IMG/VR virus record: IMGVR_UViG_3300020201_000022
Coordinates: 1 to 55,764 of that record
DNA from: a virus
Lineage: Duplodnaviria > Caudoviricetes
Direction: 5' to 3' (one strand)
Length of the DNA: 55,764 nucleotides
Position numbers and translations under genes: made by a program. The number at the start of each line of letters is the position of its first letter. Position 1 is the first letter of the stretch. Positions 1 through 55,764 of the stretch are shown here, piece after piece. A model generated the notes under the pieces. That model was given only the letters and a program-made list of their open reading frames with translations. It made no database searches and was not told where the DNA came from.

Positions 1-190
1 TCAGTCGCGTGAGATTGTCACGATGTCGCGCTTCATCGCGCTCAACTCGCGCGAAGGTGCATCGCTCCAGAAGGATTGGACCTCCGGCTTCCTAAAGCCA
101 ATTGACGCTAAACTCTCGCAACTCGTACAAGCCGGCGACGTGGCCGCGTACGCGCTCGCAATCACTGCGATTCAAAAGGGCTTGGTTCAG
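1..190 (+). repeat. Direct repeat of 47070-47259 (first 127 bp identical, then a diverged allele)
   Basis: Alignment by eye, offset 47069; first mismatch at 128/47197. Confidence 0.95.
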
Positions 191-193
191 TAA
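2..193 (+). CDS. 3' end of a secreted protein (allele of 46516-47271)
   Basis: QSREIVTMSRFIALNSREG...IQKGLVQ* matches the C-terminus of the 46516 ORF. Confidence 0.85.
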   Translation, partial: QSREIVTMSRFIALNSREGASLQKDWTSGFLKPIDAKLSQLVQAGDVAAYALAITAIQKGLVQ

Positions 194-208
194 GGGCTTG
201 GTTCAGTA

Positions 209-355
209 ATGGCACTCGCACCGGACTATCCCACGAATCAAACCGCTCACTACCTGGGCTTCCTTCAAGGCTTGATCTTGGTCGTGATGTTTAGTTGGCT
301 GGCGATTGAATGCGCTCGAGCGGAGCAACAGAAGCAAAAGCACGACGCGCACTAG
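209..355 (+). CDS. Small single-TM protein (48 aa, below ORF-track cutoff)
   Basis: ATG at 209; MALAPDYP...YLGFLQGLILVVMFSWLAI...HDAH*. Confidence 0.55.
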   Translation: MALAPDYPTNQTAHYLGFLQGLILVVMFSWLAIECARAEQQKQKHDAH

Positions 356-400
356 ATTCAATTTGGTGGCTCTTAAAACTCTAGGGAGAAGGTTAATGAT

Positions 401-730
401 GTGGAGTTTACAAAAACGGAAATCGTGTTCTACGTCGCGATGTTCATCGCGTCGGGATTTGCTTGCCTCGCGCGTATCTGGCGCGACAATGAGCATGCTG
501 ACGTTCGCACTGTTTTTGGTAGGTGCCTTAGTTCGGGGTTTCTCTCTTTTGGAGCTGTCGCTATTTGGATCGGTCGCAATCCCGATCCTGCTATTGGCAG
601 CGGCGCTTATTGGCTGGCGATTGCGACCCTAGTGGGTTATTGCTCGCGAGATATTCAAGATCAGATTTTGACTCGCGGGATTAGTTGGATGCTGGAAAAG
701 TTTAGCGGTCCCGACAATGCGGCAAAATAG
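401..730 (+). CDS. Holin-like membrane protein
   Basis: 109 aa, about three hydrophobic segments, GGAGAAGG upstream, lysis-module position. Confidence 0.55.
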   Translation: MEFTKTEIVFYVAMFIASGFACLARIWRDNEHADVRTVFGRCLSSGFLSFGAVAIWIGRNPDPAIGSGAYWLAIATLVGYCSRDIQDQILTRGISWMLEKFSGPDNAAK

Positions 731-741
731 CAGGTAATGCA

Positions 742-3441
742 ATGTTCCATGAGGCTATGATTCACCCGTTCAACCGCGCATTCGATAAGACTTTTCCGCG
801 AACGCTCGTTGGTTCGATCGGTGGTGTTGCACCGGCAGTATTTACACTCCAATCCAACGGACTGCTTTTTCGACCTTCAATGACTTCGTTAGCCGACTGG
901 GATAATGTAGAGGCTCCTTGGGCAGCAGTTACAAGGGATGCTTTCCTTTCGGAGGGCATGATCGACAGGACGGTAGGTGACGCAAGATATGACTTTGGGC
1001 GAAGAAATCCAACGATACTGAAGGATGGCAATGACCTTTACTGCTTGACGAATGATTATCCGGCTACTGCACCATCCCTAAACTACATAACTCGCTCAAC
1101 AGATATGGGGCGAACATGGATTGAGATGGGGCAAACATCCGAGGCAAACGCGAAGATTGCAGGCGGATCGTGGGCTGGTTGTGCGTGCCCTGGATCGCTC
1201 AATAAGTGGGGGTCAGACTATCATTTCCATCGGGTTTTGACCGACACGACAGGGGGCTTTCCTCCTTACTCATGGGATATATGGTCGGCGACGGAGTTGC
1301 AAGTTCTTTCAGCAGGCAAGTATGGTAATTGGTCGGCGGTTCGCAATCAGCCAGCGGGTACAGGATGGGCAGAAACTAGCCTACTGCCGGGCGCAACACT
1401 TTTGCATTCAGGCACTTACTATCATTTTGCCCAGTCGTATGCAGCAGGCTGGACAATAGGGATAATGTCCGGCAGTTCTGCTAGTGGTCCGTTTACTCAG
1501 TTGGGTGCTACTGCTTTATTTGATTCGACTAATTTCCCAGCTAGCCGCCAGCCAGAAAATCCGCGTTGCTTTTTTCATCCAGGGTTAGGCAAGTTTGTGA
1601 TGCTTGTCAATTTAGTCAATGGTGATTTTACGGACTCCAGTGCGGTGATTGTCGGTACAAGTGACCCAACTAACTGGACTGGTGCGTCGATAGAAATCTT
1701 TGCATTTGTTTCGGCTACCCACGGAACGCGGAACATAGGTACGTCGAGCCATCTTTGTGGGCCGAGTAATGAGCTTATCTATAATGAAGCGTCCAATGAT
1801 ATTCTTGCTATGTACGATACGGACGCAATCAGCGCATCACCTGGATGGCATATCGGTAGGCGAATCGTGCCTGCAACATTGCGATACAGTGCGGGTGAAT
1901 ACACACTTAGCGGAGGTTCATTTAAGACACTGAAGAAAACAGTCTCGCACACGGACGTATGTATTGAAGCCGATGTAAAGTTTACCGCTGCATCTGGTAA
2001 TAGTATGGGCTTTCAGTTCCGTATGACTGGGGCCAATGGATACGCGGTTGCGGTCCGAGATAACGCAACAGTCGTACTTTATGATGCTGCGTATAACGTC
2101 ATCGAGATTGGTACAGGAACTGGGCCGACTCTTAACGTTTACAATCGCGTCAAAATACTTGCGGTAGGAACATCAATTAAAGTTTGGCTGAACGGTGTTT
2201 TGCAAGTAAACGTAACAAATGCAACCTATGCAAGCGGAACATCTGTTTGGGTGTACATGAATTCCGTAGCTGGTTCCCTACGAAATGTAAACGTCAGTAG
2301 TTCTGACAGTATTACAATTACAGGACTTTCGCCACGGCAAGTAATTGCATTACGTGATGTAGGCAATTTTTGCTCAAATGAAATAGTAGCTAATGGTGCT
2401 GGCGTTGCAACTGGGGTGATGATTGGGGACAGCACAGGATTACAGGCAGGCTCAACCATTCAATCAATTACGACTTCGCCTGGAGACTCCATAGAGATTA
2501 CTGGCGTGGTTGCGTTGCCAGTCGTAACGTCTGGATCAGTAATAGCAGGCTTTGACGGAATTGCAACATGCTCCATGTCCGCCACTGGTGCCTCTACCTA
2601 CCGATGGCAGAAAAAGGAAAGCGGAGTATGGCGTAACATTGTTAGCTCAAATGCAAATCCGTTTATTTTCAACTTTGAGGCTCAAGATTCCACGTTTTTA
2701 TATCGCGGAATCGCCTCAAACGCAAACGGCTCGATAGCGACTGAGGAAATTACATTTGCATTAGCTGCTCCGCCAGTCGCACCGCAATTAAAACTGCACT
2801 CTATAGTAGGTGTATTTGTCGAACGAACTGCACCTACTACGCTAGCTACAATAGGAGATAGAGTTGGTACGTGGAGAGACTCCACAAACTCATTCGACTT
2901 CGCCTCACCCAACGACAGCAATCGCGGGGTGTTAAACGCAAGAGGATTATTGACGGACGTTACCTCGATTTACATGGAGAACGCTTCGATAAGCGTTGCT
3001 CAAAACAAGTCGGCTTTTACTTTGTTTACGGAAATAGGTAAGTCAGTTGCGGGTAGTGCAAATAATATTGCTATTCGTCAAATAGATGTACTTGGTGTGC
3101 AGTGGTACAACGGTGATGTGTACGTCTACGCTGGCACAGGTTCTGCCTACGCTGCTGGGATGGGTACGCTAAGCAACTATCTGATTAGCGTGGTGTTCGA
3201 TGGAACGCTAACCGGCAACGCTAATAGACTAAAGATGTATATTGACGGAGTGCAGCAAACACTCACTTTCGCCGCTACCATACCGGCTTCTACGGCGAAC
3301 ACCGCAGGGCTGATAATTGGGGATGCTGTAGGCTCAATTGGAACAGCTCCATGGGTCGGATGGATTAAGAATATAATGCTTTACGACACAGCACTAAGCA
3401 GCGTTAATCGTGCTGCAATCGAAGATTATTTAGGTTATTAG
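742..3441 (+). CDS. Multidomain carbohydrate-active virion/receptor-binding protein (beta-propeller GH-like, DUF1080-like, Ig-like, LamG/ConA-like)
   Basis: NPTIL, Asp-box SxDxGxTW, SGPF and ENP motifs; WLNGVLQ; TYRWQK; KMYIDG...IKNIMLYDTALS. Confidence 0.6.
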   Translation: MFHEAMIHPFNRAFDKTFPRTLVGSIGGVAPAVFTLQSNGLLFRPSMTSLADWDNVEAPWAAVTRDAFLSEGMIDRTVGDARYDFGRRNPTILKDGNDLYCLTNDYPATAPSLNYITRSTDMGRTWIEMGQTSEANAKIAGGSWAGCACPGSLNKWGSDYHFHRVLTDTTGGFPPYSWDIWSATELQVLSAGKYGNWSAVRNQPAGTGWAETSLLPGATLLHSGTYYHFAQSYAAGWTIGIMSGSSASGPFTQLGATALFDSTNFPASRQPENPRCFFHPGLGKFVMLVNLVNGDFTDSSAVIVGTSDPTNWTGASIEIFAFVSATHGTRNIGTSSHLCGPSNELIYNEASNDILAMYDTDAISASPGWHIGRRIVPATLRYSAGEYTLSGGSFKTLKKTVSHTDVCIEADVKFTAASGNSMGFQFRMTGANGYAVAVRDNATVVLYDAAYNVIEIGTGTGPTLNVYNRVKILAVGTSIKVWLNGVLQVNVTNATYASGTSVWVYMNSVAGSLRNVNVSSSDSITITGLSPRQVIALRDVGNFCSNEIVANGAGVATGVMIGDSTGLQAGSTIQSITTSPGDSIEITGVVALPVVTSGSVIAGFDGIATCSMSATGASTYRWQKKESGVWRNIVSSNANPFIFNFEAQDSTFLYRGIASNANGSIATEEITFALAAPPVAPQLKLHSIVGVFVERTAPTTLATIGDRVGTWRDSTNSFDFASPNDSNRGVLNARGLLTDVTSIYMENASISVAQNKSAFTLFTEIGKSVAGSANNIAIRQIDVLGVQWYNGDVYVYAGTGSAYAAGMGTLSNYLISVVFDGTLTGNANRLKMYIDGVQQTLTFAATIPASTANTAGLIIGDAVGSIGTAPWVGWIKNIMLYDTALSSVNRAAIEDYLGY

Positions 3442-3473
3442 TATTTCAGGACTAATCGAGATAAGGGAACAAC

Positions 3474-3719
3474 ATGGCAGCAGTAGCAATCACGACTACG
3501 ACTCAAGACATTGCTGGCGACTTCGACATAGTTGTACGGGGCAACCCGACCGACTGGACGAACGTTATTTTGCAAAAAGCACTAGGGGCGGGCGGAGCGA
3601 ACTTTATAACGTGCAAGGTTCTTGGCGGGCAAGGTCATCACTTCGTCAAAAACACAGGCAGCAACGCTTACAAATTACTAACGGCTGTCACTGGCGTAAC
3701 AATTGAATTTAACCAGTAG
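3474..3719 (+). CDS. Small beta-rich hypothetical virion protein
   Basis: 81-aa ORF with AAGGGA RBS directly after the 899-aa gene. Confidence 0.6.
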   Translation: MAAVAITTTTQDIAGDFDIVVRGNPTDWTNVILQKALGAGGANFITCKVLGGQGHHFVKNTGSNAYKLLTAVTGVTIEFNQ

Positions 3720-3777
3720 GCTCGGACGCAACTCTTTGTAAGGGTTTCGCCCGGAGTAAGAAAACACAGGCTTCACC

Positions 3778-4188
3778 TTGGCTATTCCGACAGATTACAC
3801 GCAAGAGCAAATTGAGTTCGCGCTGCGAGAGTGTGGTGGCTACCTCACTGGCGTAGCGAAGATGCTCGGCACGACCTACGAAGCGATTCGCTTGCACATT
3901 CGCAACAACGCGGACTTGCACATGGCGCAGTTGGACTACCGCGAAGAGTTGCTTGACACAGCCGAAAAAGGATTGCGTAAGGCAGTCTTCGCTGAGAAGC
4001 CTTGGGCTATAAAATTCGTATTGGCAAGACTAGGGAAGGGTCGAGGCTATGGGCAGACAATCGAGATCGACATACCTGCTGATAGCGCTAGTCGCGTGGT
4101 GGTGTACCTCCCTGACGATGGACGCGAAAGCAAACCAGATGGAAGTACGACCGCAACCAGGACCGCAGGTAACAGCGTTACAGAGTAG
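3778..4188 (+). CDS. Terminase small subunit (HTH type)
   Basis: N-terminal HTH (GYLTGVAKMLG), LLDTAE...AIKFVL...GKGRGY, overlaps terL. Confidence 0.7.
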   Translation: MAIPTDYTQEQIEFALRECGGYLTGVAKMLGTTYEAIRLHIRNNADLHMAQLDYREELLDTAEKGLRKAVFAEKPWAIKFVLARLGKGRGYGQTIEIDIPADSASRVVVYLPDDGRESKPDGSTTATRTAGNSVTE

Positions 4189-5617
4189 CGCGGACATTCT
4201 GATTTACGGCGGTCAAGCTGGTGGCGGAAAGACCTGGTTGCTTTGCGCGGAGCCGTTGAGACGCATTCACAACGCGGGCTTCCGCGCGATAATCTTCCGC
4301 CGAACCTATCCGCAAATCATGGGTGGTGGTGGCATCTGGGAAGAAGCCAACGCGCTCTATCGACCACTGAAAGCGAAGATGCGCGAAGGCGATAAACTTG
4401 ACGCTGCTTTTCCAAGCGGTGCGACGGTCAAGTTCGGTCACCTTCAGCACGAAAAAACTAAGTACGACCATCAAGGTAAACAATACACGCTGATAGCGTT
4501 CGATGAGTTGACGCACTTCACTGAATCCCAGTTTTTCTACCTACTCTCGAGGAATCGATCTACGTGCGGGTTCAAGCCGTACGTACGGGCAACGTGCAAT
4601 CCCGATGCAGGTTCATGGGTCGCTGGCTTTATTTCGTGGTGGATTGGTGACGATGGATACCCGATCGCGGAACGAACTGGGGCGCTGCGATACTTCGTTC
4701 GGCATGAAGACGACACGCTTGATTGGGGCGACTCGAAGGAAGAGTTGATCGAGCGTCACCCGCTAATCACAACGGACCTAATTCTTAGCGTTACCTTCGT
4801 GCCAGCAACGCTCGACGATAACAAGATCCTGATGGAGAAGGATCCAGGATACAAAGCCAAGTTGATGAGTATGCCGCGCGTCGAGCGTATGCGATTGCTG
4901 GGCGGTAACTGGCGGATCAGCGAGGGCTCAATTATCGATTTGGAATGGCTTAGTCGTCGTTTCTCGATAGATGATGGCCACTACGTCATTTCTTACCAGG
5001 GGAATGTTTATCGTGTTCCACAATCGAAATGCAGACGTATTGCGACGGTTGACACGGCGGGCACAAGCAAGGAAAAGGCGGCAGCGGCCAAGCAGGGCAA
5101 GCAGCCAAGCAATTCAGCGTGCGCGGTGTGGGATCACTTACCAAGCTGGACGTTTTCGCATGAAGGTCGCCAGGAAACTCTCCGCAATCTGCTATTCCTG
5201 AGATACGTCTACGCGGCAAAGGTCGATTGGCCTAAACTACGCGTCGACATACCGGAAGTGTTGAAAGCGTGGAACGTACAACGCTGCTTCATCGAAAATG
5301 CTCATCATGGTCAACCCTTGCAGCACGAAATTAAATGCTGCTCAAGGGAACTTGTCGGGCCTGTGATACCAGGGATGGGTGACACAAGCTCAGGCGCAAA
5401 GTTAGAACGCGCGGTCGCTAGTGGGATGCTCAGTCGGATTGAATTTGGGCAACTATTTCTGCCCCATGATCCTGAACCGTGGGTACCTGATTACGTTCGA
5501 GAACTGACGACCTGGACCGGCTTGCCGGATGAACCAGCAGACAGAATCGACGTGACCAGCTACGCGTGCTACGTCACGAAGGCGGGCGGTAAGGCATGGG
5601 GAGGAGTTCTAACTTGA
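4139..5617 (+). CDS. terL: Terminase large subunit (likely start ATG 4139)
   Basis: PQPGPQ, Walker A GGQAGGGKT, Walker B FDELTHF, ATCNP, nuclease D motifs (VDTA, DRID). Confidence 0.95.
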   Translation: MEVRPQPGPQVTALQSSADILIYGGQAGGGKTWLLCAEPLRRIHNAGFRAIIFRRTYPQIMGGGGIWEEANALYRPLKAKMREGDKLDAAFPSGATVKFGHLQHEKTKYDHQGKQYTLIAFDELTHFTESQFFYLLSRNRSTCGFKPYVRATCNPDAGSWVAGFISWWIGDDGYPIAERTGALRYFVRHEDDTLDWGDSKEELIERHPLITTDLILSVTFVPATLDDNKILMEKDPGYKAKLMSMPRVERMRLLGGNWRISEGSIIDLEWLSRRFSIDDGHYVISYQGNVYRVPQSKCRRIATVDTAGTSKEKAAAAKQGKQPSNSACAVWDHLPSWTFSHEGRQETLRNLLFLRYVYAAKVDWPKLRVDIPEVLKAWNVQRCFIENAHHGQPLQHEIKCCSRELVGPVIPGMGDTSSGAKLERAVASGMLSRIEFGQLFLPHDPEPWVPDYVRELTTWTGLPDEPADRIDVTSYACYVTKAGGKAWGGVLT

Positions 5618-6021
5618 GAAAAAAGGGCAAGCCAGTGACCACCGAACAACGCAGCATGTTACCCACCATGCCGATTGAAGGACCAAAAAACAACTTCGTC
5701 GCGCATCGTGATGATCCAATGCTCTCAATGAGCGAAGCCGGTCGCTTGATCGGTCGCACTCATACCACCATTCGGCGTTGGATTGACGATGGCTTGATCG
5801 ATGCTGTGCGCGATGTTCGTGGATTGAGGCGCGTTCGCAAAAGTGAACTGATTCGGTTTACTGGCGTGACGGCGTTCGCGCGTAAGTCGCCTTACTTCTG
5901 GTTGCAGGAATCAGAATTGCCCGATGGCTATGTTTACGTCGATGGCGAGTATCCAAGCGTTCGTGAAATTGACACACTGAAGTATTACCCAGTCCCATTG
6001 CTAGAGACTAAATATGGCTAA
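5596..6021 (+). CDS. Excisionase/MerR-like HTH DNA-binding protein
   Basis: LSMSEAGRLIGRTHTTIRRWIDDG..A...G.RRV. Confidence 0.75.
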   Translation: MGRSSNLRKKGKPVTTEQRSMLPTMPIEGPKNNFVAHRDDPMLSMSEAGRLIGRTHTTIRRWIDDGLIDAVRDVRGLRRVRKSELIRFTGVTAFARKSPYFWLQESELPDGYVYVDGEYPSVREIDTLKYYPVPLLETKYG

Positions 6022-7123
6022 GCTAAAATTTATCGGTATCGCGCAGTCGGTGTCACAAATCGACGTGGTGACCCTCGGCGGAACGTGGGCCGCAGGTGAA
6101 AAAGCTCGCTTGACCATCAATGGCAAGTTCGTTGAATACACTGCGATTGTGGCCGACACCCCGGCTTTAGTTGCGGTTGGACTTGCGGCGGCCGCAGCGG
6201 CTTCAACGGCTGGCGAGTTCCGAGAGATTGCTTTCACTCGCGTTACCACAACGGTCATTGGAACCAGCATTGCAGGCACACCGTTCACGATGACCGTATC
6301 GGAGGACTCAGCTAGCGGAACGATCGGCACGTCGACAACGCAGGCGGCGACCGGTCCGAACCATTGGAACAATGCCGCAAACTGGTCAACCGCGGTGGTG
6401 CCGACCACAGCCGACGAGGTGTTCGTTGAAGCCTCCAGTGTGGCGATCCGTTATGGCTTCCCAACTGCTTTAGTGCTTGCCAAGTTCGTGCAATCCGCGG
6501 GAGCCGTTGGATTGCCCGACACCAACTCCGCAGGGTTCGAGGAGTACCGAGCAAAGTATCTGACGATCAGCGCGGCTATCGTTTCGGTCGACGGCGGAAC
6601 GCTCAGTCGCATCAGTACGGAATCGGTAACGAGTGTGATCACGTCACAGTCTCGCAACGCAGTGGACGTGAAGGTAAATCATGCTACCGCTCAAGTTCAC
6701 GCAATGGCCGGTGTGGTGCGCGTTGTTCCTTCCGATGCTGAGACCGGTCAAGCGGCTACGATTCGCTGCGCGGAGAATGCGCGGCTCGAGATCGGTGCCG
6801 GTGTGACAGTCGGAACAGTGCTGTCAGCCGGGATTTCAACGATTCGCGGAACGATCACAACGCTGACTGTGGAGGGCGGCGAGTGCAAGTTCCAAGGCGT
6901 TCTGACGACCGCAAACGTCAAGGGCGGAACGATGTACTACGAATCCGGCTCGACGATTACCACGGTCAATTTGAGCGAGCTGGGGCTCTTTGAATGTCGA
7001 ACGGACATTCGCGCTAAGACGGTCACGACTTTCAATATGACGGGCGGGCGATTGAGCAACCCGCATCGCGTGATCACATTTACGAACTTCCAGCCGGATA
7101 CGGACATGTTGCAGGCGGGGTAG
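6014..7123 (+). CDS. Putative virion beta-helix protein
   Basis: Thr/Gly/Val-rich, WNNAANWS..VP...DEV motif, repetitive beta-strand C-terminus. Confidence 0.5.
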   Translation: MAKLKFIGIAQSVSQIDVVTLGGTWAAGEKARLTINGKFVEYTAIVADTPALVAVGLAAAAAASTAGEFREIAFTRVTTTVIGTSIAGTPFTMTVSEDSASGTIGTSTTQAATGPNHWNNAANWSTAVVPTTADEVFVEASSVAIRYGFPTALVLAKFVQSAGAVGLPDTNSAGFEEYRAKYLTISAAIVSVDGGTLSRISTESVTSVITSQSRNAVDVKVNHATAQVHAMAGVVRVVPSDAETGQAATIRCAENARLEIGAGVTVGTVLSAGISTIRGTITTLTVEGGECKFQGVLTTANVKGGTMYYESGSTITTVNLSELGLFECRTDIRAKTVTTFNMTGGRLSNPHRVITFTNFQPDTDMLQAG

Positions 7124-7195
7124 GAGGTAGGGTATTCGTAGGGTATTCGTAGGGGCTCGATGTTCGCGCTCGATGTTCGCGCGAACTTTGCCTTG

Positions 7196-7516
7196 CTATC
7201 GGGATGACCATTTGGCGAAAAACTCGTCAATTAAAGGCAACAACGTTCTTTTGCGCCTAAACTCCCGGTGTTCCTTTAGCTGCTGCAACGTAAACCCTTC
7301 GTCTATCCTCTTTGCAACGTGATACAGCTCTCGCCGTACCTTCGATGCTTTTGTGATTCCATTAAAGTCACACCAGTCAAGAAATCTTACGCCTGGGTTG
7401 TATCCTGATGTCATACCGGTGTGCGGCATTTCGCCAGGAAGATTTTCAACCATCTTTTCGAGTTCGTCTAATTTCGCTCGCATGACATTGATAGCCGCAA
7501 TTAAGTCGTTTGCCAT
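7196..7516 (-). CDS. Hypothetical protein
   Basis: 106-aa ORF; shares its start region with the 7520-7714 gene. Confidence 0.6.
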   Translation of the reverse strand: MANDLIAAINVMRAKLDELEKMVENLPGEMPHTGMTSGYNPGVRFLDWCDFNGITKASKVRRELYHVAKRIDEGFTLQQLKEHREFRRKRTLLPLIDEFFAKWSSR

Positions 7517-7519
7517 AAA

Positions 7520-7714
7520 TCATAGTTCCATTTCTGCGCCACCTATGCAGTCCCCACACATCCAGCCCGCGTGCCCATAGATGCCATTATCATAGTAGCT
7601 CAGGTCGTCACTGACTTCATCACATGCTGAACAAACCATGTCCTGTGGGCAATCATCTTCTGCGATTTGTTCAGCATTTTCAAGTTCATCAACCAATGGT
7701 AAGTCGTTTGCCAT
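7520..7714 (-). CDS. Small acidic CxxC...CxxC (Zn-finger-like) protein
   Basis: CSAC and CGDC motifs. Confidence 0.6.
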   Translation of the reverse strand: MANDLPLVDELENAEQIAEDDCPQDMVCSACDEVSDDLSYYDNGIYGHAGWMCGDCIGGAEMEL

Positions 7715-7859
7715 AAATCACCCGTTTGAAACATCTTGAACACATTGCGAGAGCTAAGGACCACCTGAGAATCGATCCAAGCTTCACTGGACGCGGACGC
7801 CAGCCACACGCCAGCCACACGCCAGATTGACTTCGTTCAAGATTTCTTTCCCGAAAAAG

Positions 7860-7897
7860 TGAATCTTTTGAACGTCCTGAACATCCTGAACGCATTC
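7860..7897 (+). promoter_or_regulatory. 9-bp-periodic TGAAnnnnn motif upstream of the head operon (copy at 44542-44579)
   Basis: tgaatcttt-tgaacgtcc-tgaacatcc-tgaacgcattc; one mismatch between the two copies. Confidence 0.55.
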
Positions 7898-7945
7898 TAC
7901 AGCGCCGGCTATTGAAGTTCATCTGGGCGATGCAATGCTCAGTGC

Positions 7946-9337
7946 ATGGAAGGTGAATTTGCCAAAACGATGTTAAAGGTAGGAACCTATCACAGCCCTG
8001 ATGGCGTTGTGACAGTCACTCCTGAACGCCTCAAACATTGGGAACGGCAGGTTAAGGCAATCCAGAGCGTAGGGTACGCGATTCCATCGCACTTTGATCA
8101 CTCGAACGATGAGGAGCTGCTGACACCAATCAGCGAATCCGAGTTGCGAGCCAAGCAAAGTCGATCAGCCAAGAGCACGGTCGGCAAACTGAAAAGCTTT
8201 CAAGTTTCGCCAGATGGTCAGAGTGCTGAAATCGTTCTCCATACGCTTGAGCCGAACGCAACCAGGTCAGTCGCAAGCAATTCGATATACGTTTCGCCCG
8301 TTGTCCATCCTGAATGGAAAGACGGTGCCGGTAACAGATACCGCGATGCACTTACTTCGTTCGATTTGGTGGATTGGCCCGTCGATCACAGCCAAAGCAG
8401 TTTCACACCGTTGGTTCGAATGGGGCAGAGAGTTTGTCCTGCAATCCGCATGGGTGCAGGCAAGCCGCATTTTTTGGAGCGTCAGCAGATGTCAACAGCC
8501 ACAGCAACCAAGAATCGATCGCAAGCCGCGCGTAAATCTCGATTCAAGGCAGCTCTAGCCGTTGGCTTAAAACGCATGGGAAGCGATGCGGAGCCAGAAG
8601 ACGACGAAGACGACGAAAAGCCTTATGACGCAAGCGCGTCCGATATGGCTGATTCTGGTGCGGATACGCCAACGCCAAGCGATGATGCTTCCCCTACTGA
8701 TACCATCGGCGCGGAAGAAGCCAGCGCACCCGATCTACTCGATAGCGTGCTTAATTTGCTCGGCGAGTACGGCGTGACCCTTCCAGACGACACTACCGAT
8801 ACAACTCTGATCAACCATCTGCGTGTAGCGCTCACTGCGTTACTCAGCAGCCAAGGCCAAGAAGAAGACGAGCTAGGCGACGAGCAAGGCATGGATCAAC
8901 AAGCCATGCCACAGCCGGTCGCACCGACGATTGCGACGATGAGCGTTCAGCAACGCAAAGCACTTGATCGAGCCGCAATTGCCGAACGTGCTTTGAAAGA
9001 GTACCAGCGCTCACGAACCACGGAACGCCTGGGCGGTCTGCTCAAGGCCGGTCGATGCACACCCGCCGAACACGATTCCATGCTTCGCAATCTTGGCACT
9101 GTCCGTATGTCGATGTCAGACGACGGGAGTTTCAAGCCAAACCGCGTCGATCATTTCCTCGAGGACCGCGAAAGCGTTCCTAACGGCACTTACTGGACTG
9201 ATCAACAGCGAACGCAGGCAATCGGTCAAAAGATGTCGGTGGTCGAACCTCCTGACGCGATTACCAGTGGTGGTGGTCGGTCGCACTCCGAATTCGCCGA
9301 AGCCGTCCGCGCTATCGGTGGCAATCCTGACGAATAG
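7946..9337 (+). CDS. Mu-like prohead protease/scaffold fusion
   Basis: G.Y...DG, P..FDH, YVSP, LVD.P motifs, then an acidic/coiled scaffold; lies before decoration and capsid genes. Confidence 0.75.
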   Translation: MEGEFAKTMLKVGTYHSPDGVVTVTPERLKHWERQVKAIQSVGYAIPSHFDHSNDEELLTPISESELRAKQSRSAKSTVGKLKSFQVSPDGQSAEIVLHTLEPNATRSVASNSIYVSPVVHPEWKDGAGNRYRDALTSFDLVDWPVDHSQSSFTPLVRMGQRVCPAIRMGAGKPHFLERQQMSTATATKNRSQAARKSRFKAALAVGLKRMGSDAEPEDDEDDEKPYDASASDMADSGADTPTPSDDASPTDTIGAEEASAPDLLDSVLNLLGEYGVTLPDDTTDTTLINHLRVALTALLSSQGQEEDELGDEQGMDQQAMPQPVAPTIATMSVQQRKALDRAAIAERALKEYQRSRTTERLGGLLKAGRCTPAEHDSMLRNLGTVRMSMSDDGSFKPNRVDHFLEDRESVPNGTYWTDQQRTQAIGQKMSVVEPPDAITSGGGRSHSEFAEAVRAIGGNPDE

Positions 9338-9355
9338 TTTTAGGACCAACTTACC

Positions 9356-10171
9356 ATGCTCAACCAACAGCTAGGTTCACCTGGCGTACGCGCCGCAGCG
9401 TTCACGACTACCCGCGAAATTTTCTGGGGTGGTGACGCTTCGCGGCAGAAGATCGCACGCGGACAAGGCCAATTCAGCAGCACTATGCGCGATGCTGGCA
9501 GTTCGCCTACAACGGAAGTTCGCTCAGGATTGTTGCTCGGAGCCCTGACTGCTGATACCAAGCTCGTCCACTGGGATCCGGCTGCAACTGACGGTAGCCA
9601 ATGGCTTCGCGGTGTTAACGAACACGAACTGGTTATGGTCGAAGGCTACTCGTCGACTGCCGCCGAACGCTTTGGACCATACGTTCTGCAAGCTCCCTTG
9701 CGAGCCGCATCGCTCTTGATTCTAGGCACTGCATTGACAAGCAGCGATCACCAATACCTCGCCCGTCGATTGCTCGCGCTATCCGGTAGCTTGCTGGACG
9801 ATGACCCGATGGGTTATCTGGCTGGCGTGAACCAACGCACGATTCTGAAGACCGTTACCGGCGCGATCACCGCAGCCGAAAACGGCTCTCAATTTATCGT
9901 GGTCGGTGCCGGCGCTGTAACGCTAACCCTGCCGGCGCTGGTTACTGGCCTCAATTATCGATTCGTCAACGCAGCCGGGCAAAACCTAATCGTCGCGTCA
10001 GTTGCCGGTGACGACATGGTTGTGCTCAACGATTTGTCTGCTGACTCGGTGACGTTCTCGACCGCGAACCAATTGATCGGCGCTGCGCTCGACGTTTGGA
10101 GCGAGTACGTCAACGGCACGCTCAAGTGGATCACCAACGTTCAAATCGGCACTGGCACGATCGCAACCTAA
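9356..10171 (+). CDS. Head decoration protein with C-terminal beta domain
   Basis: SGLLLG....K.V.WDPAATDGSQ...GV (lambda gpD-like); position before MCP. Confidence 0.7.
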   Translation: MLNQQLGSPGVRAAAFTTTREIFWGGDASRQKIARGQGQFSSTMRDAGSSPTTEVRSGLLLGALTADTKLVHWDPAATDGSQWLRGVNEHELVMVEGYSSTAAERFGPYVLQAPLRAASLLILGTALTSSDHQYLARRLLALSGSLLDDDPMGYLAGVNQRTILKTVTGAITAAENGSQFIVVGAGAVTLTLPALVTGLNYRFVNAAGQNLIVASVAGDDMVVLNDLSADSVTFSTANQLIGAALDVWSEYVNGTLKWITNVQIGTGTIAT

Positions 10172-10192
10172 CCCATAGCGGGTAATTGATTC

Positions 10193-10217
10193 AACTATCC
10201 GGTTCTGCCGGATAGTT
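10193..10217. other. Perfect 10-bp hairpin between decoration and capsid genes
   Basis: aactatccgg-ttctg-ccggatagtt. Confidence 0.6.
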
Positions 10218-10265
10218 CGCACCCAACGGATTCACTCACTAAGTTTTTTGCAGGACTCACCAAAC

Positions 10266-11399
10266 ATGCCAGCACTACAAAGCCTCCTTTCGCCACAAGT
10301 GTTGACGAAAGTGATCAGCCAAAAAGCTAAGACGAGCGATTGGTTGCTCAACCTTATGGGCCTGGCACCAGGCGGAAAGAACGAATGTTTCGAGGGTCAC
10401 GGACGCATGGGAGCGTTCCACATCTTCGACCACACGCGTAAGGTCGCTCTCGGGCGTGCGCCAGGAACCGCAGCCGGTCGCTCCGCAGCTAACCCTATGG
10501 GCCAAGTGCTGTTCACCTACCCGCGCATGCACGATAGCCTTTCGTTGCCTGCCGAAATCCTGCACAACCTCGGCAAGATCAGCGACCCAGCCGTTCGTGA
10601 TAAAGCTGGTGCCGACATGATCGCTCGTCAGACCGATTATTGCGGGGAAAAGGCCGCGAACTGGCGCAAGGCTATGCTGATCGGTATGCTTCGCGATGCG
10701 CTGTACTACACAGTGGACGGCGATGATGTGAAGTTCAACTACACCAGCGGCAACCGAATTAACTTTCAGATGCCAGCCGGAAACAAGTCGCAGCTCAACA
10801 TGCTCGGCGAAGGCAACATCATCGGCACATCTTGGGCCAACCTCGACGCTGATATTCCCGACAACCTCGGCAAGATCAACCGCGCTTTCCAAATCCTATG
10901 CGGTGGCTTCTTGGCTGGTGCGATTATCCCGCACGCGATTTTCAATTTAATGCGCCGCAACAACGTGATCCAAGAGGAGCACGGTTCAAGCGTTTCACCA
11001 TATCTGCGATATGAAAAGCTGGAATTTGAATCAAGCCCTGGTAAAAGCATGTTAAACGTGCTGGTGTGTGAGTTCCGGTCGTTCCCTGGTTGTACTTTCT
11101 TCGTTACCGACGAAGTTATCGACCTGGGTTACGATTCAACCGAATCACTTCAGCCGATGGTGCCTGTTAATACTGGCATCTTCTTCGGTTTCACACCTGG
11201 CGACAACGTTGTGCAATGCTACCAAGGCTCGGAACCGATCAGCGAATACGACGGCGCGCCGGAAAGCGAAAAGGTCGGATTCTCGGCCTGGTCGGTCAAA
11301 CGCTCCAACCCAACCGCAACCGAGCTTTACACGCTCGACAATGCGCTGATCGTTAATCACATCCCCAAAGCAATTGCGAACCCAACGCTAGTTTTCTAA
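10266..11399 (+). CDS. Major capsid protein (lambda gpE-like; likely start ATG 10266)
   Basis: Size and position; INFQMPAGNK...W.N.DADI pattern; followed by a strong terminator. Confidence 0.8.
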   Translation: MPALQSLLSPQVLTKVISQKAKTSDWLLNLMGLAPGGKNECFEGHGRMGAFHIFDHTRKVALGRAPGTAAGRSAANPMGQVLFTYPRMHDSLSLPAEILHNLGKISDPAVRDKAGADMIARQTDYCGEKAANWRKAMLIGMLRDALYYTVDGDDVKFNYTSGNRINFQMPAGNKSQLNMLGEGNIIGTSWANLDADIPDNLGKINRAFQILCGGFLAGAIIPHAIFNLMRRNNVIQEEHGSSVSPYLRYEKLEFESSPGKSMLNVLVCEFRSFPGCTFFVTDEVIDLGYDSTESLQPMVPVNTGIFFGFTPGDNVVQCYQGSEPISEYDGAPESEKVGFSAWSVKRSNPTATELYTLDNALIVNHIPKAIANPTLVF

Positions 11400-11434
11400 G
11401 ACTGTCCCAGCGCGGTTTGCGCAGGAACGCCCGG

Positions 11435-11470
11435 AAGCCTCCGCGATTGCCCTGTCGCGGAGGCTTTTTT
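11435..11470 (+). terminator. Rho-independent terminator after MCP
   Basis: aagcctccgcga/tcgcggaggctt stem followed by a T run. Confidence 0.85.
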
Positions 11471-11490
11471 CATGAACTAGGACGCTCGCT

Positions 11491-12024
11491 ATGCCAGTCA
11501 AGCCAAACCCGATCGGAACTGACGAGGATCTTGAAGGTTACTTCAGTTCCTACGGTATCGAATCGTGGGCTGACCATGACAGAGTTGGTGACCCGAGTGC
11601 GACGTTGGTACTTGATCAGTGCAAGATTTACGCGGGTTCGTTAATCGCGAGCAAGCTGGCTAGGCGCTACGAATACAGCTCCTTGATCACTTGCCCGATG
11701 ATGATCGAAGTGTGGTGTGTAATCGTGCTGCGAACGCTGACGTTCCGGCGCGGAAACCCACCTCCGGCTAGTCTCGAGTTTCGTTATCAGGAGTTGCTGC
11801 AACGCGATGGCTTACTCGATCAAATCGCCGATGGAACGCTGATGCTGACCGATGAAGACGGCAACCCGTTTCGACCGAAGAACGCAAACTCGCCAGGCTG
11901 GGCGAACCTCCATATTGACCGATTGTATCCCGAGAGCAAAGTGCGCGTGATCACTGGAAACTCGGATATGACACCAAGCAGACTGAGACGTAAAACCGAC
12001 CGATTCCCAGAGACTTTCGGATGA
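11491..12024 (+). CDS. Head-tail adaptor, Mu gp36-like
   Basis: A.S.I...L..RY...Y......L..IADG.L.L pattern after MCP. Confidence 0.65.
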   Translation: MPVKPNPIGTDEDLEGYFSSYGIESWADHDRVGDPSATLVLDQCKIYAGSLIASKLARRYEYSSLITCPMMIEVWCVIVLRTLTFRRGNPPPASLEFRYQELLQRDGLLDQIADGTLMLTDEDGNPFRPKNANSPGWANLHIDRLYPESKVRVITGNSDMTPSRLRRKTDRFPETFG

Positions 12025-12836
12025 GCATAGTGACTTTCAACGGAGCCCGACCAGAAGCCTCGCGCATCATTCGCGCGTTGATCGCTTCGTTGACCGGTCA
12101 CGCTCGCACCGAAGCGGCTCGCAGCGTATTCATCGTAATGGGAATCGCAACGCTGACGGAGATTCATCAGGACTTTATCGTAAAGGCTCGCGGAGGTGCC
12201 GGCGCAGACGGAACAGTATGGCCGCGGCTATCCCCGAAAACGCTGGCGTACGGTCGCAGGTTTGGGCCTGGTGAGCAATCAGCGTTGAAAAAAGCCGCAG
12301 GACTCGGACGCGGCAACCAGTTTGCGCCCGGTGGTAAATCGGGCCTTCTGACGGCATCGCAGCTAAAGCAGTGGCGGGCGTTCTACGCAATGCTAATGAC
12401 AAAATACGCTGCGACCATGCCATTGTCCGCAGCTAAAGCCAAAGCAGCAGCTCAAGCTTGGGTAGCGATGAAGAAACGCGGAGCCAAGACGAAGCTCGAA
12501 GTCTACGGAAATCGAGAACACGAAGTATTGCGTGATACCGGCGTGCTTGCGAACAGCCTGTCCGTTGGAATCTTGAGCGGAGACGCATACCAAAAACCGA
12601 TGGTCGACGGCGGTGAAGAACAGATTTTCTCACTGATCGAGAACGGCGTGATTGTCGGTACGAACGTGAAATACGCCCGATCTCACCACGAAGGTCTTCG
12701 CGGAATCCCAAAGCGGCCAATCATGCCCGACGAAGATCGTATACCGCAAGTTTGGCTAGATCGAATCCTTGATGCTGGAATGCGAGCTCTCGCGAGTTCG
12801 ATCGAGCTGTCGATGTCTAGGGGGAGTGTCGCCTAA
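12021..12836 (+). CDS. Phage virion morphogenesis protein (Mu gpG / P2 gpS-like)
   Basis: DG..W..LSPKT, LRDTG.L..S, VGTNVKYA..H..G...IPKRP. Confidence 0.85.
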   Translation: MSIVTFNGARPEASRIIRALIASLTGHARTEAARSVFIVMGIATLTEIHQDFIVKARGGAGADGTVWPRLSPKTLAYGRRFGPGEQSALKKAAGLGRGNQFAPGGKSGLLTASQLKQWRAFYAMLMTKYAATMPLSAAKAKAAAQAWVAMKKRGAKTKLEVYGNREHEVLRDTGVLANSLSVGILSGDAYQKPMVDGGEEQIFSLIENGVIVGTNVKYARSHHEGLRGIPKRPIMPDEDRIPQVWLDRILDAGMRALASSIELSMSRGSVA

Positions 12837-13399
12837 TGTTCATCGCTGAAGCCTGCCTACTCCAAGCCGTCCGCGACAAGCTCGTTACTGACCTGACGCT
12901 GGACGAACATCAGTGCCAAGTGGAGCTCGATGGCATGATGCCCGATTATGCGGGCAAGTTGTTCATTGCCGTTAGCCCTGGTGGTGTGCAAATTGGGCCG
13001 AGGCATAAGTCTAGCGGTGGCGCAATCGACTTAGTGATCGGCGTAAAGGTGACTGTTTACAACCGCGTTACCGAGATCGCTCGCGACAAACGACGCAGCA
13101 CGTTCATTCAATTACTAACAGGGCTCGCACCAACTCTTGAGAGCGTTGTGCGGGCGCTCGACAATAACTATACGTTGACGACTTCTGCCCTAGCGCTGCA
13201 AGCCGCTTCGGCGGTGAACGCTGGCGGGCTGTACCCCGAACCACTTCGGCAGTTCAGCCCCGAACTATCAGCACGCATGGTAATGCGAGACCCGTACGAC
13301 GCTGCGCAGATGAGTGGTATGCCAGCGGATCCAATCGTAGCAGTGGCAAGGTCGATCAATTTCAGTGGAGCACGTTACATGCAAGTGAGGGCATCATGA
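12836..13399 (+). CDS. Putative tail terminator/completion protein
   Basis: Position; translationally coupled. Confidence 0.45.
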   Translation: MFIAEACLLQAVRDKLVTDLTLDEHQCQVELDGMMPDYAGKLFIAVSPGGVQIGPRHKSSGGAIDLVIGVKVTVYNRVTEIARDKRRSTFIQLLTGLAPTLESVVRALDNNYTLTTSALALQAASAVNAGGLYPEPLRQFSPELSARMVMRDPYDAAQMSGMPADPIVAVARSINFSGARYMQVRAS

Positions 13400-13812
13400 G
13401 CGCTGTGATCATGCCTAACGACCGTTCGACGAAGCATCCCGCGGTAGGGTTCTGTCGAAACCCGCTATGCCAAGTGCAAGGTCAGCGCGAAGAACTATTC
13501 ACGTTTCCGATTACTCACGCTCACGTAAGTTGCCCAAAGTGCGGCGCGTGCATTGAACCGATGGTCGGTGTGTACGTGCTCACGCATTTGCTATTGCCAA
13601 TGCGCGGCGGTCCGATTCGCGGAGCCGGTGGCCTCTGCTACGTTTTCGCTTGCGACGATCAACGCGCCTACCTCGCTACAATGACGAACCTGGAAGCGGC
13701 AAGCGGTGACGTAAATGTGATCAACTGCCCAATCTGCAAAGCCAATGCGGCCAAGCTGGGAATTAAACTTGCGGACGGTTGGAAGCCCGACCCAGAATTA
13801 CTAGGAGTCTAA
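13396..13812 (+). CDS. Cys-rich Zn-binding-like protein
   Basis: CRNPLC, CPKC, CPIC motifs. Confidence 0.55.
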   Translation: MSAVIMPNDRSTKHPAVGFCRNPLCQVQGQREELFTFPITHAHVSCPKCGACIEPMVGVYVLTHLLLPMRGGPIRGAGGLCYVFACDDQRAYLATMTNLEAASGDVNVINCPICKANAAKLGIKLADGWKPDPELLGV

Positions 13813-13813
13813 T

Positions 13814-14329
13814 ATGTCGTTTATTGCCGGTGGATATAACATCACGTACAACGCGAAAGCTCTCGGTCAAACAGCCGAAGGGATTCGGATGACGTACGAG
13901 ATTTTCAAGAAAATCATTACAGGGCACTTGGGCGGGCAGACACCGCAAGATGCTGTTTACCAAGGCCAGAACCGAACCAGCTCGTTTCGATTGCTCGAAG
14001 CAAACGCGGCGGGCGTGGCAGACCTACTCTATGCGTACACGTCGACCATCGGCAACGAATGGCAACTCGGCATTATCGGCTTACTCGATGTCCGTGGGCA
14101 GGGAAGCGTATCGCCAGTAACGAGGTGTAAAGCGGTCGTTCTCACAGCGATCACTGGCACGAGTGCATCGAATGATGCAGCCGCAACCATTACACTGCCG
14201 CTATCGATTTTGCATGATCGATTCCCGGTCGACGTGCTACTTGCGCCGGACCTGAAGGAAGTTCCAATCCGACTCCAACACTACGTTAATATGAGCGAAG
14301 GAACCCCGACATTTGGTTCATCTACGTAA
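13814..14329 (+). CDS. Putative tail tube protein
   Basis: 171 aa, LGQTAEGI motif, GGAG RBS, precedes chaperone and TMP. Confidence 0.6.
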   Translation: MSFIAGGYNITYNAKALGQTAEGIRMTYEIFKKIITGHLGGQTPQDAVYQGQNRTSSFRLLEANAAGVADLLYAYTSTIGNEWQLGIIGLLDVRGQGSVSPVTRCKAVVLTAITGTSASNDAAATITLPLSILHDRFPVDVLLAPDLKEVPIRLQHYVNMSEGTPTFGSST

Positions 14330-14684
14330 TTGGTTTCGCAGGAAACCGGAAGAGAAACCGGAAGAGAAACCGGTTGCAAAGCAAGTGTTGTCGATCACAA
14401 CCGATCGTCCTACGCTGGAACTGACCCTGCCTGACGGGACTACCACCAGATGGCAGTATGACGTTGTTGTTCTGAAGCTAAAAATGCAGATGATTCAAGA
14501 CGCTTCGGGACGATCGATTCCAGACCAAGCGGATCTTCAGAAGTTTTGCGACTGCCTGATTTTGCTCGGAATGCCCGATTGCAATGTAGACGTTGCGTTG
14601 CGTATATGGTCATTAGTATTGGTTCAGTTTCAGCAAGTTGCGCTCTCGATTGCAAGGCAAGTTGAACAGTGTCGGTCGAGCTAA
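14313..14684 (+). CDS. Putative tail assembly chaperone
   Basis: Position between tube and TMP. Confidence 0.4.
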   Translation: MVHLRNWFRRKPEEKPEEKPVAKQVLSITTDRPTLELTLPDGTTTRWQYDVVVLKLKMQMIQDASGRSIPDQADLQKFCDCLILLGMPDCNVDVALRIWSLVLVQFQQVALSIARQVEQCRSS

Positions 14685-16099
14685 AAGTAACCCTAGTCGG
14701 CGAAGATCCTCAACAGCAGGCCGCGTTCACCAATCCGCAGCCTGCCCCGGCTAGCGGTGCGCAATCGCAGCCCGCTCAGCCGTCGACTAGCAGCACTTCG
14801 CAACCTGCCAGTCCTTTACCAAGTGCGACGAGCACAACCCCGCCAAGTGCAACGTCACCGCTCCAATCGCCTACAGAGCCAGCTACCACGGAACGCCAAA
14901 CGGTTCCTCCTGAATCCCTAGTTGTTGCTGAATTGGTAGGCGACAATACAGCCAAAGCGGACGCGCCGCCCGCCAGCGCACAGCCTACTGAAGCCAGTTC
15001 GCCCGCGTTATTCCCTGATTCGATCGAAGAACTAATCGATGCGATCGACGATCTTGTATCGGCCACTAAGGACGAGTCTAACAGTCGACGCGATGTTCTC
15101 GATGAACAAGGTCGATCAGCGAGACACGGAAGCCGTAAGGCTTTTGCAACTGCTCTGGACGAGGTTCTTCCCAATGAGGAGAAAGCCAAAAAGACCAAAG
15201 AGCAAACCGATGCGCCCGCAAAGTCGCTGTTCGACAATCTATCGGGCTTAATCGATCAGAAGATTGACGACTTTGGATTGAAGGGAAGTCGCGCCGGCAA
15301 TCTCGTTTCAAATCTAAGTCACACCGGAGCAGGACTTGCCAACCGCGCAACGCAGTTTGCTTCGGGACTGTTCGGCGCAGGTCAAGCGGCATCAGGTGCC
15401 GCAGCCGGTGCGGGAGCCAGCGCAGGGGCCGCAACTGGAGTTGCCGCAAGTGGTGCTGGAACTGCTGCCGCTGGCGCAGGGGCCGCGGCTGCAACCGGAG
15501 CAATGGCCGCAGCCGGTCCGCTTGTCGCCGTAGCGCTCGCAGCCGGAGCCGCAGCGCTCAGCGTCAAGAAGTTCATGGAGACAATGGACGCGGTTGCAAA
15601 AAACCTCGAAGACCTATCGCCAGCGATTGCATCTGTTCAAGCTCAATTCTCCGCGAACCAAGAGCTAATGCGGCTAGACCGTGCTAAGCGAATTGGCGAT
15701 GAAGTGGCTTCGCTGCAAGCCTCGCAGAACCGCTTGTCCGAATCGATGTACGAAATTCAAACGAAAATCTACGAGTTGCTACTAAAGACAGCTCCGCTAA
15801 TCGAAGTTGGAATCAATAGTTTGACTGTGATTATGAATACGCTGGACGTGCTCATTGCAACGGTCAATCGCATCTACGCCTCCATCACGTTGGACCCGAC
15901 CGACAATCAGCCAGCCGCAAAAGCACTAACTAAATCAATGGCAGATTTAGCCGATGCCATGCTCCTAATGTCGGGTCAAGATACTAACCCCAAGAATGAA
16001 CAGATTGACCCATTCCTTGCCGAATTGCTCGCAGCCGACAATAAGCTCAAGCCGCCTATTCCGCCTCGCAGGGGCAAAGGGTTGGGGGGACTTCCGTAA
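14669..16099 (+). CDS. Short tape-measure-like protein
   Basis: Pro/Ser-rich N-terminus, Ala/Gly hydrophobic middle, helical C-terminus. Confidence 0.65.
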   Translation: MSVELKVTLVGEDPQQQAAFTNPQPAPASGAQSQPAQPSTSSTSQPASPLPSATSTTPPSATSPLQSPTEPATTERQTVPPESLVVAELVGDNTAKADAPPASAQPTEASSPALFPDSIEELIDAIDDLVSATKDESNSRRDVLDEQGRSARHGSRKAFATALDEVLPNEEKAKKTKEQTDAPAKSLFDNLSGLIDQKIDDFGLKGSRAGNLVSNLSHTGAGLANRATQFASGLFGAGQAASGAAAGAGASAGAATGVAASGAGTAAAGAGAAAATGAMAAAGPLVAVALAAGAAALSVKKFMETMDAVAKNLEDLSPAIASVQAQFSANQELMRLDRAKRIGDEVASLQASQNRLSESMYEIQTKIYELLLKTAPLIEVGINSLTVIMNTLDVLIATVNRIYASITLDPTDNQPAAKALTKSMADLADAMLLMSGQDTNPKNEQIDPFLAELLAADNKLKPPIPPRRGKGLGGLP

Positions 16100-17775
16100 T
16101 GGCAACACGCCAAATACTTGAATACAACGGCTACGTCTTTAACGAGTACACCGAAATCAGCGTTAGCGCGAGCATGGTTCAGGACGACGCGCAGACTACG
16201 GTACTCTACAACCGTTATCGGATTCGAGCCGAAACAACCATCTATGCGGATGCTGGCGACTCACCTGGGCAAGCGGGTACGCACTTCGCGAGAATCCGCG
16301 ATCGACTCAGCAAGCAAGGCAAGTATCTTGTTATCTCGCATCTTGGATTTAACGGCACACCTTTCGATGTCAACTTCACTGGTTCGGGCCGGCGCGACGT
16401 TACGCTAGGCCCACATCCTCGCATGATTTCCTGGGATGCTATCGGTCACGACAACGCGGTTCACGTAGTCTGGGAATGCGAAGTTTGCGTTTCGGAATGC
16501 GAACGCTACACCGGTGTAATGTCCGTCAATCATCGATTCTCGGCTCGCATTGATCCATCTGGCTACACGACGATCACCCACAGCGGATACCTCGAAGTTG
16601 CAGCGACCGTGGACGGCGACAACATTCTTGCAGCAGCCGATAACTTCCGGCAATTTGTTTTCAGCTTGCCAGCTCTCGAAGACTACCAGCGCGAAACGAG
16701 CTGGAACACCAGCCCCGACAATCGCAGGCTGGAGTTCACAATTGTCGAGAGTCAGATTCGTTCACCCAACGCATTCGCGACCGGCGTTGTCAACATCACT
16801 GGCAATCATGGCGTTGCTTGGCAACGTAATTCAGCCGCAAAGCTGACCCAGACGATCCGCGCAACAATCGAGTTGAGGCATGGAGTTGCGCGGTCCTACG
16901 CATGGGAGGTCTTCAAGGCGATCGTCACAAGCCGCGTAGCGTTCACCACAGCCAGCGGCGTCACGCTGTTTTTTGATCAACTCTATATCGATGAATCGCT
17001 GTTCGCGAACACGTTTAGTTTTTCGATCAACTACAGAACGATCATGGCTAAGCCTGACGATTCGATTCTAACAGCGCTGGCGGGTGCGTTTAGTGCATCG
17101 GGCTTTGCTGCCCCGATTAACCTTGGGACATGGGCCAACTGGAAAAGTAACATGTTGCAAGTTACAGGCAACCGCGGTATTTCGGACATTCGACTACGAC
17201 CCAACGGCGCACAGATTCACAACCTCTGCTCAGATAATTTTGTTAGCCCAACGAAACAAGTTACACCAACAGCACGCCCACCCATGCCTACGGCCGGCAC
17301 GAAGCTCTACAACGACAAGCCACCCGCTCGAGAAAGCTACCTCAAATACGATTCGTGGATCGAACTAGACGAAGAGGTTCCAACGACAACGCAAGTCACA
17401 GTGGATCCAGACGACTTGGAGCTAAAGACGTTTAATCCAAGCGACGAAAACGCAACGCTAGAGCCAGCAGGTTCGACAACCGGCGGCGGAACAGCCGTAA
17501 ACGTGACTCGTTACGTCGAAAGCCAAGCCGGTCGCGTGGAGATAGTTTGGCGTGGCTATGCCGAGCGTATCGGTTACCCGATTCCTCGCCCCGATAAACT
17601 GAAGGTCGGCGACGTGACGCTCTATCGAGTTGGACGAGCTCAATTCCGTCAGAAGTTCATCGGAAATGTACTGGGTCAACCGGTCTACGCAGCGGCGTGG
17701 AATCAACGCTATGCGGTTTCAATGCGACCGAAAAAGATGAACGATAACGACATGAACATCTGGCAGGGATTGTAA
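16099..17775 (+). CDS. Tail protein (post-TMP)
   Basis: 558-aa beta-rich ORF coupled to TMP. Confidence 0.55.
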   Translation: MATRQILEYNGYVFNEYTEISVSASMVQDDAQTTVLYNRYRIRAETTIYADAGDSPGQAGTHFARIRDRLSKQGKYLVISHLGFNGTPFDVNFTGSGRRDVTLGPHPRMISWDAIGHDNAVHVVWECEVCVSECERYTGVMSVNHRFSARIDPSGYTTITHSGYLEVAATVDGDNILAAADNFRQFVFSLPALEDYQRETSWNTSPDNRRLEFTIVESQIRSPNAFATGVVNITGNHGVAWQRNSAAKLTQTIRATIELRHGVARSYAWEVFKAIVTSRVAFTTASGVTLFFDQLYIDESLFANTFSFSINYRTIMAKPDDSILTALAGAFSASGFAAPINLGTWANWKSNMLQVTGNRGISDIRLRPNGAQIHNLCSDNFVSPTKQVTPTARPPMPTAGTKLYNDKPPARESYLKYDSWIELDEEVPTTTQVTVDPDDLELKTFNPSDENATLEPAGSTTGGGTAVNVTRYVESQAGRVEIVWRGYAERIGYPIPRPDKLKVGDVTLYRVGRAQFRQKFIGNVLGQPVYAAAWNQRYAVSMRPKKMNDNDMNIWQGL

Positions 17776-18269
17776 TGCGATTTCAAATCGACGGGAAAGA
17801 TTTTGAGTTGAGCATTTTCGACGCGCAAGCGGCGATGGAACGCTGCGAACAAATGGCGGGTATGTCAGCAACGTCGACCGCGCCGACCGTCGAACTATTA
17901 CATTCCGTAACCGCTTGGGCTCAGTCGCGTTTTAGTGTTCAATTGTCCGGAACAGCCGCTTGGCAGTTGTGGTGGTCAATCTGCGAACTAATGGACAGAA
18001 CGCGGAAAGCCTACCAGCGAATTGCCGATGTAGGAGCCTGGTTGCACGTTGACGGGACGCGCCTAGGTGAACTGGAAATGTATGGGCTGTACGCGAACTT
18101 ACCGCGAGTCAAGGCGCAGGCTACGCTGCAAGCAGGGAAGTTTGATCCAGCGGCGTACGACGCGATCTATCAGTTAGTGCTGGTGGCAACGGGAGACGAG
18201 AAGCAGGCGCGCGAAGCTCGAGCGCAGGCGTTGGAGCGTTTTGTCGATTCTCGTTGTGGAGGTAATTAG
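17775..18269 (+). CDS. Hypothetical structural-module protein
   Basis: Coupled 164-aa ORF. Confidence 0.55.
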   Translation: MRFQIDGKDFELSIFDAQAAMERCEQMAGMSATSTAPTVELLHSVTAWAQSRFSVQLSGTAAWQLWWSICELMDRTRKAYQRIADVGAWLHVDGTRLGELEMYGLYANLPRVKAQATLQAGKFDPAAYDAIYQLVLVATGDEKQAREARAQALERFVDSRCGGN

Positions 18270-18270
18270 C

Positions 18271-21200
18271 GTGGTAAAAAACAATCGCAACCGAATCAAG
18301 AGCAAGCCAGCCGCGCAAACGCAAACGCAAAAGCTGAACGGCCAGAATAGGACGATCACGACGACACCCGGGGGCAAGCAGGCCGACACGTCGCGTTATC
18401 CTTCGTCGGGCCTCTACAAGCCGATTCCGCACATTTGGTTTCAACATCCGGTCGATCTTCCTCCGTTCACTTTCGCGACCGTCCGCGCTATGTTAATGGA
18501 CGAAGGAATACGGCTCAACTTCGAAACCCGCGCCGCTCCTATCTACGGTTTAACATTCGGCTGGGAAGAAAACGGAGTTTGGCAGGAAGGTATTAAGTGC
18601 CGAGATCCTGGCGTTGCTCAATTCATCTTCCGGCAGCTCCAACGTATTTGGAAAACGTTTCTGCCTGAAATCCTCCGCTCTCAGATTTGGGGCTGGTCGG
18701 CTGGCGAAGTAACGCTGAAGCTGTCTGAAGAAACCGGACTGATCGAAATCAACGAAATGCTCTCCCGTCACCCGATGGATTGCAAGTTGCTGAAGCGTGG
18801 TTGCGAGCGCTACGGCGTGCGTATCGAGCGAGTGGAAGGCGGCAACGTTGATCTACCGTTCCCCTATTCGTGGTTTCACTCCTACGGCTCCGAAGACGGC
18901 GAAGACTATGGAACTAGCGCAGCCTATGGCGCTTATAGTTCCTGGGCCGACAAATGGTTCGAGGGCGGTGCTCGCGAAGTGCGTCGGCTGTTCATGCACA
19001 AAGATGCCTACGGCGGTGTGGATCTAACCTACCCTGACGGCGAAACGTACATCACAGGGTTCGACACCCCGATTCCTAACAAAGACATTGCTCGTCAAAT
19101 CGTCGAAAACATCCGCGCCGGGGGAGTAACCGTTCGACCGTCCGACCGAGATGAAAACGGCAACGAAAAGTGGACGCTGTCACGCGCAACAGTCGCTAGT
19201 AACCCGTCGCACATCCTTCAGTACCCCAAGGATCTTGACGAAGAGATTCGGCACGGTATGGGCATTTGTGATGACGTGATCAATAGCGACTCTACGGGTG
19301 CCTGGGCGGGCAAAAAGATTCCGATGCAGTCGTTCTACTCGACGCTCGATTCGTGGGTGGTGAAGTTGCTCAAGGAGTTGTGCGTTCAACTGATCGATCC
19401 ATTGTTGGTCCTTAATTTTGGCCGCAAGGTCGAATACGAAACGGCGTTCAAGCCGCTCGCCAAGCAAGCAATGGAACAGCAAGGGCAAGGCGATGGCGGC
19501 GACCCGAACGGAGTTCCGCAAGACATGCAAGGGAATGAGCAGCCTGGTCAAACGGGAATCCCTGGCGGCAACGATGAACCGCAGCCACAGCCACAGGCTG
19601 ACGCAAACGCAAAGCCGGTCGGTATGAGCTTGGCCGATCAAGTCGGTTCCGGTGCGATCGATGTTCGCGACCTAGTTTCTCGAGCGAAAGAACTGTCATT
19701 GCTCCGCTTATCGAGCGCAACAGGCGATCAAACGGATAATGAGTTCGATTACTCACCGGAGCGGATTGAAGCGTTAGCGGACATTCTCGCAAGCATCTAC
19801 GGAGACAAAGCGGAGGAAGTGCTTGACGCGATTCTTCCAGAAGACAAGCCAATGAAGCTGGCGCTTTGGAACCCTAGTGATCACCCTCGCGGCAAGAATG
19901 GTCAATTCGTTGCCAAGGGGACTGAAGAGGCATATTCGCTGGCAAAGGAAAAGGTCGACTCTGCACACCGCAGCCGGTCCCCTGATTCGATGTCTGAGCT
20001 GATGTCGCACTTGAACACGTTGACAACCAAGCAACTGCACAGTCTGAAGAAAGACTACGGCACCAAGGCAAGCGCCAAGACGAAATCGGCCTTGATTGCG
20101 AAGCTGACCGAACGATTGACGAGTGGTAAACACCGCACCGCCGAACGCGAAGACGGCACGCCCGTTGCGCCAGTCCGTGAAAACGTCTACACAGTACCAA
20201 CTGGAACGCTAAACGTTGACCCCGCCCGATTCCAGTACAAAGTGAAGGGCATCGGCGAAAAGGGAGTGGGCGAAGAACTGAAGGGAACCAGCAAATGGGT
20301 TCCCGAGTTGGGTGGAGTGCTGCTAGTTTGGAGAGATCCAGAAAACGGCAAGGACTTCGTGATTAACGGACACCACCGGCACGAATTAGCGACTAGGGCT
20401 GGAACAGAGCAACTTAACGCCCGCTACATCGACGCTCCAACAGCGAAGCATGCGCGAGCAATCGGAGCACTCGCGAACATTGCTCAGGGTCATGGGACTG
20501 CAATCGACGCAGCCAAGTATCTTCGAGACTCTGGGAAGGATGTCGAGCATCTAAAGCGATCCGGTATATCAATGTCCGGTCGCGTAGCTAGCGATGCTGC
20601 AAGTTTGGTAGACCTGTCGGATAAATCGTTCGCAGCGGTCGCGCAAGGCAAAATGGAAGAAGACAAAGCAGTGGCGGTCGCTAAGCATCTGAAGGATCAC
20701 ACGCTACAAGACAAGTTGTTCAAGAAGATTTGGCAACTCGAAGACGATGGCAAGGATTGGAGCATTCGCGAAGTCGAAGCCGCATCGAAGAAGATGAGCC
20801 GCGCAGGGATATTCAAAGACACCGGAACGGACCTGTTTGGCGATTGGGAATCGGAAGAGTCAACGTTTGATCAGGAGGTGGAGCTTGAATCGTTTATTAA
20901 CAGGGCGTTCGCAACTGAGGCTAATGACTTTGCTGCCGTCAGTTCAACTCGTCGCGCAGAACGCGTCAGCGAAACCGGCAACGTGCTCAACGTCGACGCC
21001 AATCTACAAAAACGAGATTCCGCTAGGGCGTCACTATCAGACTTCGACCGAGAAGTTGGCCTCAAGGGGCCAGTCGCAGAAGCGATCAAAGCGCAGGCGG
21101 CGAGGTTAGCCAAAGCGACCAAGAAAGCCGACCGCGAATCGATCAAGAAAACAACTCTCGATGAAGTCCGCAAAGTGCTCTCTGCCATGCAATCGCCTGA

Positions 21201-22224
21201 ACCCGAGAAGCCTGGTATCACGCTGGACACTCGCACTAATGAAGCCGCCAAACCAGGCGACCAGCTCGGCATGTTCGGAGAAGTCGACAACGTACCAGGC
21301 GGTAAGCCAACACTCGATCGAGTTGGCGAAACGAAGGGGCGATCGGTCGGACTTTTCGAAACCGATGGCGACCCCGATCAAATGTTACTGTTCGATGATG
21401 GTGTAGCAACACCTGATCGGACTTGGAAACCGGACGAGAAACGAAAAACCAACTACGCGATTGCAATGTCGCTAACTAAACAAACTAAACGCTACAAGGG
21501 GCTCGCTACGCCAATAATGTGGACACTCACCGAAGACGAAGTTAAGCAGGTTAAATCCGGCGCTCGCACTTTGATTCGTATGCAAGACACCGACCAAGAC
21601 ACGATCATGATGTCACTTGGTCGATTGCAAGAGGAAAATCGAGTTCTGAGAATGGGCGTTGACGCAACAGGGCACAAACACAAAGACAAAGGACCGGGAG
21701 GCGGTCAGTTCACCAAAGGCGACGGCGGCGGCGACGGCGGTGGAGGTGGAGGAGGAGGAGGAGGAGGAGGAGGAAAAAGCACCGACTCAAAATCTGAACC
21801 ATCGAAAACCCAGCTACCAATATCACTAAGCGAAGTTGGTAACGGCGGAAAAACGCTCTATCGTGGCACGCGTGCTGGTAGCCGAGTAGACGAGTATCAA
21901 TTCTGGGCCGAGTCTAAATCCTACGCAGCTAGCTACGGAGGCGAAATCATTGTGGCTGAGATTTTAGACGAATCCAACATTCTTGATCTGCGGGGATGTA
22001 TCGACGAAAACGGCGACTATGACGGATCGAAAATCGAAGAGGCGTGCGAAGGTCTGGCCGAAGCGATGGGCATTGACGTGGAAACGACAATCGAGCGGGA
22101 GCGCCTATGGGACTGCTCGCCAGATGAACATGCTTCCGCTGTCGCTGTCCTCCGCGCTGCCGGATTTGCCGGGTGGCAGTGGTGGGAAGGCGACGACGAA
22201 GCGTATTGCTTGTTCGTGAGCTGA
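18271..22224 (+). CDS. Portal (Mu gp29/DUF935-like) fused to ParB-like domain and C-terminal ART-like domain (likely start GTG 18271)
   Basis: N-terminal portal-like region (GWSAGEV, YGTSA, QLIDPLLVLNFG); VDPARFQYK...VINGHHR ParB-like; poly-Gly then LYRGT...FWAES..YA..YG; GGAGGT RBS. Confidence 0.75.
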   Translation: MVKNNRNRIKSKPAAQTQTQKLNGQNRTITTTPGGKQADTSRYPSSGLYKPIPHIWFQHPVDLPPFTFATVRAMLMDEGIRLNFETRAAPIYGLTFGWEENGVWQEGIKCRDPGVAQFIFRQLQRIWKTFLPEILRSQIWGWSAGEVTLKLSEETGLIEINEMLSRHPMDCKLLKRGCERYGVRIERVEGGNVDLPFPYSWFHSYGSEDGEDYGTSAAYGAYSSWADKWFEGGAREVRRLFMHKDAYGGVDLTYPDGETYITGFDTPIPNKDIARQIVENIRAGGVTVRPSDRDENGNEKWTLSRATVASNPSHILQYPKDLDEEIRHGMGICDDVINSDSTGAWAGKKIPMQSFYSTLDSWVVKLLKELCVQLIDPLLVLNFGRKVEYETAFKPLAKQAMEQQGQGDGGDPNGVPQDMQGNEQPGQTGIPGGNDEPQPQPQADANAKPVGMSLADQVGSGAIDVRDLVSRAKELSLLRLSSATGDQTDNEFDYSPERIEALADILASIYGDKAEEVLDAILPEDKPMKLALWNPSDHPRGKNGQFVAKGTEEAYSLAKEKVDSAHRSRSPDSMSELMSHLNTLTTKQLHSLKKDYGTKASAKTKSALIAKLTERLTSGKHRTAEREDGTPVAPVRENVYTVPTGTLNVDPARFQYKVKGIGEKGVGEELKGTSKWVPELGGVLLVWRDPENGKDFVINGHHRHELATRAGTEQLNARYIDAPTAKHARAIGALANIAQGHGTAIDAAKYLRDSGKDVEHLKRSGISMSGRVASDAASLVDLSDKSFAAVAQGKMEEDKAVAVAKHLKDHTLQDKLFKKIWQLEDDGKDWSIREVEAASKKMSRAGIFKDTGTDLFGDWESEESTFDQEVELESFINRAFATEANDFAAVSSTRRAERVSETGNVLNVDANLQKRDSARASLSDFDREVGLKGPVAEAIKAQAARLAKATKKADRESIKKTTLDEVRKVLSAMQSPEPEKPGITLDTRTNEAAKPGDQLGMFGEVDNVPGGKPTLDRVGETKGRSVGLFETDGDPDQMLLFDDGVATPDRTWKPDEKRKTNYAIAMSLTKQTKRYKGLATPIMWTLTEDEVKQVKSGARTLIRMQDTDQDTIMMSLGRLQEENRVLRMGVDATGHKHKDKGPGGGQFTKGDGGGDGGGGGGGGGGGGGKSTDSKSEPSKTQLPISLSEVGNGGKTLYRGTRAGSRVDEYQFWAESKSYAASYGGEIIVAEILDESNILDLRGCIDENGDYDGSKIEEACEGLAEAMGIDVETTIERERLWDCSPDEHASAVAVLRAAGFAGWQWWEGDDEAYCLFVS
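21472..21733 (+). repeat. Cassette repeat copy 1 (in frame in the portal fusion)
   Basis: Homologous to 22236-22497; encodes MWTLTEDE...HKHKDKGPGGGQFTKGDGGG. Confidence 0.9.
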
Positions 22225-22235
22225 TCCCACGATGA

Positions 22236-22497
22236 CTAACTAAACAAACTGAACACTATAAGGGGCTCGCTATGCCGACAATGTGGACACTCACCGAAGA
22301 CGAAGCCAAGCAAGTTGAAGCCGGCGCTCGCACTTTGATTCGGATGCAAGATTCTGACCAAGACACAATCATGATGTCACTTGGTCGATTGCAAGAGGAA
22401 AATCGAGTTCTGAGAATGGGCGTTGACGCAACAGGTCATAAGCACAAAGACAAAGGACCGGGAGGCGGTCAGTTCACTAAAGGCGACGGCGGCGGTG
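22236..22497 (+). repeat. Cassette repeat copy 2 (5' end of the zeta-toxin gene)
   Basis: Homologous to 21472-21733. Confidence 0.9.
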
Positions 22498-23360
22498 GTG
22501 GTAGCGACAGCAAGCCGCAGAAAACGCAAGAGTCAGCACCAACCAGCCAATCGCCAAAAGCACCCGCAGCAGTACCGCAAGCCGATGCGCCCGCAGCCGC
22601 TAAGCCTTTGCCTGTCTCTGCCGGCGCTGTAAACAAAGAGGGACGCGACACGTTTGAACAACACCAGGTCAACGGCCAGTGGTCACCCGAACGTCAGAAG
22701 CTACACCAGGAAATCGTTGACAAGCATTTTTCCGGTAAGAAACCAGCTCCTAAAGGATCTGCCATTGCCTACGTTCTTGGCGGCGGTCCGGCTTCAGGCA
22801 AGTCGAGCATCGTCAATGGCGGACACGTAGCAATCGATCCAGACACGATTCACATTGACAGCGATGCAATCAAAGCCGAGTTGCCAGAGTACAACGAAAT
22901 GCTGCAAGCGAAAGACCATCGCGCAGCCTCGCATGTCCACGAAGAGTCAAGCCACGTTGCCAAGATGATCCAAGACAAAGCCAGTCGCGGCGGATACCAC
23001 ACTTTGCTTGACGGCACTGGCGATTCGAGCTTTGAATCGCTCAAAGGCAAGATTGACAAAATGCGAGCATCAGGCCAACGCGTGGTAGGACAATACGTGA
23101 CTGTCCCTACAGAGTTAGCCATTCAACGGAACATCGAACGCGCCAAGAAGACTGGTAGACTCCCCCCAGAATCGATGTTGAGAGCGTGTCACTCTTCTGT
23201 TTCCGCAATCGTTCCACAAGCAATTGAGGCTGGACTGTTCGATCAGTTCGACCTATGGGACACTGAAAACGGCGTTGTCAACGTAGCAAAAGTCGAGAAT
23301 GGAAAGCTGAACATCCTGGACCAAAAGCTATGGGAAAAGTTTAAGGCAAAAGCCTCGTAA
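22272..23360 (+). CDS. Zeta-toxin family P-loop kinase with cassette N-terminus
   Basis: LGGGPASGKS, IDSDAIK..LPEY, HEESS, LLDGT, R...TGR..P. Confidence 0.85.
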   Translation: MPTMWTLTEDEAKQVEAGARTLIRMQDSDQDTIMMSLGRLQEENRVLRMGVDATGHKHKDKGPGGGQFTKGDGGGGGSDSKPQKTQESAPTSQSPKAPAAVPQADAPAAAKPLPVSAGAVNKEGRDTFEQHQVNGQWSPERQKLHQEIVDKHFSGKKPAPKGSAIAYVLGGGPASGKSSIVNGGHVAIDPDTIHIDSDAIKAELPEYNEMLQAKDHRAASHVHEESSHVAKMIQDKASRGGYHTLLDGTGDSSFESLKGKIDKMRASGQRVVGQYVTVPTELAIQRNIERAKKTGRLPPESMLRACHSSVSAIVPQAIEAGLFDQFDLWDTENGVVNVAKVENGKLNILDQKLWEKFKAKAS

Positions 23361-23451
23361 ATTTCGAGCAATGTGAGTCTTCACAAAGCGAAGTAATTGA
23401 GTCTGCTATTCGGCGAACAAAAGATTTTAAGGACTGGAAAAGGGGTAACAA

Positions 23452-23631
23452 ATGATTCCAACAGAAGTAGCAGAGCGAATTCTTGTCGAGGTTAATCAGG
23501 AAAAAGAACCGAAAAAACCCGACACACCGGAAGAAGCCGAGTTTCGAAAGCAGTTGGAAAAAGAGTGTGCTGATATTGCGGCACAAGGCTATGCTGTGGA
23601 CGTTCCTCGAGAAATCACTGTAGCGGACTGA
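23452..23631 (+). CDS. Small acidic protein, putative immunity/antitoxin (59 aa, below ORF-track cutoff)
   Basis: AGGGG RBS; MIPTEVAERIL...DTPEEAEFRKQLEKE...GYAVDVPRE; directly after zeta toxin. Confidence 0.6.
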   Translation: MIPTEVAERILVEVNQEKEPKKPDTPEEAEFRKQLEKECADIAAQGYAVDVPREITVAD

Positions 23632-23636
23632 AACGA

Positions 23637-23673
23637 AAAAACCCCTGAGTCAACGGGAATGGACTCAGGGGTT
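23637..23673. terminator. Hairpin, terminator-like (T run on the minus strand)
   Basis: acccctgagtc...gactcaggggt preceded by an A run. Confidence 0.6.
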
Positions 23674-23738
23674 AGCGGGAGCAGAGCGGGAAACTCAGCA
23701 GATGGTAATTTATCACACCTTTTGCCGGAAGCAATACT

Positions 23739-24041
23739 ATGATCGGAATCAAGCCGCAAACTTCTGTTCTCGCTACTGCCGAATCTATCGCGCCTTGGAA
23801 GCAGCGCGTTCTAGAGGAAAAAGAGCAACTTTGCGACAAGATCGGCAAGTTGGCTGCATTCATTGCGGGTGAAGCGTTCCGAAATCTTCCAGAATCTGAG
23901 CAGTTGCGCATGGCTCGCCAACTTCAGTCTATGCAGGAATACCGCACCATCCTCAGCGAGCGCATTGACGCTTGGCTAAGCGCAGTGGTTAACGTCCCGA
24001 CAGATCCGCCACAAACCGAAGTTGAAACCGTTTCCGAGTAA
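23739..24041 (+). CDS. crAss001_48-like small helical protein
   Basis: QRVLEEK.QL.DKI.KL.AF...F..L...EQ....QL..M..Y..IL.ERI. Confidence 0.6.
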   Translation: MIGIKPQTSVLATAESIAPWKQRVLEEKEQLCDKIGKLAAFIAGEAFRNLPESEQLRMARQLQSMQEYRTILSERIDAWLSAVVNVPTDPPQTEVETVSE

Positions 24042-24130
24042 TCGGAGTGAGGAAACTATGCACCGCCGCCCCCATTCGGGTGCGATAATAGGGGGCCCAA
24101 CTTTTAATAAGCAGTCGGATTGAGGAAACT

Positions 24131-27100
24131 ATGCACCGTCAAATGGATTCGGTAGTCGGTACTTCATTACTTGGCGCAGTCGGACTGGCGGAAGCGTTCC
24201 TGGATCAAATTGCCATGAATGCGACCGGTGATGACGTTTGGAGCCGTAACGCTGCGTTGGAAGCGATCCGCGCCGGCGTACAGGCATTCGAGCCGCTGCT
24301 GGCTGCTCACTTATCGGACGCTGTTCTAGCCGGTTGGATCACTGGCTATGACAACGTTGCATCGCAGTTTCCACCGTGGCTACAACAAGAGTTCACTGAC
24401 TCGATTCGCAGGCGACCACCAGTTGACCCACCGGAGTTCAACTTGTTCGGCATGTTCGACCGAGAGCCAAAGCTGCGCCTGATCAACGTCGAGAACGCAG
24501 CTAAACGATTGATGGAAAAGGGGATTCTCACTCGACCTGAATTTGACTCAGCGACGGAGCAAGCACAACGCCAAGCGTTCACGATCGCGGGAGGGCTCGG
24601 CGCTGACACTATCGACCGGATGCGGTTCATGCTCAACACGGAGCTGAATGAAGGGCCAAGCCTGAAGGGATTCACGAATCGCATTACGGAAATGCTCGAC
24701 ACAAGCCCGATCGGACCAGGGCATCTCGAGAACGTCTACCGCACCAATCTGCAAGCGGCCTATCGTGACGGGCGCGAGACTCTGCGTAGTGATCCGGTCG
24801 TTGCGGCTACGTTCCCGTACCAAGCGTACATCGCGGTTCATGATGCACGCGCCAGGCACGAACATAGGGAGCTAGAAAAGTTCGGGCTCAATGGCACGAA
24901 CATCTACCGTTCAGACGATCCGTTTTGGGACTACTTCACTCCGCCTTGGGATTACAACTGTCGCTGTGGTGTGCAAATGCTGACACTCGAACAGGCAGCG
25001 GCGCGAGGAGTCAAAGAGGCTCAAGAATGGTTGCGAACCGGTCGCGCGCCGATCAACCCACAATTCCGCTACTCGCAAATACCGTTCGATCACACCGAAG
25101 GATTCGGGCACCGTGGCAACGTGGGCGTCATCATGATGTCATCGGTGCGAGCCCCCAGCGGATACAGCAAGACCGAACCGCTCGTAATCAACGGACGAGA
25201 GTACATTGGCGGGCAATTTATTCCAGGGGACGAGATTCAGCACGCCACAGCCTCGCAGAAAAAGGAACTTGAATCGGGAAAAAAAGCTCAAAACGATGCT
25301 CCATCACCAGCGAAAGCCCCCAAGCTCGACGGACCAGAGCCACCATCGCACTGGGTTAACACAATAGCAACCAAGCATGGCATCAAGCTTAAAAGCGGCT
25401 ACGGAGCCAAGATGTTCTGGGACCCTAAAGCCTCTTCTCGCGGATGGTACTTTCAACTAACCGGACCGGATGGAAAGCAGTCGTTTGCCGACCGCTACAC
25501 GGACGCCACAGGCGCAGCCAAGCACGCGGCAACGCTACTCCACGCTAGAGGACTTAATCAGCCGGTCGAAGCGAAACAGCCTAAGCCTAGCGAACCCAAG
25601 CCAGCGAAAGAGCGGGCACCGAAGCGCGAGGTGAAAACCAATCAAGGCAACTGGCACTACCAAAGCACCGAATTCGTTTCACGCGGAGCCAAGACGAAGT
25701 TCAACGATAACCTTGCGGCGCTGCGTACCCTAAAGACGATCGAACTGGAGCAGCGACCGGCCACGAAGGATGAACAAGCAGTTCTCTCGAAGTTTGTCGG
25801 CTGGGGACAATTTCCACAGGCGTTTGATGGTAATCATCGCAATCACGAATACAGTAAGTGGTCGAAAGAACGCGACGAGCTTCTCGAGTTGGTTGGGCAA
25901 ACGGCGTTTGCTTCTGCGAGGGCATCGACGATCAACAGCCACTACACCGCACCAGATGTTATCGAAGCACATTGGAAAATGGCGGAACGGCTGGGATTCA
26001 AGGGCGGCAAGTATCTCGAACCCGCGGTGGGCGGTGGCTACTATATCGGTCTAATGCCAGGTCACTTGGCGGAAAAAACCAACGTCACAGCCGTTGAAAT
26101 GGATAAGACCGCCGGTGCAATTTCGCAAGCACTTTACCCAGCGGCTAACGTCCACGTCAGCCCGTTTCAGAATCACGCAACACCCAACAACTTCTTTGAC
26201 CTAGTTGCGACCAACGTGCCGTTTGGAGCAATCCCCATAAGTGACCCGAAGTATCGCGCAATGAAGCCGATGGTTCACGATTACTACTTCCTGCGCTCGG
26301 TCGACACCGCTAAGCCTGGCGGTCTGATCATGCACATCACCAGCGCCGGAACGATGGACAAGCTGGACAAGCGAGTGCGCAAACACATTGACGACAATTG
26401 CGAGCTCGTTTCCGCGATTCGGTTTCCCGGTGGTGCGCATAAGGACAACGCTGGCACCGAAGTTGTTACCGACATGCTGATTCTACGCAAGAAGAACCCC
26501 ACAATCCCAGCGACCACCGATGAAACGCCAACGGAAGCGCAACCAGGGCACCATCGTTTCACTGGGACAACCGTAGATTCGCTTGGCCGCATCTACCACT
26601 GGGTAGACGGCGTTCGAGTCGCGGCACCACGCTGGGACGATACAGTGCAAGTTCCCGACCCTGACGGCGGCGACCCTATCACGATCAATCGCTACTTCGC
26701 CGAACATCCAGAACAAATGCTTGGACGGCTGGATCGAACCGGGACGATGTACTCAGGCAACCAGAAGAACGTTACGAAGAGTGACAACTACGACGAGATG
26801 CTGCAACAAGCAATCGATCGGCTACCCGAGAACATTGTAAGGACCGGCAATCAAGCACCGGACGAACCCGACGATTCGCGAATGATGGTGAAACCTGGCA
26901 GTCGTTTCCTCGACGGTCAGTATGTATTGCAAGACGGAAAGATTTACCAGCACAAAGACGGAGCATTGGAGCCGCAAGAATTCGACAAGCCAACGACTGA
27001 ACGCGTATTAGGGCAAATTGCAATCCGCGATGCAGCACGCGATCTACTGACTGCGCAGCGCTATGGCGGCGACATAGAAGGAGCACGCGAGCGACTGAAT

Positions 27101-30100
27101 GGACTCTACGATGAATACACTGCGAAACACGGTTCGCTACATGACGTAATGAATCGTCGAGCAATGAAGGTCGACCCCGACGCGCCATTCCTGCTTTCCC
27201 TGGAGCATTACAACAGCACTACTAAGCGCGCAGCGAAAGCGGACTTATTTTCGGTCGACACAATCGTTCCTGACGTACGCGCCGACAAAGCAGGCTCGAT
27301 TCCCGAAGCTATTGGAATCACGCTCCACGAAACTGGGGTAGTCGACCTGGACCGCATTGCACAACTGACTGGCAAATCTACCGAAGAGATTGGAGACGAA
27401 CTTGTATCGACTGGACTCGCATTTGACGACCCTAGCACCGGATGGCAATCTGCATCGGAGTATTTGAGCGGTAACACGCGCCGCAAGCTACTTGAGGCAA
27501 AAGCCGCTGCCGCCGCTGATCCTCGCTACGAACCAAACGTCGCAGCGTTAGAGCGCTTGCAGCCGGTCGACATTGAACCGGAAGAGATTGGAATCAAGCT
27601 CGGTTCTCCCTGGGTGCCTACAGCAATCGTCCAACAATTCGCCGCCGAAACTCTCGGTGCGAGAATGGACGAAGTGGAAATCAAGTACACGCCTGAACTT
27701 CAAGAGTGGCGAGTCAATCTTAATTCAATGCTTCACCATCGTCATTCGAACCGAAACGTATGGGGCGTGAAAAACGACAATGACGAAATTGTGTTTTCGT
27801 TTGAACACGCTATCAAAGCGGCATTGCATGGCAAGCAGCCGGTTATCCGTAGCGCAATGTCTGATGAAAATGGGAACCACCCGATCTTAGTGGAGCAAAC
27901 AAACGAAGCCTTGCAGAAAGTGGAAGAGTTAAAAGCGCAGTATAAGGATTGGGTTTGGTCGGATCCAGAGCGAGCGGAGAAACTGGCGAGGATCTACAAC
28001 GACACGCAGAACAACGTAGTCCCTCGGCACTTTGACGGCTCGCATCAGTCGTTCCCAGGCATGAACGCCAATTTCCAAATGCGGCAACTTCAAAAAGACT
28101 TCGTTTGGCGAGTGGTCACAACCGGCAAGGGAATGGCGGCGCACGAAGTCGGTACAGGGAAAACGGCCAGCATGATTGCATCGGCGATGGAGCTGCGCCG
28201 GCTAGGGCTGGCAAAGAAGCCTACGCTCGCATGTCTGAAGGGCAATATCGAGCAGATCACGAAGGAAGCACTCAATCTTTACCCGAACGCCAAGATACTC
28301 AGCACATCCGGCAACTTCGACGCAGCCAATCGCCAAAAAGTGCTCAACCAGATTGCCACAGGCGATTACGACTTGATCATCATGACTCATGACCATCTGG
28401 AAGCGATGAGCCTAAAACCGGAAACACTCTCAAAGTTTATTACGGAAGAAGTCGACGAGATTCAACATGCGATCGATGCCGCCAAAGCATTAGACCATAG
28501 CAATGCGCAAAAGTCTGAGGTCAAAAATCTCGAGAGGAAAAAGCAGGTTTTGAAAGAAAAACTAAAGAAAGCTTTAGCCGAAGAGACGAAGGACAAAGTG
28601 TTTTTTGAGGATACCGGCATCGACCAACTATTCGTCGACGAGGCGCATCATTTCAAAAGCCTGCCTTGCCATTCTCGCGAGAAACTAAAGGGCGTTCCAA
28701 GCGGTCGCTCAGACCGAGCAACCGACATGCTCGCAAAGACTCGCCACATTCTCGACGCCAACAACGGACGCGGAGTTGTATTCGCAACTGGAACGCCAAT
28801 CGTCAACACGATGGCAGAGCTATACGTGATGCAGCGGTATCTGCAACCGGATGCACTCAAGGAACGCGGCCTGCACCACTTCGATAGCTGGAAAGACACC
28901 TACGGCGAAACCAAGACCGATTTTGAGTTCAAGCTGAGTGGCGAAGTCGCTCAGACATCTCGCTTCTCGCAGTTTATGAACCTTCCAGAGTTGCGACATT
29001 TGAGCTCGGAGTTCATGGACATCCAGCGCGCCGATAATCTCAAGCGCGATGACGGCTCTCCGATTATTGTTCGACCAGTCAAGCACGATCAAGTTGTTGT
29101 CAGCGAGACAAACGATTCGGTAAAAGGCATGATGGCTGAAATTGAAAGCCGCGCTCTTGCGCTCCAGACCGCCAGGCTTAGCGGTGTCGACCGAGCGCAG
29201 ATGATGGCTGAAATTGAAAGCCGCGCTCTTGCGCTCAAGGGTAAACGCCCCGGTGGCAAAGGTAAAGACAACATGCTCAGCGTTTGCAACGATGCAAGAG
29301 CTGGATCGATCGATATGCGACTGATCGACGCGGAAGCGGAAGACCACCCCGAAAGCAAAGCCAACCGAGCGGTGCGGGAAGTGGTGCGACTGTATCACGA
29401 CCACCCCGGCAAGACTCAGTGCGTATTTAGCGATCTAGGTATCAATCCGACCAAGGCTAGCGGATTCAGCTTGTTCGCGGATATGAAGCAAAAGCTAGTC
29501 GACGCAGGCATTCCTCATGCCCACATCGTAGACTTTTCCGACGATGCGATGAAAGGCGCAAAGCGACAAGATACGATCGGTGCAATGCGCCGCGGTGATG
29601 CAAGGATTGCGTTTGGCTCGACAAAGCGACTCGGAACCGGCACAAACATTCAACCCAAACTACTCGCGGTTCATCACTTGGACATTCCCTACATTCCCGC
29701 AGCGCTCGAGCAACGCGACGGACGCGGCTATCGTTCCGGCAATCAGAACAAAGATTTTCATGTTTACAAGTATGTCCAACAAGGCTCAGCCGACCCGCTG
29801 TTCTGGCAGATACTTGCCCGCAAAACCGGATTCATCAATCAGTACATGCTTGGCGAAAGCAGCGCTCGCACAATGGAAGACATTAACGCGGAATCGCTGA
29901 CACCCGACGAAATGATTAACGTGGCTAGCGGTGGCTCAGACGCAATGGAACGCATCAGGACAGAGCAGGAAGTCAGTAAGCTACAGAGGGCACGACTACG
30001 GCACGAAGTTGACCAGACGCGGCTAGCGAAGTCGCTTTCCGAAGCTGATGAGCACCGCGCAGAGTTGCGGCAAGAACACGCAGCTCGCAGTCAGGACCAC

Positions 30101-30550
30101 AAACATTTCCAAGCGAACGACGAATGGAGAATCGACATCGGAGGGCGGGCGTTCACCGAACGCAAAGATGCCGAACCCGTACTGGCGGAAGCAATCGCCA
30201 AAGGCAAGGCAAGAATCGAAGCTCTGCCAAGCTATCAGCGTGGACCGGTTAGGGTTGCCACCTATCGCGGCGCGGAACTGATGATCAAGCCCGATGGAAT
30301 GCTGGCGATACAAGGACCAAGCAAAGCGCGGTATGAGAGTGGCCCGTCAATTGCATCGATCGATTACGCGGCGCGATCACTTGCAAAGCGCGTTGAAACC
30401 GCGCAGACTGCAATGGAGAACTACGAAACCGACTTGGTGAAGATGAAGCAACAGGTCGGGGAGTTCCGCAAGCAGCGAGAGTTGCAAGCAGCGACCACAA
30501 AGCTTGAAGCGCTAAAGGGCGAACGTAACGCGGCATTATTAAGGGGCTAA
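24131..30550 (+). CDS. MuF (phage minor head protein) fused to DarB-like N6-adenine methylase and SNF2 helicase
   Basis: AFTIAG, YRTNLQAAY, DARARHEH, PPWDYNCRC (MuF); YLEPAVGGG and NVPF (MTase); HEVGTGKT, VDEAH, FATGTP, EQRDGR (SF2 helicase). Confidence 0.9.
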   Translation: MHRQMDSVVGTSLLGAVGLAEAFLDQIAMNATGDDVWSRNAALEAIRAGVQAFEPLLAAHLSDAVLAGWITGYDNVASQFPPWLQQEFTDSIRRRPPVDPPEFNLFGMFDREPKLRLINVENAAKRLMEKGILTRPEFDSATEQAQRQAFTIAGGLGADTIDRMRFMLNTELNEGPSLKGFTNRITEMLDTSPIGPGHLENVYRTNLQAAYRDGRETLRSDPVVAATFPYQAYIAVHDARARHEHRELEKFGLNGTNIYRSDDPFWDYFTPPWDYNCRCGVQMLTLEQAAARGVKEAQEWLRTGRAPINPQFRYSQIPFDHTEGFGHRGNVGVIMMSSVRAPSGYSKTEPLVINGREYIGGQFIPGDEIQHATASQKKELESGKKAQNDAPSPAKAPKLDGPEPPSHWVNTIATKHGIKLKSGYGAKMFWDPKASSRGWYFQLTGPDGKQSFADRYTDATGAAKHAATLLHARGLNQPVEAKQPKPSEPKPAKERAPKREVKTNQGNWHYQSTEFVSRGAKTKFNDNLAALRTLKTIELEQRPATKDEQAVLSKFVGWGQFPQAFDGNHRNHEYSKWSKERDELLELVGQTAFASARASTINSHYTAPDVIEAHWKMAERLGFKGGKYLEPAVGGGYYIGLMPGHLAEKTNVTAVEMDKTAGAISQALYPAANVHVSPFQNHATPNNFFDLVATNVPFGAIPISDPKYRAMKPMVHDYYFLRSVDTAKPGGLIMHITSAGTMDKLDKRVRKHIDDNCELVSAIRFPGGAHKDNAGTEVVTDMLILRKKNPTIPATTDETPTEAQPGHHRFTGTTVDSLGRIYHWVDGVRVAAPRWDDTVQVPDPDGGDPITINRYFAEHPEQMLGRLDRTGTMYSGNQKNVTKSDNYDEMLQQAIDRLPENIVRTGNQAPDEPDDSRMMVKPGSRFLDGQYVLQDGKIYQHKDGALEPQEFDKPTTERVLGQIAIRDAARDLLTAQRYGGDIEGARERLNGLYDEYTAKHGSLHDVMNRRAMKVDPDAPFLLSLEHYNSTTKRAAKADLFSVDTIVPDVRADKAGSIPEAIGITLHETGVVDLDRIAQLTGKSTEEIGDELVSTGLAFDDPSTGWQSASEYLSGNTRRKLLEAKAAAAADPRYEPNVAALERLQPVDIEPEEIGIKLGSPWVPTAIVQQFAAETLGARMDEVEIKYTPELQEWRVNLNSMLHHRHSNRNVWGVKNDNDEIVFSFEHAIKAALHGKQPVIRSAMSDENGNHPILVEQTNEALQKVEELKAQYKDWVWSDPERAEKLARIYNDTQNNVVPRHFDGSHQSFPGMNANFQMRQLQKDFVWRVVTTGKGMAAHEVGTGKTASMIASAMELRRLGLAKKPTLACLKGNIEQITKEALNLYPNAKILSTSGNFDAANRQKVLNQIATGDYDLIIMTHDHLEAMSLKPETLSKFITEEVDEIQHAIDAAKALDHSNAQKSEVKNLERKKQVLKEKLKKALAEETKDKVFFEDTGIDQLFVDEAHHFKSLPCHSREKLKGVPSGRSDRATDMLAKTRHILDANNGRGVVFATGTPIVNTMAELYVMQRYLQPDALKERGLHHFDSWKDTYGETKTDFEFKLSGEVAQTSRFSQFMNLPELRHLSSEFMDIQRADNLKRDDGSPIIVRPVKHDQVVVSETNDSVKGMMAEIESRALALQTARLSGVDRAQMMAEIESRALALKGKRPGGKGKDNMLSVCNDARAGSIDMRLIDAEAEDHPESKANRAVREVVRLYHDHPGKTQCVFSDLGINPTKASGFSLFADMKQKLVDAGIPHAHIVDFSDDAMKGAKRQDTIGAMRRGDARIAFGSTKRLGTGTNIQPKLLAVHHLDIPYIPAALEQRDGRGYRSGNQNKDFHVYKYVQQGSADPLFWQILARKTGFINQYMLGESSARTMEDINAESLTPDEMINVASGGSDAMERIRTEQEVSKLQRARLRHEVDQTRLAKSLSEADEHRAELRQEHAARSQDHKHFQANDEWRIDIGGRAFTERKDAEPVLAEAIAKGKARIEALPSYQRGPVRVATYRGAELMIKPDGMLAIQGPSKARYESGPSIASIDYAARSLAKRVETAQTAMENYETDLVKMKQQVGEFRKQRELQAATTKLEALKGERNAALLRG
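29129..29236. repeat. 36-bp direct repeat flanking a 36-bp insert that is the reverse complement of 26291-26326
   Basis: 29129-29164 = 29201-29236; 29165-29200 is the exact reverse complement of ctgcgctcggtcgacaccgctaagcctggcggtctg. Confidence 0.95.
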
Positions 30551-30922
30551 ATGATGGGCTACTGGACAAGTACAATGGAGCGGTTCAAGATCATCGACCG
30601 CTCAAATCACCCTTGGGCGGACACACTGACGCAAGCACTCGCGCAGGTCGAACCGGAAACACTCGCAGAACTGACAGCGAGCGGTGAACTGAACGCATTC
30701 CTGAGCTGCAAAGTTGACGAGTGTATGAAGTCGATTAGGTCGATGGAATCGCAAGGGATGGATCACGACGAAGCCAAGGAGTGTGCCTTTGAGTCGATGC
30801 TTCCAAAGGAACCTGAAGACGTAGAGGATTGGGAGCAAGAAGGCGCGGAAGCCGACGCAGTTGATGCTTTTAGTAAATGGATTGAATCTGATGCCAGAAG
30901 TGACTCGGACATGGAGGATTAA
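30551..30922 (+). CDS. Small acidic protein, TnpV-like pattern
   Basis: P..LAEL..SGEL.AFL...GM...EA.E. Confidence 0.45.
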   Translation: MMGYWTSTMERFKIIDRSNHPWADTLTQALAQVEPETLAELTASGELNAFLSCKVDECMKSIRSMESQGMDHDEAKECAFESMLPKEPEDVEDWEQEGAEADAVDAFSKWIESDARSDSDMED

Positions 30923-32297
30923 CGGCACGATCAAGCCGCTCAATCCTGCCGTACTCGCCGCACAATCGGAAGAACAAGACCAGGTTGCCGAATGGCATGG
31001 GTTCCCGAACGGCATCACGATTCCGCGAGGGCGGCAACACGGAGTCGCGCACTTCCTCCTCGGTGCTGACGATGTTGAAACGCTCAGGGACGCAGCGAAC
31101 ATTGAAATACTGTGCTATCACGAAGATGGCACCACGTTCTGGCACGGCTGGACTCTGCAAGTTGCGGAAGCGATCACCAAACAGAGCAAGCCCGCGCATT
31201 GGGTGCGGTTTGCGGATCCAAGATTTCTTTTTGAAAACAGCACTGCGGAAGGCGAACGCTACAACCTGCGCAATTCCGAAACGGACTTCGTGACAGCCAC
31301 CAAGAACGCTGGCACCGCCTACACCTGGCAGGAAGTGCTCGCAGACTTGTGGGCGAAATTACCTGGCGCTTATGCGGTTCCAACTCTTCCGACGCCCCCG
31401 GCATCGACCCCCGAGAATTTGTACTTCGACGGAATGGGCGCTTGGCGGGCGATCAATCAAGTGCTGAGCGCGATCGGTTGCACAGTTGTCTACGATCCGT
31501 TTACAGCGACGTTTGAGTTTATCGACTTGAATGTTGCGCAATCCATTACCTACCCGACCGATACGCTGCTGTTCGAGGGTTCGGCGATCGGCTCAGGCTT
31601 CGCGCTCCCTCAAAAAGCCGGTGTGCTTTATCACTGGTTGCCGGCAGGCACAAACGACTACTCGCCATTTAGAAAAAAGCCGCATTATCTCGAAGGCACC
31701 GTAGGCGGAACGCAAGGCACGTACGAAATCGTTGATACAACGTTCTACTGGACAGGTCGTTCGATGACTGGTCGGACCGGTGAAGTAGCGACCGCGATCA
31801 AGAACCTGATGGACCCACTTGTTGAGCCCGTACAGAAAACGTTTTCGGGCGTGTTCGAGGAACTGCCAGGCTCGCGGATTTCAGCGATTCGCTGGGTCAG
31901 CGACGGGACGCGAGGCTTTGAGACGTTGGTGTTCTACGGGTTCGAACCGTTTGAGTGGCCGCAATTACCTGATTATGAAGCGCAGGCAGGTGGTTCATCG
32001 ATTCAGTACACTATCGTCTCACTCACCACTGCGACGGGCGGACCGTATACAGGTTTGAAAGTCGCAACCGTGACGATACTTACCGCACCATGCGGACGCA
32101 GCGATCTGATTGGCGATTCCGTCGAAGTCGTGGATCATCTTGGTTGCGTGTTCGATTTAGTCGAAGCCAGCCTGATTGGCGTCAAAGGTTTGGCTGACGA
32201 GCAGGTTGCTGCATCGCTCGAAGCTGGTGCCGCACCTGGGACGATGAGCCCTTGCCATTGGGCCGCTACTGATCGTTGCTGCGTGGGAGGTGCATAA
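30891..32297 (+). CDS. Tail tip/baseplate hub-like protein
   Basis: D.R...YN, TW..VL.DLW, C.VVYDP; C-terminus homologous to 50636-51076. Confidence 0.55.
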   Translation: MPEVTRTWRINGTIKPLNPAVLAAQSEEQDQVAEWHGFPNGITIPRGRQHGVAHFLLGADDVETLRDAANIEILCYHEDGTTFWHGWTLQVAEAITKQSKPAHWVRFADPRFLFENSTAEGERYNLRNSETDFVTATKNAGTAYTWQEVLADLWAKLPGAYAVPTLPTPPASTPENLYFDGMGAWRAINQVLSAIGCTVVYDPFTATFEFIDLNVAQSITYPTDTLLFEGSAIGSGFALPQKAGVLYHWLPAGTNDYSPFRKKPHYLEGTVGGTQGTYEIVDTTFYWTGRSMTGRTGEVATAIKNLMDPLVEPVQKTFSGVFEELPGSRISAIRWVSDGTRGFETLVFYGFEPFEWPQLPDYEAQAGGSSIQYTIVSLTTATGGPYTGLKVATVTILTAPCGRSDLIGDSVEVVDHLGCVFDLVEASLIGVKGLADEQVAASLEAGAAPGTMSPCHWAATDRCCVGGA

Positions 32298-33298
32298 TGC
32301 CAACTAGAAGATGCTGCTGCGGCTCGGGTTGCGTGATCGTAGCCGACGATTTTGGGCGTGCCGATAATGCTTCGCTCGGTGCAAGCTGGATTGAATATCC
32401 ATCAGCGGCATTTGAGATTTTTAGCAATCAAGTTCGATCGGTAAACGGCGGCAAAGCAATTCACAACACAGTTCACCCGACTCCATCCGGCTCGATGGCG
32501 GTCTACATTGATACAGTGGCGGAAAACGAAGGCGATGTTTACGATTTGCTTGTTAATGTTGTCGATGCAAACAACCATCATCTAGCAAGGTTTGTCCGCA
32601 ACGATTTATTTGACTCAGAAATTTTACTCTACATTGTCAGCGGTGGAGTTGAAACGCTTCTCAATAGTGCAGTAATTGGCTCTATTAGTGGAACCGCAAG
32701 AACATTTTCAGCGTTTATTGCCGACAATGAATTTTGTGCCCAAGTAACTTTCGGTATCACTTCGCAGGTGACGGCCGACACGACGCTCAAAGCCCTCGGT
32801 TATCAAGCTGGCATCGGCACAACGACGCTTTCTCTGCTGATGGACAACTTTGAGTTTGCGCATCACTTGCAAACTAAAGCAACGTGCCCAAGTTGCGTTT
32901 GCCAATGCGGAATAGAATATGTGCCACCCTGCTTAAACATTCACTTGGAAGGTTCGGGAACCCGCATGGCTGCGCTCAATTGCGATTTCCAATTGCGATG
33001 GAATAGGACCAACGCATACTGGGAAGGAACTGCAAATTGCTGCGGCATCGATTGGCCGATGATCCTTAATTGCGGCGATGCAATATCGTGGGAGACATTC
33101 ACACTACTACCACTTGGATTCGATTGCACCGTGACTAACGGCGGCAACGTCGCTCGTTCCCCTGTGTCCGGATCATGCAGCCCATTCCTGCTGGAGTTCG
33201 GTCCGTACGCTGTGACTTCAGGCGACTTGGCTTGTTTGTGCGGCGGCGTGGGATTCCCCGACACTGGTAGTTGGACAGCAACAATTACGGAGTGTTAA
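32297..33298 (+). CDS. Cys-rich virion protein (19 Cys) with lectin-like central domain
   Basis: MPTRRCCCG, DDFGRAD..LG..W; paralog at 49620-50624. Confidence 0.65.
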   Translation: MPTRRCCCGSGCVIVADDFGRADNASLGASWIEYPSAAFEIFSNQVRSVNGGKAIHNTVHPTPSGSMAVYIDTVAENEGDVYDLLVNVVDANNHHLARFVRNDLFDSEILLYIVSGGVETLLNSAVIGSISGTARTFSAFIADNEFCAQVTFGITSQVTADTTLKALGYQAGIGTTTLSLLMDNFEFAHHLQTKATCPSCVCQCGIEYVPPCLNIHLEGSGTRMAALNCDFQLRWNRTNAYWEGTANCCGIDWPMILNCGDAISWETFTLLPLGFDCTVTNGGNVARSPVSGSCSPFLLEFGPYAVTSGDLACLCGGVGFPDTGSWTATITEC

Positions 33299-33754
33299 AT
33301 GACTCCAGAGTTGCAAACAGTGCTTAATCGATCACCAGTTTGGCAACGGCTGTATGATACCGATCCAAGGTATCGAGCGGCATGGGATGCGGGTACAGGT
33401 CCTGGGCAAACAGGACCGCAGCCAGAGATCACCGAAGGACCAAAGTACAATCACTGGGGGCCGCTGCACTGGTACGCAGTCGAGCACGCTGCCGACTGGG
33501 ATGAAGCAAAGGCAAAAGCGTTCTATCGCAATTGGGAAAAGAATATTCCAAATACTGGCGGGTGTAGCTGCCCATCGCACTGGAAAAAGCTTGGTTTGAC
33601 TCCGGACTATTTATCTCCGAAAGCCTTTTTCGAATGGTCGTGGCGTTCTCACAACACAGTCAGCCGTCAGCTCGAAAACAAGCCGACTGTTACGCTCTGC
33701 GAGTGTTACCAAATCTGGTGGCCCGAACGAATGACCAACCGTGACGGCTCTTAA
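33299..33754 (+). CDS. Erv1/Alr-like sulfhydryl oxidase (CxC variant)
   Basis: HWGPLH...IP...CSC.SHW...FF.W.W..HN.V...L..K. Confidence 0.6.
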   Translation: MTPELQTVLNRSPVWQRLYDTDPRYRAAWDAGTGPGQTGPQPEITEGPKYNHWGPLHWYAVEHAADWDEAKAKAFYRNWEKNIPNTGGCSCPSHWKKLGLTPDYLSPKAFFEWSWRSHNTVSRQLENKPTVTLCECYQIWWPERMTNRDGS

Positions 33755-34052
33755 TCACTGCCATTCTATTGACTCACACTGCAATAGCAACTACCATTGC
33801 GATTGGAATGTCTTTGCTTCCTGGTCTCTTCTAAGAGGAACGTACATCATGGTTCGGTTTGTTGTCAATTGGGCTGTTGCAATCGTTGCTATGTACGCAC
33901 TGGTCTATTGCGCGGAATCCTTCGTGCACTGGTTTGAGGGCAGGGAATCGGAAAGCTATCCTGGTCGATGGATTTCAATTTTGATCAACAGTTAATAACG
34001 CCCGGCAAGGATAGTCGTCGCGAATGTTACTTGCAAACTCCAAGGAATATCA

Positions 34053-34253
34053 ATGAGTAAGTTCTATTCGATCGCAGATGTTGCGGCGCTATTGAGCGTG
34101 CATCGATCGACGATAATTCGCACGGCGCAGCGGTTGGCGATAGGCACGCGCGTAGGGCGAACAATTATTTTCTCTCCCCCAGAGCTGAGAATGCTTAGGA
34201 AAAACGGCGTTTTCGCTGTCGGCAACCCTAATTTCCGCAAATTAAAGAAATAA
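34053..34253 (+). CDS. Small HTH protein (Cro/excisionase-like)
   Basis: YSIADVAALLSVHRSTI; AAGGA RBS. Confidence 0.7.
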   Translation: MSKFYSIADVAALLSVHRSTIIRTAQRLAIGTRVGRTIIFSPPELRMLRKNGVFAVGNPNFRKLKK

Positions 34254-34342
34254 CTCACTGGCTCCTATTGCAACAGCCGAAGCGAATGTTAAGCTTAATA
34301 CCGTGAGGCAGTGAAGCGGGAAACTCAAAACGGGAGACTGAT

Positions 34343-34744
34343 ATGGAATCGAAACCAGTGACGCTCGAAGATCAAATAGACGATCGCGATGATCGGTTGC
34401 TGACTGTGCGATACAACGCAAGTCGCCAACTGGCAACGTTGTTTTGTACTGTGCTGTACGACTTGGCCCTGCGTGCCGAACGAATGCGAAAGCAAATCGC
34501 CTCCGAGTTTGATGCGCATATTTTGTCAGGGCAAAACAACGCGCATGTGGAGGAGCTTGTGAGTCAGGTTCTGCAATCTGCGTTCGACCAAGACCCGGTG
34601 GCGGCGTTGCAGCTCGACTATGCCGGCGCAGTGAAGAACGCGGACGGCTTGGAGTTGCTGACGAGCGACGAGATCGAGATTGCAACCGATCGACTGAGGC
34701 GTGATTTTCAGCGGCTTATCCGTCACACAGCCGGAACAAAGTAG
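34343..34744 (+). CDS. Hypothetical early protein
   Basis: GGGAG RBS, 133 aa. Confidence 0.6.
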   Translation: MESKPVTLEDQIDDRDDRLLTVRYNASRQLATLFCTVLYDLALRAERMRKQIASEFDAHILSGQNNAHVEELVSQVLQSAFDQDPVAALQLDYAGAVKNADGLELLTSDEIEIATDRLRRDFQRLIRHTAGTK

Positions 34745-34753
34745 GGGGCGATC

Positions 34754-34975
34754 ATGGGTTACGAAATTGAGGAGTTAACGCAACGCGGCTGGGAGGTAGT
34801 TCGGGGTGGCTTCTCGGACGTTAATCAGGCCGCAGAAGGTTGTGAGTCCATGCTTGCGGATTCGCCAGGAGGCAAGTTAAGAGTCGTTGAGGTTGAGAGG
34901 ATGTGCATAAAGGCAATCGTTGACGTAGTTGAGAGTTTGCGAACGGCTGTGCTGTACTTTCCTGGAGGGGAATGA
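34754..34975 (+). CDS. Hypothetical early protein
   Basis: AGGGGG RBS, operonic spacing. Confidence 0.55.
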   Translation: MGYEIEELTQRGWEVVRGGFSDVNQAAEGCESMLADSPGGKLRVVEVERMCIKAIVDVVESLRTAVLYFPGGE

Positions 34976-34976
34976 C

Positions 34977-35294
34977 ATGGGGACTATGAGAGCACTATTA
35001 CACATTCACGATCAGCCGATGGATATGCCTGAGCAGTGCGCTCATTCGGAAGTAGTCGAGCTGCTGGAGTTGGTCCAGCAGGACTGGACGTTCCAAGGTC
35101 TCGACCAGTACAGCCATGAGAATATCCAGACTGTGCATGGTTCAATCGTACTGGGGTTAATGAATCGCTGCGAGAATATGAGGAAGGCATTGCAGTCGAT
35201 CGTAGATGACAACGAGTTTTGCAAGGCGTCGTTCCGGTCGTATGGAGACCGTGGACGAGAGTACGCAAAAACGGCACGGCAATCACTGGAATAA
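34977..35294 (+). CDS. Hypothetical protein, paralog of the 37687 ORF N-terminus
   Basis: EVVELLELVQQD...LDQY vs EVHELLDLVQAD...LDKY. Confidence 0.6.
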   Translation: MGTMRALLHIHDQPMDMPEQCAHSEVVELLELVQQDWTFQGLDQYSHENIQTVHGSIVLGLMNRCENMRKALQSIVDDNEFCKASFRSYGDRGREYAKTARQSLE

Positions 35295-35430
35295 ACGGAG
35301 TGCATCCAATGGAAGTTCTGCTAGAGATTTTTCTGTCCGCTGCAATCGCAGCGGCTCTAACATTCGCAGCACGCGTGCTGTGTTGCTTGGCTTTTGATGA
35401 CGATGGCTGGATCGAATCGGGAGAGTAAAT

Positions 35431-35703
35431 ATGTTTCGATGGTACTTGGTTCATCGGTATTACTTCAGTGAAAACAAGACTCTGCTGCTAGAGACGATTG
35501 ACGGTGTGTATTGCTCTTGCATCAGTAGAGCGCTGGACATTGCGAAGGGACGCAATTGCCTGGCGGAAGGGGACAAGTTGCGAGTGGAGGGAGCGTACAC
35601 GCAAGTCCAAGCGAAGCTTGCCAAGCGGTTGAGCGATGAGCATAAGGCGTCGGAGTTGGAGTTGTGGCCGATCGATGAATTTGTGCAGTGGATGCAGGTA
35701 TGA
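35431..35703 (+). CDS. Hypothetical early protein
   Basis: GGAGAG RBS. Confidence 0.55.
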   Translation: MFRWYLVHRYYFSENKTLLLETIDGVYCSCISRALDIAKGRNCLAEGDKLRVEGAYTQVQAKLAKRLSDEHKASELELWPIDEFVQWMQV

Positions 35704-35842
35704 GCAACACAGATTTGGCGATGGCGATTGTGGCAACTGCGCGACTGCTGCAACTGATTGTGATAGTCGCGGGTGTTTTATGGGTGATTGGGGTGTGGCT
35801 CTCTTCACCGATCAATGAGCGGGATTAAGAAAGGGAAACAAG

Positions 35843-36673
35843 ATGGGAATTGAAGCAAAAGAAATAGGCAACGAAGAGTATCACAGTCTGCCAGGCATCA
35901 GCAACTCGAAGCTGAGCGTCTTGATTGAAGATCCGCGTGAGTATTTTCACCAGTTTCTCAGCGGGCAGTATGTCAAGAAATCGAAGGATCACTTTGATTT
36001 TGGTCATGCGGTTCATGAAATCTGCCTGCAAGGACTGCATAACGTGCAAGTCATTCCAGCGGAAGTGCTGACGAAGGACGGCAAGCGGGCGGGCAACGCA
36101 TGGCAGCAGTATGCGGCAGAAAATAGCGGCTCGATTTTGATGAAAGCAGCGGACTATCGAGCGGTGATGAATTGCGTCGAAGCGGTCAAGCGGCATCCAG
36201 TTGCGGGTGAGCTATTGAGCGCTCCAGGTTATTCGGAGCGTTACTTTGAGACGACTACCCTAAACGGAACCATCAAGCGATGTAAGCCCGACAGGGTGTG
36301 TGATTGGAACGGCAAGAAGATCGTGGTCGACTTGAAAACGACAACCTGCACACTGGCGCGAAAATTTGTGCGGTCGATCGAGGATTTCGGATACGCTCGG
36401 CAAGAATGCTTCTACCGGGATGTTCTCGAAGCGAATGACGTATTCGTGGATGCGTTTGTGTTCATCGCGGTCAAGGACAGTGCGCCTCACTGCGTCGACT
36501 GCTACTCCATCAAAAACGAGTGGCGAACGATGGCTCGCAAGGAAATCAATGACGCAATCGATGACCTGGAAGAACGGACGGCGACGGGCAATTGGGAATC
36601 GAAAACGGCCAACTTCATCGTTGAGTTGGCACCACCGGGAAACTTAAAATTTAAGGGTGAATACTCATTATGA
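35843..36673 (+). CDS. RecE/exonuclease VIII-like PD-(D/E)xK nuclease
   Basis: YH...ISNS.L, FG.A.H, CKPD, VDLKTT, Y..Q..FY, FVFIAV; adjacent to RecT. Confidence 0.9.
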   Translation: MGIEAKEIGNEEYHSLPGISNSKLSVLIEDPREYFHQFLSGQYVKKSKDHFDFGHAVHEICLQGLHNVQVIPAEVLTKDGKRAGNAWQQYAAENSGSILMKAADYRAVMNCVEAVKRHPVAGELLSAPGYSERYFETTTLNGTIKRCKPDRVCDWNGKKIVVDLKTTTCTLARKFVRSIEDFGYARQECFYRDVLEANDVFVDAFVFIAVKDSAPHCVDCYSIKNEWRTMARKEINDAIDDLEERTATGNWESKTANFIVELAPPGNLKFKGEYSL

Positions 36674-37638
36674 CCAACGGAGCAAAAGCAACCGCGATTG
36701 CGGTAGATCAACTGGGAGAGAAGCGGAGCGCCCCAGTCAACGAGCTGCGCAAGTATCTCGAAAAGTTGAAGCCACAACTGCAAGCGGCTTTACCGAAACA
36801 TTTGAACGCAGACCGCATGGCTCGGATTGCAATGACGGAGTTCAGCAAGAACCCAGCGCTGCAAGACTGCACGTTCCAATCGATCGCGGCATGTGTGATG
36901 ACCGCTTCGCAACTCGGTCTGGAAATCGGCGTGGGCGGTCAAGCCTACATGATTCCTTACGGGACCGTGGCAACGTTCGTGCCTGGTTGGAAAGGGCTGA
37001 TTGATCTTGTATCGCGGGCTGGTCGATCGAGCGTTTGGACGGGTGCGGTATTTGATGGCGACGTGTTCGATTGGGAGCTGGGCGATACGCCATTCCTAAA
37101 GCACAAGCCGATGGGCGAGAACGATCCCGACAAGATGCTGTTCGCTTATGCGATCGGCAGAGTCAATGGTTCGGATTGTCCAATCATTGAATGCTGGCCT
37201 AACGCTCGAATCAAGAAGCATTTTGACAAGAACGTGATTCCAAAGTTGCAGCGCAGCCACTACGCCAACAAGCACTGGGAAATGTACGCTCGCAAGGTCG
37301 TATTGTTGCAAGTGCTCAAGTATCTACCTCAGTCGATCGAGTTGCACGCGGCGGTTGAGATTGCACACGCGGCGGATGAAGGACGACCGGTTTCGATCGA
37401 TGCCGACTTTGTGACCATCGAGCACCAAACGGAAGAAAAGCAGCAATTGCCACTGGTTGCCAATCCAATGCCAGTAGGAGCCAGCGAGCCGATGGCGGAC
37501 TTCTGGAAAAAAATGGCGGCGCTCAATGAAGACCGCAAGCTAAGAGAGTGGTCGGACGAGATCGCGAGAACGCCAGCGCTGAACGACGAAGAGAGAGACT
37601 TGCTGTGGGTTGAAATCACGCGGCGGGTTGGAGGCTAA
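36670..37638 (+). CDS. recT: RecT single-strand annealing protein
   Basis: ALPKHL.ADRM.R, QLGLE, AY.IPY, GWKGLIDL..R, MYARK.V...LKYLP.S. Confidence 0.92.
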   Translation: MTNGAKATAIAVDQLGEKRSAPVNELRKYLEKLKPQLQAALPKHLNADRMARIAMTEFSKNPALQDCTFQSIAACVMTASQLGLEIGVGGQAYMIPYGTVATFVPGWKGLIDLVSRAGRSSVWTGAVFDGDVFDWELGDTPFLKHKPMGENDPDKMLFAYAIGRVNGSDCPIIECWPNARIKKHFDKNVIPKLQRSHYANKHWEMYARKVVLLQVLKYLPQSIELHAAVEIAHAADEGRPVSIDADFVTIEHQTEEKQQLPLVANPMPVGASEPMADFWKKMAALNEDRKLREWSDEIARTPALNDEERDLLWVEITRRVGG

Positions 37639-37686
37639 TCCAGTAACACCGGGACTTGAACCACTTAGTTAAAGGAGACAGAAAGC

Positions 37687-38262
37687 ATGAAGACTATGAA
37701 AGAGATTCTACATACGGCGGATGGGATAACTAAACAGCCGATGCTTGACACCGATCTTGAGTATCGGGGCGACGAGGTTCATGAACTACTCGATTTGGTT
37801 CAGGCCGATGGGCAGATCCATGATCTTGACAAGTACGAACCGGAACACATGCAATCGACTCTAGGTGCGACACTATGCTGGGTGATGAAGCGACTGCAAG
37901 AAGCCGAACGGGAACTCCTGGCGGTGCAGCAGCGAGAGATTGATCGGCAACGCGAAGAGGTCGCGAGGCTTGAGCGCCATAGAGTTGAAGCCGAACGTGC
38001 TCGATTAGCTGAAGACAGCGAAACCTGGTTCGATGAGTACCATCGGATTCTCGTAAGCGATCGTGAACAGATTGCAACTGCCTGGGGCGTGAAGCTCACC
38101 AACAAGCCAGCCGAGTGGACGGAAGGATTTATGGCGTTCGAGAGTTGGCCGGTTGATGGATGCATTTATGACGCAACCGACAGTAACCCAAGGACACTCG
38201 AAAAAGCGAAGCGATGGGTGCAAGGTTGGACAGCCGCGCACATGCGTGAGATGCAACTTTGA
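37687..38262 (+). CDS. Hypothetical coiled-coil protein
   Basis: AAGGAG RBS, 191 aa. Confidence 0.65.
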   Translation: MKTMKEILHTADGITKQPMLDTDLEYRGDEVHELLDLVQADGQIHDLDKYEPEHMQSTLGATLCWVMKRLQEAERELLAVQQREIDRQREEVARLERHRVEAERARLAEDSETWFDEYHRILVSDREQIATAWGVKLTNKPAEWTEGFMAFESWPVDGCIYDATDSNPRTLEKAKRWVQGWTAAHMREMQL

Positions 38263-38517
38263 CTGCGTAATTCTAGCCAGAAGTAACGAACCTTCATGGC
38301 ATCTCAGATGGCGGCGAACACGGAAGTCGTTGCGGTCAAAGCAGGAATCAACACTTCTCCCCGTTGATCGCGTTGAGGGAGAGCGTAAGGGCCGGTTTAT
38401 CACGTGCCTTTCATGCTGGATACGTCAAGGGCCAGCACATTTAACACACAGACGAGAGTGTTGCGACCGCTCTCCGGAATCGCAGCATCGTGTTTTTATT
38501 AGAAAGAGAGTCTATCA

Positions 38518-38709
38518 ATGGTTAGTGAAGAAATAATTTTAGATCGTGATCGTGTTCACTGCATGGTTTTGGTTTTGACGGAACTACTAAAGGTCGAATC
38601 GCATTTTCAGTTTAAGTTGCGGTTCTCCAACAAAGAAACCGGCGAAAGGACGCTAACAATCGTCCCGCACTGTACGCCAGTCGAAATCAAGCTGGAAAGC
38701 TCGCGATGA
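38518..38709 (+). CDS. Hypothetical protein whose stop overlaps attC1
   Basis: TGA 38707-38709 overlaps GAAC. Confidence 0.55.
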   Translation: MVSEEIILDRDRVHCMVLVLTELLKVESHFQFKLRFSNKETGERTLTIVPHCTPVEIKLESSR

Positions 38710-38791
38710 ACGTTTTGATTCAGGAAGCCGCGACCGCTGCGGCTTCCCTCCACGTTGGAGATGTTAGCGGCTTTCCTGCAATCATTTGTTC
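38708..38791 (-). mobile_element. attC-like site 1
   Basis: GAAC gttt tgatt-cagg...cctg-C-aatca ttt GTTC; 84 bp. Confidence 0.85.
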
Positions 38792-38811
38792 TCTGACTCG
38801 TGAGGTTTGAT

Positions 38812-39006
38812 ATGGCGAAAATGATACACGATGATTTCGAGGCTTGGATTCGCGATCGGTCCCGTGGCTGCATGGAGCCGTGCGAAATTGACGAGCTGTG
38901 TAAGGGTGATTTGGATTTTGAATCTGGCGACTACACGTTTCGCGATCTGGCTGTACAAGGACAGTGGGAGGCATGGCAGGCCGCAATTGAGAGCGCTCGC
39001 AGGTAG
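38812..39006 (+). CDS. Cassette gene, small phage-type protein
   Basis: FEAW...G.Y....Q..WEAWQAA; GAGG RBS. Confidence 0.65.
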   Translation: MAKMIHDDFEAWIRDRSRGCMEPCEIDELCKGDLDFESGDYTFRDLAVQGQWEAWQAAIESARR

Positions 39007-39013
39007 AGTCAGA

Positions 39014-39097
39014 GAACGCTCGCATTGAAAACGCGGGCGACGAAATATTGGACCACACCGATAGACCTGATTCGCACGCGTTTTCAATGCGTTGTTA
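39014..39097 (-). mobile_element. attC-like site 2
   Basis: GAAC gct cgcattgaaaacgcg...cgcgttttcaatgcg tt GTTA; 84 bp; no clear extrahelical base. Confidence 0.75.
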
Positions 39098-39134
39098 CCG
39101 CGTCGGAAAACTATTTCGGGAAATACGCAAACAT

Positions 39135-39178
39135 TTCGTAGCTACGCTATTGATTCGTAGCTACGCTACCGATACAAT
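39135..39178 (+). promoter_or_regulatory. sigma70-like promoter with overlapping 15-bp direct repeats
   Basis: TTGATT (39150)-17 bp-TACAAT (39173); ttcgtagctacgcta at 39135 and 39154. Confidence 0.7.
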
Positions 39179-39227
39179 TAGGTATCGCAACAACGCGACG
39201 CAGTGAAACGCCAAACGGGAAAAGACG

Positions 39228-39602
39228 ATGACCACAACAAGCAGGATCTTGACTGATGGACGAAAGCTCGAAATCGAATCAGCGAACCGCTCCGTGAAGG
39301 AATGGAGAGTTTCGATCGACGGTAATTGTGTTGGTGAGGTAAATGGGGTTTACGCTTTCAATGAAAGCCAAATGCCCGTAAGGGATGGCGTGCGTTTTAC
39401 GCACTTCGTGAAGTTCGCTCATGATTCCTCTTTCTGCCTGCCAATTACCTCTAGCGAGTGGTCGCAACTCGAACCGCAGTGGGAAGCCGGGGGAATCGTT
39501 GACGAGGGCGCACGCAAGACCCGACCAGCAGATGCAATGCGGGCAGGTGCTCGCCGAGAATCCTTAATGGAATTCAACGATGAAAATGTGGAGTGCGGTT
39601 GA
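39228..39602 (+). CDS. Cassette gene, hypothetical
   Basis: 124 aa, downstream of the cassette promoter. Confidence 0.65.
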   Translation: MTTTSRILTDGRKLEIESANRSVKEWRVSIDGNCVGEVNGVYAFNESQMPVRDGVRFTHFVKFAHDSSFCLPITSSEWSQLEPQWEAGGIVDEGARKTRPADAMRAGARRESLMEFNDENVECG

Positions 39603-39793
39603 TGCCACGTCATAGCCTCGGCACAAAAGCCCCCAGCGGCGCAAGCCGCGTTATCCGCTGCAAAATCAGTGAAGCGGAAGAGCATGCGGCGAAAGCCGCT
39701 GTGAATGAAGGCGAAAGCCTGAGTGAGCTAATTCGGATCGCGTTAGCTCGTGAAGTCAAACGCCGCGAAAAGGCTGCAAGTCGATCGCGGTAA
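39602..39793 (+). CDS. Ribbon-helix-helix/CopG-like regulator
   Basis: IRCKIS.AE...A...GESLSELIR.AL; TGATG coupling; stop overlaps attC3. Confidence 0.7.
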   Translation: MPRHSLGTKAPSGASRVIRCKISEAEEHAAKAAVNEGESLSELIRIALAREVKRREKAASRSR

Positions 39794-39876
39794 CGTCAGC
39801 AATAATCCGCGTCGGGAGGCGCGACTATGACCAAACCAAAAGACACCAATCCCGACTCGGATTCATTGCGTTGTTC
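39791..39876 (-). mobile_element. attC-like site 3 (identical core to attC6)
   Basis: TAAC gtca gcaat-aatccg...cggatt-C-attgc gtt GTTC; 86 bp. Confidence 0.9.
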
Positions 39877-40147
39877 GTCAGCGAATTACGCTGACGGCAC
39901 ACCAATAACTCCAGAGTGGTTGGACTCGATATTCACGAGCGAAACGATGAACGGACATTCCCTACTGATCGACGGCTATGGCGATCTAATCGAATTGTAT
40001 CTTGCAGAAGATATTGACAAGCCGGGCGTTTATCGTGCGTCAATGATGCAGAGCGAGCCAGCGGACCTTATTGCGATTACTGGTCGCGTTTTCGTTACGC
40101 GCGGAAGCGTGCATTTGCTATTGAATGCGTTGGGGCATTTCGTCTGA
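39827..40147 (+). CDS. Cassette gene starting inside attC3
   Basis: GGAGG RBS and ATG lie in the attC loop. Confidence 0.7.
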   Translation: MTKPKDTNPDSDSLRCSSANYADGTPITPEWLDSIFTSETMNGHSLLIDGYGDLIELYLAEDIDKPGVYRASMMQSEPADLIAITGRVFVTRGSVHLLLNALGHFV

Positions 40148-40148
40148 C

Positions 40149-40232
40149 GAACGTTGAATTCATTTGGTTCGCGGGTTTGAGTTCGCCCCGCACAAACCAA
40201 CGTAATGCGAACTCAAATGCAATTATTTGTTC
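40149..40232 (-). mobile_element. attC-like site 4
   Basis: GAAC gttg aatt-catttg-gttcgc...gcgaac-T-caaatg-C-aatt attt GTTC; 84 bp. Confidence 0.9.
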
Positions 40233-40252
40233 GTCGTTTCGGGAGTGCAGGC

Positions 40253-41140
40253 ATGGCAGAGAATAGCAAGATAGAGTGGACCGACCACACGTTTAATCCT
40301 TGGATGGGTTGCACAAAAGTTAGCCCTGCGTGCAAGAATTGTTACGCCGAACGCGATATGGATCACCGCTACGGCAAGGTTCAGTGGGGGCCAAACGGAA
40401 CGCGAGTAAAAACAAGCGTTGATAATTGGAGGAAGCCATTGCGATGGAATCGCGACGCACAAGAAAAGGGGGTTCGCTATCGCGTCTTTTGCGCATCACT
40501 TGCGGATGTGTTTGAGGATTGGGATGGACCCATGTTGACACATACCGGAGAGCAATACGAATTGACGATGGCAGGCGTTCGGCGCGAGTTGTTTCAGTTG
40601 ATCGACAACACGCCAAATCTCGATTGGTTACTGTTGACCAAGCGACCTGAAAACATCACAGAGCTATGGGTCGGTGGAACACGGTCGAACGTCTGGCTCG
40701 GAACGTCGATCGAGAATCAAGAGTGGGCCGATAAGCGATTGCCGCATTTGCATCACGTCAAGCGACAAGGGTTTGTCAACACAACATTCGTTTCAGCAGA
40801 ACCTTTGGTCGGGCCAATCATGTTGAAAGGTGAGCAAGACGGTTTGACGTACAACCACCTTGGACGCATGGGAATCGATTGGGTCATCACTGGTGGCGAA
40901 AGCGGACCGGACGCAAGGCCATGCAAGCCAGAATGGTTCCAGTCGCTACGCGACCAATGCGTAGCAGCGGGAACGGCGTTCCATTTCAAGCAGTGGGGCG
41001 AATTCGACGCAGAGGAAAAGCGAGTCGGAAAAAAGAACGCTGGCCGTCTTCTTGACGGTCGGACTCATGACGGTCTACCGATCGTTGCGGTTGGCGGGCT
41101 GAAAAGTATTTCGCACAAAATGGCCGAAATTGATAAATAG
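40253..41140 (+). CDS. Phage Gp37/Gp68 (DUF5131) radical-SAM-like protein
   Basis: SKIEWTDHTFNPW.GC.KVSP.C.NCYA, LLTKRP, WVI.GGESG, FKQWG. Confidence 0.9.
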   Translation: MAENSKIEWTDHTFNPWMGCTKVSPACKNCYAERDMDHRYGKVQWGPNGTRVKTSVDNWRKPLRWNRDAQEKGVRYRVFCASLADVFEDWDGPMLTHTGEQYELTMAGVRRELFQLIDNTPNLDWLLLTKRPENITELWVGGTRSNVWLGTSIENQEWADKRLPHLHHVKRQGFVNTTFVSAEPLVGPIMLKGEQDGLTYNHLGRMGIDWVITGGESGPDARPCKPEWFQSLRDQCVAAGTAFHFKQWGEFDAEEKRVGKKNAGRLLDGRTHDGLPIVAVGGLKSISHKMAEIDK

Positions 41141-41174
41141 CACTTGCTTATTCGGCCAATGTGGCCGATACTAT
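41121..41174 (+). promoter_or_regulatory. Putative promoter with TCGGCCA/TGGCCGA operator repeats
   Basis: TTGCTT 41144, GATACT/TACTAT 41167-41174; inverted repeat 41152-41168 plus a copy at 41121. Confidence 0.55.
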
Positions 41175-41225
41175 AGGCATGGCGAGTGAGGGTCACCCGC
41201 CGAAAACAAAAATTGGAGAACAAAC

Positions 41226-41540
41226 ATGAGCAAGACAGTACGAGTGATCGGCGACACAAAAGCAATCAAAGAAACACTCAAGAAGCACGGCTTTTTGTGG
41301 AACGCAGAAAAGTCGCGATGGCATAAATCGGTGAGCGACACGCAAGCTGAGCAACTGCTGAACGCAGACACACAGGACGCAACGCTGGCTGCGTTCCAGT
41401 GGAAATATCGAGGGTGCCAAGTGTCGGTGGGCGACACAGTGGTTTTCACGAGCAAGAAATTTGCGACTCTGGCTTCTGATGGCCAGTCGGACCCCGACGC
41501 TTTGGATGCAGATGGGCAGCCAAGATGGATGAGCTATTAA
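41226..41540 (+). CDS. Cassette gene, DUF5710-like
   Basis: GDT..IKE.LK..GF.WN.EK..W.K. Confidence 0.65.
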   Translation: MSKTVRVIGDTKAIKETLKKHGFLWNAEKSRWHKSVSDTQAEQLLNADTQDATLAAFQWKYRGCQVSVGDTVVFTSKKFATLASDGQSDPDALDADGQPRWMSY

Positions 41541-41752
41541 TGATTGATCCAACGAAGTACGGCACGATCACTGAGACGGCTCAGGCCGCCGGGATCGGTC
41601 GCGGTGGATTGCGTCACGCAATTGATCGCGGCGAGATCACGCAAACCGTCGAAACAATCGGTGGCACAACGCTGGTGAGTGTGGCGGCTGCGTTGCGTTG
41701 GTCAAAAAACCGGCCACCGCGAGGGCCAAAGCGGCAGGACAAATCCGCATAA
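41540..41752 (+). CDS. Small HTH protein (near-identical inverted copy at 55540-55752)
   Basis: TITETAQAAGIGR..LR.AI.RG; stop overlaps attC5. Confidence 0.75.
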   Translation: MIDPTKYGTITETAQAAGIGRGGLRHAIDRGEITQTVETIGGTTLVSVAAALRWSKNRPPRGPKRQDKSA

Positions 41753-41834
41753 CGTTTTGATTCATCGAGCAACGGAAAGTAAACAATGACTACAAAAAAC
41801 GCTCAACCCGTTGCTTCGATGCAATCAATTGTTC
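41750..41834 (-). mobile_element. attC-like site 5
   Basis: TAAC gttt tgatt-catcga-gcaacgg...ccgttgc-T-tcgatg-C-aatca att GTTC; 85 bp. Confidence 0.9.
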
Positions 41835-42223
41835 GTCGTCTCCCTAATGCGGTAAAGCAGACGACGCCAACCAATTGTTTCCAAGCATGTGTTGCAACAG
41901 TGCTTGGCGTGCCGATTGAAGACGTGCCCGAAGCGTGTGATGGTGCCAAGTGGGATTGGGATGCGTTCCAAGACTGGCTGGCGTTGCGAGGGCTGCAAGC
42001 GATTGAAGTCGGATTCGGAAATGGTGGAACCATTTACCCAGTGCGTCATCCGGTGTTGTGCATTGTCACCGGAAGATCGCCGCGAGAATGCACAACAGGC
42101 CGTCACGCGGTCGTAGGCGAATTACTAGGGCTGGAAGGATTCCGATTGCTGCATGATCCGCATCCGTCTGATGTGTGGATTGACGGCGAGCCAACGCACG
42201 CTGTGTTTTTTGTTTCGATTTGA
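41786..42223 (+). CDS. Cassette gene, papain/C39-like Cys-His-Asp protein, starting inside attC5
   Basis: Q....NCFQACVA..L, HAVV, HDPHP. Confidence 0.65.
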   Translation: MTTKNAQPVASMQSIVRRLPNAVKQTTPTNCFQACVATVLGVPIEDVPEACDGAKWDWDAFQDWLALRGLQAIEVGFGNGGTIYPVRHPVLCIVTGRSPRECTTGRHAVVGELLGLEGFRLLHDPHPSDVWIDGEPTHAVFFVSI

Positions 42224-42230
42224 GTACGAC

Positions 42231-42316
42231 GAACGTCAGCAATAATCCGCGTCGGGAGGCGCGACTATGACCAAACCAAAAGACACCAATCCCGACTCGG
42301 ATTCATTGCGTTGTTC
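42231..42316 (-). mobile_element. attC-like site 6
   Basis: Same sequence as attC3 from AAC to GTTC. Confidence 0.9.
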
Positions 42317-42500
42317 TGTCGCTACGCCAGTCGGGGTTGTGCCGTGCAAGGTCGGGACGCAACCGTGGCTGGTCGTGGTAAACAGAAGACGCAAAACAAT
42401 TAAGGTCGGCGACGTTATTTTAATACGCGAGGCCGGCGTAGGACACAAATGGATTCGCGTTCGTGTCGAGAATCTCGAACCTTTGCGAGTTAGTCGATAG
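42267..42500 (+). CDS. Cassette gene starting inside attC6
   Basis: Shares MTKPKDTNPDSDSLRCS with the 39827 ORF, then unrelated. Confidence 0.65.
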   Translation: MTKPKDTNPDSDSLRCSVATPVGVVPCKVGTQPWLVVVNRRRKTIKVGDVILIREAGVGHKWIRVRVENLEPLRVSR

Positions 42501-42583
42501 AACGATTACAATCACCGGGAACGCGGTGACAAACTAACCATTTCAAAAGACTTCGCCGCGTTCTCCGGTGCATTGTCTTGTTC
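42500..42583 (-). mobile_element. attC-like site 7
   Basis: Minus strand reads GAACAAGACAAT-G-CACCGG-A-GAACGCGG...CCGCGTTC-CCGGTG-ATTGTAATCGTTC; 84 bp. Confidence 0.9.
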
Positions 42584-42609
42584 TAACGCCAGAGTTTACG
42601 GAAACGAAA

Positions 42610-43029
42610 ATGATTCGCGAAATACTAAAAGAAGCGGCTGATTTATTTAAGAAGCTAGAAGAGGCAGAGTACGCAGAAAAGCTTACTAAGTCCTACGAGG
42701 TCGGCAAAAATAATGCAGTGGAGTTGCCGTTCGCTCCCGGAGATACCGTGTATCAATACGGAATTGGAGATCATGAATTTTCGGAGTATCGCGTTGAAGC
42801 GGAAAATAGATTGCATTGGTGTCGTACACGATACCGCTGGGCCGATCAGGACGACATCGAGACGCTCGCATTGACGAAGGCTGAAGCCGCGACGAAGTTT
42901 GCCGTTTGGCTTGGGACTGCCAGCCAGGAAGATAAAGACGAAGCCGCAAAAGGCATTGCGGAATCGCTTGATTACCACCGGAAGAACCTTGCGGATTACG
43001 AACTTATTAGCGCGGCTATTGGTCGTTAG
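42610..43029 (+). CDS. Cassette gene, hypothetical
   Basis: VELPF.PGDTVY phage-type motif; stop overlaps the attI-like site. Confidence 0.65.
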   Translation: MIREILKEAADLFKKLEEAEYAEKLTKSYEVGKNNAVELPFAPGDTVYQYGIGDHEFSEYRVEAENRLHWCRTRYRWADQDDIETLALTKAEAATKFAVWLGTASQEDKDEAAKGIAESLDYHRKNLADYELISAAIGR

Positions 43030-43062
43030 AACAACTTATTATGACGCTACGCGCAGAATAAT
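43029..43062 (-). mobile_element. attI-like array end site
   Basis: AACAACTTATT-N10-GCGCA-GAATAA, conserved at 55511-55541; not a full palindrome. Confidence 0.6.
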
Positions 43063-43173
43063 TCTCGAGGCAGTGCCGTTGATATCGACGCAGATTGCGA
43101 ACCCTCAGTTGCGAGTTTTTGCGGGTTAGAAAACTCGATTTATTAGTGATCGAAAACGGATAGGTAAAACAGC

Positions 43174-43989
43174 ATGAAGCGGGACGCTTTTACACACCCC
43201 AAAACGCTCGACTTGGCATCGCGATTAGACATTAGCCGCGCTCACGCGATCGGTATCCTGGCGCTACTCTGCGACTTCACGGCGACCTACGCTCCGCAGG
43301 GTGACATCGGTAAACATCGCGATGGTGCGATAGCTCGCGGGTGTGACTGGGTAGGTAATCCAGGGGAATTTATTCAAGCCCTACTGGACTCCGGGTGGTT
43401 GGACCTAGACCCCTCACATAGACTGGTTGTGCACGATTGGGAAGACCATTGCGAGCAGTGGGTTAGACTCAAATTGGCTAAACTGAAACTAGCCTTTATA
43501 GTGGTAAAATCCTCAGCAGAGCCTATTGCAGAGCCTATTGCAGAGCGCTCAGCAGAAGCCAGCGCCTCGCGTGACCTATCCTATCCTATCCTATCCCCTC
43601 CTAGCCTAGCCAAGCCTTCACCCTCCTCTACCCTCCTATCCTCAGCAGTGCCGACTAGATCGATGGACGAGGACGAGGGAATTTTGAAAGTTGATTTTGA
43701 TGATTGCTTACGATCGTGCTTGCGGTTGAGCAAGGCGTGTCTTGCACGATCGCACAAGCTGTCAGCCGACGAAATCTGGAAGCTCGTCTGGATGGCGATG
43801 GCGCTGGGGCAGGATGGCCTCATCGCGGAAGTAGCTACGAAGATTCACAACCGAGAAGTCACGAAGCCCAAAGCGTATATCGACGCGTCATTGCGAAAGG
43901 CGTGTATCGAGCGAAACACCGATATGCTTCGTGTCGCAAGGTGCGCACCCGAAAGACCGAAACCAATTACGGCCAACGCGGATATTTAA
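43174..43989 (+). CDS. Phage replication initiator with internal iteron-like repeats
   Basis: HPKT..LA..L....A.G.L..L, L..SGWLD...VHDW..H; gcagagcctatt and cctat repeats at 43516-43595. Confidence 0.75.
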   Translation: MKRDAFTHPKTLDLASRLDISRAHAIGILALLCDFTATYAPQGDIGKHRDGAIARGCDWVGNPGEFIQALLDSGWLDLDPSHRLVVHDWEDHCEQWVRLKLAKLKLAFIVVKSSAEPIAEPIAERSAEASASRDLSYPILSPPSLAKPSPSSTLLSSAVPTRSMDEDEGILKVDFDDCLRSCLRLSKACLARSHKLSADEIWKLVWMAMALGQDGLIAEVATKIHNREVTKPKAYIDASLRKACIERNTDMLRVARCAPERPKPITANADI

Positions 43990-44006
43990 CCTGGAAGGAA
44001 TCGAAA

Positions 44007-44528
44007 ATTAAAGAAATAACATTTACTGTGATAGGTAGACCGCAACAGCGAGGCTCAAAGAAGGTCGGCTTAATTCCGCAAGGGTCGAACGGATTTTTGA
44101 TGAAGAACGGCAGGCCGGTTGTGGTTGCTCGCGATGCTAACGAAAACAGCAAAGCCTGGATGGACTCGGTTAAGCTCGCAGCGTACGACGCCTATCGAGG
44201 CGAGTTGCTTATGGGTCCGGTCGAAATGCTTGTAAGGTTTTATTTCAAGCGACCCAACAGCCACTACGGGACCGGCAAGAACGTGATACAGCTCAAGGCC
44301 TCCGCACCGATGTATCACTCGCAATCACCGGACCTGGACAAGTTGGTCCGTTGCTTGGGCGATGCGCTGACGGGTGTGGTCTACGTCGATGATCGCCAAG
44401 TGTGCAGGACGTTGAGCCAGCGAGAATGGACGACGACCACCGAACGCGCGGAAGTCACGATTCGCGAGTTGTTCAGCTCGCCGATCGATCAGCCAAAACC
44501 CGAACAGCTTGGCTTACCCCTCACTTAG
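44007..44528 (+). CDS. rusA: RusA-family Holliday junction resolvase (probable ATT start)
   Basis: F.V.G.P...GSK, FYF.RP.SH, PDLDKL.R...DALTG....DD.QV. Confidence 0.85.
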   Translation: MKEITFTVIGRPQQRGSKKVGLIPQGSNGFLMKNGRPVVVARDANENSKAWMDSVKLAAYDAYRGELLMGPVEMLVRFYFKRPNSHYGTGKNVIQLKASAPMYHSQSPDLDKLVRCLGDALTGVVYVDDRQVCRTLSQREWTTTTERAEVTIRELFSSPIDQPKPEQLGLPLT

Positions 44529-44541
44529 CGGTTGAAGCTTT

Positions 44542-44579
44542 TGAATCTTTTGAACATCCTGAACATCCTGAACGCATTC
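44542..44579 (+). promoter_or_regulatory. Second copy of the 9-bp-periodic motif, upstream of the lysis-position operon
   Basis: Matches 7860-7897. Confidence 0.55.
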
Positions 44580-44694
44580 CGTCGCCTTGGTGCTTTACAC
44601 CGGCTCGAAGTTGCTGCAAGCTCGCTAAGTGCCACCAGACGCCCGCTAACGAGCGTAAAACTTTTAGCCCGACATTTGCCGAAGGAATCACCAA

Positions 44695-45534
44695 ATGCGT
44701 TCTCCGTCGATCCTCACCGCTGCAATCGCGTGCCTGCTGTCGAGCAGCGCGTTCGGCCAGATTTTCCCGAATGCGTTTTGGAATGCTCCCGCGAAAGTTA
44801 GTTCATCCTGCCCTGGTGGGGTTTGCCCGACGGGTGTGACAACTGCAAATACCGCGCCGGGTCACTGGAGTTACCCAGGCTCAATCGATTCGCATCTCGA
44901 AGGAACCCACGGCGTTTCGACGGCGGGCATGAGCTTTCAGCAAAAACGGAACCTGCATGATTCGCTCCACGAAAGCCCGATGTCGGATCAGTTCAGGCAA
45001 TATCCGGCAGTTTCAAAATCCACCAGCTACGGTTCGGCGGGCTCCTCAGTGCGCGGCTACGGCTCAAGCGGATCTTCGTTCGGTCGCGACTACGACGGCG
45101 CTGTGATCACCTCGGTTGGCCCACCTTTGGCACCACCACTGCCTCAAGCGGCAGTAAACGACGTTTCGGCGCTCAAGGTCGGCGATAGGGTCGCTTTCAG
45201 GCGTGCGTTGCTCGATGCCGGTCGCAAAGCCAGGGATTGCGGGGATATTACTTCGCTCGAATTTTTCATGCTTTCCGCGTCGAGTCGCAACCCTAGAACG
45301 CTCGAGAAAATGCAAGCGGCTGTACACGAAGCAGCGATCGAAGAAGGCCTTGCAACGACTCAGGCGATCAACTGGGACGGGTTGATTGAGTTCATCGAGA
45401 AGCTTATTCCGATCATTATTAAGTTGATTGATTTGTTTTCAATGAGTCAACCTATGCAATCGTTCGATTTTGTGCCCGTCCAGCAGTATGCATACAGCCC
45501 ACCGTTGCAGGATTGCTTCGCGTCGGCGGTCTAG
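44695..45534 (+). CDS. Secreted protein with CPGGVC motif and C-terminal amphipathic helix
   Basis: Signal peptide ending SSAFG; INWDGLIEFIEKLIPIIIKLIDLF. Confidence 0.7.
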   Translation: MRSPSILTAAIACLLSSSAFGQIFPNAFWNAPAKVSSSCPGGVCPTGVTTANTAPGHWSYPGSIDSHLEGTHGVSTAGMSFQQKRNLHDSLHESPMSDQFRQYPAVSKSTSYGSAGSSVRGYGSSGSSFGRDYDGAVITSVGPPLAPPLPQAAVNDVSALKVGDRVAFRRALLDAGRKARDCGDITSLEFFMLSASSRNPRTLEKMQAAVHEAAIEEGLATTQAINWDGLIEFIEKLIPIIIKLIDLFSMSQPMQSFDFVPVQQYAYSPPLQDCFASAV

Positions 45535-45572
45535 TCTCTGCGTTCGAACCTGTCGGCTGGAGCAATCAGATA

Positions 45573-46523
45573 ATGGACGACGAAAATAGATTCCATTTGC
45601 CACCGGATTTATTCATTGACGAATCGCAAGTCTTCCCACTGTCGGACGAGTTGCCGAAGGGTGCCTGGCACATTACCGCGAAGCTGCGCGAGCTGCACAA
45701 TCGCAAGGTCGACGGAGCCAACGTCATCGTTGCAGTCAACGATACGGCCGGTCAAGCCGATCACCCGTTCCTGCCAAAGCAACTGGCCGGCAAAGACTTC
45801 ACCAACTCACGCTATGGACTGCGCGACACACATGGGCACGGAACGCATTGCCAAGGAATCGTCATCAGTGTCGCTCCAAAGGCGAGTCTTGTAACCGCGA
45901 AAGTGCTCGGCGACTCCGGCAGTGGTTCAACGACTGGGATCAATGCAGGACGAGTGTGGGCAGCGCAGCAAGGCGCGGATGTGATCAGCGAATCACTCGG
46001 AGACGGCGGCGGACCACCACTCGCGGCAGACCTTGCGGCCTACGATCAAGCCTACGCAGCCGGTGCATCAATTTGCGTAGCAGCATTAGGCAACGCTGGC
46101 TACAACGGTCGTTCCACCATCGGGCGACCTGGTTCTTACTCGACTCGCAATCACGGCATCGCGGCTATCGGATCCGATTGGCGTACGATCGCGGGTTTCT
46201 CCAGTGGTGGGCCTCAAGCTCGCTTCGCCGCTCCCGGCGCTGGAATCATCAGTTGTCGACCTGGTGCCGGTTGGGTCACGATGAGCGGTACGTCGATGGC
46301 GACTCCGTGGCAAGCTGGCCTTTACGCGTTGCTGATCGGCTATCGCCGTGGCATCGGATTGCCCGACTTGAAAGGGCCTGAAGAATGGTCCGACTGGTTC
46401 GTTACCGAGAAGCTGACCGTCGATCTCGGTGCGCCTGGCTGGGATCCGAGATATGGCAACGGCCTGGTCGACGTGAACAAGGTTGCTGATTATCTTCTGG
46501 AGCGCACAACACAAAATGTTTAA
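45573..46523 (+). CDS. Subtilisin-like S8 serine peptidase
   Basis: VAVNDT, HGHGTHC, AALGN, FSS.GP, SGTSMATP, YGNG. Confidence 0.92.
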   Translation: MDDENRFHLPPDLFIDESQVFPLSDELPKGAWHITAKLRELHNRKVDGANVIVAVNDTAGQADHPFLPKQLAGKDFTNSRYGLRDTHGHGTHCQGIVISVAPKASLVTAKVLGDSGSGSTTGINAGRVWAAQQGADVISESLGDGGGPPLAADLAAYDQAYAAGASICVAALGNAGYNGRSTIGRPGSYSTRNHGIAAIGSDWRTIAGFSSGGPQARFAAPGAGIISCRPGAGWVTMSGTSMATPWQAGLYALLIGYRRGIGLPDLKGPEEWSDWFVTEKLTVDLGAPGWDPRYGNGLVDVNKVADYLLERTTQNV

Positions 46524-47271
46524 GCCAATCCTGATTCTGCTGCTGCTGTGCTCGTCTGCTTTCGCGCAAGTGAAGGTTGATGTCGAACCGTTCTCCGCGA
46601 TCATCGCGAAGTCTGCGAGAGTTGAGCCCCTGGTTGATTCCGTGGCGGTCATAGTCACTGATCGAATCGCTGATCGTAGCGGAGCGTTCTTGACGATAGC
46701 TTCCGAATCGAAGTGGGCAACTCCGTATATCGATGCAAGCGGCGTGGAGATTTCTCAATCGCAGGCTGACGCAAAACGCTGGATCATGTTTGCGAAGCCG
46801 GGCAAGTATCGCGTGCAAATCATCGAATTCGACCCAGAGCGCGGACCACGATTCACGCCCGTCGAAGTCGTTATCGGCACGCCAACAAAACCCGATGAGC
46901 CCGGCACGCCCGAAAAACCCGAAGATCCAAAGCCGCCAGTCGGCGATTTTGTTGCGTTGAGAAACTCGGCGGATGAACTGGCCGACAAACTGAACGATCC
47001 GCCAACGCGAGCATCACTCGCGAAAGCCTACGAACATGCTCTCAATGCAGCGGCCGGCAAAGACTATGCTCAGTCGCGTGAGATTGTCACGATGTCGCGC
47101 TTCATCGCGCTCAACTCGCGCGAAGGTGCATCGCTCCAGAAGGATTGGACCTCCGGCTTCCTAAAGCCAATTGACGCTAAACTCTCGCAACTCGTAAAAG
47201 CCGGCGACGTGGCCGCGTACGCGCTCGCAATTACAGCGATTCAAAAAGGCTTAGTTCAAAATGCCAACTGA
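46516..47271 (+). CDS. Secreted protein with PGKY beta domain, Pro-rich linker and helical domain
   Basis: Signal peptide MFKPILILLLLCSSAFA. Confidence 0.75.
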   Translation: MFKPILILLLLCSSAFAQVKVDVEPFSAIIAKSARVEPLVDSVAVIVTDRIADRSGAFLTIASESKWATPYIDASGVEISQSQADAKRWIMFAKPGKYRVQIIEFDPERGPRFTPVEVVIGTPTKPDEPGTPEKPEDPKPPVGDFVALRNSADELADKLNDPPTRASLAKAYEHALNAAAGKDYAQSREIVTMSRFIALNSREGASLQKDWTSGFLKPIDAKLSQLVKAGDVAAYALAITAIQKGLVQNAN

Positions 47272-47566
47272 TCCAAACATTATCGGCAGTGTCCTTTCAA
47301 CGCTTGGCATTGGCGGCGCTCTGGTGTGGTATCTGTATTACACCACCAGCGTGACAATGCCGAAACGTGATGATCACTACTCGCAAACGCTAAACGAGAT
47401 CACCAAAGAGTTTACGACGTGCCTGAAGGAAGAGCGAGATTATCGACGCACTGAGATCATCGAACTCAAGGCGGTCATTCGTGAATCCAGGTGCCTGTTT
47501 ACTTTGCCAGAAAAACAGAATCAAAGAGTACAGCAAGAATCGGAATCAACTCGGAATGAACCTTGA
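47261..47566 (+). CDS. Holin-like single-TM coiled-coil protein
   Basis: LGIGGALVWYLYY TM followed by a coiled coil. Confidence 0.55.
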   Translation: MPTDPNIIGSVLSTLGIGGALVWYLYYTTSVTMPKRDDHYSQTLNEITKEFTTCLKEERDYRRTEIIELKAVIRESRCLFTLPEKQNQRVQQESESTRNEP

Positions 47567-47675
47567 CGCCCAACAATTTGCAGTGGTCGCCGTGATGCTC
47601 TGTATCCTGCTCATCACTTACGCCTGCCTCTATCGCTGGGACGAAAACTACCCGAACGATCAAGGCGCTGAATAA
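47556..47675 (+). CDS. Small TM peptide
   Basis: FAVVAVMLCILLITYACLY. Confidence 0.5.
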   Translation: MNLDAQQFAVVAVMLCILLITYACLYRWDENYPNDQGAE

Positions 47676-47721
47676 TTTTGCGGGCAACCGGCCGCATGAA
47701 ACCGTAACCCGAGCTGACCCA

Positions 47722-48048
47722 ATGCCACCACCGACCGCTCGCCCGTCGCTATGTTCAACTTGCGGCGCTCGCAAGATAGGCCGCTGCAATCGCTGCCGCC
47801 AGCCTCGCACCAATCGCAAGTCAGCGCATCAGCGGGGCTACGATCGTCGCTGGCGAACCGCGTCGCTGACCTTCCTTGCTCGGCCCGAAAACCGCACCTG
47901 TGCCATCTGCAAAAATCGCCTCGCCGAATGCGTCGACCACATCATTGACCATCACGGCGACAAAGAAACATTCTGGGACGTGAGCAACTGGCAACCCGCC
48001 TGCATCGCCTGCAACACCCGCAAAGCCCACCGCCGCAAACGCCACTAA
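47722..48048 (+). CDS. HNH endonuclease (cos-phage terminase-associated type)
   Basis: SA.QRGY..RW, C..C, VDHI..H.GD...FWD.SNWQ..C..CN. Confidence 0.92.
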   Translation: MPPPTARPSLCSTCGARKIGRCNRCRQPRTNRKSAHQRGYDRRWRTASLTFLARPENRTCAICKNRLAECVDHIIDHHGDKETFWDVSNWQPACIACNTRKAHRRKRH

Positions 48049-48101
48049 GCACCAAGCACCAAGCACTCCCCACCAAGCACCAAGCACCAAGCACCAAGCA
48101 C
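48043..48101. repeat. Heptamer tandem repeat (ACCAAGC/ACTAAGC)
   Basis: Seen directly. Confidence 0.9.
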
Positions 48102-48114
48102 GAATTTGAATTAA

Positions 48115-48615
48115 ATGGGCCAACGCGGACCGCTCCCCAAACCAACTTCAGCTCGAGCGCGCGAAGGCAACCCGCGCCGGCGTCCGCTGCCAACGGATGA
48201 ACCCAGCCCGGCAGAGATCGCTATCGACCGCCTGCCACCACCGCCGGATCATCTGACCGCCGACGCCAAGCAAGTATTCTCCGCGCTCGCCAAGCTGCTG
48301 AGCGATTCGAAATTGCTGACCGTTGCCGACGTGCTGCCCATTGAATTACTGGCCGACTGCTACACGCAATGGATCAAGGCGCTGAAGATCCGCGCCGAGG
48401 CTGGCGTGATAACGCAGATGCTGAACCGCGATGGCGAAGTAATCGGTTCATGCGAGTCCGCGGAATCGAAGCTCTGTAGATCCTTGGCCGCCGACTGCAA
48501 CCGCTGGTTCAAAGTTTTAGGCCTCGGCCCCGCCTACCGCGTCGGCTTGCGAATGACCACCGACGGAGCCGACGAAATCGAAGATCCATTGGCCGCGTCG
48601 ATAGCGAATGGATAA
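48115..48615 (+). CDS. terS: Terminase small subunit, P27 family
   Basis: RGP.PKPT.....GNP.RR, PPP.HL...AK..F, LGL.P..R. Confidence 0.9.
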   Translation: MGQRGPLPKPTSARAREGNPRRRPLPTDEPSPAEIAIDRLPPPPDHLTADAKQVFSALAKLLSDSKLLTVADVLPIELLADCYTQWIKALKIRAEAGVITQMLNRDGEVIGSCESAESKLCRSLAADCNRWFKVLGLGPAYRVGLRMTTDGADEIEDPLAASIANG

Positions 48616-48626
48616 CAAACAAAACC

Positions 48627-48657
48627 GTGCTTGGTTCTTGGTGCTTGGTGCTTGGTT
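48627..48657. repeat. Heptamer repeat (GCTTGGT/TCTTGGT) at the convergence junction
   Basis: Seen directly. Confidence 0.85.
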
Positions 48658-49066
48658 ACGCGTGCAGGATGTCGGTGGCTTCGATGGAGAGATCTAACTG
48701 GGTCGCTGTTGCAGCGGTGCCTAGTCGACTGATCCGATTGCCGGTCGCTAGATCCGCGTCGGGCACAACCTCACCAGCCGTTGCACCGACGTAATAGGTC
48801 TCTCCGACCAGCATCGTTGTGCCGACCAGAATCACACTGCCCGCCGTTGCCACGTAGCCGTAGCCGTCGGCGACGCCTGGCGTCATCGACACGCCTTTGA
48901 CCGTCGCCGCCGCCGAGCTGAGATTGTTGTCAGACAATTTTACCTTGTTGTCCGTCGCGTCCAGATAGACAGGTTGCCCGGCTGCGATCGTGGCCCCGTA
49001 TTTGTAGCGGGTGCTCTTCGTGTCGGCAGTTGGTCGAACCGCTGTAATACCAGTTAATGCCGCCAT
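48656..49066 (-). CDS. Small virion cement/fibre-like protein
   Basis: GATIAAGQPVY...L.VG.TYY...AG. Confidence 0.55.
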   Translation of the reverse strand: MAALTGITAVRPTADTKSTRYKYGATIAAGQPVYLDATDNKVKLSDNNLSSAAATVKGVSMTPGVADGYGYVATAGSVILVGTTMLVGETYYVGATAGEVVPDADLATGNRISRLGTAATATQLDLSIEATDILHA

Positions 49067-49130
49067 TTGATCCGCTCCCGAAAGTGCCTACAAAATCACA
49101 AAGAATCTACCCGTTATCAACGTTGCCAAT

Positions 49131-49619
49131 CTAAACGGCTATCTGGGACTTGTCCGACGTTTCAGCGTTCAGCAATAAACGCTCCGGCCACCAAATCGCG
49201 TAGCACTCATCCAGCGTAATGCGATTGATCCGCTTCCCCTGCTCGATCAATTCCGCCGTCACCACATCGTGCATACTCCAGCACGATTCGAAGAACGCCG
49301 GCGCGGATCCAAAATCAGGTTTCAATGCCAACCGCAACCAATTCGATTTGCACCCGCAACCCTTTTCAGGAATCCGTTTTTCCCAGTGATTGAAAAATAA
49401 CTTGGCTCTGCGAACCGACCAGTCCGCCGCGTGCTCTACTGCATACCAATGCAGCGGTGCCCAGTGATTGTATCGCGGTCCTTCGGTGACTTCCGGTTGT
49501 GGTCCTGATTGCCCTGGACCTGCACCCGCATCCCAGGCCGCTCGATACCTTGGATCTGTATCGTACAGCCGTTGCCACACTGGCGACCGATTAAGGACTG
49601 CTTGTAGTTCAGGTGTCAT
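49131..49619 (-). CDS. Erv1/Alr-like protein, paralog of 33299-33754
   Basis: HWAPLH...CGC..NW...W.MH..V. Confidence 0.6.
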   Translation of the reverse strand: MTPELQAVLNRSPVWQRLYDTDPRYRAAWDAGAGPGQSGPQPEVTEGPRYNHWAPLHWYAVEHAADWSVRRAKLFFNHWEKRIPEKGCGCKSNWLRLALKPDFGSAPAFFESCWSMHDVVTAELIEQGKRINRITLDECYAIWWPERLLLNAETSDKSQIAV

Positions 49620-50624
49620 TTAGCATTCCGTAATTACCGCTGTCCAACTGCCAGTCTCAGGCCATCCCACGCCGCCGCAAAGACACGCCAGGTCGCCATC
49701 GGTAACTTGGTACGGCCCGAACTCAAGCGAGAATGGATTGCACGATCCGGCGACTGGTGATCTCGCTACGTTGCCTCCGTTGGTCACCGTACAATCGAAT
49801 CCAAGCGGCAACAGCGTGAATGATTCCCATGTTAATCCGTCGCCGCAATTCAAAATCATCGGCCAATCGATGCCGCAACAGTTTGCCGTTCCCTCCCAAT
49901 ACGCATCAGTTCGATTCCAGCGCAGTTGAAAATCGCAGTTCAGCGAAGCCAGTCTAATGCCTGAACCTTCCAAGTGAATGTTTAGGCAAGGAGGCACGTA
50001 GTAGTCACCGCACTGGCAAACGCAACTTGGGCAACCCGGCTTAGTTTGCAGGTGATGCGCAAACTCAAAGTTGTCCATCAGAAGCGAGAGCGTAGTTGTG
50101 CCGATGCCAGCTTGATAGCCCAGAGAAATTAGCGTCGTGTCTGCCGTGACTTGCGAGGTGATTGAGAATGTTACCTGAGCACAAAATTCATTGTCGGCAA
50201 TGAACGCTGAGAATGTTCTCGCTGTTCCAGTGATTGAGCCAATGATCGCACTGTTCAGTAGCGTCTCAACTCCACCGCTAACGATGTAAAGCTGAATTTC
50301 TGAGTCGAATAAATCGTTTCGCACAAACCTTGCTAAGTGATGATTATCTTCATCAACAACATTCAAAAGCAAATCGTAAACATCGCCTTCGCTTTCTGCC
50401 ACTGTATCAACGTACACCGCCATCGAGCCCGACGGCGTTGGGTGGACTGTGTTGCAGATCGCCTTGCCGCCCGCGTCAGCACGAACTTGATTGCTGAAAA
50501 TCTCGAACGCACTTGCGGCGTATTCCGTCCAACTCGCGCCAAGTGACGCATTGTCCGCACGGTTGAAATCGTCGGCGAAGATCACGCAGCTCTCTGAACC
50601 GCAACAGCACAGTCTCGGTGGCAT
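49620..50624 (-). CDS. Cys-rich virion protein, paralog of 32297-33298
   Basis: Long identical stretches at protein level. Confidence 0.8.
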   Translation of the reverse strand: MPPRLCCCGSESCVIFADDFNRADNASLGASWTEYAASAFEIFSNQVRADAGGKAICNTVHPTPSGSMAVYVDTVAESEGDVYDLLLNVVDEDNHHLARFVRNDLFDSEIQLYIVSGGVETLLNSAIIGSITGTARTFSAFIADNEFCAQVTFSITSQVTADTTLISLGYQAGIGTTTLSLLMDNFEFAHHLQTKPGCPSCVCQCGDYYVPPCLNIHLEGSGIRLASLNCDFQLRWNRTDAYWEGTANCCGIDWPMILNCGDGLTWESFTLLPLGFDCTVTNGGNVARSPVAGSCNPFSLEFGPYQVTDGDLACLCGGVGWPETGSWTAVITEC

Positions 50625-50635
50625 TGTTCAAACTC

Positions 50636-51076
50636 CTAACATGGGTCAGCGTACAATCCGGAGTTTGCAGAACAGCAACGATTTACCGCCGCCCAGTGAA
50701 TCGGTGTCTTTTCGTCACAAGCCGCAGTGGCGTCGAGCGACAAAAATACCATCTCTGCCGCCCATACCGTGTAGCCGGTCATAACTGGCAGATCGAGAAT
50801 GCAGCCGCTGTGGTCGACGACTTCCAACTCGGTCGAAACTAAATCGTCCTGACCAGGTGGCGAGCCCTTAACCGTTACCGTCGCGACGACTAATCCGGTA
50901 TACGGTCCCGATACCGCCTCCGCAATTGAGACGACTTTGCATTCCAGCAGACTCCCCGCGCCACCGCCCTCGAACGGACGCGTGTTGTGATAGCGCCTCG
51001 GCGGTTGGTACTTGTCCTGATTTATCAGCCGCTTCAGCTTCCTCGCGGCTTCCTCGGTCAATGTGAAATCTTTCAC
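50636..51076 (-). CDS. Tail-tip adaptor, homologous to the C-terminus of the 30891 ORF
   Basis: GPYTGL.VATVT...VVDH.GC..DL...HWAA..RCC shared. Confidence 0.7.
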   Translation of the reverse strand: MKDFTLTEEAARKLKRLINQDKYQPPRRYHNTRPFEGGGAGSLLECKVVSIAEAVSGPYTGLVVATVTVKGSPPGQDDLVSTELEVVDHSGCILDLPVMTGYTVWAAEMVFLSLDATAACDEKTPIHWAAVNRCCSANSGLYADPC

Positions 51077-52098
51077 GATCCGAGAGCCCCCAGCAGTGTG
51101 AGCGTATTGAAATCAATCTCTTCGAAATCCAACCATTCGCCGTACACGACCGGATCACTCGGAGCGGCTGGTTGCCCATCGCCGTTGAGGTAAACCGGAT
51201 CTTGGATCGATCGCCCGTTCAGATCTTTCAGCGCCGCGTGCATCGGCTTGCCCGCGTCCAGCAGCGTACCAATCACTCCAGGATCACCAGGAGCCGCCCG
51301 TCGTGACGTGCCCTTGTCTTGGATCAGCCATTCCCAACCCTGCGGATCATGCGCGACTTCCACGGTGATCTCGACCAGATTGACATTGCCCCATCGCATC
51401 TTGGAAAGGTTGACTGAATCAAGCAGGGCAGTGCGAGCGGACCACAGGAAAGACTTGCCGCCAAACAGCACCGTGAAAGCGACTTGGTTTAGCGAGCCTT
51501 CGGCATCAACTAGATTGCTTGGCACTGTCGCCCGCAACCAACGGAATGTCCAGATGTACATCCGTCGGCGATGCTCTGGCGTTTCCACAAACGGCTGCAA
51601 CGCGGAATTCACCAACGGGCTTTTGCCGTCGGCATCTTCGTTGTCGACCATGTACGTGGCCGATGCGCCAGTCAACGAGTATCCATCCACGTACTTTGCT
51701 TTCACCGCTGGTTCATGCACCACCACGGTTCGCCGCTGCCATGTCGGTGACCAGTCTTCCGGATCGATCGAGCCGCTGTTCGGTGTCGGCGTTGATTGCT
51801 GATCGGGCTCGTCTTCTTCCATCTCTTTCCAGTGGACGTTGACGGTCCACAGGTAACCCTGATTGGCTTCGGATGAACAGGTGATCCGATCACAGATTAA
51901 ATAGTTACTGCCGAGTTGCTTGAGCGTTCCCTTTGGAATCGGGTTGCCGGATGATACCCACAGTTCCGCCATCTCGACTTTATCGATGCGAGCGCTGACG
52001 CGAACCAGGTACTGATCCACGTCGCTGGCCGTGGTTGCGCTGAACTCCAGGTCACCCGTCCGCAACCGTCGCTGTCTAATAATTAGGGCCATATACAA
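51073..52098 (-). CDS. Tail protein after TMP
   Basis: LVNSA..PF, D.G, P.YLNG.G pattern; position. Confidence 0.6.
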   Translation of the reverse strand: MYMALIIRQRRLRTGDLEFSATTASDVDQYLVRVSARIDKVEMAELWVSSGNPIPKGTLKQLGSNYLICDRITCSSEANQGYLWTVNVHWKEMEEDEPDQQSTPTPNSGSIDPEDWSPTWQRRTVVVHEPAVKAKYVDGYSLTGASATYMVDNEDADGKSPLVNSALQPFVETPEHRRRMYIWTFRWLRATVPSNLVDAEGSLNQVAFTVLFGGKSFLWSARTALLDSVNLSKMRWGNVNLVEITVEVAHDPQGWEWLIQDKGTSRRAAPGDPGVIGTLLDAGKPMHAALKDLNGRSIQDPVYLNGDGQPAAPSDPVVYGEWLDFEEIDFNTLTLLGALGS

Positions 52099-52102
52099 AA
52101 CC

Positions 52103-52203
52103 GTTCTTGGTGCTTGGTGCTTAGTGCTTAGTGCTTAGTGCTTGGTGCTTGGTTTTTTCCCCCCGAACCAAGCACCAAGAACCAAGAACCAAGAACTAAG
52201 AAC
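52103..52203. repeat. Heptamer repeats in inverted arrangement (long hairpin)
   Basis: (gcttggt/gcttagt)n, spacer, then (accaagc/accaaga)n. Confidence 0.85.
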
Positions 52204-52212
52204 ATGTATTAT

Positions 52213-53550
52213 TTATAAATCCACGGGGATTGGTTTGTCTTGATTGCGGACCGCATCAATCAGCCGATCGGTCGACCGCTTGGCTTCATCCAGCTTGGCC
52301 ATGTGCTCCGCTTGCCGCTTCTCCGCAGCCACTGATTCCAACTTGGCCTGTTCTTCCAAACGCCGCTGAGCCTCAATCAATTCGGCGGGTGTCTGAGGTG
52401 CCTGATTCGCCGACTCATCGAAGACTGGGAAGCGTGTCGTTGGATTCAACTGCGGACCATTGGCTTGCTGGTTTTTTAGTGCGTCCTTCTCGGCCAAGCG
52501 AGTCTGCGAATCGGCTTCGTTCTCGGCTCTCACTTCTTTCAATCGGTCCAGCATTTTTTCAGCACTGTCAAACGTCAGCGCCTCACTCGCGTCGTTAAGC
52601 GCCCCGGAGAAATCGCCGACGGCGATTCGTCCCAACACATCGAACTGAACCGTCAGCAGTTCGTACAAATCTTTTGCCAAACCAACTGCCGTCGCGAGGC
52701 CATCGACAAACCCACGCATCGCCGACTGCATCCCGCCGATTTCATTGGCCGCTGCCAGAAATTCTTCGCTAAAGATTTTGAACAGCGGCGCTAGCTCAGC
52801 CGCGCCCAACTGGACTAGCCCCTCGAAGATCACGCCGACTCTCGCCCATTGGTCGCTGGCCTCAGCCGCCGCCGCCACCTGAGCATCAGACAGGCCCAAC
52901 CACTTCGCCGCAAAGTTGTATGACTCCTCGATCGCATCCGCCCCGCCGCGCAACGCTCCGACTAAGCCAGCCGCCCCCTTGCCAAACAAATCGTAGGCGA
53001 TCGCTAGCTGTGCCGTCGGATCGCCAATCTGTCTGGTTGCTTCCGCGATCTGCTTCAGCGCTTCCACCGGACCCGCTTGCAGCAATGCGCCCGCATCCAG
53101 CCCCAATCGGTCAAGGGCTTCCTTGGTTTTGCCCGAACCAGATCGAGCCTCATCAAGACCGACCAGCAATTTTTGCAACGCGGTATCGATCGTCCCCGAG
53201 TCCAAGCCGGTCAGCTCGCCGAGGGAAAACTCCAGCCCTCGCAGCTCCGTGAAACTGATCGCCAGTTTATTGGCCACGTCCGCTTTGTCGGCGATCCTAT
53301 CCAGTTCGTCATAGACGCCGCGAATCGCGATCACTGCCGTAGCCGCACCCGCAGCCAGCGCGGCAAAACCTGCGGTCACCGCTGCTGTGATCGGTGTTCC
53401 GATGCCCGCGAAAACATCCTTCAGCCCGCCGAGTTTTCCGCCGACGCCGCCGCTGAATGCGTTCACATCACGTTGCGCCTTGCCCAGCTCCGTCGACAGA
53501 CCGTTAGCGTTGCCGGTGATTCTTAGATTCAGCGCTTCAAGCTGTGCCAT
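52213..53550 (-). CDS. Tape measure protein
   Basis: LNLRITGNA, ALDRLGL, LFGKG..GL helical repeats; follows TAC genes. Confidence 0.85.
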   Translation of the reverse strand: MAQLEALNLRITGNANGLSTELGKAQRDVNAFSGGVGGKLGGLKDVFAGIGTPITAAVTAGFAALAAGAATAVIAIRGVYDELDRIADKADVANKLAISFTELRGLEFSLGELTGLDSGTIDTALQKLLVGLDEARSGSGKTKEALDRLGLDAGALLQAGPVEALKQIAEATRQIGDPTAQLAIAYDLFGKGAAGLVGALRGGADAIEESYNFAAKWLGLSDAQVAAAAEASDQWARVGVIFEGLVQLGAAELAPLFKIFSEEFLAAANEIGGMQSAMRGFVDGLATAVGLAKDLYELLTVQFDVLGRIAVGDFSGALNDASEALTFDSAEKMLDRLKEVRAENEADSQTRLAEKDALKNQQANGPQLNPTTRFPVFDESANQAPQTPAELIEAQRRLEEQAKLESVAAEKRQAEHMAKLDEAKRSTDRLIDAVRNQDKPIPVDL

Positions 53551-53872
53551 CGGTCTGAGCCTTTTCTTTTTCCGCCGCTGCTGCCCTGTCTGCGTCTAGT
53601 CTCTCTGCGTCTAGCCTGTCTGCGTCCAGCAACGCGATCAGATCATCGTCATCTGCATCCACGCAACCCACATGCGGATAGGTGGGTCGCACGTCCTCGA
53701 ACTTTGCCCCTCGCTGCCACATCGATGCTACCGCCGCTCGATAGTCTCGCCGCGTCTCGCCCCACGGATCTATTTCATAGAGCGCCAACCAGTCGAGCAA
53801 TTCATCCGTCGTCAGATCCTGGATCAGATACCGAGGGTGTCTGTATCCGAGTTCTCTGGACAAGGCGAACAT
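53537..53872 (-). CDS. Tail assembly chaperone GT part (-1 frame)
   Basis: EL..W.A.Y..DPWG..R.D.RAA motif. Confidence 0.8.
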   Translation of the reverse strand: MFALSRELGYRHPRYLIQDLTTDELLDWLALYEIDPWGETRRDYRAAVASMWQRGAKFEDVRPTYPHVGCVDADDDDLIALLDADRLDAERLDADRAAAAEKEKAQTDGTA

Positions 53873-54228
53873 GGCTCGGACTGATTCGGCTCCGATTTTT
53901 TTTTACGTTCTTCACTCGCCCCGCACAGCTCATTGAACTCACGGACTGCCTTAGCCAGCTCGACCATTTGCGACGGATGCCGAAGCAACCAACTTCGCCC
54001 GCGTTCGTTATCAAATACACCAGGCCCGTTTTCGTCCCCGATTCCCAACTGGCATTCACGCAACGAATAGGGAATCATTTCTTCCGCCGAAGCGTGCGGC
54101 AACCGCATCAATTCAAAAACCTGTTGAGACTCAAGTCTCCACAGATAAAGGCCACCAGGCCAACCCTCAATTTCGAGTTTACGCTTAACCGGAAACGCGA
54201 CTTCTAACGCAGCCAACAATTCAATCAT
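53824..54228 (-). CDS. Tail assembly chaperone G with slippery site A AAA AAA (53896-53904)
   Basis: N.L...EE.KKK end; the -1 frame opens right after a TAA at the A9 run. Confidence 0.8.
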   Translation of the reverse strand: MIELLAALEVAFPVKRKLEIEGWPGGLYLWRLESQQVFELMRLPHASAEEMIPYSLRECQLGIGDENGPGVFDNERGRSWLLRHPSQMVELAKAVREFNELCGASEERKKKSEPNQSEPCSPCPENSDTDTLGI

Positions 54229-54233
54229 AGTTC

Positions 54234-54262
54234 CACCAAACTAAGCACTAAGAACCAAGCAC
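54234..54262. repeat. Heptamer repeat upstream of TAC
   Basis: ctaagcactaagaaccaagcac. Confidence 0.75.
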
Positions 54263-54269
54263 GCATTTA

Positions 54270-54572
54270 TTATTTATCCAATGAACATCGAAGACAAACC
54301 GCCGTGGTGATCAGTGCGCGACACGTCGGGCACCGATGCTCTCTGACCGTATCCGATTCAAACGGCAGGACCTCGCGTCGAATCTCAGCGATCAGTGATC
54401 TATTGCGGCCAAGCTCGCGTTCGAGTTCACGCAAGGGCCTATTGTCACTGTCCAGTAGAAAGCGTCGGATGTTTTGCTTTTCTTCATCCGTCGCAGGCTT
54501 ACGCGGTCTCGGCGTCAAATCCGCTGACCAACGGTAACAAGAGCTGTAATGAATGCGGGTGATCCCCGCCAC
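54270..54572 (-). CDS. HTH plus Zn-ribbon protein
   Basis: LRELERELGRNRS.I..IR; CPTC...CLRC. Confidence 0.65.
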   Translation of the reverse strand: MAGITRIHYSSCYRWSADLTPRPRKPATDEEKQNIRRFLLDSDNRPLRELERELGRNRSLIAEIRREVLPFESDTVREHRCPTCRALITTAVCLRCSLDK

Positions 54573-54891
54573 TGCTCTGAACGTCCGACCGCTTGCGATC
54601 AGCAGTCTTACGCGCCGAACTCGGCTTTTTTTTTTCGACTTCCGAGGCCGCGAAATTATTGACGATGGTCGCCGCGATCAATTGAGATGGTTCAATTCCC
54701 GTCAGCGCCGAAGTCTGCTCGAAATGGTCGACGATCGATTGCGGCAGATCCAACGTCCACGGATCGTTGATTGTGATCCTGCCAGTGCTACCAGTGCTGC
54801 TACTCAGATTCGATGCCGACCCTGCGAAATTTCGGTTGGGCAGGACTCTTTGGACTGCCACGCGGTTGAGATCTCGGCTTTCGTTTTCCAT
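54499..54891 (-). CDS. Hypothetical protein
   Basis: 130-aa ORF overlapping its neighbours. Confidence 0.45.
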   Translation of the reverse strand: MENESRDLNRVAVQRVLPNRNFAGSASNLSSSTGSTGRITINDPWTLDLPQSIVDHFEQTSALTGIEPSQLIAATIVNNFAASEVEKKKPSSARKTADRKRSDVQSSGGDHPHSLQLLLPLVSGFDAETA

Positions 54892-55339
54892 TTTGGAGCA
54901 CGTCCTTTGCGTTGTTTGTTTGGTCCGACCACCCCGGCAAACTGTCCACTAGCTGTTGATCCTTCACCGCCGAAAGCCGCAACGTGATACCACGTTTCCG
55001 CCGCCTTTCGCCCCAGAAGCGAAGAACGCACACAACTTGACAATCATTGTACAACACACCCGCCGACTGTAGCGAGTCCCACAGTGCCTTCTCGTAATTG
55101 TCCAGATCGCAGCTCTGCCCGTTGGGGTGCAGGACCAGCACCGCCGCCACCGGCCCTAAGAATTTCGGTAACCGCATCTGTAGGCAAAGGGCCTGCACCT
55201 CGGTTCGGTATCGCTTGGCCTCCGCTGAAAGATAGACTCCGCCGCTATGATGGCCCCAGTATTTATTGACCGACGGCGGCATAGGAAAGACTGCTTCCGC
55301 CGACTGGTCAGACTTCAGAAACTCAAGCCATCGTTCCAT
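54800..55339 (-). CDS. rusA: RusA-family resolvase
   Basis: PPSVN.YW, DLDN..KA..DSL..AG...ND.QV. Confidence 0.9.
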   Translation of the reverse strand: MERWLEFLKSDQSAEAVFPMPPSVNKYWGHHSGGVYLSAEAKRYRTEVQALCLQMRLPKFLGPVAAVLVLHPNGQSCDLDNYEKALWDSLQSAGVLYNDCQVVCVLRFWGERRRKRGITLRLSAVKDQQLVDSLPGWSDQTNNAKDVLQNGKRKPRSQPRGSPKSPAQPKFRRVGIESE

Positions 55340-55357
55340 CGCTCGGCCTATGAAAAA

Positions 55358-55495
55358 CTAGCCAACAACCCGCAACTTGAACGGCTCCCCGCTCATTGTC
55401 TCAGCGACATTCAAAACGTGTCGGTACAGATAACAGAGCGCCGAGAACGCTTGCACCCGGATCATTTCATACAGTTGCGTTTTCAACTCACTCAC
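55358..55495 (-). pseudogene. Probable internally deleted integron integrase remnant (45 codons)
   Basis: GGAGA RBS, GTG start; SELKTQLYEMIRVQAFSALCYLYRHVL resembles the IntI N-terminus joined to the QALxALxFLYxxVL motif; adjacent to the attI-like site. Confidence 0.6.
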
Positions 55496-55510
55496 GTTTT
55501 CGTCTCCGTG

Positions 55511-55545
55511 TTATTTGCGCTAAACTGACCAATAAGTTGTTACTC
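55511..55545 (+). mobile_element. attI-like site of element 2
   Basis: TTATT-TGCGC-N10-AATAAGTT-GTT, matches the reverse complement of 43029-43062. Confidence 0.6.
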
Positions 55546-55752
55546 GGATTTGTCCTGCCGCTTTGGCCCTCGCGGTGGCCGGTTTTTTGACCAACGCAAC
55601 GCAGCCGCCACACTCACCAGCGTTGTGCCACCGATTGTTTCGACGGTTTGCTTGATCTCGCCGCGATCAATTGCGTGACGCAATCCACCGCGACCGATCC
55701 CGGCGGCCTGAGCCGTCTCAGTGATCGTGCCGTACTTCGTTGGATCAATCAT
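55540..55752 (-). CDS. HTH cassette gene, inverted copy of 41540-41752
   Basis: 55764-55653 identical to 41528-41639; two aa differences overall. Confidence 0.85.
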   Translation of the reverse strand: MIDPTKYGTITETAQAAGIGRGGLRHAIDRGEIKQTVETIGGTTLVSVAAALRWSKNRPPRGPKRQDKSE

Positions 55753-55764
55753 TAATAGCTCATC

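Follow-up and report, generated by a model that had tools for sequence, protein, structure and literature searches.

Over-expression experiments have already revealed off-target spacer integration, and cellular genomes provide circumstantial cases of it. One instance comes from Nivala, Shipman and Church (2018), who over-produced type I-E Cas1-Cas2 in E. coli and, as their study is summarized in later work, recovered off-target integrations in vivo that they termed 'neo-CRISPR' units (via 10.1101/148544, PMC7054753, PMC6698737). According to the same summaries, the targets were the bacterial chromosome and plasmids, with 'circumstantial evidence' for the phenomenon in two other species. Cas1-Cas2 of P. 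furiosus is also reported to integrate off-target in vitro (PMC6698737). Among the adaptation systems whose dimensions bear on the present locus, type I-G (formerly I-U) is the closest. The I-G repeat of T. sulfidiphilus is given as 36 nt (PMC9638904), and the I-G systems of Bifidobacterium lactis are described as having 36 bp repeats in all genomes, 'prototypical 36 bp' spacers and TAT as the PAM (PMC12915315). For the I-U/I-G Cas4/1-Cas2 of G. sulfurreducens, acquisition is reported to yield predominantly 36-bp spacers and to use a TTN PAM, and TTN, including TTC, licenses interference in that system as well (PMC6547450). The Cas4 domain is described as removing the PAM precisely, with the PAM end going to the spacer side and the non-PAM end to the leader side (PMC6547450, PMC10504553, PMC9638904, PMC12915315).

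An arrangement of the same dimensions lies within a phage gene in the window, the whole 55,764-nucleotide stretch of viral DNA analysed here (IMG/VR record IMGVR_UViG_3300020201_000022). All of its parts are contained in a single open reading frame (ORF) on the plus strand at 24131-30550, which encodes a phage 'polyvalent' protein of 2139 aa. By exact repeat comparison, identical 36-mers are found at 29129-29164 (R1) and 29201-29236 (R2), both on the plus strand, where R1 is the native coding sequence for MMAEIESRALAL and R2 is the second copy of the duplicated target. The 36 nt between them, at 29165-29200, are a 100% reverse complement of 26291-26326 on the plus strand, with 2838 nt between the two arms. 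The source segment (the protospacer) is codon-aligned and encodes LRSVDTAKPGGL, residues 721-732, a part of a methylase motif. It is directly preceded on its 5' side by TTC at 26288-26290 (plus strand), a TTN-type PAM position, and reading the insert as a minus-strand copy of the source puts this TTC in place as a 5' PAM. The sequence-only reading had described an exact 36-bp duplication around an exact 36-bp insert, the origin of that insert as the reverse complement of 26291-26326, and the TTC at its edge; sequence comparison agrees with it on each point.

The junctions of the arrangement are all blunt. There are 0 shared bases in every comparison made, namely the end of R1 with the sequence upstream of the donor, the start of R2 with the sequence downstream of the donor, the insert ends with the target flanks, and the R ends with the insert ends. 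This fixes the 36/36/36 boundaries without ambiguity, and none of the matches can be extended by a single base, as had been claimed; a direct repeat of 39 nt is reached only by allowing one mismatch. The added 72 bp are in phase and encode the 24 residues MMAEIESRALAL-QTARLSGVDRAQ, so that the earlier statement that the frame is kept with a gain of 24 aa also holds within the 2139-aa ORF. An exact 36-nt inverted match within 55.8 kb is no chance event, and the window contains only one exact short inverted pair of this kind. The arrangement is a single event, selected from a scan of very many windows. A pair of 29-nt segments at 24037 and 24110 (spacing 73) was considered as a second scar and set aside, as the segments are 90% identical and enclose an untemplated 44-nt gap with a terminator-like hairpin.

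The 2139-aa ORF combines a Mu-F/SPP1 gp7-like head-morphogenesis domain, an N12-class adenine methylase region and an SNF2-type helicase, with Pfam matches to PF04233, PF00176 and PF00271, and its homologues carry the database name N12 class adenine-specific DNA methylase. No solved-structure homologue was found by sequence. The 24 inserted residues are absent from all 38 of the homologues compared, and in the same 38 proteins the target corresponds to a single MMxxIxxRAxAL helix that is present once. As judged from these protein comparisons, the 72-bp insertion is derived rather than ancestral, which bears out the suggestion made with the sequence-only reading that homologues should lack it. 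At the other end of the proposed transfer, source residues R722, S723, D725, T726, K728, P729, G730, G731 and L732 are invariant among 14 aligned homologues, and these methylase-motif residues identify the copy at 26291-26326 as the ancestral one.

Searches for closer relatives of the locus returned few sequences. Exact scans of viral contigs with the 36-mer source and the 36-mer repeat gave 0 matches, as did a scan of metagenome contigs with a 30-mer of the source, in both cases with near-window records possibly excluded; no insert-free allele and no host array with a matching spacer was thus recovered. A search of viral contigs with the helicase part found no related loci. The alignment-based search found 2 distant relatives in metagenome contigs, 10 in viral contigs at 44-53%, and none in genome contigs. 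These relatives are too distant for an empty site to be recognized at the DNA level, and a similar event is present in none of them. Against GenBank phages, blastn gave one 84-nt match only, and no tRNA was found in the phage.

Off-target integration by a host Cas1-Cas2 is the best reading of this locus and is probably correct. For type I-G Cas4/1-Cas2 in particular, the chances appear about evenly balanced. From the anatomy, we infer the enzyme, the host and the following order of events. During infection, a host Cas1-Cas2, for which type I-G Cas4/1-Cas2 is the best fit, would have captured a 36-bp prespacer from the phage methylase-helicase gene, cut directly 3' of TTC. Two staggered transesterifications 36 bp apart would then have occurred not at a CRISPR leader but in the phage genome itself, in a copy undergoing replication, and gap filling would have duplicated the 36-bp target to leave target-insert-target. 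The gene stayed open because 36 and 36 sum to 72, a multiple of three, and because the antisense insert has no stop codon. The edited genome would have been packaged, and its allele would have climbed to about full frequency.

An integrase working with a fixed ruler would yield an exact 36-bp duplication, an exact 36-bp insert and 0 nt of microhomology. At this locus, the duplication has the length of the I-G repeat, the insert has the modal length of the I-G spacer, and the junctions are homology-free and blunt, as for transesterification rather than recombination. The source lies in the same phage gene and is bounded by TTC; TTN is system-specific among I-G, and, with both orientations allowed, TTN would stand on the correct side by chance with a probability of 0.129 (0.038 for TTC itself). 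Since the I-G PAM is not universal, with TAT in B. lactis, the TTC is weak evidence. The sequence-only reading had called it a type I-C/I-G style PAM, and of this the I-G part stands to the extent that TTC fits I-G TTN. The I-C part does not, as type I-C repeats are about 32 nt long and are mismatched to a 36-bp duplication. No Cas1 or Cas4 was found to be encoded by the phage.

The target sequence itself is a poorer fit. It had been likened to the ends of CRISPR repeats by virtue of its ATTGAAAG motif; that motif occupies repeat positions 13-21 on the plus strand, 15 nt off its location in I-G repeats and opposite in strand to the orientation set by TTC, so that the comparison fails in both register and strand. 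The 36-nt repeats of I-G end in ..ATTGAAGC. The target contains ATTGAAAGC; motifs of this type are present in just 0.26-2.4% of 36-mers, yet here the motif lies 15 nt away from its register and on the non-PAM strand. With a position-specific scoring matrix (PSSM) built from 20 I-G repeats, the target falls at the 83rd (plus) and 6th (minus) percentile of all 36-mers, and with a leader-plus-repeat PSSM at the 95th (plus) and 4.5th (minus) percentile. No Rfam CRISPR-DR family matched it at E up to 10. On these scores, the likeness of the target to I-G repeats or leaders is not significant, and the proposal that the duplicated 36-mer would resemble candidate-host repeats does not survive comparison with the 20 I-G repeats. 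The broader claim of the earlier reading, that host adaptation machinery edited the phage genome with the phage's own DNA, retains its basis in the geometry, the derived state and the presence of a compatible system in the candidate phylum; it loses the repeat-like target, and its mechanism is kept conditional here.

An accident of replication or repair in which no Cas protein took part is a possible, if rather doubtful, origin of the arrangement. Under this reading, 36 bp would have been duplicated in tandem and 36 bp of templated sequence inserted at the junction by a stalled polymerase that switched template twice, first to the other strand 2.8 kb upstream and then back again, perhaps helped by RecT or the exonuclease. 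Template switching of the MMBIR/FoSTeS type produces tandem duplications with a short templated insert in either orientation, and its junctions usually share a few bases of microhomology and have no preferred lengths. The phage encodes both RecT and a PD-(D/E)XK exonuclease, and its genome carries further recent duplications, direct (85 nt and exact; 189 nt at 97%) as well as inverted (226 nt at 99%). The lack of CRISPR repeat or leader likeness in the target also favors an accident of this kind, and in a very large scan coincidences of length are possible. Set against these points is the 0 nt of microhomology at both switches, which lowers the probability of template switching and does not eliminate it, as blunt switches are not impossible. 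Template switching also gives no reason for an exact 36-bp duplication together with an exact 36-bp insert, both of them type I-G values, nor for a source that ends exactly at TTN. Greater length and the presence of gene starts set the other genomic repeats apart, and none of them has a target duplication. Moreover, no second repeat-gap-repeat with a templated gap was found in the 1.62 Mb of DNA examined and no comparable event in 18 loci of relatives, which also speaks against such an accident.

If a host Cas1-Cas2 was responsible, its lineage can be approached through the phage terminase (TerL). The named relatives of TerL are Novipirellula and Pirellula, two named Pirellulaceae, at 52-57% identity, and its best full-length genome match is a Planctomycetaceae metagenome-assembled genome (MAG) contig at 54%. 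The other full-length matches are non-planctomycete, consisting of Kapaibacterium (45%), Microcoleus (39%) and Sneathiella (38-40%). By this comparison, the terminase points to a host in the Planctomycetota, at the level of phylum only. The Planctomycetaceae MAG has an I-G locus comprising Csb1, Csb2, Cas3g, a Cas3-extension, Cas4g/Cas1g (703.8 bits; cut-off 560) and Cas2, and the adjoining array has 28 repeats, each of 36 bp, separated by spacers 35-39 nt long. Across the phylum, Cas4g/Cas1g scores above the cut-off in 38 of 301 sampled genomes, the MAG among them, compared with 0 of 14 control genomes. Arrays adjacent to Cas4g/Cas1g in Planctomycetota have 36-bp repeats in 20 of 23 cases, and the spacers of the surveyed arrays (n=218) have a mode of 36 nt (65 spacers), with 87% at 35-38 nt. 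A compatible Cas1 system, which the sequence-only reading had called for, is therefore present in the candidate phylum, the host itself being a candidate only.

Spacers recording this phage were sought in the same lineage. None of 235 I-G spacers matched the window or the other loci, and three arrays, including the MAG I-G array, gave chance matches to the phage only. In searches of low sensitivity, with only 2-3 candidates scored per genome, no spacer-like match was found in 92 genomes of the MAG family (against window positions 20001-40000) or in the 301 Planctomycetota genomes (against positions 21800-40000); these genome searches gave only low-complexity GGA-run matches and one 70% prophage-like match. 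A search of viral contigs aimed at the planctomycete I-G PAM, made with 24-nt cores of the leading spacer from each of four arrays, gave 0 matches.

The same survey bears on which Cas1-Cas2 would have acted. An enzyme of another subtype with 36-37 bp repeats (for example type III-associated, I-B or I-D), with a coincidental TTC, would still be off-target integration by a host Cas1-Cas2 and is included in the probability given to it above; as the specific agent, such an enzyme is unlikely. Repeat and spacer lengths near 36 are not exclusive to I-G. Some Cas1 match occurs in 130 of the 301 Planctomycetota genomes, mostly below the I-G cut-off, and the weakness of the PAM evidence leaves further room for another subtype. 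Against it, the 36-bp repeat, the predominant 36-bp spacer and TTN all fit I-G at once, and I-G is both frequent in the candidate phylum and found in the MAG that carries the nearest phage relative. The second array of that MAG, with 29-bp repeats and 32-nt spacers, does not fit.

Unitigs at k=31 span the two junctions with 0 mismatches in every metagenome run inspected (4 of 4), a result that bears out the proposal to look for junction-spanning sequence. The depth of the junction unitigs (6.6-12.9) is like that of the flanks (5.8-12.9) in all four runs, and the R (target) and S (source) 36-mers have about twice the depth of junctions and flanks, as expected for two copies of each. The insertion is real DNA. 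It is also near fixed, on the basis of k=31 unitigs in which an insert-free minority allele leaves no k-mer of its own. A chimeric read is ruled out by the junction-spanning unitigs at flank-like depth in the four runs, and more generally an assembly or library artefact, whether from chimeric reads or amplification or from a wrongly resolved de Bruijn path, is largely refuted already and very improbable. The record is a metagenome assembly inspected at the unitig level, and the four runs may all stem from a single sampling campaign, with the source sample possibly among them. Nevertheless, a chimera would be expected to be rare and confined to one library, whereas both junctions recur in the separate runs at depth equal to the flanks and with the doubled R and S counts.

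It is most improbable of all that the arrangement is a functional virus-borne mini-CRISPR array, serving for instance as a decoy or as a weapon against competitors. Viruses are known to carry single-spacer arrays with a repeat on each side, and the repeats of the known examples match those of hosts (PMC8616872). Here, the 'repeat' is conserved coding sequence of the gene itself, unlike I-G repeats and any Rfam CRISPR-DR family. The spacer is 100% identical to the phage's own gene and has no other match in the viral or metagenome collections; because this self-match lies beside a PAM-like TTC, such an array would be suicidal if processed. Insertion of a transposon, IS or MITE, the hallmarks of which are terminal inverted repeats and a target duplication of a few to about 15 bp, is dismissed since the insert ends are not inverted copies, the insert is a coding copy and the duplication is 36 bp.

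Returning to off-target integration by a host Cas1-Cas2, the locus could well be a heritable CRISPR-adaptation scar on the virus side, in which the I-G Cas4/1-Cas2 of a probably planctomycete host wrote a prespacer from the infecting phage into a replicating phage genome, and the phage survived with the 72-bp unit in frame and took it to near fixation; this fuller version is put at an even chance. No report of off-target spacer integration in a phage genome was found, within a literature coverage that leaves most subscription journals and supplements outside. If true, the CRISPR adaptation machinery would not only record viral DNA but mutagenise it, and phage proteins could gain peptide segments from in-frame 'neo-repeat-spacer-repeat' units. 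Scar dimensions could also serve to assign uncultured phages to hosts of a given CRISPR subtype. If the process were general, phage genes would receive insertions and new peptide segments from adaptation complexes, and scars would reveal the CRISPR type of the host (repeat length, spacer length and PAM) from phage sequence alone. A testable question that follows is how often Cas1-Cas2 integrates into the invader itself during infection.

Set beside known systems, the locus shares with MMBIR/FoSTeS products a duplication with a short templated insert at the junction; it differs in having blunt junctions and lengths equal to the I-G values. With the virus-borne mini-arrays (Faure 2019 and Medvedeva 2019, via PMC8616872), it shares the single spacer between two repeats in a viral genome. 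The repeats of those arrays, as described there, are identical or similar to the host's and their spacers are directed against other elements, whereas the phage case has a repeat from its own gene and a spacer of its own sequence. Type I-G adaptation by Cas4/1-Cas2 offers the same 36-nt repeat and predominantly 36-bp spacers, with a PAM that varies between systems, TTN in G. sulfurreducens and TAT in B. lactis (PMC6547450, PMC10504553, PMC9638904, PMC12915315); canonical I-G integration, in the accounts consulted, needs a leader and a repeat, neither of which is recognizable at the phage site. The in vitro reaction of Pyrococcus furiosus is similar in its full-site integration into non-CRISPR DNA at fixed spacing (PMC6698737). 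Its reported off-target sites resemble the leader-repeat junction or the repeat (PMC6698737), in contrast to the phage target, which has no in-register I-G likeness. The nearest counterpart is the neo-CRISPR unit of E. coli, as it is described in the summaries cited above: in both, a spacer-sized insert outside an array is flanked by a repeat-length target duplication that turns ordinary sequence into repeat-spacer-repeat. The phage case differs from it in being natural, in having I-G dimensions, in lying in-frame within a phage gene, in carrying a spacer from the phage's own DNA and in being near fixation.

The insertion lies inside a large gene (24131-30550, + strand; 2139 aa) that also carries its source. 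The first copy of the duplicated target, R1 (29129-29164, +), is directly preceded by GGC and the second, R2 (29201-29236, +), is directly followed by AAG. The 36-bp insert between them, S (29165-29200), is a 100% reverse complement of the source (26291-26326), which is located 2838 nt upstream and has TTC (26288-26290) directly on its 5' side. R1 and R2 are identical 36-mers, and a direct repeat of 39 nt is obtained only if one mismatch is allowed. By script comparison, every junction shares zero bases with every alternative context; the 36/36/36 boundaries are therefore unambiguous and blunt, and the arrangement described in the sequence-only reading is exact. If TTC is taken as the protospacer-adjacent motif (PAM), the phage unit reads like an array on the minus strand. 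Within the 1.62 Mb of DNA compared, no second repeat-gap-repeat has a gap templated at another site, and no comparable case was found in 18 loci of relatives.

The large gene encodes Mu-F-like head-morphogenesis, SNF2-related and helicase C domains, and one source gives some of its homologues the name N12-class adenine methylase. When the region was aligned with MAFFT, all 38 homologues (43-80% identical to the phage protein across it) showed a gap of 24 columns and only one MMxxIxxRAxALKGK segment. The 72 bp are thus absent from these homologues, as had been anticipated, and the duplicated 36-mer is native coding sequence rather than an imported repeat. The codon-aligned source specifies LRSVDTAKPGGL, nine residues of which are invariant in 14 homologues, indicating that the source is original and S the copy. 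Since neither R1 and R2 nor S and its source differ at any position, the event is recent. The 72 bp keep the frame and add MMAEIESRALAL-QTARLSGVDRAQ to the protein. Residues 1290-1950 were modelled with AlphaFold2 from an alignment of 36 homologues (mean pLDDT 80, pTM 0.78); the model presents the insertion region as a helix (373-388), a loop and a second helix (401-413). Because pLDDT is below 50 over 380-406 and 80-97 in the adjoining RecA-like lobes, the insert is predicted to be an excursion between folded parts, which is no proof of a working protein. No solved homologue of the protein was found by sequence search. Ahead of the gene, at 24037-24138, a 29-nt stretch with its ribosome-binding site and start codon is present twice (26/29 identical, 73 nt apart), the gap having no template elsewhere. 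A reading frame of 9 codons starts in the first copy and runs into a GC-rich hairpin and then a T-run, an arrangement that resembles a leader peptide or a control element of terminator type for the 2139-aa gene.

Several other repeats are found in the phage genome. An exact 85-nt direct repeat (39792-39876 and 42232-42316, 2.4 kb apart) supplies the ribosome-binding site and first codons of two small genes (39827-40147 and 42267-42500). A 1170-nt inverted pair of 80% identity (32330-33499 and 49419-50588) represents two diverged copies of one gene (32276-33298, +; 49620-50624, -) with no Pfam family. Tandem arrays of the 7-nt unit ACCAAGC and its complement occupy intergenic positions 48035-48104, 48627-48671 and 52103-52153 around oppositely oriented gene blocks; they may be iterons serving as binding sites, or repeats with a regulatory role. 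Internal sequence recurs at both ends of the record: the start (1-189) is 97% identical to 47070-47258 in direct orientation, and the last 226 nt (55539-55764) are 99% complementary to 41528-41753 in inverted orientation. The true ends or terminal assembly of the record may need checking. At 35843-37638, a PD-(D/E)XK exonuclease (DUF3799) adjoins RecT, with RusA, DUF5131 and a subtilase-family peptidase further along.

The CRISPR adaptation integrase is the known machine that gives a repeat-length target duplication around a blunt insert. It carries out two transesterifications staggered by the length of one repeat, and gap filling then leaves the repeat duplicated around the spacer. In the phage, a Cas1-Cas2 integrase would have put a phage-derived 36-bp spacer into the phage gene and duplicated a 36-bp target. 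This is the best available reading and a probable one, albeit unproven. The serious alternative is a replicative template switch, in which a tandem duplication forms together with a templated insertion. In its favour, the phage encodes RecT and an exonuclease, and its genome contains further recent duplications, direct as well as inverted; however, both switches would be blunt, and the model predicts neither 36 and 36 nor a source ending at TTN. We consider it possible but unlikely.

Returning to the Cas1-Cas2 integrase, the dimensions of the event are those of type I-G, a subtype with a Cas4/1 fusion and Cas2, in that the duplication and the insert equal its repeat and spacer lengths. The Geobacter sulfurreducens Cas4/1-Cas2 module acquires spacers that are "predominantly 36 bp" with a TTN PAM, interference being licensed by TTA, TTT, TTC and TTG (PMC6547450). 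The T. sulfidiphilus I-G system has a 36-nt repeat and an 8-nt handle (PMC9638904), and B. lactis I-G has 36-bp repeats in all genomes and "prototypical 36 bp" spacers (PMC12915315). The phage TTC matches the PAM of the G. sulfurreducens acquisition module, the one tested. Beside the source it is a candidate PAM, but the B. lactis PAM is TAT (PMC12915315) and the chance of finding TTN on the appropriate side, counting both orientations, is 12.9%. The I-G PAM thus varies by host, and 24-nt cores of first spacers from four planctomycete arrays matched nothing in viral contigs. Together, the lengths, the PAM of one tested module and the frequency of I-G in the lineage indicated by the terminase fit type I-G, whose particular involvement we judge to be evenly balanced.

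No tRNA, Cas1 or Cas4 was found in the phage. Two named relatives of its large terminase (TerL) are from Novipirellula galeiformis (52%) and Pirellula sp. SH-Sr6A (57% over 71% of the query). Of 80 loci, with each species represented by a single genome, the top full-length match comes from a Planctomycetaceae metagenome-assembled genome, G001 (54%), followed within Planctomycetota by three matches at 38-44%; full-length matches outside the phylum are Kapaibacterium (45%), Microcoleus (39%) and Sneathiella (38-40%), and the remainder cover the ATPase half only. Since these matches are mixed, they suggest a host in Planctomycetota with moderate confidence and at phylum level only. G001 carries an I-G locus comprising Csb1/Cas7g, Csb2, Cas3g, a Cas3-extension protein, a Cas4g/Cas1g fusion (703.8 bits against a cut-off of 560) and Cas2, then an array with 28 copies of a 36-bp repeat and spacers of 35-39 nt. 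Its second array, with 29-bp repeats and 32-33-nt spacers, was rejected as a fit. A 29.5-kb contig of the same genome, C57, holds a related phage (TerL 54% identical) with a 306-nt Mu-F stretch 70% identical in DNA to window positions 24719-25024; G001's own I-G spacers gave no match to the parts of that phage that were compared.

Across the phylum, Cas4g/Cas1g exceeded the cut-off in 38 of 301 sampled genomes versus none of 14 controls, and an array was present at 23 of the 30 loci listed (1.5-kb flanks). After one duplicate and one unrelated repeat were removed and two arrays found earlier were added, the set held 23 arrays. By the boundary rule of this analysis, 20 of them have a 36-bp repeat (the others 32, 35 and 37), and their 218 spacers have a mode of 36 nt (65), followed by 37 (55), 38 (44), 35 (26) and 39 (16). 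The leaders of 19 planctomycete I-G arrays share CnCTCG, located some 52 nt ahead of the first repeat, as well as G..GC directly before that repeat, a possible leader-recognition element of I-G adaptation judging from conservation. The call for a compatible host system is accordingly answered in part: type I-G with 36-bp repeats exists in the candidate phylum, but the phylum rests on the terminase and the target is unlike the repeats.

That unlikeness is evident in several measures. The target ranks at the 83rd (+) and 6th (-) percentile of the I-G repeat PSSM and at the 95th (+) and 4.5th (-) of a leader-plus-repeat PSSM from 19 loci; it is unlike an I-G repeat or leader. Compared in register with I-G repeats, it is identical at best at 13/36 and 9/36 positions, where the background averages 12.5, and no Rfam CRISPR-DR family matched it. 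Planctomycete I-G repeats end in ..GGCCCCATTGAAGC, which the target's ATTGAAAGC resembles. This type of motif is indeed rare (0.26-2.4% of 36-mers), but it sits at repeat positions 13-21 on the + strand, 15 nt off the real register; its strand is also the opposite of the one that TTC would orient, and it is at most an unexplained coincidence. None of 235 I-G spacers matched the window, and genome searches with window positions 20001-40000, scoring 2-3 candidates per genome, gave no spacer-like match. A GGA/GGC run at 21718-21775, poly-glycine in a 1327-aa portal-fusion protein, drew dozens of spurious short planctomycete DNA matches. Another Cas1-Cas2 subtype with 36-37-bp repeats, a variant inside the integrase reading, is improbable.

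The 55,764-bp sequence is an entire IMG/VR virus record, estimated as 100% complete, and hence a metagenome assembly. Nine public runs from 2018 contain it, each carrying the label microbial mat metagenome, and in seven of them at least half of its sampled words are present. Junctions were checked in four runs, which may represent one sampling campaign and include the source sample, using Logan unitigs (k=31) rather than reads. In all four, one unitig crosses R1 to S (29135-29194 or -29200; depths 8.0, 7.2, 11.2 and 9.9) and another S to R2 (29171-29230; 6.6, 7.9, 12.9 and 10.9), with no mismatches, providing the spanning support sought. Flanking depths are 5.8-12.9 and 8.4-10.7, and depth is roughly doubled where listed for the R 36-mer (12.4 in run X1, 24.8 in X3) and the S 36-mer (20.2 in X3), as expected for two R and two S in nearly every genome. 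An insert-free allele would have no k-mer of its own because R (36 nt) exceeds k-1, and its rarity is argued only by the depth ratio of about 0.8-1.1. The unitigs and their depths exclude a chimeric read or single-library artefact, and with this evidence considered, an artefact of assembly or library is very improbable. Some contigs match the window only from 29214 and 29397 (X3) or 26526 and 27224 (run X2) onward and are unlike it before those points, possibly reflecting related phages that share mosaic segments.

A functional viral mini-array is scarcely credible, since its "repeat" would be native coding sequence and its spacer would target the phage itself. Known viral mini-arrays have host-like repeats (PMC8616872), whereas the phage repeats are its own coding sequence. 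Off-target integration is established in vitro for P. furiosus Cas1-Cas2 (PMC6698737). In vivo, it is reported for E. coli by Nivala 2018, along with circumstantial evidence from two further species, according to the descriptions in 10.1101/148544, PMC7054753 and PMC6698737. The literature searched, which left subscription journals mostly outside its scope, yielded no report of natural integration into a phage genome. Compared with these systems, what is new here would be a natural event in a virus, placed inside a gene and in frame, made from the virus's own DNA and persisting in the population.

Follow-up and report, generated by a model that had tools for sequence, protein, structure and literature searches.

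The window (the whole 55,764-nt stretch of viral DNA analysed here; Duplodnaviria, Caudoviricetes, IMG/VR record IMGVR_UViG_3300020201_000022) contains seven imperfect palindromes, s1 to s7, interspersed with open reading frames (ORFs) on the + strand (Table 1). This region, 38709-43075, is likely an integrase-less array of integron cassettes in the genome of a tailed phage that probably infects Planctomycetota. It would consist of seven cassettes, each made of an attC site with one to three ORFs and bounded by the AA/C points of successive sites. The last cassette would abut an attI-like site of the type known from IntI-encoding phage integrons.

Table 1. Positions of the array, its parts and the neighboring phage genes in the window (CM, covariance model).
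Feature	Position	Strand	Evidence and remarks
PD-(D/E)XK exonuclease	35843-36673	+	Pfam DUF3799, 9.8e-19; upstream of array
RecT	36670-37638	+	Pfam RecT, 3.8e-29; upstream of array
attC s1	38709-38790	+ (bottom-strand orientation)	CM 57.9 bits; fold; flanks GTTCTCTGACTC / GAGTCAGAGAAC (inverted-repeat pair I9)
Cassette 1	38711-39016	+	s1; 64-aa ORF 38812-39006
attC s2	39015-39096	+	Near-perfect palindrome without bulges; CM 44.8 bits; inverted repeat I2, 20 nt, 95%
Cassette 2	39017-39793	+	s2; repeats 39124-39161; 124-aa ORF 39228-39602; Arc-like RHH 39593-39793
attC s3	39792-39875	+	CM 56.3 bits; loop with SD-like GGGAGG and ATG at 39827
Cassette 3	39794-40151	+	s3; 106-aa ORF 39827-40147, start in loop
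attC s4	40150-40231	+	CM 56.1 bits; flanks read directly
Cassette 4	40152-41752	+	s4; DUF5131 40253-41140; 104 aa 41226-41540; 75 aa 41525-41752
attC s5	41751-41833	+	CM 77.1 bits; loop ATG at 41786; flanks GTTCGTCGT / ACGACGAAC
Cassette 5	41753-42233	+	s5; 145-aa ORF 41786-42223; phrog_5845, 1.6e-17, function unknown
attC s6	42232-42315	+	CM 56.3 bits; loop ATG at 42267
Cassette 6	42234-42502	+	s6; 77-aa ORF 42267-42500, start in loop
attC s7	42501-42582	+	CM 74.1 bits on +, 13 bits on -; flanks GTTCTAACG / CGTTAGAAC at 43024-43032
Cassette 7	42503-43031	+	s7; 139-aa ORF 42610-43029
Array end, attI-like	43030-43075	+	Crossover AAC 43030-43032, then AACTTATTA...CGCGCAGAATA; GCGCAG motif
Replication initiator	43174-43989	+	phrog_9474, 8.7e-20

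The exonuclease and RecT together form a phage recombination module (35843-37638), and the replication initiator occupies the place that intI holds in IntI-bearing relatives. The location between recT and rep, proposed by a first-pass annotation made from the sequence alone, is confirmed by these neighbors. Within the replication initiator, CCTATCC-type repeats (family D2) are found at 43565-43642. Among the cargo labels of that annotation, DUF5131 was confirmed (cassette 4, 4e-77) and RHH was supported as Arc-like (cassette 2, phrog_6506, 9.8e-06), while the evidence for HTH is weak (E 0.009). The C39-like label was not supported, its sole Pfam match being papain-like and below threshold (E 0.14). 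Other arrays among the loci compared contained none of the window's 10 cassette proteins. Cassette 4 is atypical, with three ORFs and non-complementary ends. Promoter-like sites are no commoner than in shuffled sequences (6 versus 6.3), and terminator-like sites show no clear enrichment (16 versus 10.0 +/- 3.5).

The attC family and the polarity of the ORFs

The seven sites are 82-84 nt long from AAC to GTT (the 84-86 bp originally reported include flanking bases) and share one polarity (38709-42582). In arm complementarity, they are the best seven among the 565 AAC...GTT pairs (70-100 nt) of the whole window; only s1 and s4 fall inside the range of shuffled maxima. The motif pattern derived from s1-s7 matches the window four times, with 0.00 matches expected from 100 shuffles. 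A covariance model built from the family and applied to both strands recovers s1-s7 on + only, at 44.8-77.1 bits, the next match reaching 13 bits. The training rows of this model included the window's own seven sites. An Rfam scan returned no matches, and its library gave no test of attC identity.

In the common fold, AAC/GTT pairing gives way to an internal loop; then come ~5-6 bp, a bulged C, another 6 bp and a bulged T, and finally a stem of 7 bp or more that ends in a variable loop. Folding each site placed both bulges of s1, s4, s5 and s7 on the + strand's 3' arm. In s3 and s6 there is one bulge, with a C.T mismatch where the others have the T bulge, and s2 has no bulge at all. The folds show the strand asymmetry of attC sites (unpaired bases on one arm, a central spacer that stays unpaired and a variable loop at the tip), except that s2 lacks the bulges. 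The sites have conserved arm ends of 14-24 nt in common (repeat families D3 and D19). Sites s3 and s6 share an 85-nt stretch with 100% identity (family D1); it runs exactly from AAC to GTTC, yet the flanks of both sites differ. A canonical R box is not present, as the R' boxes read GTTCTCT, GTTACCG, GTTCGTC and GTTCTAA.

When 86 family members, drawn from the window and from viral contigs and bacterial genomes, are aligned, pairing reaches 94.7%, with compensatory changes at 16 of the 22 pairs; it drops to only 32-40% when the partner is slid by 1-3 columns. G-U pairs are nearly absent among the 1891 pair cells, which fits a structure working as DNA. The AAC...GTT end triplets, present in 7/7 window sites, are invariant across the 86 members, which is partly built in, since they were part of the search pattern. 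The T bulge is kept in at least 90% of the members, though it was absent from that pattern.

The covariance model identifies 334 sites in 93 viral loci. The same family forms arrays beside TIGR02249 integron integrases in Planctomycetota genomes. In genome G002, an intI scoring 362 bits is followed by ~29 model matches within 20 kb and by five further ones 38 kb further out, all of one polarity. The array lies upstream of intI in 16 of the 17 loci with both, and the model orientation there reads toward intI. Adjacency to intI is found in the relatives (G002, G005, other bacterial loci and seven viral loci) and not in the window. Sites s1-s7 belong to the attC family flanking intI in Planctomycetota chromosomes; their recombination by IntI is inferred.

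The TIGR02249 cut-off (265 bits) is passed by all seven IntI-like proteins of the viral loci, which score 267-399 bits. One record, G006, is a complete 39.8-kb phage genome with direct terminal repeats (CheckV, 100% complete), encoding portal, capsid-protease, large terminase and phage integrase, in addition to IntI and an array. Arrays of up to ~10 sites are present on dozens of viral contigs, 11 of which are rated at least 90% complete, and IntI is found in only two of these 11.

The + strand of the window is the attC bottom strand, based on two independent criteria: the arm with the unpaired bases and the reading direction relative to intI. Every ORF is on this strand, and all ORFs are therefore inverted versus the bacterial arrangement. 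Canonical polarity, with the ORF upstream of its own attC and on the top strand, is not met in the window. Of its six cassette intervals, four are inverted, none is canonical and two are unclear. Viral loci have 90 inverted, three canonical and 89 unclear intervals (total 182), and bacterial loci 11, 145 and 91, respectively (total 247). ORF inversion is general for phage arrays. A loop ATG opens an ORF at 83/272 viral sites; a loop start codon with an SD-like motif occurs at 64/272 viral sites, while it is rare at bacterial ones (4/344). Three of the seven window loops have an SD-like motif and a start codon, and a fourth has an ATG without the motif.

The first-pass annotation had described seven AAC...GTT palindromes, most of them with the features of canonical attC sites on the minus strand, and all genes inverted relative to attC. 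The palindromes, the polarity and the inversion held, the latter two by the bulge arm and the direction versus intI, whereas the sequence is not canonical (C and T unpaired, R box not GTTRRRY). It had missed the ORFs starting inside several attC loops and the attI-like array end (43030-43075).

Crossover point, array end and natural variants

The crossover is located by comparison of arrays: it falls at the AAC end of each site, the canonical AA/C. In six of eight cassette pairs shared by different arrays, homology starts 0 to -10 nt upstream of the upstream AAC and stops 2-22 nt beyond the downstream AAC.

Complementary cassette ends had also been claimed, and all five pairs quoted are present. 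In cassette 1, 38788-38799 is complementary to 39006-39017 (12 nt, 100%; pair I9). Four of the six neighboring-site pairs have at least six complementary bases past the triplet; the s6/s7 flanks are complementary at 5/6 positions and the s4/s5 flanks at none, and the flank after s7 is complementary to 43024-43032. Five of the seven cassettes thus have perfect ends over 6-9 nt, one matches at 5/6 and cassette 4 has none. Cognate flanks are complementary over at least 4 nt in 135/182 viral cases (74%, versus 7% of random pairs) and in 190/250 bacterial ones (76%, versus 5%).

At the array end, a core of GAAC followed by AACTTATTA, together with the GCGCAG motif, is common to the window and to loci L039, L067 and L049, where it sits after the last cassette, just ahead of the intI-homologous region. 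After the last cassette of bacterial arrays, this core (AAYTTATT) was found in 0/41. The segment is homologous to the attI-like site of IntI-encoding phage integrons, and its function as attI is inferred. In the 55.8-kb record, there were no matches to the tyrosine/serine recombinase models TIGR02249, PF00589 and PF00239; IntI would therefore have to act in trans. The locus is not a complete integron (intI, attI and cassettes), as the attI-like site and cassettes are present and intI is absent. The seven + sites do meet the definition of a CALIN (at least two attC of one polarity with no intI nearby).

Contigs from microbial mats contain variants without exactly cassettes 4-5, 5-6 or 6-7, the joints skipping 2082, 750 and 798 nt, respectively. 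The joint from 42230 to 43029 uses the AAC point of the array end. Cassette-precise variants are present in natural samples, while recombination itself was not directly observed. The joints rest on assembled contigs whose shorter side is merely 21-30 nt, and related phages that share cassettes, instead of this genome, may be their source. As s3 and s6 are identical, the 2082-nt joint can be read in more than one way: either cassettes 4-5 were deleted, or cassette 3 is present as a circle or in tandem. Two other joints (41840 to 43029 and 39018 to 39789) are not cassette-precise. Several foreign sequences are joined exactly at AAC(G) in runs holding the window phage. The identity of s3 and s6 with differing flanks is unexplained by crossovers at a single end. 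Shuffling of accessory genes, as suggested earlier, is supported by the homology blocks breaking at the AAC end and by the three cassette-precise deletion joints.

Proposed explanation, rivals and known systems

In the proposed explanation, the + strand is the bottom strand and would be the one folded and cut; with all ORFs on +, attC therefore precedes the gene along transcription, the reverse of bacterial cassettes. Cassettes are presumed to be expressed by read-through of the phage operon, from recT through the array to rep, although expression is untested. Three ORFs would initiate at the SD-like motif and ATG within the attC loop. An IntI provided in trans would carry out excision, attI insertion and reshuffling; it would most likely come from a related phage or prophage of the phage IntI clade, or else from a chromosomal integron of the host.

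A first rival is that the array is a frozen relic of a phage integron, no longer recombining, whose hairpins persist as intergenic translation-start or RNA-structure elements. The absence of IntI from the window and from all but two of the 11 near-complete records supports this idea, as do the lost bulges of s2, the lost complementary ends of cassette 4 and the ORF-opening ATG in viral loops. It is nevertheless unlikely, given the three cassette-precise joints and the foreign sequences joined at AAC(G) in phage-holding runs, the perfect ends retained in most cassettes, the intact attI-like core and the s3/s6 identity, which suggests a recent event.

A second rival assumes that homologous or RecT-mediated annealing at conserved repeats shuffles the cassettes without any integron integrase. 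Such annealing has been proposed for the promoter-stem-loop cassettes of T4-type phages. The exonuclease/RecT pair directly upstream and the conserved arm ends agree with it, and exchange within repeats would be consistent with the two-sided limits of the s3/s6 identity and with the anomalies of cassette 4. However, homology blocks stop at the AAC triplet and not within the repeats, the cassette-specific complementary flanks are the mark of circular intermediates opened at a single point, no such sites occur in the 23 loci of RecT relatives, and the same sites flank IntI. We consider this rival very unlikely.

RNA-level elements unrelated to integrons, placed between early genes as RNase III sites, terminators or translational operators, would account for long hairpins between co-transcribed genes, some of whose loops contain an SD-like motif and ATG, but are highly unlikely given the near absence of G-U pairs, the identical family beside intI in bacteria in the opposite transcriptional orientation, complementary ends that span each gene and serve no RNA role, and the lack of clear terminator enrichment.

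Beyond an integrase-less cassette array, a bolder reading is that planctomycete phages keep an integron system of their own; taken jointly, its points could as well be wrong as right. Such a system would comprise a dedicated IntI clade and an attI type of its own, with cassettes, attI and intI following one another in that order, compactly and co-directionally, and the ORFs of the phage cassette pool would be flipped relative to attC. The chemistry would be common with host integrons, while the flip would bar expression across pools (antisense both ways). Translation of the downstream gene would start in the attC loop, recruited for this role. Most phages, the window phage included, would hold attI and cassettes only and borrow IntI in trans.

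Integrons are regarded as bacterial devices, and reports from phages have so far been sporadic captures. The attC family described here, typical of a single bacterial phylum, recurs across dozens of viral contigs, and part of the viral set has its own integrase lineage and docking site. If the reading is true, phages would run a parallel cassette economy for accessory genes, a natural search ground for anti-defence functions. Gene polarity versus attC would be a simple barrier between phage and host gene pools, and antisense landing could silence host defence or toxin cassettes in phages. The sites and integrases provide a concrete, testable set for the coupling of strand choice with cassette expression.

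As a correction to the initial description, in which integrons were considered rare in phages, phage-borne integrons and integrase-less attC clusters have already been reported. In deposited genomes, Qi et al. (2023, PMC9892861) counted 17 CALINs, with integron components present in 21 phages, and phage attC sites were recombined by IntI1. These are likewise attC arrays, in temperate and virulent phages, mostly without intI. They are small and mostly of bacterial-type orientation, whereas the phage arrays of the window family reach ~10 sites, with systematically inverted ORFs and a phage-specific IntI group and attI type. That study includes no planctomycete case (the word occurs 0 times). In the literature searched, no paper was found on a phage lineage combining flipped cassettes, an own IntI clade and an own attI. 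Phage-borne integrons are already known; this combination is apparently new.

The sedentary chromosomal integrons of Planctomycetota (e.g., G002 and loci L276 and L176) have the same attC family by covariance model and are also alike in polarity versus intI, crossover end and complementary cassette ends. They differ in the opposite orientation of their ORFs and in the sequence after the last cassette.

Like class 1 and Vibrio attC sites, the window sites are imperfect hairpins in which some bases are extrahelical, the central spacer is unpaired and the terminal loop varies. Among attC sites, conservation is limited to the cleavage-site triplet, and length varies from 57 to 141 bp (Loot et al. 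2017, PMC5371416); the window sites have this triplet and a length within the range. The unpaired bottom-strand bases of canonical attC are T and G, unlike the C and T of the window, and past GTT, the window R box is cassette-specific over 6-9 further bp.

"Inverted integrase" integrons also exist, in which intI and cassettes are co-directional, intI being the flipped part. The phage arrays share with them the co-directional intI and cassette ORFs. In the phages, however, intI is standard in position and polarity relative to attC, and it is the cassette ORFs that are flipped instead.

attC sites of a structured family

The seven sites of the array, s1 to s7 (Table), rank as the top seven by arm complementarity among the 565 AAC...GTT pairs of the window; individually, the two weakest, s1 and s4, do not rise above shuffled maxima. 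Folded as DNA, the sites follow a common plan. The AAC pairs with the GTT, and beyond this pairing come a small internal loop, some 5-6 bp, a C bulge, another 6 bp, a T bulge, at least 7 bp of stem and a variable loop. On the + strand, it is the 3' arm that bears the bulges. No explanation was found for the lack of bulges in s2, nor for the 100% identity of s3 and s6 across 85 nt, bounded at both ends. Through this identity, ORFs of 106 and 77 aa that are otherwise unrelated have their first 17 residues in common (MTKPKDTNPDSDSLRCS), and similar attC-encoded N-termini (MTKP.., MNKP..) are present in further viral arrays.

A motif pattern derived from four of the window sites matched at least 119 viral-contig and at least 120 bacterial-genome-contig stretches. 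The match is 81-83 nt long in 104 of 136 viral cases. The arm score identifies as real hairpins 93 of these 136 viral matches and 90 of the 152 genomic ones; the remainder look chance-like. Of the 93 genome loci in which a site was validated, 82 carry record titles that place them in Planctomycetota. In an alignment of 86 sequences, the proposed structure is 94.7% paired, against only 32-40% in slid controls, and compensatory changes occur in 16 of 22 pairs. Pattern-fixed columns are unable to vary, and the covariation comes from the free ones. G-U pairs are nearly absent, a scarcity that would be consistent with a structure acting as DNA.

The covariance model recovers exactly s1-s7 in the window, all on the + strand, at 45-77 bits, with the next match at 13 bits; the window sites are among its training rows. 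It gives no eighth hairpin past 43032, where the region is attI-like instead. In total, it identified 334 sites in 93 viral loci. A template scanner found 656 sites over all loci versus none in 100 shuffled loci, with sites on both strands in three loci only. Rfam families, searched at gathering thresholds, have no match in the window. Two other site finders were rejected: minimum-free-energy ranking by itself could not separate the sites from the GC-rich background, and nhmmer, which lacks structure, missed most of them (10 versus ~29 by the covariance model in L276, a locus of the planctomycete genome G002). L276 (5663000-5682999) also contains one ~360-nt cassette repeated at least eight times (cluster C1).

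Of the five planctomycete genomes with the family, three encode an integron integrase that scores above the TIGR02249 cut-off. In G002 (intI, 362 bits), ~29 sites over 20 kb start within ~1.4 kb, and five further sites lie 38 kb out, all of one polarity; at L176, the sites extend at least 38 kb away from intI. In a second planctomycete, G005, four sites are immediately upstream of intI (431 bits). The array is upstream of intI, with the orientation read by the model pointing toward it, in 16 of the 17 loci with both. This geometry, together with the 3'-arm location of the unpaired bases, indicates that the model orientation is the attC bottom strand. The + strand of the window is this bottom strand, and the sites are integron attC and members of the family. 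G002 also has eight near-identical tyrosine-recombinase genes (e.g., 6130264-6131067), which score ~121 bits against the integron-integrase model, under the cut-off, and possibly represent a multicopy mobile element.

Positions of the array sites, cassettes, neighboring genes and contig joints (window coordinates)
Feature	Position	Details
s1	38709-38790	AAC...GTT imperfect palindrome
s2	39015-39096	AAC...GTT; near-perfect palindrome
s3	39792-39875	AAC...GTT; C.T mismatch replaces T bulge
s4	40150-40231	AAC...GTT imperfect palindrome
s5	41751-41833	AAC...GTT imperfect palindrome
s6	42232-42315	AAC...GTT; C.T mismatch replaces T bulge
s7	42501-42582	AAC...GTT imperfect palindrome
Cassette 1	38711-39016	
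Cassette 2	39017-39793	
Cassette 3	39794-40151	
Cassette 4	40152-41752	
Cassette 5	41753-42233	
Cassette 6	42234-42502	
Cassette 7	42503-43031	
Large terminase		phrog_979, 1.4e-105
Tape-measure-like protein		
2139-aa ORF	24131-30550	
PD-(D/E)XK exonuclease and RecT	35843-37638	
Replication initiator	43174-43986	phrog_9474, 8.7e-20
Subtilase-family peptidase	45513-46523	Peptidase_S8, 1.1e-29
Joint, cassettes 4+5	40145 to 42228	2082 nt skipped; runs X5, X7; shorter side 21-22 nt; 9 common letters GACGAACGT
Joint, cassettes 5+6	41750 to 42501	750 nt skipped; run X7; shorter side 30 nt
Joint, cassettes 6+7	42230 to 43029	798 nt skipped; run X7; shorter side 26 nt; terminal AAC used

Gene orientation, cassette boundaries and natural variants

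The first-pass annotation had proposed that the genes are inverted relative to attC. This held, and the inversion is general among phage arrays, when the coding strand is approximated by the longest ORF filling each inter-site interval. Four of the six window intervals are inverted, none is canonical and two are unclear; the corresponding numbers are 90, 3 and 89 of 182 intervals in viral loci, and 11, 145 and 91 of 247 in bacterial loci. In phage arrays, attC therefore lies ahead of its own gene. A loop ATG begins an ORF of 40 aa or longer in 83 of 272 viral sites, 64 of these with a Shine-Dalgarno (SD)-like motif, and in 29 of 344 bacterial sites, four with such a motif. Window loop starts are located at 39827, 41786 and 42267, with a fourth at 40205 lacking an SD-like motif.

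The reason for the flip remains hypothetical: phage and host cassette pools may be incompatible for expression, intI may be coupled to the phage transcript, or the attC loop may serve as a translation start. Replication direction was dropped as a cause, since the initiator is downstream of the array in the window and the replisome organizer upstream of it in the phage genome G006, so that the bottom strand would serve as template for the leading strand in one of the two genomes and for the lagging strand in the other. L199, a 5-kb contig of a MAG titled Microbacteriaceae, also has six sites oriented in the inverted, phage-type way (three same, none opposite) and is probably a prophage or a piece of phage sequence binned in error.

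The complementarity of cassette ends, also claimed initially, was confirmed, all quoted pairs being present. The exceptions are cassette 4 (s4 to s5), whose unmatched ends have no explanation, and s6/s7, with one mismatch. Requiring at least 4 nt between the flank following GTT and the flank preceding the next AAC of successive sites, 74% of cognate viral flanks (135/182) are complementary, in comparison to 7% of random pairs and 11% of the flanks of one site; the bacterial values are 76% (190/250), 5% and 11%. Eight cassettes common to different arrays were used to locate the crossover. In six, homology starts 0 to -10 nt from the upstream AAC and ends 2-22 nt beyond the downstream AAC; in one, it continues through the downstream site, and one is uninformative. 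These limits establish the crossover position: the mobile unit is an attC with the DNA following it, cut between the AA and the C of the bottom strand, like canonical integrons. When the ten window cassette proteins were compared with all fetched loci by tblastn, DUF5131 was the sole one with matches (L010, L105), neither of them flanked by sites.

The region is present in nine microbial-mat sequencing runs, all as assembled contigs and with no RNA run listed, and four of them were compared. Three contig joints coincide with cassette pairs (Table), and at loose contig ends, other sequences are attached exactly at the AAC(G) of s1, s4, s5 and s6. As s3 and s6 are identical, the joint skipping 2082 nt could alternatively reflect a circle or a tandem copy of cassette 3. 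Short-sided joints may originate from other organisms or repeats, and two joints off the cassette boundaries (41840 to 43029 and 39018 to 39789) are unexplained. Cassette-precise variants do exist in natural samples, on the evidence of short-sided contig joints. In the dominant form of run X4 (depth 36.6), 39200-39601 in cassette 2 is swapped for 379 other letters, which replace the 124-aa gene and leave the Arc-like gene in place. Upstream of both genes, cassette 2 has two 19-nt direct repeats with the palindrome GTAGCTAC (39124-39161), and a promoter-like site (39150-39178) is situated among these repeats, upstream of the Arc-like gene. It is conceivable that cassette 2 is a self-regulated module, an inference for which expression is untested.

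Phage integrases and the attI-like end

CheckV rated the window, the whole IMG/VR virus record (55,764 bp), as 100% complete. Its genes include those listed in the Table; neither an integron integrase nor any other recombinase of the tyrosine or serine type is encoded. Five CCTATCC-type tandem repeats spaced by 10-25 nt (43565-43642) might be iterons of an origin located inside the initiator gene. As a query, the initiator retrieved nothing from viral contigs; RecT retrieved 23 viral-contig loci (33-60% identity), none with attC-type sites. This left no true relatives of the phage for a comparison of cassette order.

Seven viral loci encode a protein above the TIGR02249 cut-off (267-399 bits), and in all seven the intI-homologous region is downstream of the array and co-directional. 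Among them, G006 has direct terminal repeats, is rated 100% complete and encodes a portal, capsid-protease, large terminase, minor tail protein, replisome organizer, phage integrase and IntI, and it has an array. A 20-sequence IntI tree, midpoint-rooted for drawing only, groups six of the seven viral sequences in a split (98/98 support) separate from the 13 bacterial ones. Two or more sites were found in 67 viral loci, and the census covered 50 of these, corresponding to 49 records. Four of the records encode IntI; among the 11 with a completeness rating of 90% or higher, two do. An integrase-less array is the usual state in the 49 phage records examined.

The last window cassette ends with CGTTAGAAC (43024-43032), followed by AACTTATTA...CGCGCAGAATA. 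This core recurs, together with the GCGCAG motif, after the last cassette of L039, L067 and L049, just before the intI-homologous region. AAYTTATT follows the last cassette in five of 55 viral arrays with a recognizable end, with near variants in about six more (by eye), and in none of 41 bacterial arrays. This shared core indicates that the window retains a phage-type attI, attI-like by sequence homology, and the replication gene occupies the place expected for intI. At least two other conserved post-array families, one starting with TTTGAATTATC (then CGTC or AG)...ATATCAC and the other being AAGTATTATATGGAATT...ATATCAC, were observed in phage loci L036, L041, L042, L054, L057, L063, L098, L108 and L142, and also in L035, L088, L125, L056 and L140. 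No intI was found in the loci of these two types, which are possibly further attI types.

In the proposed model, the cassettes would be transcribed along with the recT-to-rep operon, an inference without expression data; promoter-like sites are at chance level. IntI may be supplied in trans, by a related (pro)phage or by the host.

Comparison with known integrons

Phage-borne integrons and CALINs are known (PMC9892861); the 17 CALINs reported are mostly in bacterial orientation and include no planctomycete case. Full-text literature searches returned no description of integrons in planctomycete phages, of inverted cassettes in phages or of a phage-specific integron lineage that has them; supplementary files were not covered, and the tables of PMC9892861 may list more CALINs. 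Phage-borne integrons are therefore already published, and a phage-specific lineage with inverted cassettes is apparently new. Published attC sites have extrahelical bases, an unpaired spacer and a variable loop, are 57-141 bp long and conserve only the cleavage-site triplet (PMC5371416). The present family shares all of these features, its length falling inside this range. It differs from them in that its unpaired bases are C and T, and its R box past the GTT is cassette-specific instead of GTTRRRY.

Follow-up and report, generated by a model that had tools for sequence, protein, structure and literature searches.

The stretch of DNA analysed here, hereafter the window, is the entire record IMGVR_UViG_3300020201_000022 (55,764 nt), which carries probable integron remains over its last ~400 nt (55358-55764). 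Two phages have probably been merged in this contig during assembly: phage A, the more abundant, fills positions 1-47069, and phage B lies beyond 47.3 kb and supplies the contig end. Read depth in run X1 is 25-45 over 40000-47363 vs. ~10 across the greater part of 47364-55253, X4 has a loose end at 47258 that equals window 190-219, the base at 47197 in all four runs is the base at window 128, and the chimeric A-B join falls inside a 189-nt repeat. The features at the end of phage B are:

54800..55339, minus strand: rusA (Holliday-junction resolvase), first backbone gene past the stump, marking the inner edge of the likely platform
55340..55384, no strand: stretch common to phage B and its relative L001, with complete divergence upstream of 55384
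55358..55495, minus strand: ORF45 (45 codons), probable integron-integrase stump in which the start, one helix of the N-terminal domain and a short tail are left
55496..55541, plus strand: attI-like site of phage B, ending ...AATAAGTTG|TT in attC-top orientation
55540..55764, minus strand: what is visible of the first phage B cassette, namely the HTH gene (55540..55752) and a further 12 nt

An integron platform consists of the integrase IntI (a tyrosine recombinase with an IntI-specific extra domain), an attI site beside the 5' end of intI, and attC cassettes of a single polarity. Along the plus strand, which is the attC top-strand direction at the phage B locus, the order would be the ORF45 stump pointing away (55495->55358), then attI, then the first cassette from 55540, whose HTH gene would be transcribed back toward attI. 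The RusA assignment meets its criterion (Pfam PF05866, 46.3 bits vs. a cut-off of 22.8; PHROG 34, E 2e-25). The integron-integrase criterion is not met for the window: six-frame searches with PF00589 (E<=1), PF13495 (E<=10) and TIGR02249 (E<=10) gave no match to a tyrosine recombinase domain, and no such recombinase is found in the whole 55.8-kb record, so that recombination needs an enzyme from outside it. Across the window no Rfam family reached the gathering threshold, GenBank phages matched the locus neither as DNA nor as protein, and IMG/VR protein searches with RusA, the HTH protein and the HTH alignment returned no relatives, near-identical records having possibly been omitted from the search.

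A cassette common to two phages and the attC-type array of phage A

The HTH gene at the contig end had been described in a preliminary description as the same cassette as 41528-41753, and self-BLAST bears this out, 55539-55764 (-) matching 41528-41753 (+) over 226 nt at 98.7% identity (E 6e-110). Within the gene the two copies differ at one position, and its last codon holds two further, adjacent differences; they then have TAAC in common, and there, as had also been claimed, similarity ends. TAA|C corresponds to G|TTA of attC5, so the end of the cassette at the G|TT core is directly observed. TAAC accompanies the stop codon at only 7 of 62 gene ends and is therefore no general feature here. 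The 12 nt beyond the HTH gene of phage B match the gene upstream in phage A, while the other boundary of the B cassette is invisible because the match reaches the last base of the contig. Since the two adjacent differing bases lie just inside the R' box of the cassette, the cassette was not freshly transferred between these two genomes.

The cassette protein itself is poorly placed among known families. Its match to HTH_17 (E 0.042, 14.6 bits vs. a cut-off of 27) does not meet the criterion for an excisionase-type HTH, a PHROG directionality factor is matched at E 0.051, and NCBIfam gave no match for the HTH copies of the window; the relative in L002 scores 17 bits vs. a cut-off of 28.8. Only 5 relatives exist among 5.8 billion proteins (the four others being P0003-P0006), and a search across 401 Planctomycetota genomes found the family in a single genome. 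A relative in a Planctomycetota metagenome-assembled genome (MAG), 51% identical, adjoins an IntI-like recombinase.

Sites of the attC type are imperfect palindromes in which AAC/GTT boxes lie outermost and enclose an inner stem and a loop that varies, and their structure is better conserved than their sequence; the strict consensus is RYYYAAC/GTTRRRY. A test for RYYYAAC...GTTRRRY with at least 6 of 7 positions complementary found 0 sites in the window vs. 2.2 in shuffles, while the same script, run on 15 kb of a bacterial array, detected 21. A first reading built on this null result, that of plain mosaicism between the HTH gene and rusA, was overturned by covariance models. The first model, R1, was made from 26 attC sites, taken from two Planctomycetota genomes, that flank integrase genes scoring above the TIGR02249 cut-off; with filters off it gave four matches in the window (29.0-36.9 bits) and three in L001 (23.4-28.6 bits), all full length and all on the strand opposite the genes, and on arrays of other species it scores 20-28 bits. 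A second model, R2, made from seven phage sites, added window 41747-41837, 38705-38793 and 39012-39099 as well as L001 1365-1462. E-values from these home-made models are rough.

In the resulting 11 phage sites the AAC/GTT ends are invariant (11/11), 95.7% of cells pair, compensatory change occurs in 9 of 13 pairs, and in the inner helix pairing is complete (100%) and 6 of the 7 pairs covary. Keeping in mind that this alignment was fitted to the model, the covariation score of 0.684 compares with 0.161 in shuffled alignments, none of 500 reaching it, and slid controls collapse. In the reciprocal search R2 matched 5 of 151 Planctomycetota genomes, with 27 matches in G013 and 20 in G138, those in G013 falling in arrays beside its integrase genes. 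Direct comparison of the array DNA with G013, G024 and G001 gave no match. A 21-nt attC pattern retrieved 38 loci, of which three only (L063, identical to G402; L067; L083) contain R2 matches. The phage sites are thus of the attC type and meet the palindrome and structure criterion, and their homology to bacterial integron attC is demonstrated; that they recombine as a folded bottom strand is inferred. The preliminary description was likewise right in placing a site, attC5, at the end of the phage A copy: it is the fifth of seven co-oriented sites that occupy 38705-42586, within 3.9 kb.

38705..38793, minus strand: attC-type site 1 (R2 26.3 bits, E 1e-3)
39012..39099, minus strand: attC-type site 2, the weakest (R2 20.7 bits, E 0.018)
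39790..39879, minus strand: attC-type site 3 (R1 29.0 bits, E 1e-5)
40146..40235, minus strand: attC-type site 4 (R1 29.4 bits)
41525..41752, plus strand: HTH gene copy of phage A, last gene of a three-gene cassette between attC4 and attC5
41747..41837, minus strand: attC-type site 5, attC5 (R2 41.1 bits, E 4e-7; R1 10.3 bits)
42229..42319, minus strand: attC-type site 6 (R1 34.8 bits, E 3e-7)
42497..42586, minus strand: attC-type site 7 (R1 36.9 bits, E 9e-8)
43030..43090, minus strand: attI-like boundary of the array, with an 11-mer common to phage B and G402

In attC5 the G|TT core and the stop codon of the HTH gene (TAA|C, 41750-41753) overlap, and the inner stem of this site is the hairpin seen in DNA folding of copy A (z -2.1). 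Beyond the attI-like end of the array lies a replication initiator gene (43174..43989; PHROG 9474, E 9e-20) and no integrase gene. By the published definition of a CALIN as at least two attC sites close together with no integrase nearby (Qi et al. 2023, PMC9892861, as given in the available part of that paper), the phage A array meets the criterion: it is a CALIN with an attI-like end. In phage B, R2 gave no match at E<=5 beyond 47.3 kb except one 25-nt fragment (54458-54482); no attC is seen there because the contig ends inside the first cassette.

The attI-like sites and the candidate integrase stump

Sequence resembling attI had been proposed to follow the junction in phage B. The 11-mer at this junction has exactly two copies in the window, at 55531-55541 and, on the boundary of the phage A array, at 43030-43040; among 101 fetched loci it occurs at one distinct place, the cassette/intI boundary of G402. 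Past the 11-mer a weaker similarity between the B spacer and G402 continues to the start codon and is reached by 11 of 2000 shuffles, and we regard the homology of the B spacer to the attI/intI-start region of G402 as directly shown. Cassettes join at G|TT according to the accessible part of Qi et al. 2023 (PMC9892861), and the crossover of phage B is inferred to lie between G55539 and T55540; there are no binding or cleavage data. Neither R1 nor R2 matches the B site, the folded B spacer is unstructured (z -0.67 and -0.40), the 11-mer is absent from the attI regions of G013, and a 30-mer across the B junction is unmatched in IMG/VR. A 20-nt attI-like pattern found 10 loci in IMG/VR; nine lack any attC-type site and probably match by chance, which leaves G402 alone as relevant.

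G402 is also a relative with a full intI, of the kind suggested earlier as a check. This IMG/VR record of 39,783 nt has terminal repeats (CheckV 100%) and carries eight R2 sites over 3039-6263 (-), then the 11-mer of the B junction, and 53 nt further the start of an integrase that scores 282.4 bits with TIGR02249 vs. a cut-off of 265. The integrase criterion is met there, and G402 is a complete phage integron. No other similarity to the window was found in it.

The 45-codon ORF reported between the HTH gene and rusA is real (55358..55495, minus strand), and its translation is as quoted. It begins with GTG, has GGAG 8 nt upstream of the start, and, as had been claimed, points away from attI in the manner of intI: its position and direction are those of intI in G402, the distance to the attI core being 46 nt vs. 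53 nt. Its likeness to IntI is another matter. Against an IntI profile ORF45 aligns over 21 aa, a single helix, at 10.9 bits (E 0.012). Weak as this score is, none of the other six-frame pieces of the window (1124 in all) does as well, and it is reached in 0 of 100 shuffled windows. A gapped alignment places residues 2-14 of ORF45 on residues 1-13 of the G402 integrase, followed by an absence of ~60 residues and then that helix; the score of this start-plus-deletion fit is reached by 2 of 2000 shuffles. Curated libraries offer no support, ORF45 being unmatched in Pfam (E<=10), PHROGs, NCBIfam and PDB sequences; BLASTP, one of the checks first proposed, gave only off-register pieces with the G402 integrase (E 0.11) and no match at E<=100 with that of L002. 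Phmmer against 1.84 billion representative proteins returned a single match, a 217-aa protein, which we judge spurious because it is repetitive.

The claim of an IntI-like start thus stands in part, on a weak profile match and a gapped fit. ORF45 is probably an IntI remnant, judged on sequence alone and with its IntI likeness weakly shown, and would be what in-frame deletions left of intI. It spans part of the N-terminal domain only, with at most 21 profile positions kept; it does not meet the catalytic-domain criterion for an IntI-family member and is a remnant at best. The geometry, first called canonical, is so in the relative polarity of intI, attI and attC; it is not fully canonical because the cassette genes are antisense to attC.

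Joints, reading frames and read support

Could ordinary phage mosaicism account for the locus, the HTH gene having been swapped at gene borders by homologous or illegitimate recombination without an integrase, with the attC-type repeats as mere conserved linkers of short homology and ORF45 as an unrelated small early gene? Several module edges do lie away from attC cores. The relative L001 matches phage B over 1917-3299 (window 55384-54002, 99.2%) and carries other cassettes upstream of the divergence point at 55384, with attC-type sites at 269-359, 1006-1091, 1365-1462 and 1732-1822; there is no clean G|TT at this divergence, and an unrelated 63-codon ORF occupies the slot of ORF45. For an Arc-like gene that phage A has in common with L001, similarity stops at the start codon. 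Among the contig joints, X3 has one from 40145 to 42228 (9 ambiguous nt), at the R' cores of attC4 and attC6, and one from 42230 to 43029 (4 ambiguous nt; 42230-42234 to 43029-43033), at the R' cores of attC6 and the attI-like site of phage A; the joint 41840->43029 misses the R'' end of attC5 by 3 nt on the outer side, and 40487->45076 coincides with none of the sites. The identity of 4-9 nt at joints, and that of sites 3 and 6, which form an exact 85-nt repeat, would fit homologous recombination as well; the window is without an integrase, rusA adjoins the locus, and ORF45 has a plausible ribosome-binding site and start. What mosaicism leaves unexplained is that the sites are homologous to genuine integron attC and keep their stems through compensatory change, that the same site family stands beside a full integrase in G402, that the B spacer matches the attI/intI-start region of that phage, and that A/B similarity stops precisely at a G|TT core. 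We therefore consider it unlikely, without setting it aside.

The second alternative is that the attC-type elements are phage expression signals, that is, structured leaders or terminators with a ribosome-binding site and start codon, which are attC-like by descent or shape and no longer recombine. In the window, L001 and G402 alike, cassette ORFs run antisense to attC (in G402 the cassette methylase, an N6_N4 methylase, is an example), unlike the usual integron arrangement of ORFs co-oriented with the attC top strand and read outward from the attI side, and phage cassettes often have their start codon inside attC and their stop codon in the R' core. The next long ORF begins within the site for 5 of the 7 window sites, the start codon of a DUF5131 gene (40205, plus strand; E 5e-77) lying inside site 4, and stop codons fall at site edges; two genes share their first 16-17 codons, which are encoded by sites 3 and 6. 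Of 19 sites, 18 have the end of a plus-strand ORF no more than 12 nt from their R' end, and TAAC is present in 11. This arrangement is what expression signals would produce, yet the invariant AAC/GTT ends and conserved spacing fit a recombination architecture, contig joints occur at the cores, and the site family is linked to an integrase in G402, which makes the idea improbable. From the same arrangement, genes antisense to attC with start and stop at the site, we deduce that the cassettes are read with the phage operon toward intI rather than from an integron promoter.

Finally, a Logan contig of run X1, which may be the source sample of the window, covers 52889-55574 with 0 differences and passes the HTH/spacer junction by 35 nt, which places this junction in the reads and not merely in the assembly. 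An artefact, in which B reads run into the HTH gene of phage A and phage B has no HTH cassette, is hardly credible even though the contig is chimeric elsewhere (A-B within the 189-nt repeat) and ends inside a repeat, with no independent contig listed beyond 55574: that different-assembler contig includes the B-specific last codon, a B-specific base lies inside the HTH gene in the window, and A and B have no common 31-mer on the spacer side to cause a false join.

Proposed cassette exchange and comparison with known integrons

We thus favour, as the likelier account though by no means a settled one, the reading of the phage B contig end as the inner end of a phage-carried integron platform comprising an intI stump, attI and a first cassette. 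Since the gene captured at this end also occurs in the seven-site array of phage A, the two phages appear to trade cassettes, an exchange that is inferred and not shown, although site-specific recombination had been put forward for it from the start. Cassette movement would use IntI-catalysed attC x attI and attC x attC recombination, and a host chromosomal integron may be a further partner. Because neither visible genome encodes an integrase, the enzyme would have to be supplied in trans by the host or a co-infecting phage.

A broader proposal, which we offer only tentatively and with more doubt than the platform itself, is that these phage integrons form a line of their own with reversed cassettes, swapped among co-infecting Planctomycetota phages and working in trans after shrinkage or loss of intI. 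Each gene would lie antisense to its attC, starting inside attC and stopping in the crossover core. The phage operon would transcribe the array, and early genes would be swapped, possibly also with a large host chromosomal integron. The integrase gene would be a 45-codon stump in phage B and gone from phage A.

Integrons and CALINs in phage genomes have already been published by Qi et al. 2023 (Front Microbiol, PMC9892861), whose available text reports 21 phages from a screen of 10,705 NCBI phage genomes. Those phages, as far as that text goes, resemble ours in having attC arrays with or without intI, and an N6_N4 methylase cassette occurs both among them and in G402. To the extent that this partial source allows comparison, our case differs in concerning uncultivated viral contigs with the attC family of Planctomycetota chromosomal integrons, in that all cassette genes are antisense to attC and the integrase of phage B is apparently reduced to 45 codons, and in that two co-occurring phages have one cassette in common, which follows attC in one and attI in the other. 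The supplementary tables on the 21 phages, which lie outside the available text, might include a similar case.

The Planctomycetota chromosomal integrons of G013 and G138 share the attC family (~90-nt sites, AAC/GTT ends, inner stem of 6-7 bp) and the polarity of attC relative to intI, whereas the cassette ORFs of G013 point away from intI, in the direction of the attC top strand, and the phage ORFs run against that strand. Among chromosomal integrons of Xanthomonas there are some whose integrase gene is inactivated or truncated and whose array and attI have outlasted it; in phage B the decay would be extreme, with 45 of ~336 codons left, still open and preceded by a ribosome-binding site, and the element is borne by a phage.

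How modules are swapped precisely at gene borders in mosaic phage genomes is an old question, and a defined site-specific system would explain part of this mosaicism in one phage group. Here one cassette has been caught in two co-occurring phages, its place in the array not being the same in both, and the differences in contigs from another sample amount to whole cassettes. Phage-borne integrons are extended from cultured to uncultivated phages with a Planctomycetota attC family, and in a limited literature search, partly of incomplete texts, no earlier description was found of an array design with genes antisense to attC. With both the sites and a full-length integrase (that of G402) identified, the mechanism is directly testable in standard recombination assays.

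A further likeness is to phage excisionase-integrase modules, as the gene for a weakly excisionase-like HTH protein immediately precedes the probable integrase stump and shares its strand. Unlike such modules, the phage A copy is in a cassette with no nearby integrase and the scores are below curated cut-offs, and in the Planctomycetota MAG the genes for the HTH protein and the IntI-like recombinase converge.

A probably composite record and its HTH gene

The window, an IMG/VR virus record of 55,764 nt in the linear class, was given a CheckV completeness of 100% despite probably being an assembly chimera. Self-BLAST showed that positions 1–189 recur at 47070–47258 (97.4%). When Logan contigs of four microbial-mat sequencing runs were aligned to window 40000–55764, depth in run X1 was 25–45 as far as 47363 and about 10 in most of the later bins; the step, at about 47260, recurs in the other three runs. 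Further, a contig of run X4 exits 47258 with 30 bases equal to window 190–219, and at 47197 the base of window position 128 was read in 4 of 4 runs. Based on the depth step, the joint from 47258 to 190 and the base at 47197, we infer a 47,069-nt circle or concatemer unit (phage A), so that the record probably joins this complete phage to an 8.5-kb piece of phage B. The assembler passed from A into the approximately three-fold rarer B (47259–55764) inside the 189-nt shared repeat, and halted within the HTH gene, another stretch that the two share. Phage A carries genes for a large terminase subunit and the following proteins:

24131–30550, DarB-like antirestriction/methylase/helicase giant protein, 2139 aa
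18241–22224, 1327-aa protein whose second half contains a portal domain
45513–46523, subtilase-family peptidase (Peptidase_S8, E 1e-29)

Phage B encodes an HNH endonuclease, a small terminase subunit, a tape-measure protein, a tail chaperone-like protein and RusA. Common to both phages is a gene pair (80% DNA identity; 32296–33499, +, and 49419–50625, −, hence opposite orientations in the contig) encoding about 340 aa and about 150–160 aa with a weak Erv1/Alr sulfhydryl-oxidase match. Only phage B has arrays of the 7-nt repeat CACCAAG and its complement (48043–48105, 48627–48657, 52106–52203, 54240–54262; 19 matches to the two-unit pattern vs. 0.41 expected). They sit in intergenic gaps, with inverted pairs flanking the small-terminase gene and a palindrome separating the tape-measure gene from the gene that follows. 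At the arrays, depth is 10–30 times that of the surroundings, and contig joints connect 48043 to 52106 (opposite strands) and 48098 to 52169, which may reflect an invertible or variable 4-kb segment, or merely repeat-driven assembly noise.

The end of phage B, described in a preliminary reading as a collapsed intI with attI and a first cassette, contains:

54800–55339 (−), rusA (Pfam RusA, 46.3 bits vs. a cut-off of 22.8)
55358–55495 (−), ORF45, 45 codons, GTG start, GGAG 8 nt upstream
55540–55752 (−), HTH gene at the end of the window

As that description had it, the HTH gene is a copy of one in phage A: 41528–41753 recurs inverted at 55539–55764 (226 nt, 98.7% identity, E 6e-110), the match extending to the final base of the contig. 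In the alignment one difference falls inside the gene and a further one covers two adjacent bases of the last codon, after which both copies share TAAC and then show zero similarity, precisely the stop that had been claimed. An X1 contig (52889–55574, 0 differences) spans the HTH/spacer junction by 35 nt; since X1 may be the source sample, this tests the assembler rather than the biology.

A relative of the HTH gene was found in 1 of 401 genomes searched, a Planctomycetota MAG, on whose contig L002 it (245–493, +, 51% identity) converges on a 332-aa IntI-like recombinase (542–1540, −; TIGR02249 201.8 bits, short of the 265 cut-off). No attC-type site was found on L002, and a different contig of the MAG encodes an integrase that exceeds the cut-off.

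The attC-type sites and the orientation of their genes

A regular expression for a strict attC consensus (RYYYAAC...GTTRRRY, 45–150 nt apart, at least 6 of 7 complementary) gave 0 sites in the window vs. 2.2 in shuffles. In Planctomycetota genomes the same expression found 21 sites in 15 kb of G013, next to an integrase gene that passes the curated cut-off, 5 in another array of that genome and 3 in G024. We built covariance model R1 from 26 of the 29 bacterial sites, omitting L044 3496–3588 and 12838–12930 (identical to a retained site) and the short 60-nt site 8316–8375, and searched with filters off. Every R1 match in the window and in L001, a JGI metagenome contig closely related to phage B, was full length and on the strand opposite the genes. 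L001 gave three sites at 23.4–28.6 bits, and arrays of other species scored 20–28 bits. Model R2, trained on the seven phage sites found by R1, added four more. The sites of phage A, and the one that R2 added in L001, are:

38705–38793 (−), site 1, phage A, R2 26.3 bits
39012–39099 (−), site 2, phage A, the weakest, R2 20.7 bits
39790–39879 (−), site 3, phage A, R1 29.0 bits
40146–40235 (−), site 4, phage A, R1 29.4 bits
41747–41837 (−), site 5, phage A, R2 41.1 bits, E 4e-7
42228–42320 (−), site 6, phage A, R1 34.8 bits
42497–42586 (−), site 7, phage A, R1 36.9 bits, E 9e-8
1365–1462 of L001, R2 20.4 bits

Phage A thus has seven co-oriented sites from 38705 to 42586, and the "attC5" proposed for it earlier is indeed the fifth. 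Over the 11 phage sites 95.7% of cells are paired, with compensatory changes in 9 of 13 pairs; the inner helix is 100% paired and 6 of its 7 pairs covary. The covariation score was reached by 0 of 500 shuffles and sliding the partners abolished the signal, keeping in mind that the alignment was fitted to the model, which somewhat favours pairing statistics. Judged from sequence, these are real attC sites. In the reverse direction R2 found 27 sites in G013 and 20 in Planctomycetota genome G138, with matches of any kind in only 5 of 151 Planctomycetota genomes searched. From these matches we place the phage sites in the attC family that certain chromosomal integrons of Planctomycetota carry, which hints at the phage host. 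Two more IMG/VR contigs carry this family, L067 (11725–11814, 58.7 bits with R2) and L083 (56–146, 31.4 bits; 1725–1811, 37.7 bits); neither record yielded a tyrosine recombinase.

The geometry is not fully the canonical one that had been proposed. While cassette ORFs in the G013 chromosomal integron run along the attC top strand, away from intI, those of the phages run against it: the DUF5131 (E 5e-77), Arc-like and HTH genes of phage A are on the + strand and its attC sites on the − strand, and a cassette methylase (N6_N4_Mtase, E 9e-23) of phage G402 is likewise antisense. Of 19 sites, 18 have a + strand ORF ending no more than 12 nt from their R' end (window 7/7, G402 8/8, L001 3/4). At 11 of the 19 the stop is the TAA in TAA↓C (G↓TTA in reverse complement), and TAAC is uncommon at stop codons generally (7 of 62 gene ends). 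For 5 of the 7 window sites the next long ORF begins within the site. Sites 3 and 6 form an exact 85-nt direct repeat (39792–39876 and 42232–42316) through which two different genes share their upstream region and their first 16–17 codons.

The attI-like boundary and ORF45

In top-strand orientation the cassette edge of phage B reads ...AATAAGTTG up to the boundary and TTACTCGG after it, and the array end of phage A (43030–43040) reads ...AATAAGTTG followed by TTCTAACG. The window contains the shared 11-mer at these positions and nowhere else, and among 101 fetched loci it stands at one distinct place, in G402. A complete phage integron is present in this IMG/VR record (39,783 nt, terminal repeats, CheckV 100%): eight R2 sites (3039–6263, −) are followed by the 11-mer and, 53 nt beyond it, by the start of an integrase (TIGR02249 282.4 bits, cut-off 265; PF13495 and PF00589 domains). 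In phage B the distance from the 11-mer to the ORF45 start is 46 nt, and both starts have a GGAG-type ribosome-binding site 8–9 nt upstream. Beyond the 11-mer the similarity to the G402 spacer is weaker, reached by 11 of 2000 shuffles for B and 10 of 2000 for A; by sequence, what follows TAAC in B is attI-like, as had been said. G402 and the window have no other similarity by blastn or tblastx, which argues that A, B and G402 have the integron system, not the backbone, in common. The stronger inference is that phage B retains the attI and integrase start of a G402-like platform; that ORF45 is an integrase remnant is the weaker one. In the integrase slot of phage A, a gene for a replication-initiation protein (43174–43989; PHROG 9474, E 9e-20) adjoins the attI-like array end and points away from the array.

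The suggested IntI likeness of ORF45 is weak. It matched nothing in Pfam (E≤10), PHROGs, NCBIfam or PDB; its sole phmmer match among 1.84 billion proteins, a repetitive protein, was judged spurious; PF00589, PF13495 and TIGR02249 matched in no frame of the window; and BLASTP against the L002 and G402 integrases gave nothing in register. We built an IntI profile from 20 of 30 Planctomycetota matches (2 with internal stop codons and 8 partial ones excluded) and searched 1124 stop-to-stop pieces of at least 30 aa from the six frames of the window. The top match was the ORF45 frame (10.9 bits, E 0.012), covering in 21 residues profile positions 59–79, a conserved helix of the N-terminal domain; 0 of 100 shuffled windows reached this score (highest 10.7). 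Smith-Waterman scores against two integrases of MAG G001 were reached by 1 and 23 of 1000 shuffles. A long-gap alignment with G402 IntI, pairing residues 2–14 with 1–13, skipping about 60 residues and then taking in the helix and a short further piece, was reached by 2 of 2000. This evidence, together with position, direction, spacing and the homologous upstream region, is why we read ORF45 as a stump of intI, an interpretation we regard as somewhat probable.

Inferred cassette exchange between phages

Cumulatively, a phage-borne, decayed integron with a shared cassette is a reasonably likely explanation of the locus. What the preliminary description observed is confirmed and its interpretation supported, with the reservations that the integrase likeness is weak, the geometry not fully canonical and the exchange inferred. 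Phage-borne integrons are already known: Qi et al. 2023 (PMC9892861) report integron parts in 21 of 10,705 NCBI phage genomes, including 17 CALINs and, within a cryptic prophage, a complete integron, as well as an attI heading both an integron and a CALIN, and recombination of 5 of 6 phage attC sites with IntI1. In the literature searched, the supplementary phage list of that paper not covered, we found no report of integrons in Planctomycetota phages or of antisense-cassette arrays. New here are an attC family linked to the host, cassettes that are consistently antisense in design, the presence of one cassette in two co-occurring phages, and a platform on which the integrase appears reduced to a stump.

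In A the shared cassette stands behind attC5, in B behind attI, which suggests that cassettes move between phages by site-specific recombination. In run X3, contig joints connect 40145 to 42228 (9 ambiguous bases), the R' cores of attC4 and attC6, and 42230 to 43029 (4 ambiguous bases), those of attC6 and the attI of A; a loose X1 end exits at 40153, just beyond the attC4 core. L001 (1–3299) matches B at 99.2% identity along 1.4 kb that include rusA, and upstream of window 55384 it has four other cassette sites with different, small genes; its 63-codon ORF has only the last 8–9 codons in common with ORF45. One of its cassette genes, an Arc-like repressor, is 84.5% identical to window 39602–39795 in phage A.

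Homologous recombination would also suit the contig joints, with whose short identities it is compatible. Against site-specific exchange, the joint 41840 to 43029 sits outside attC5, 3 nt from its R'' end, and that from 40487 to 45076 is at no attC-type site. Moreover, the Arc-like gene of A and L001 ends at TAAC, but similarity is lost at the start codon, where there is no site; B and L001 diverge at 55384 without a clean G↓TT; and A and B disagree at two bases within the R' box of the cassette itself. Ordinary mosaicism, our first reading after the regular-expression null and the silent ORF45 searches, was dropped on the covariance-model attC sites.

If site-specific exchange is nonetheless the source, its catalysis must come from the host or a co-infecting phage, since no integrase is encoded in A, which is complete, or in the visible part of B; 17 of 81 Planctomycetota genomes searched have an integrase above the cut-off.
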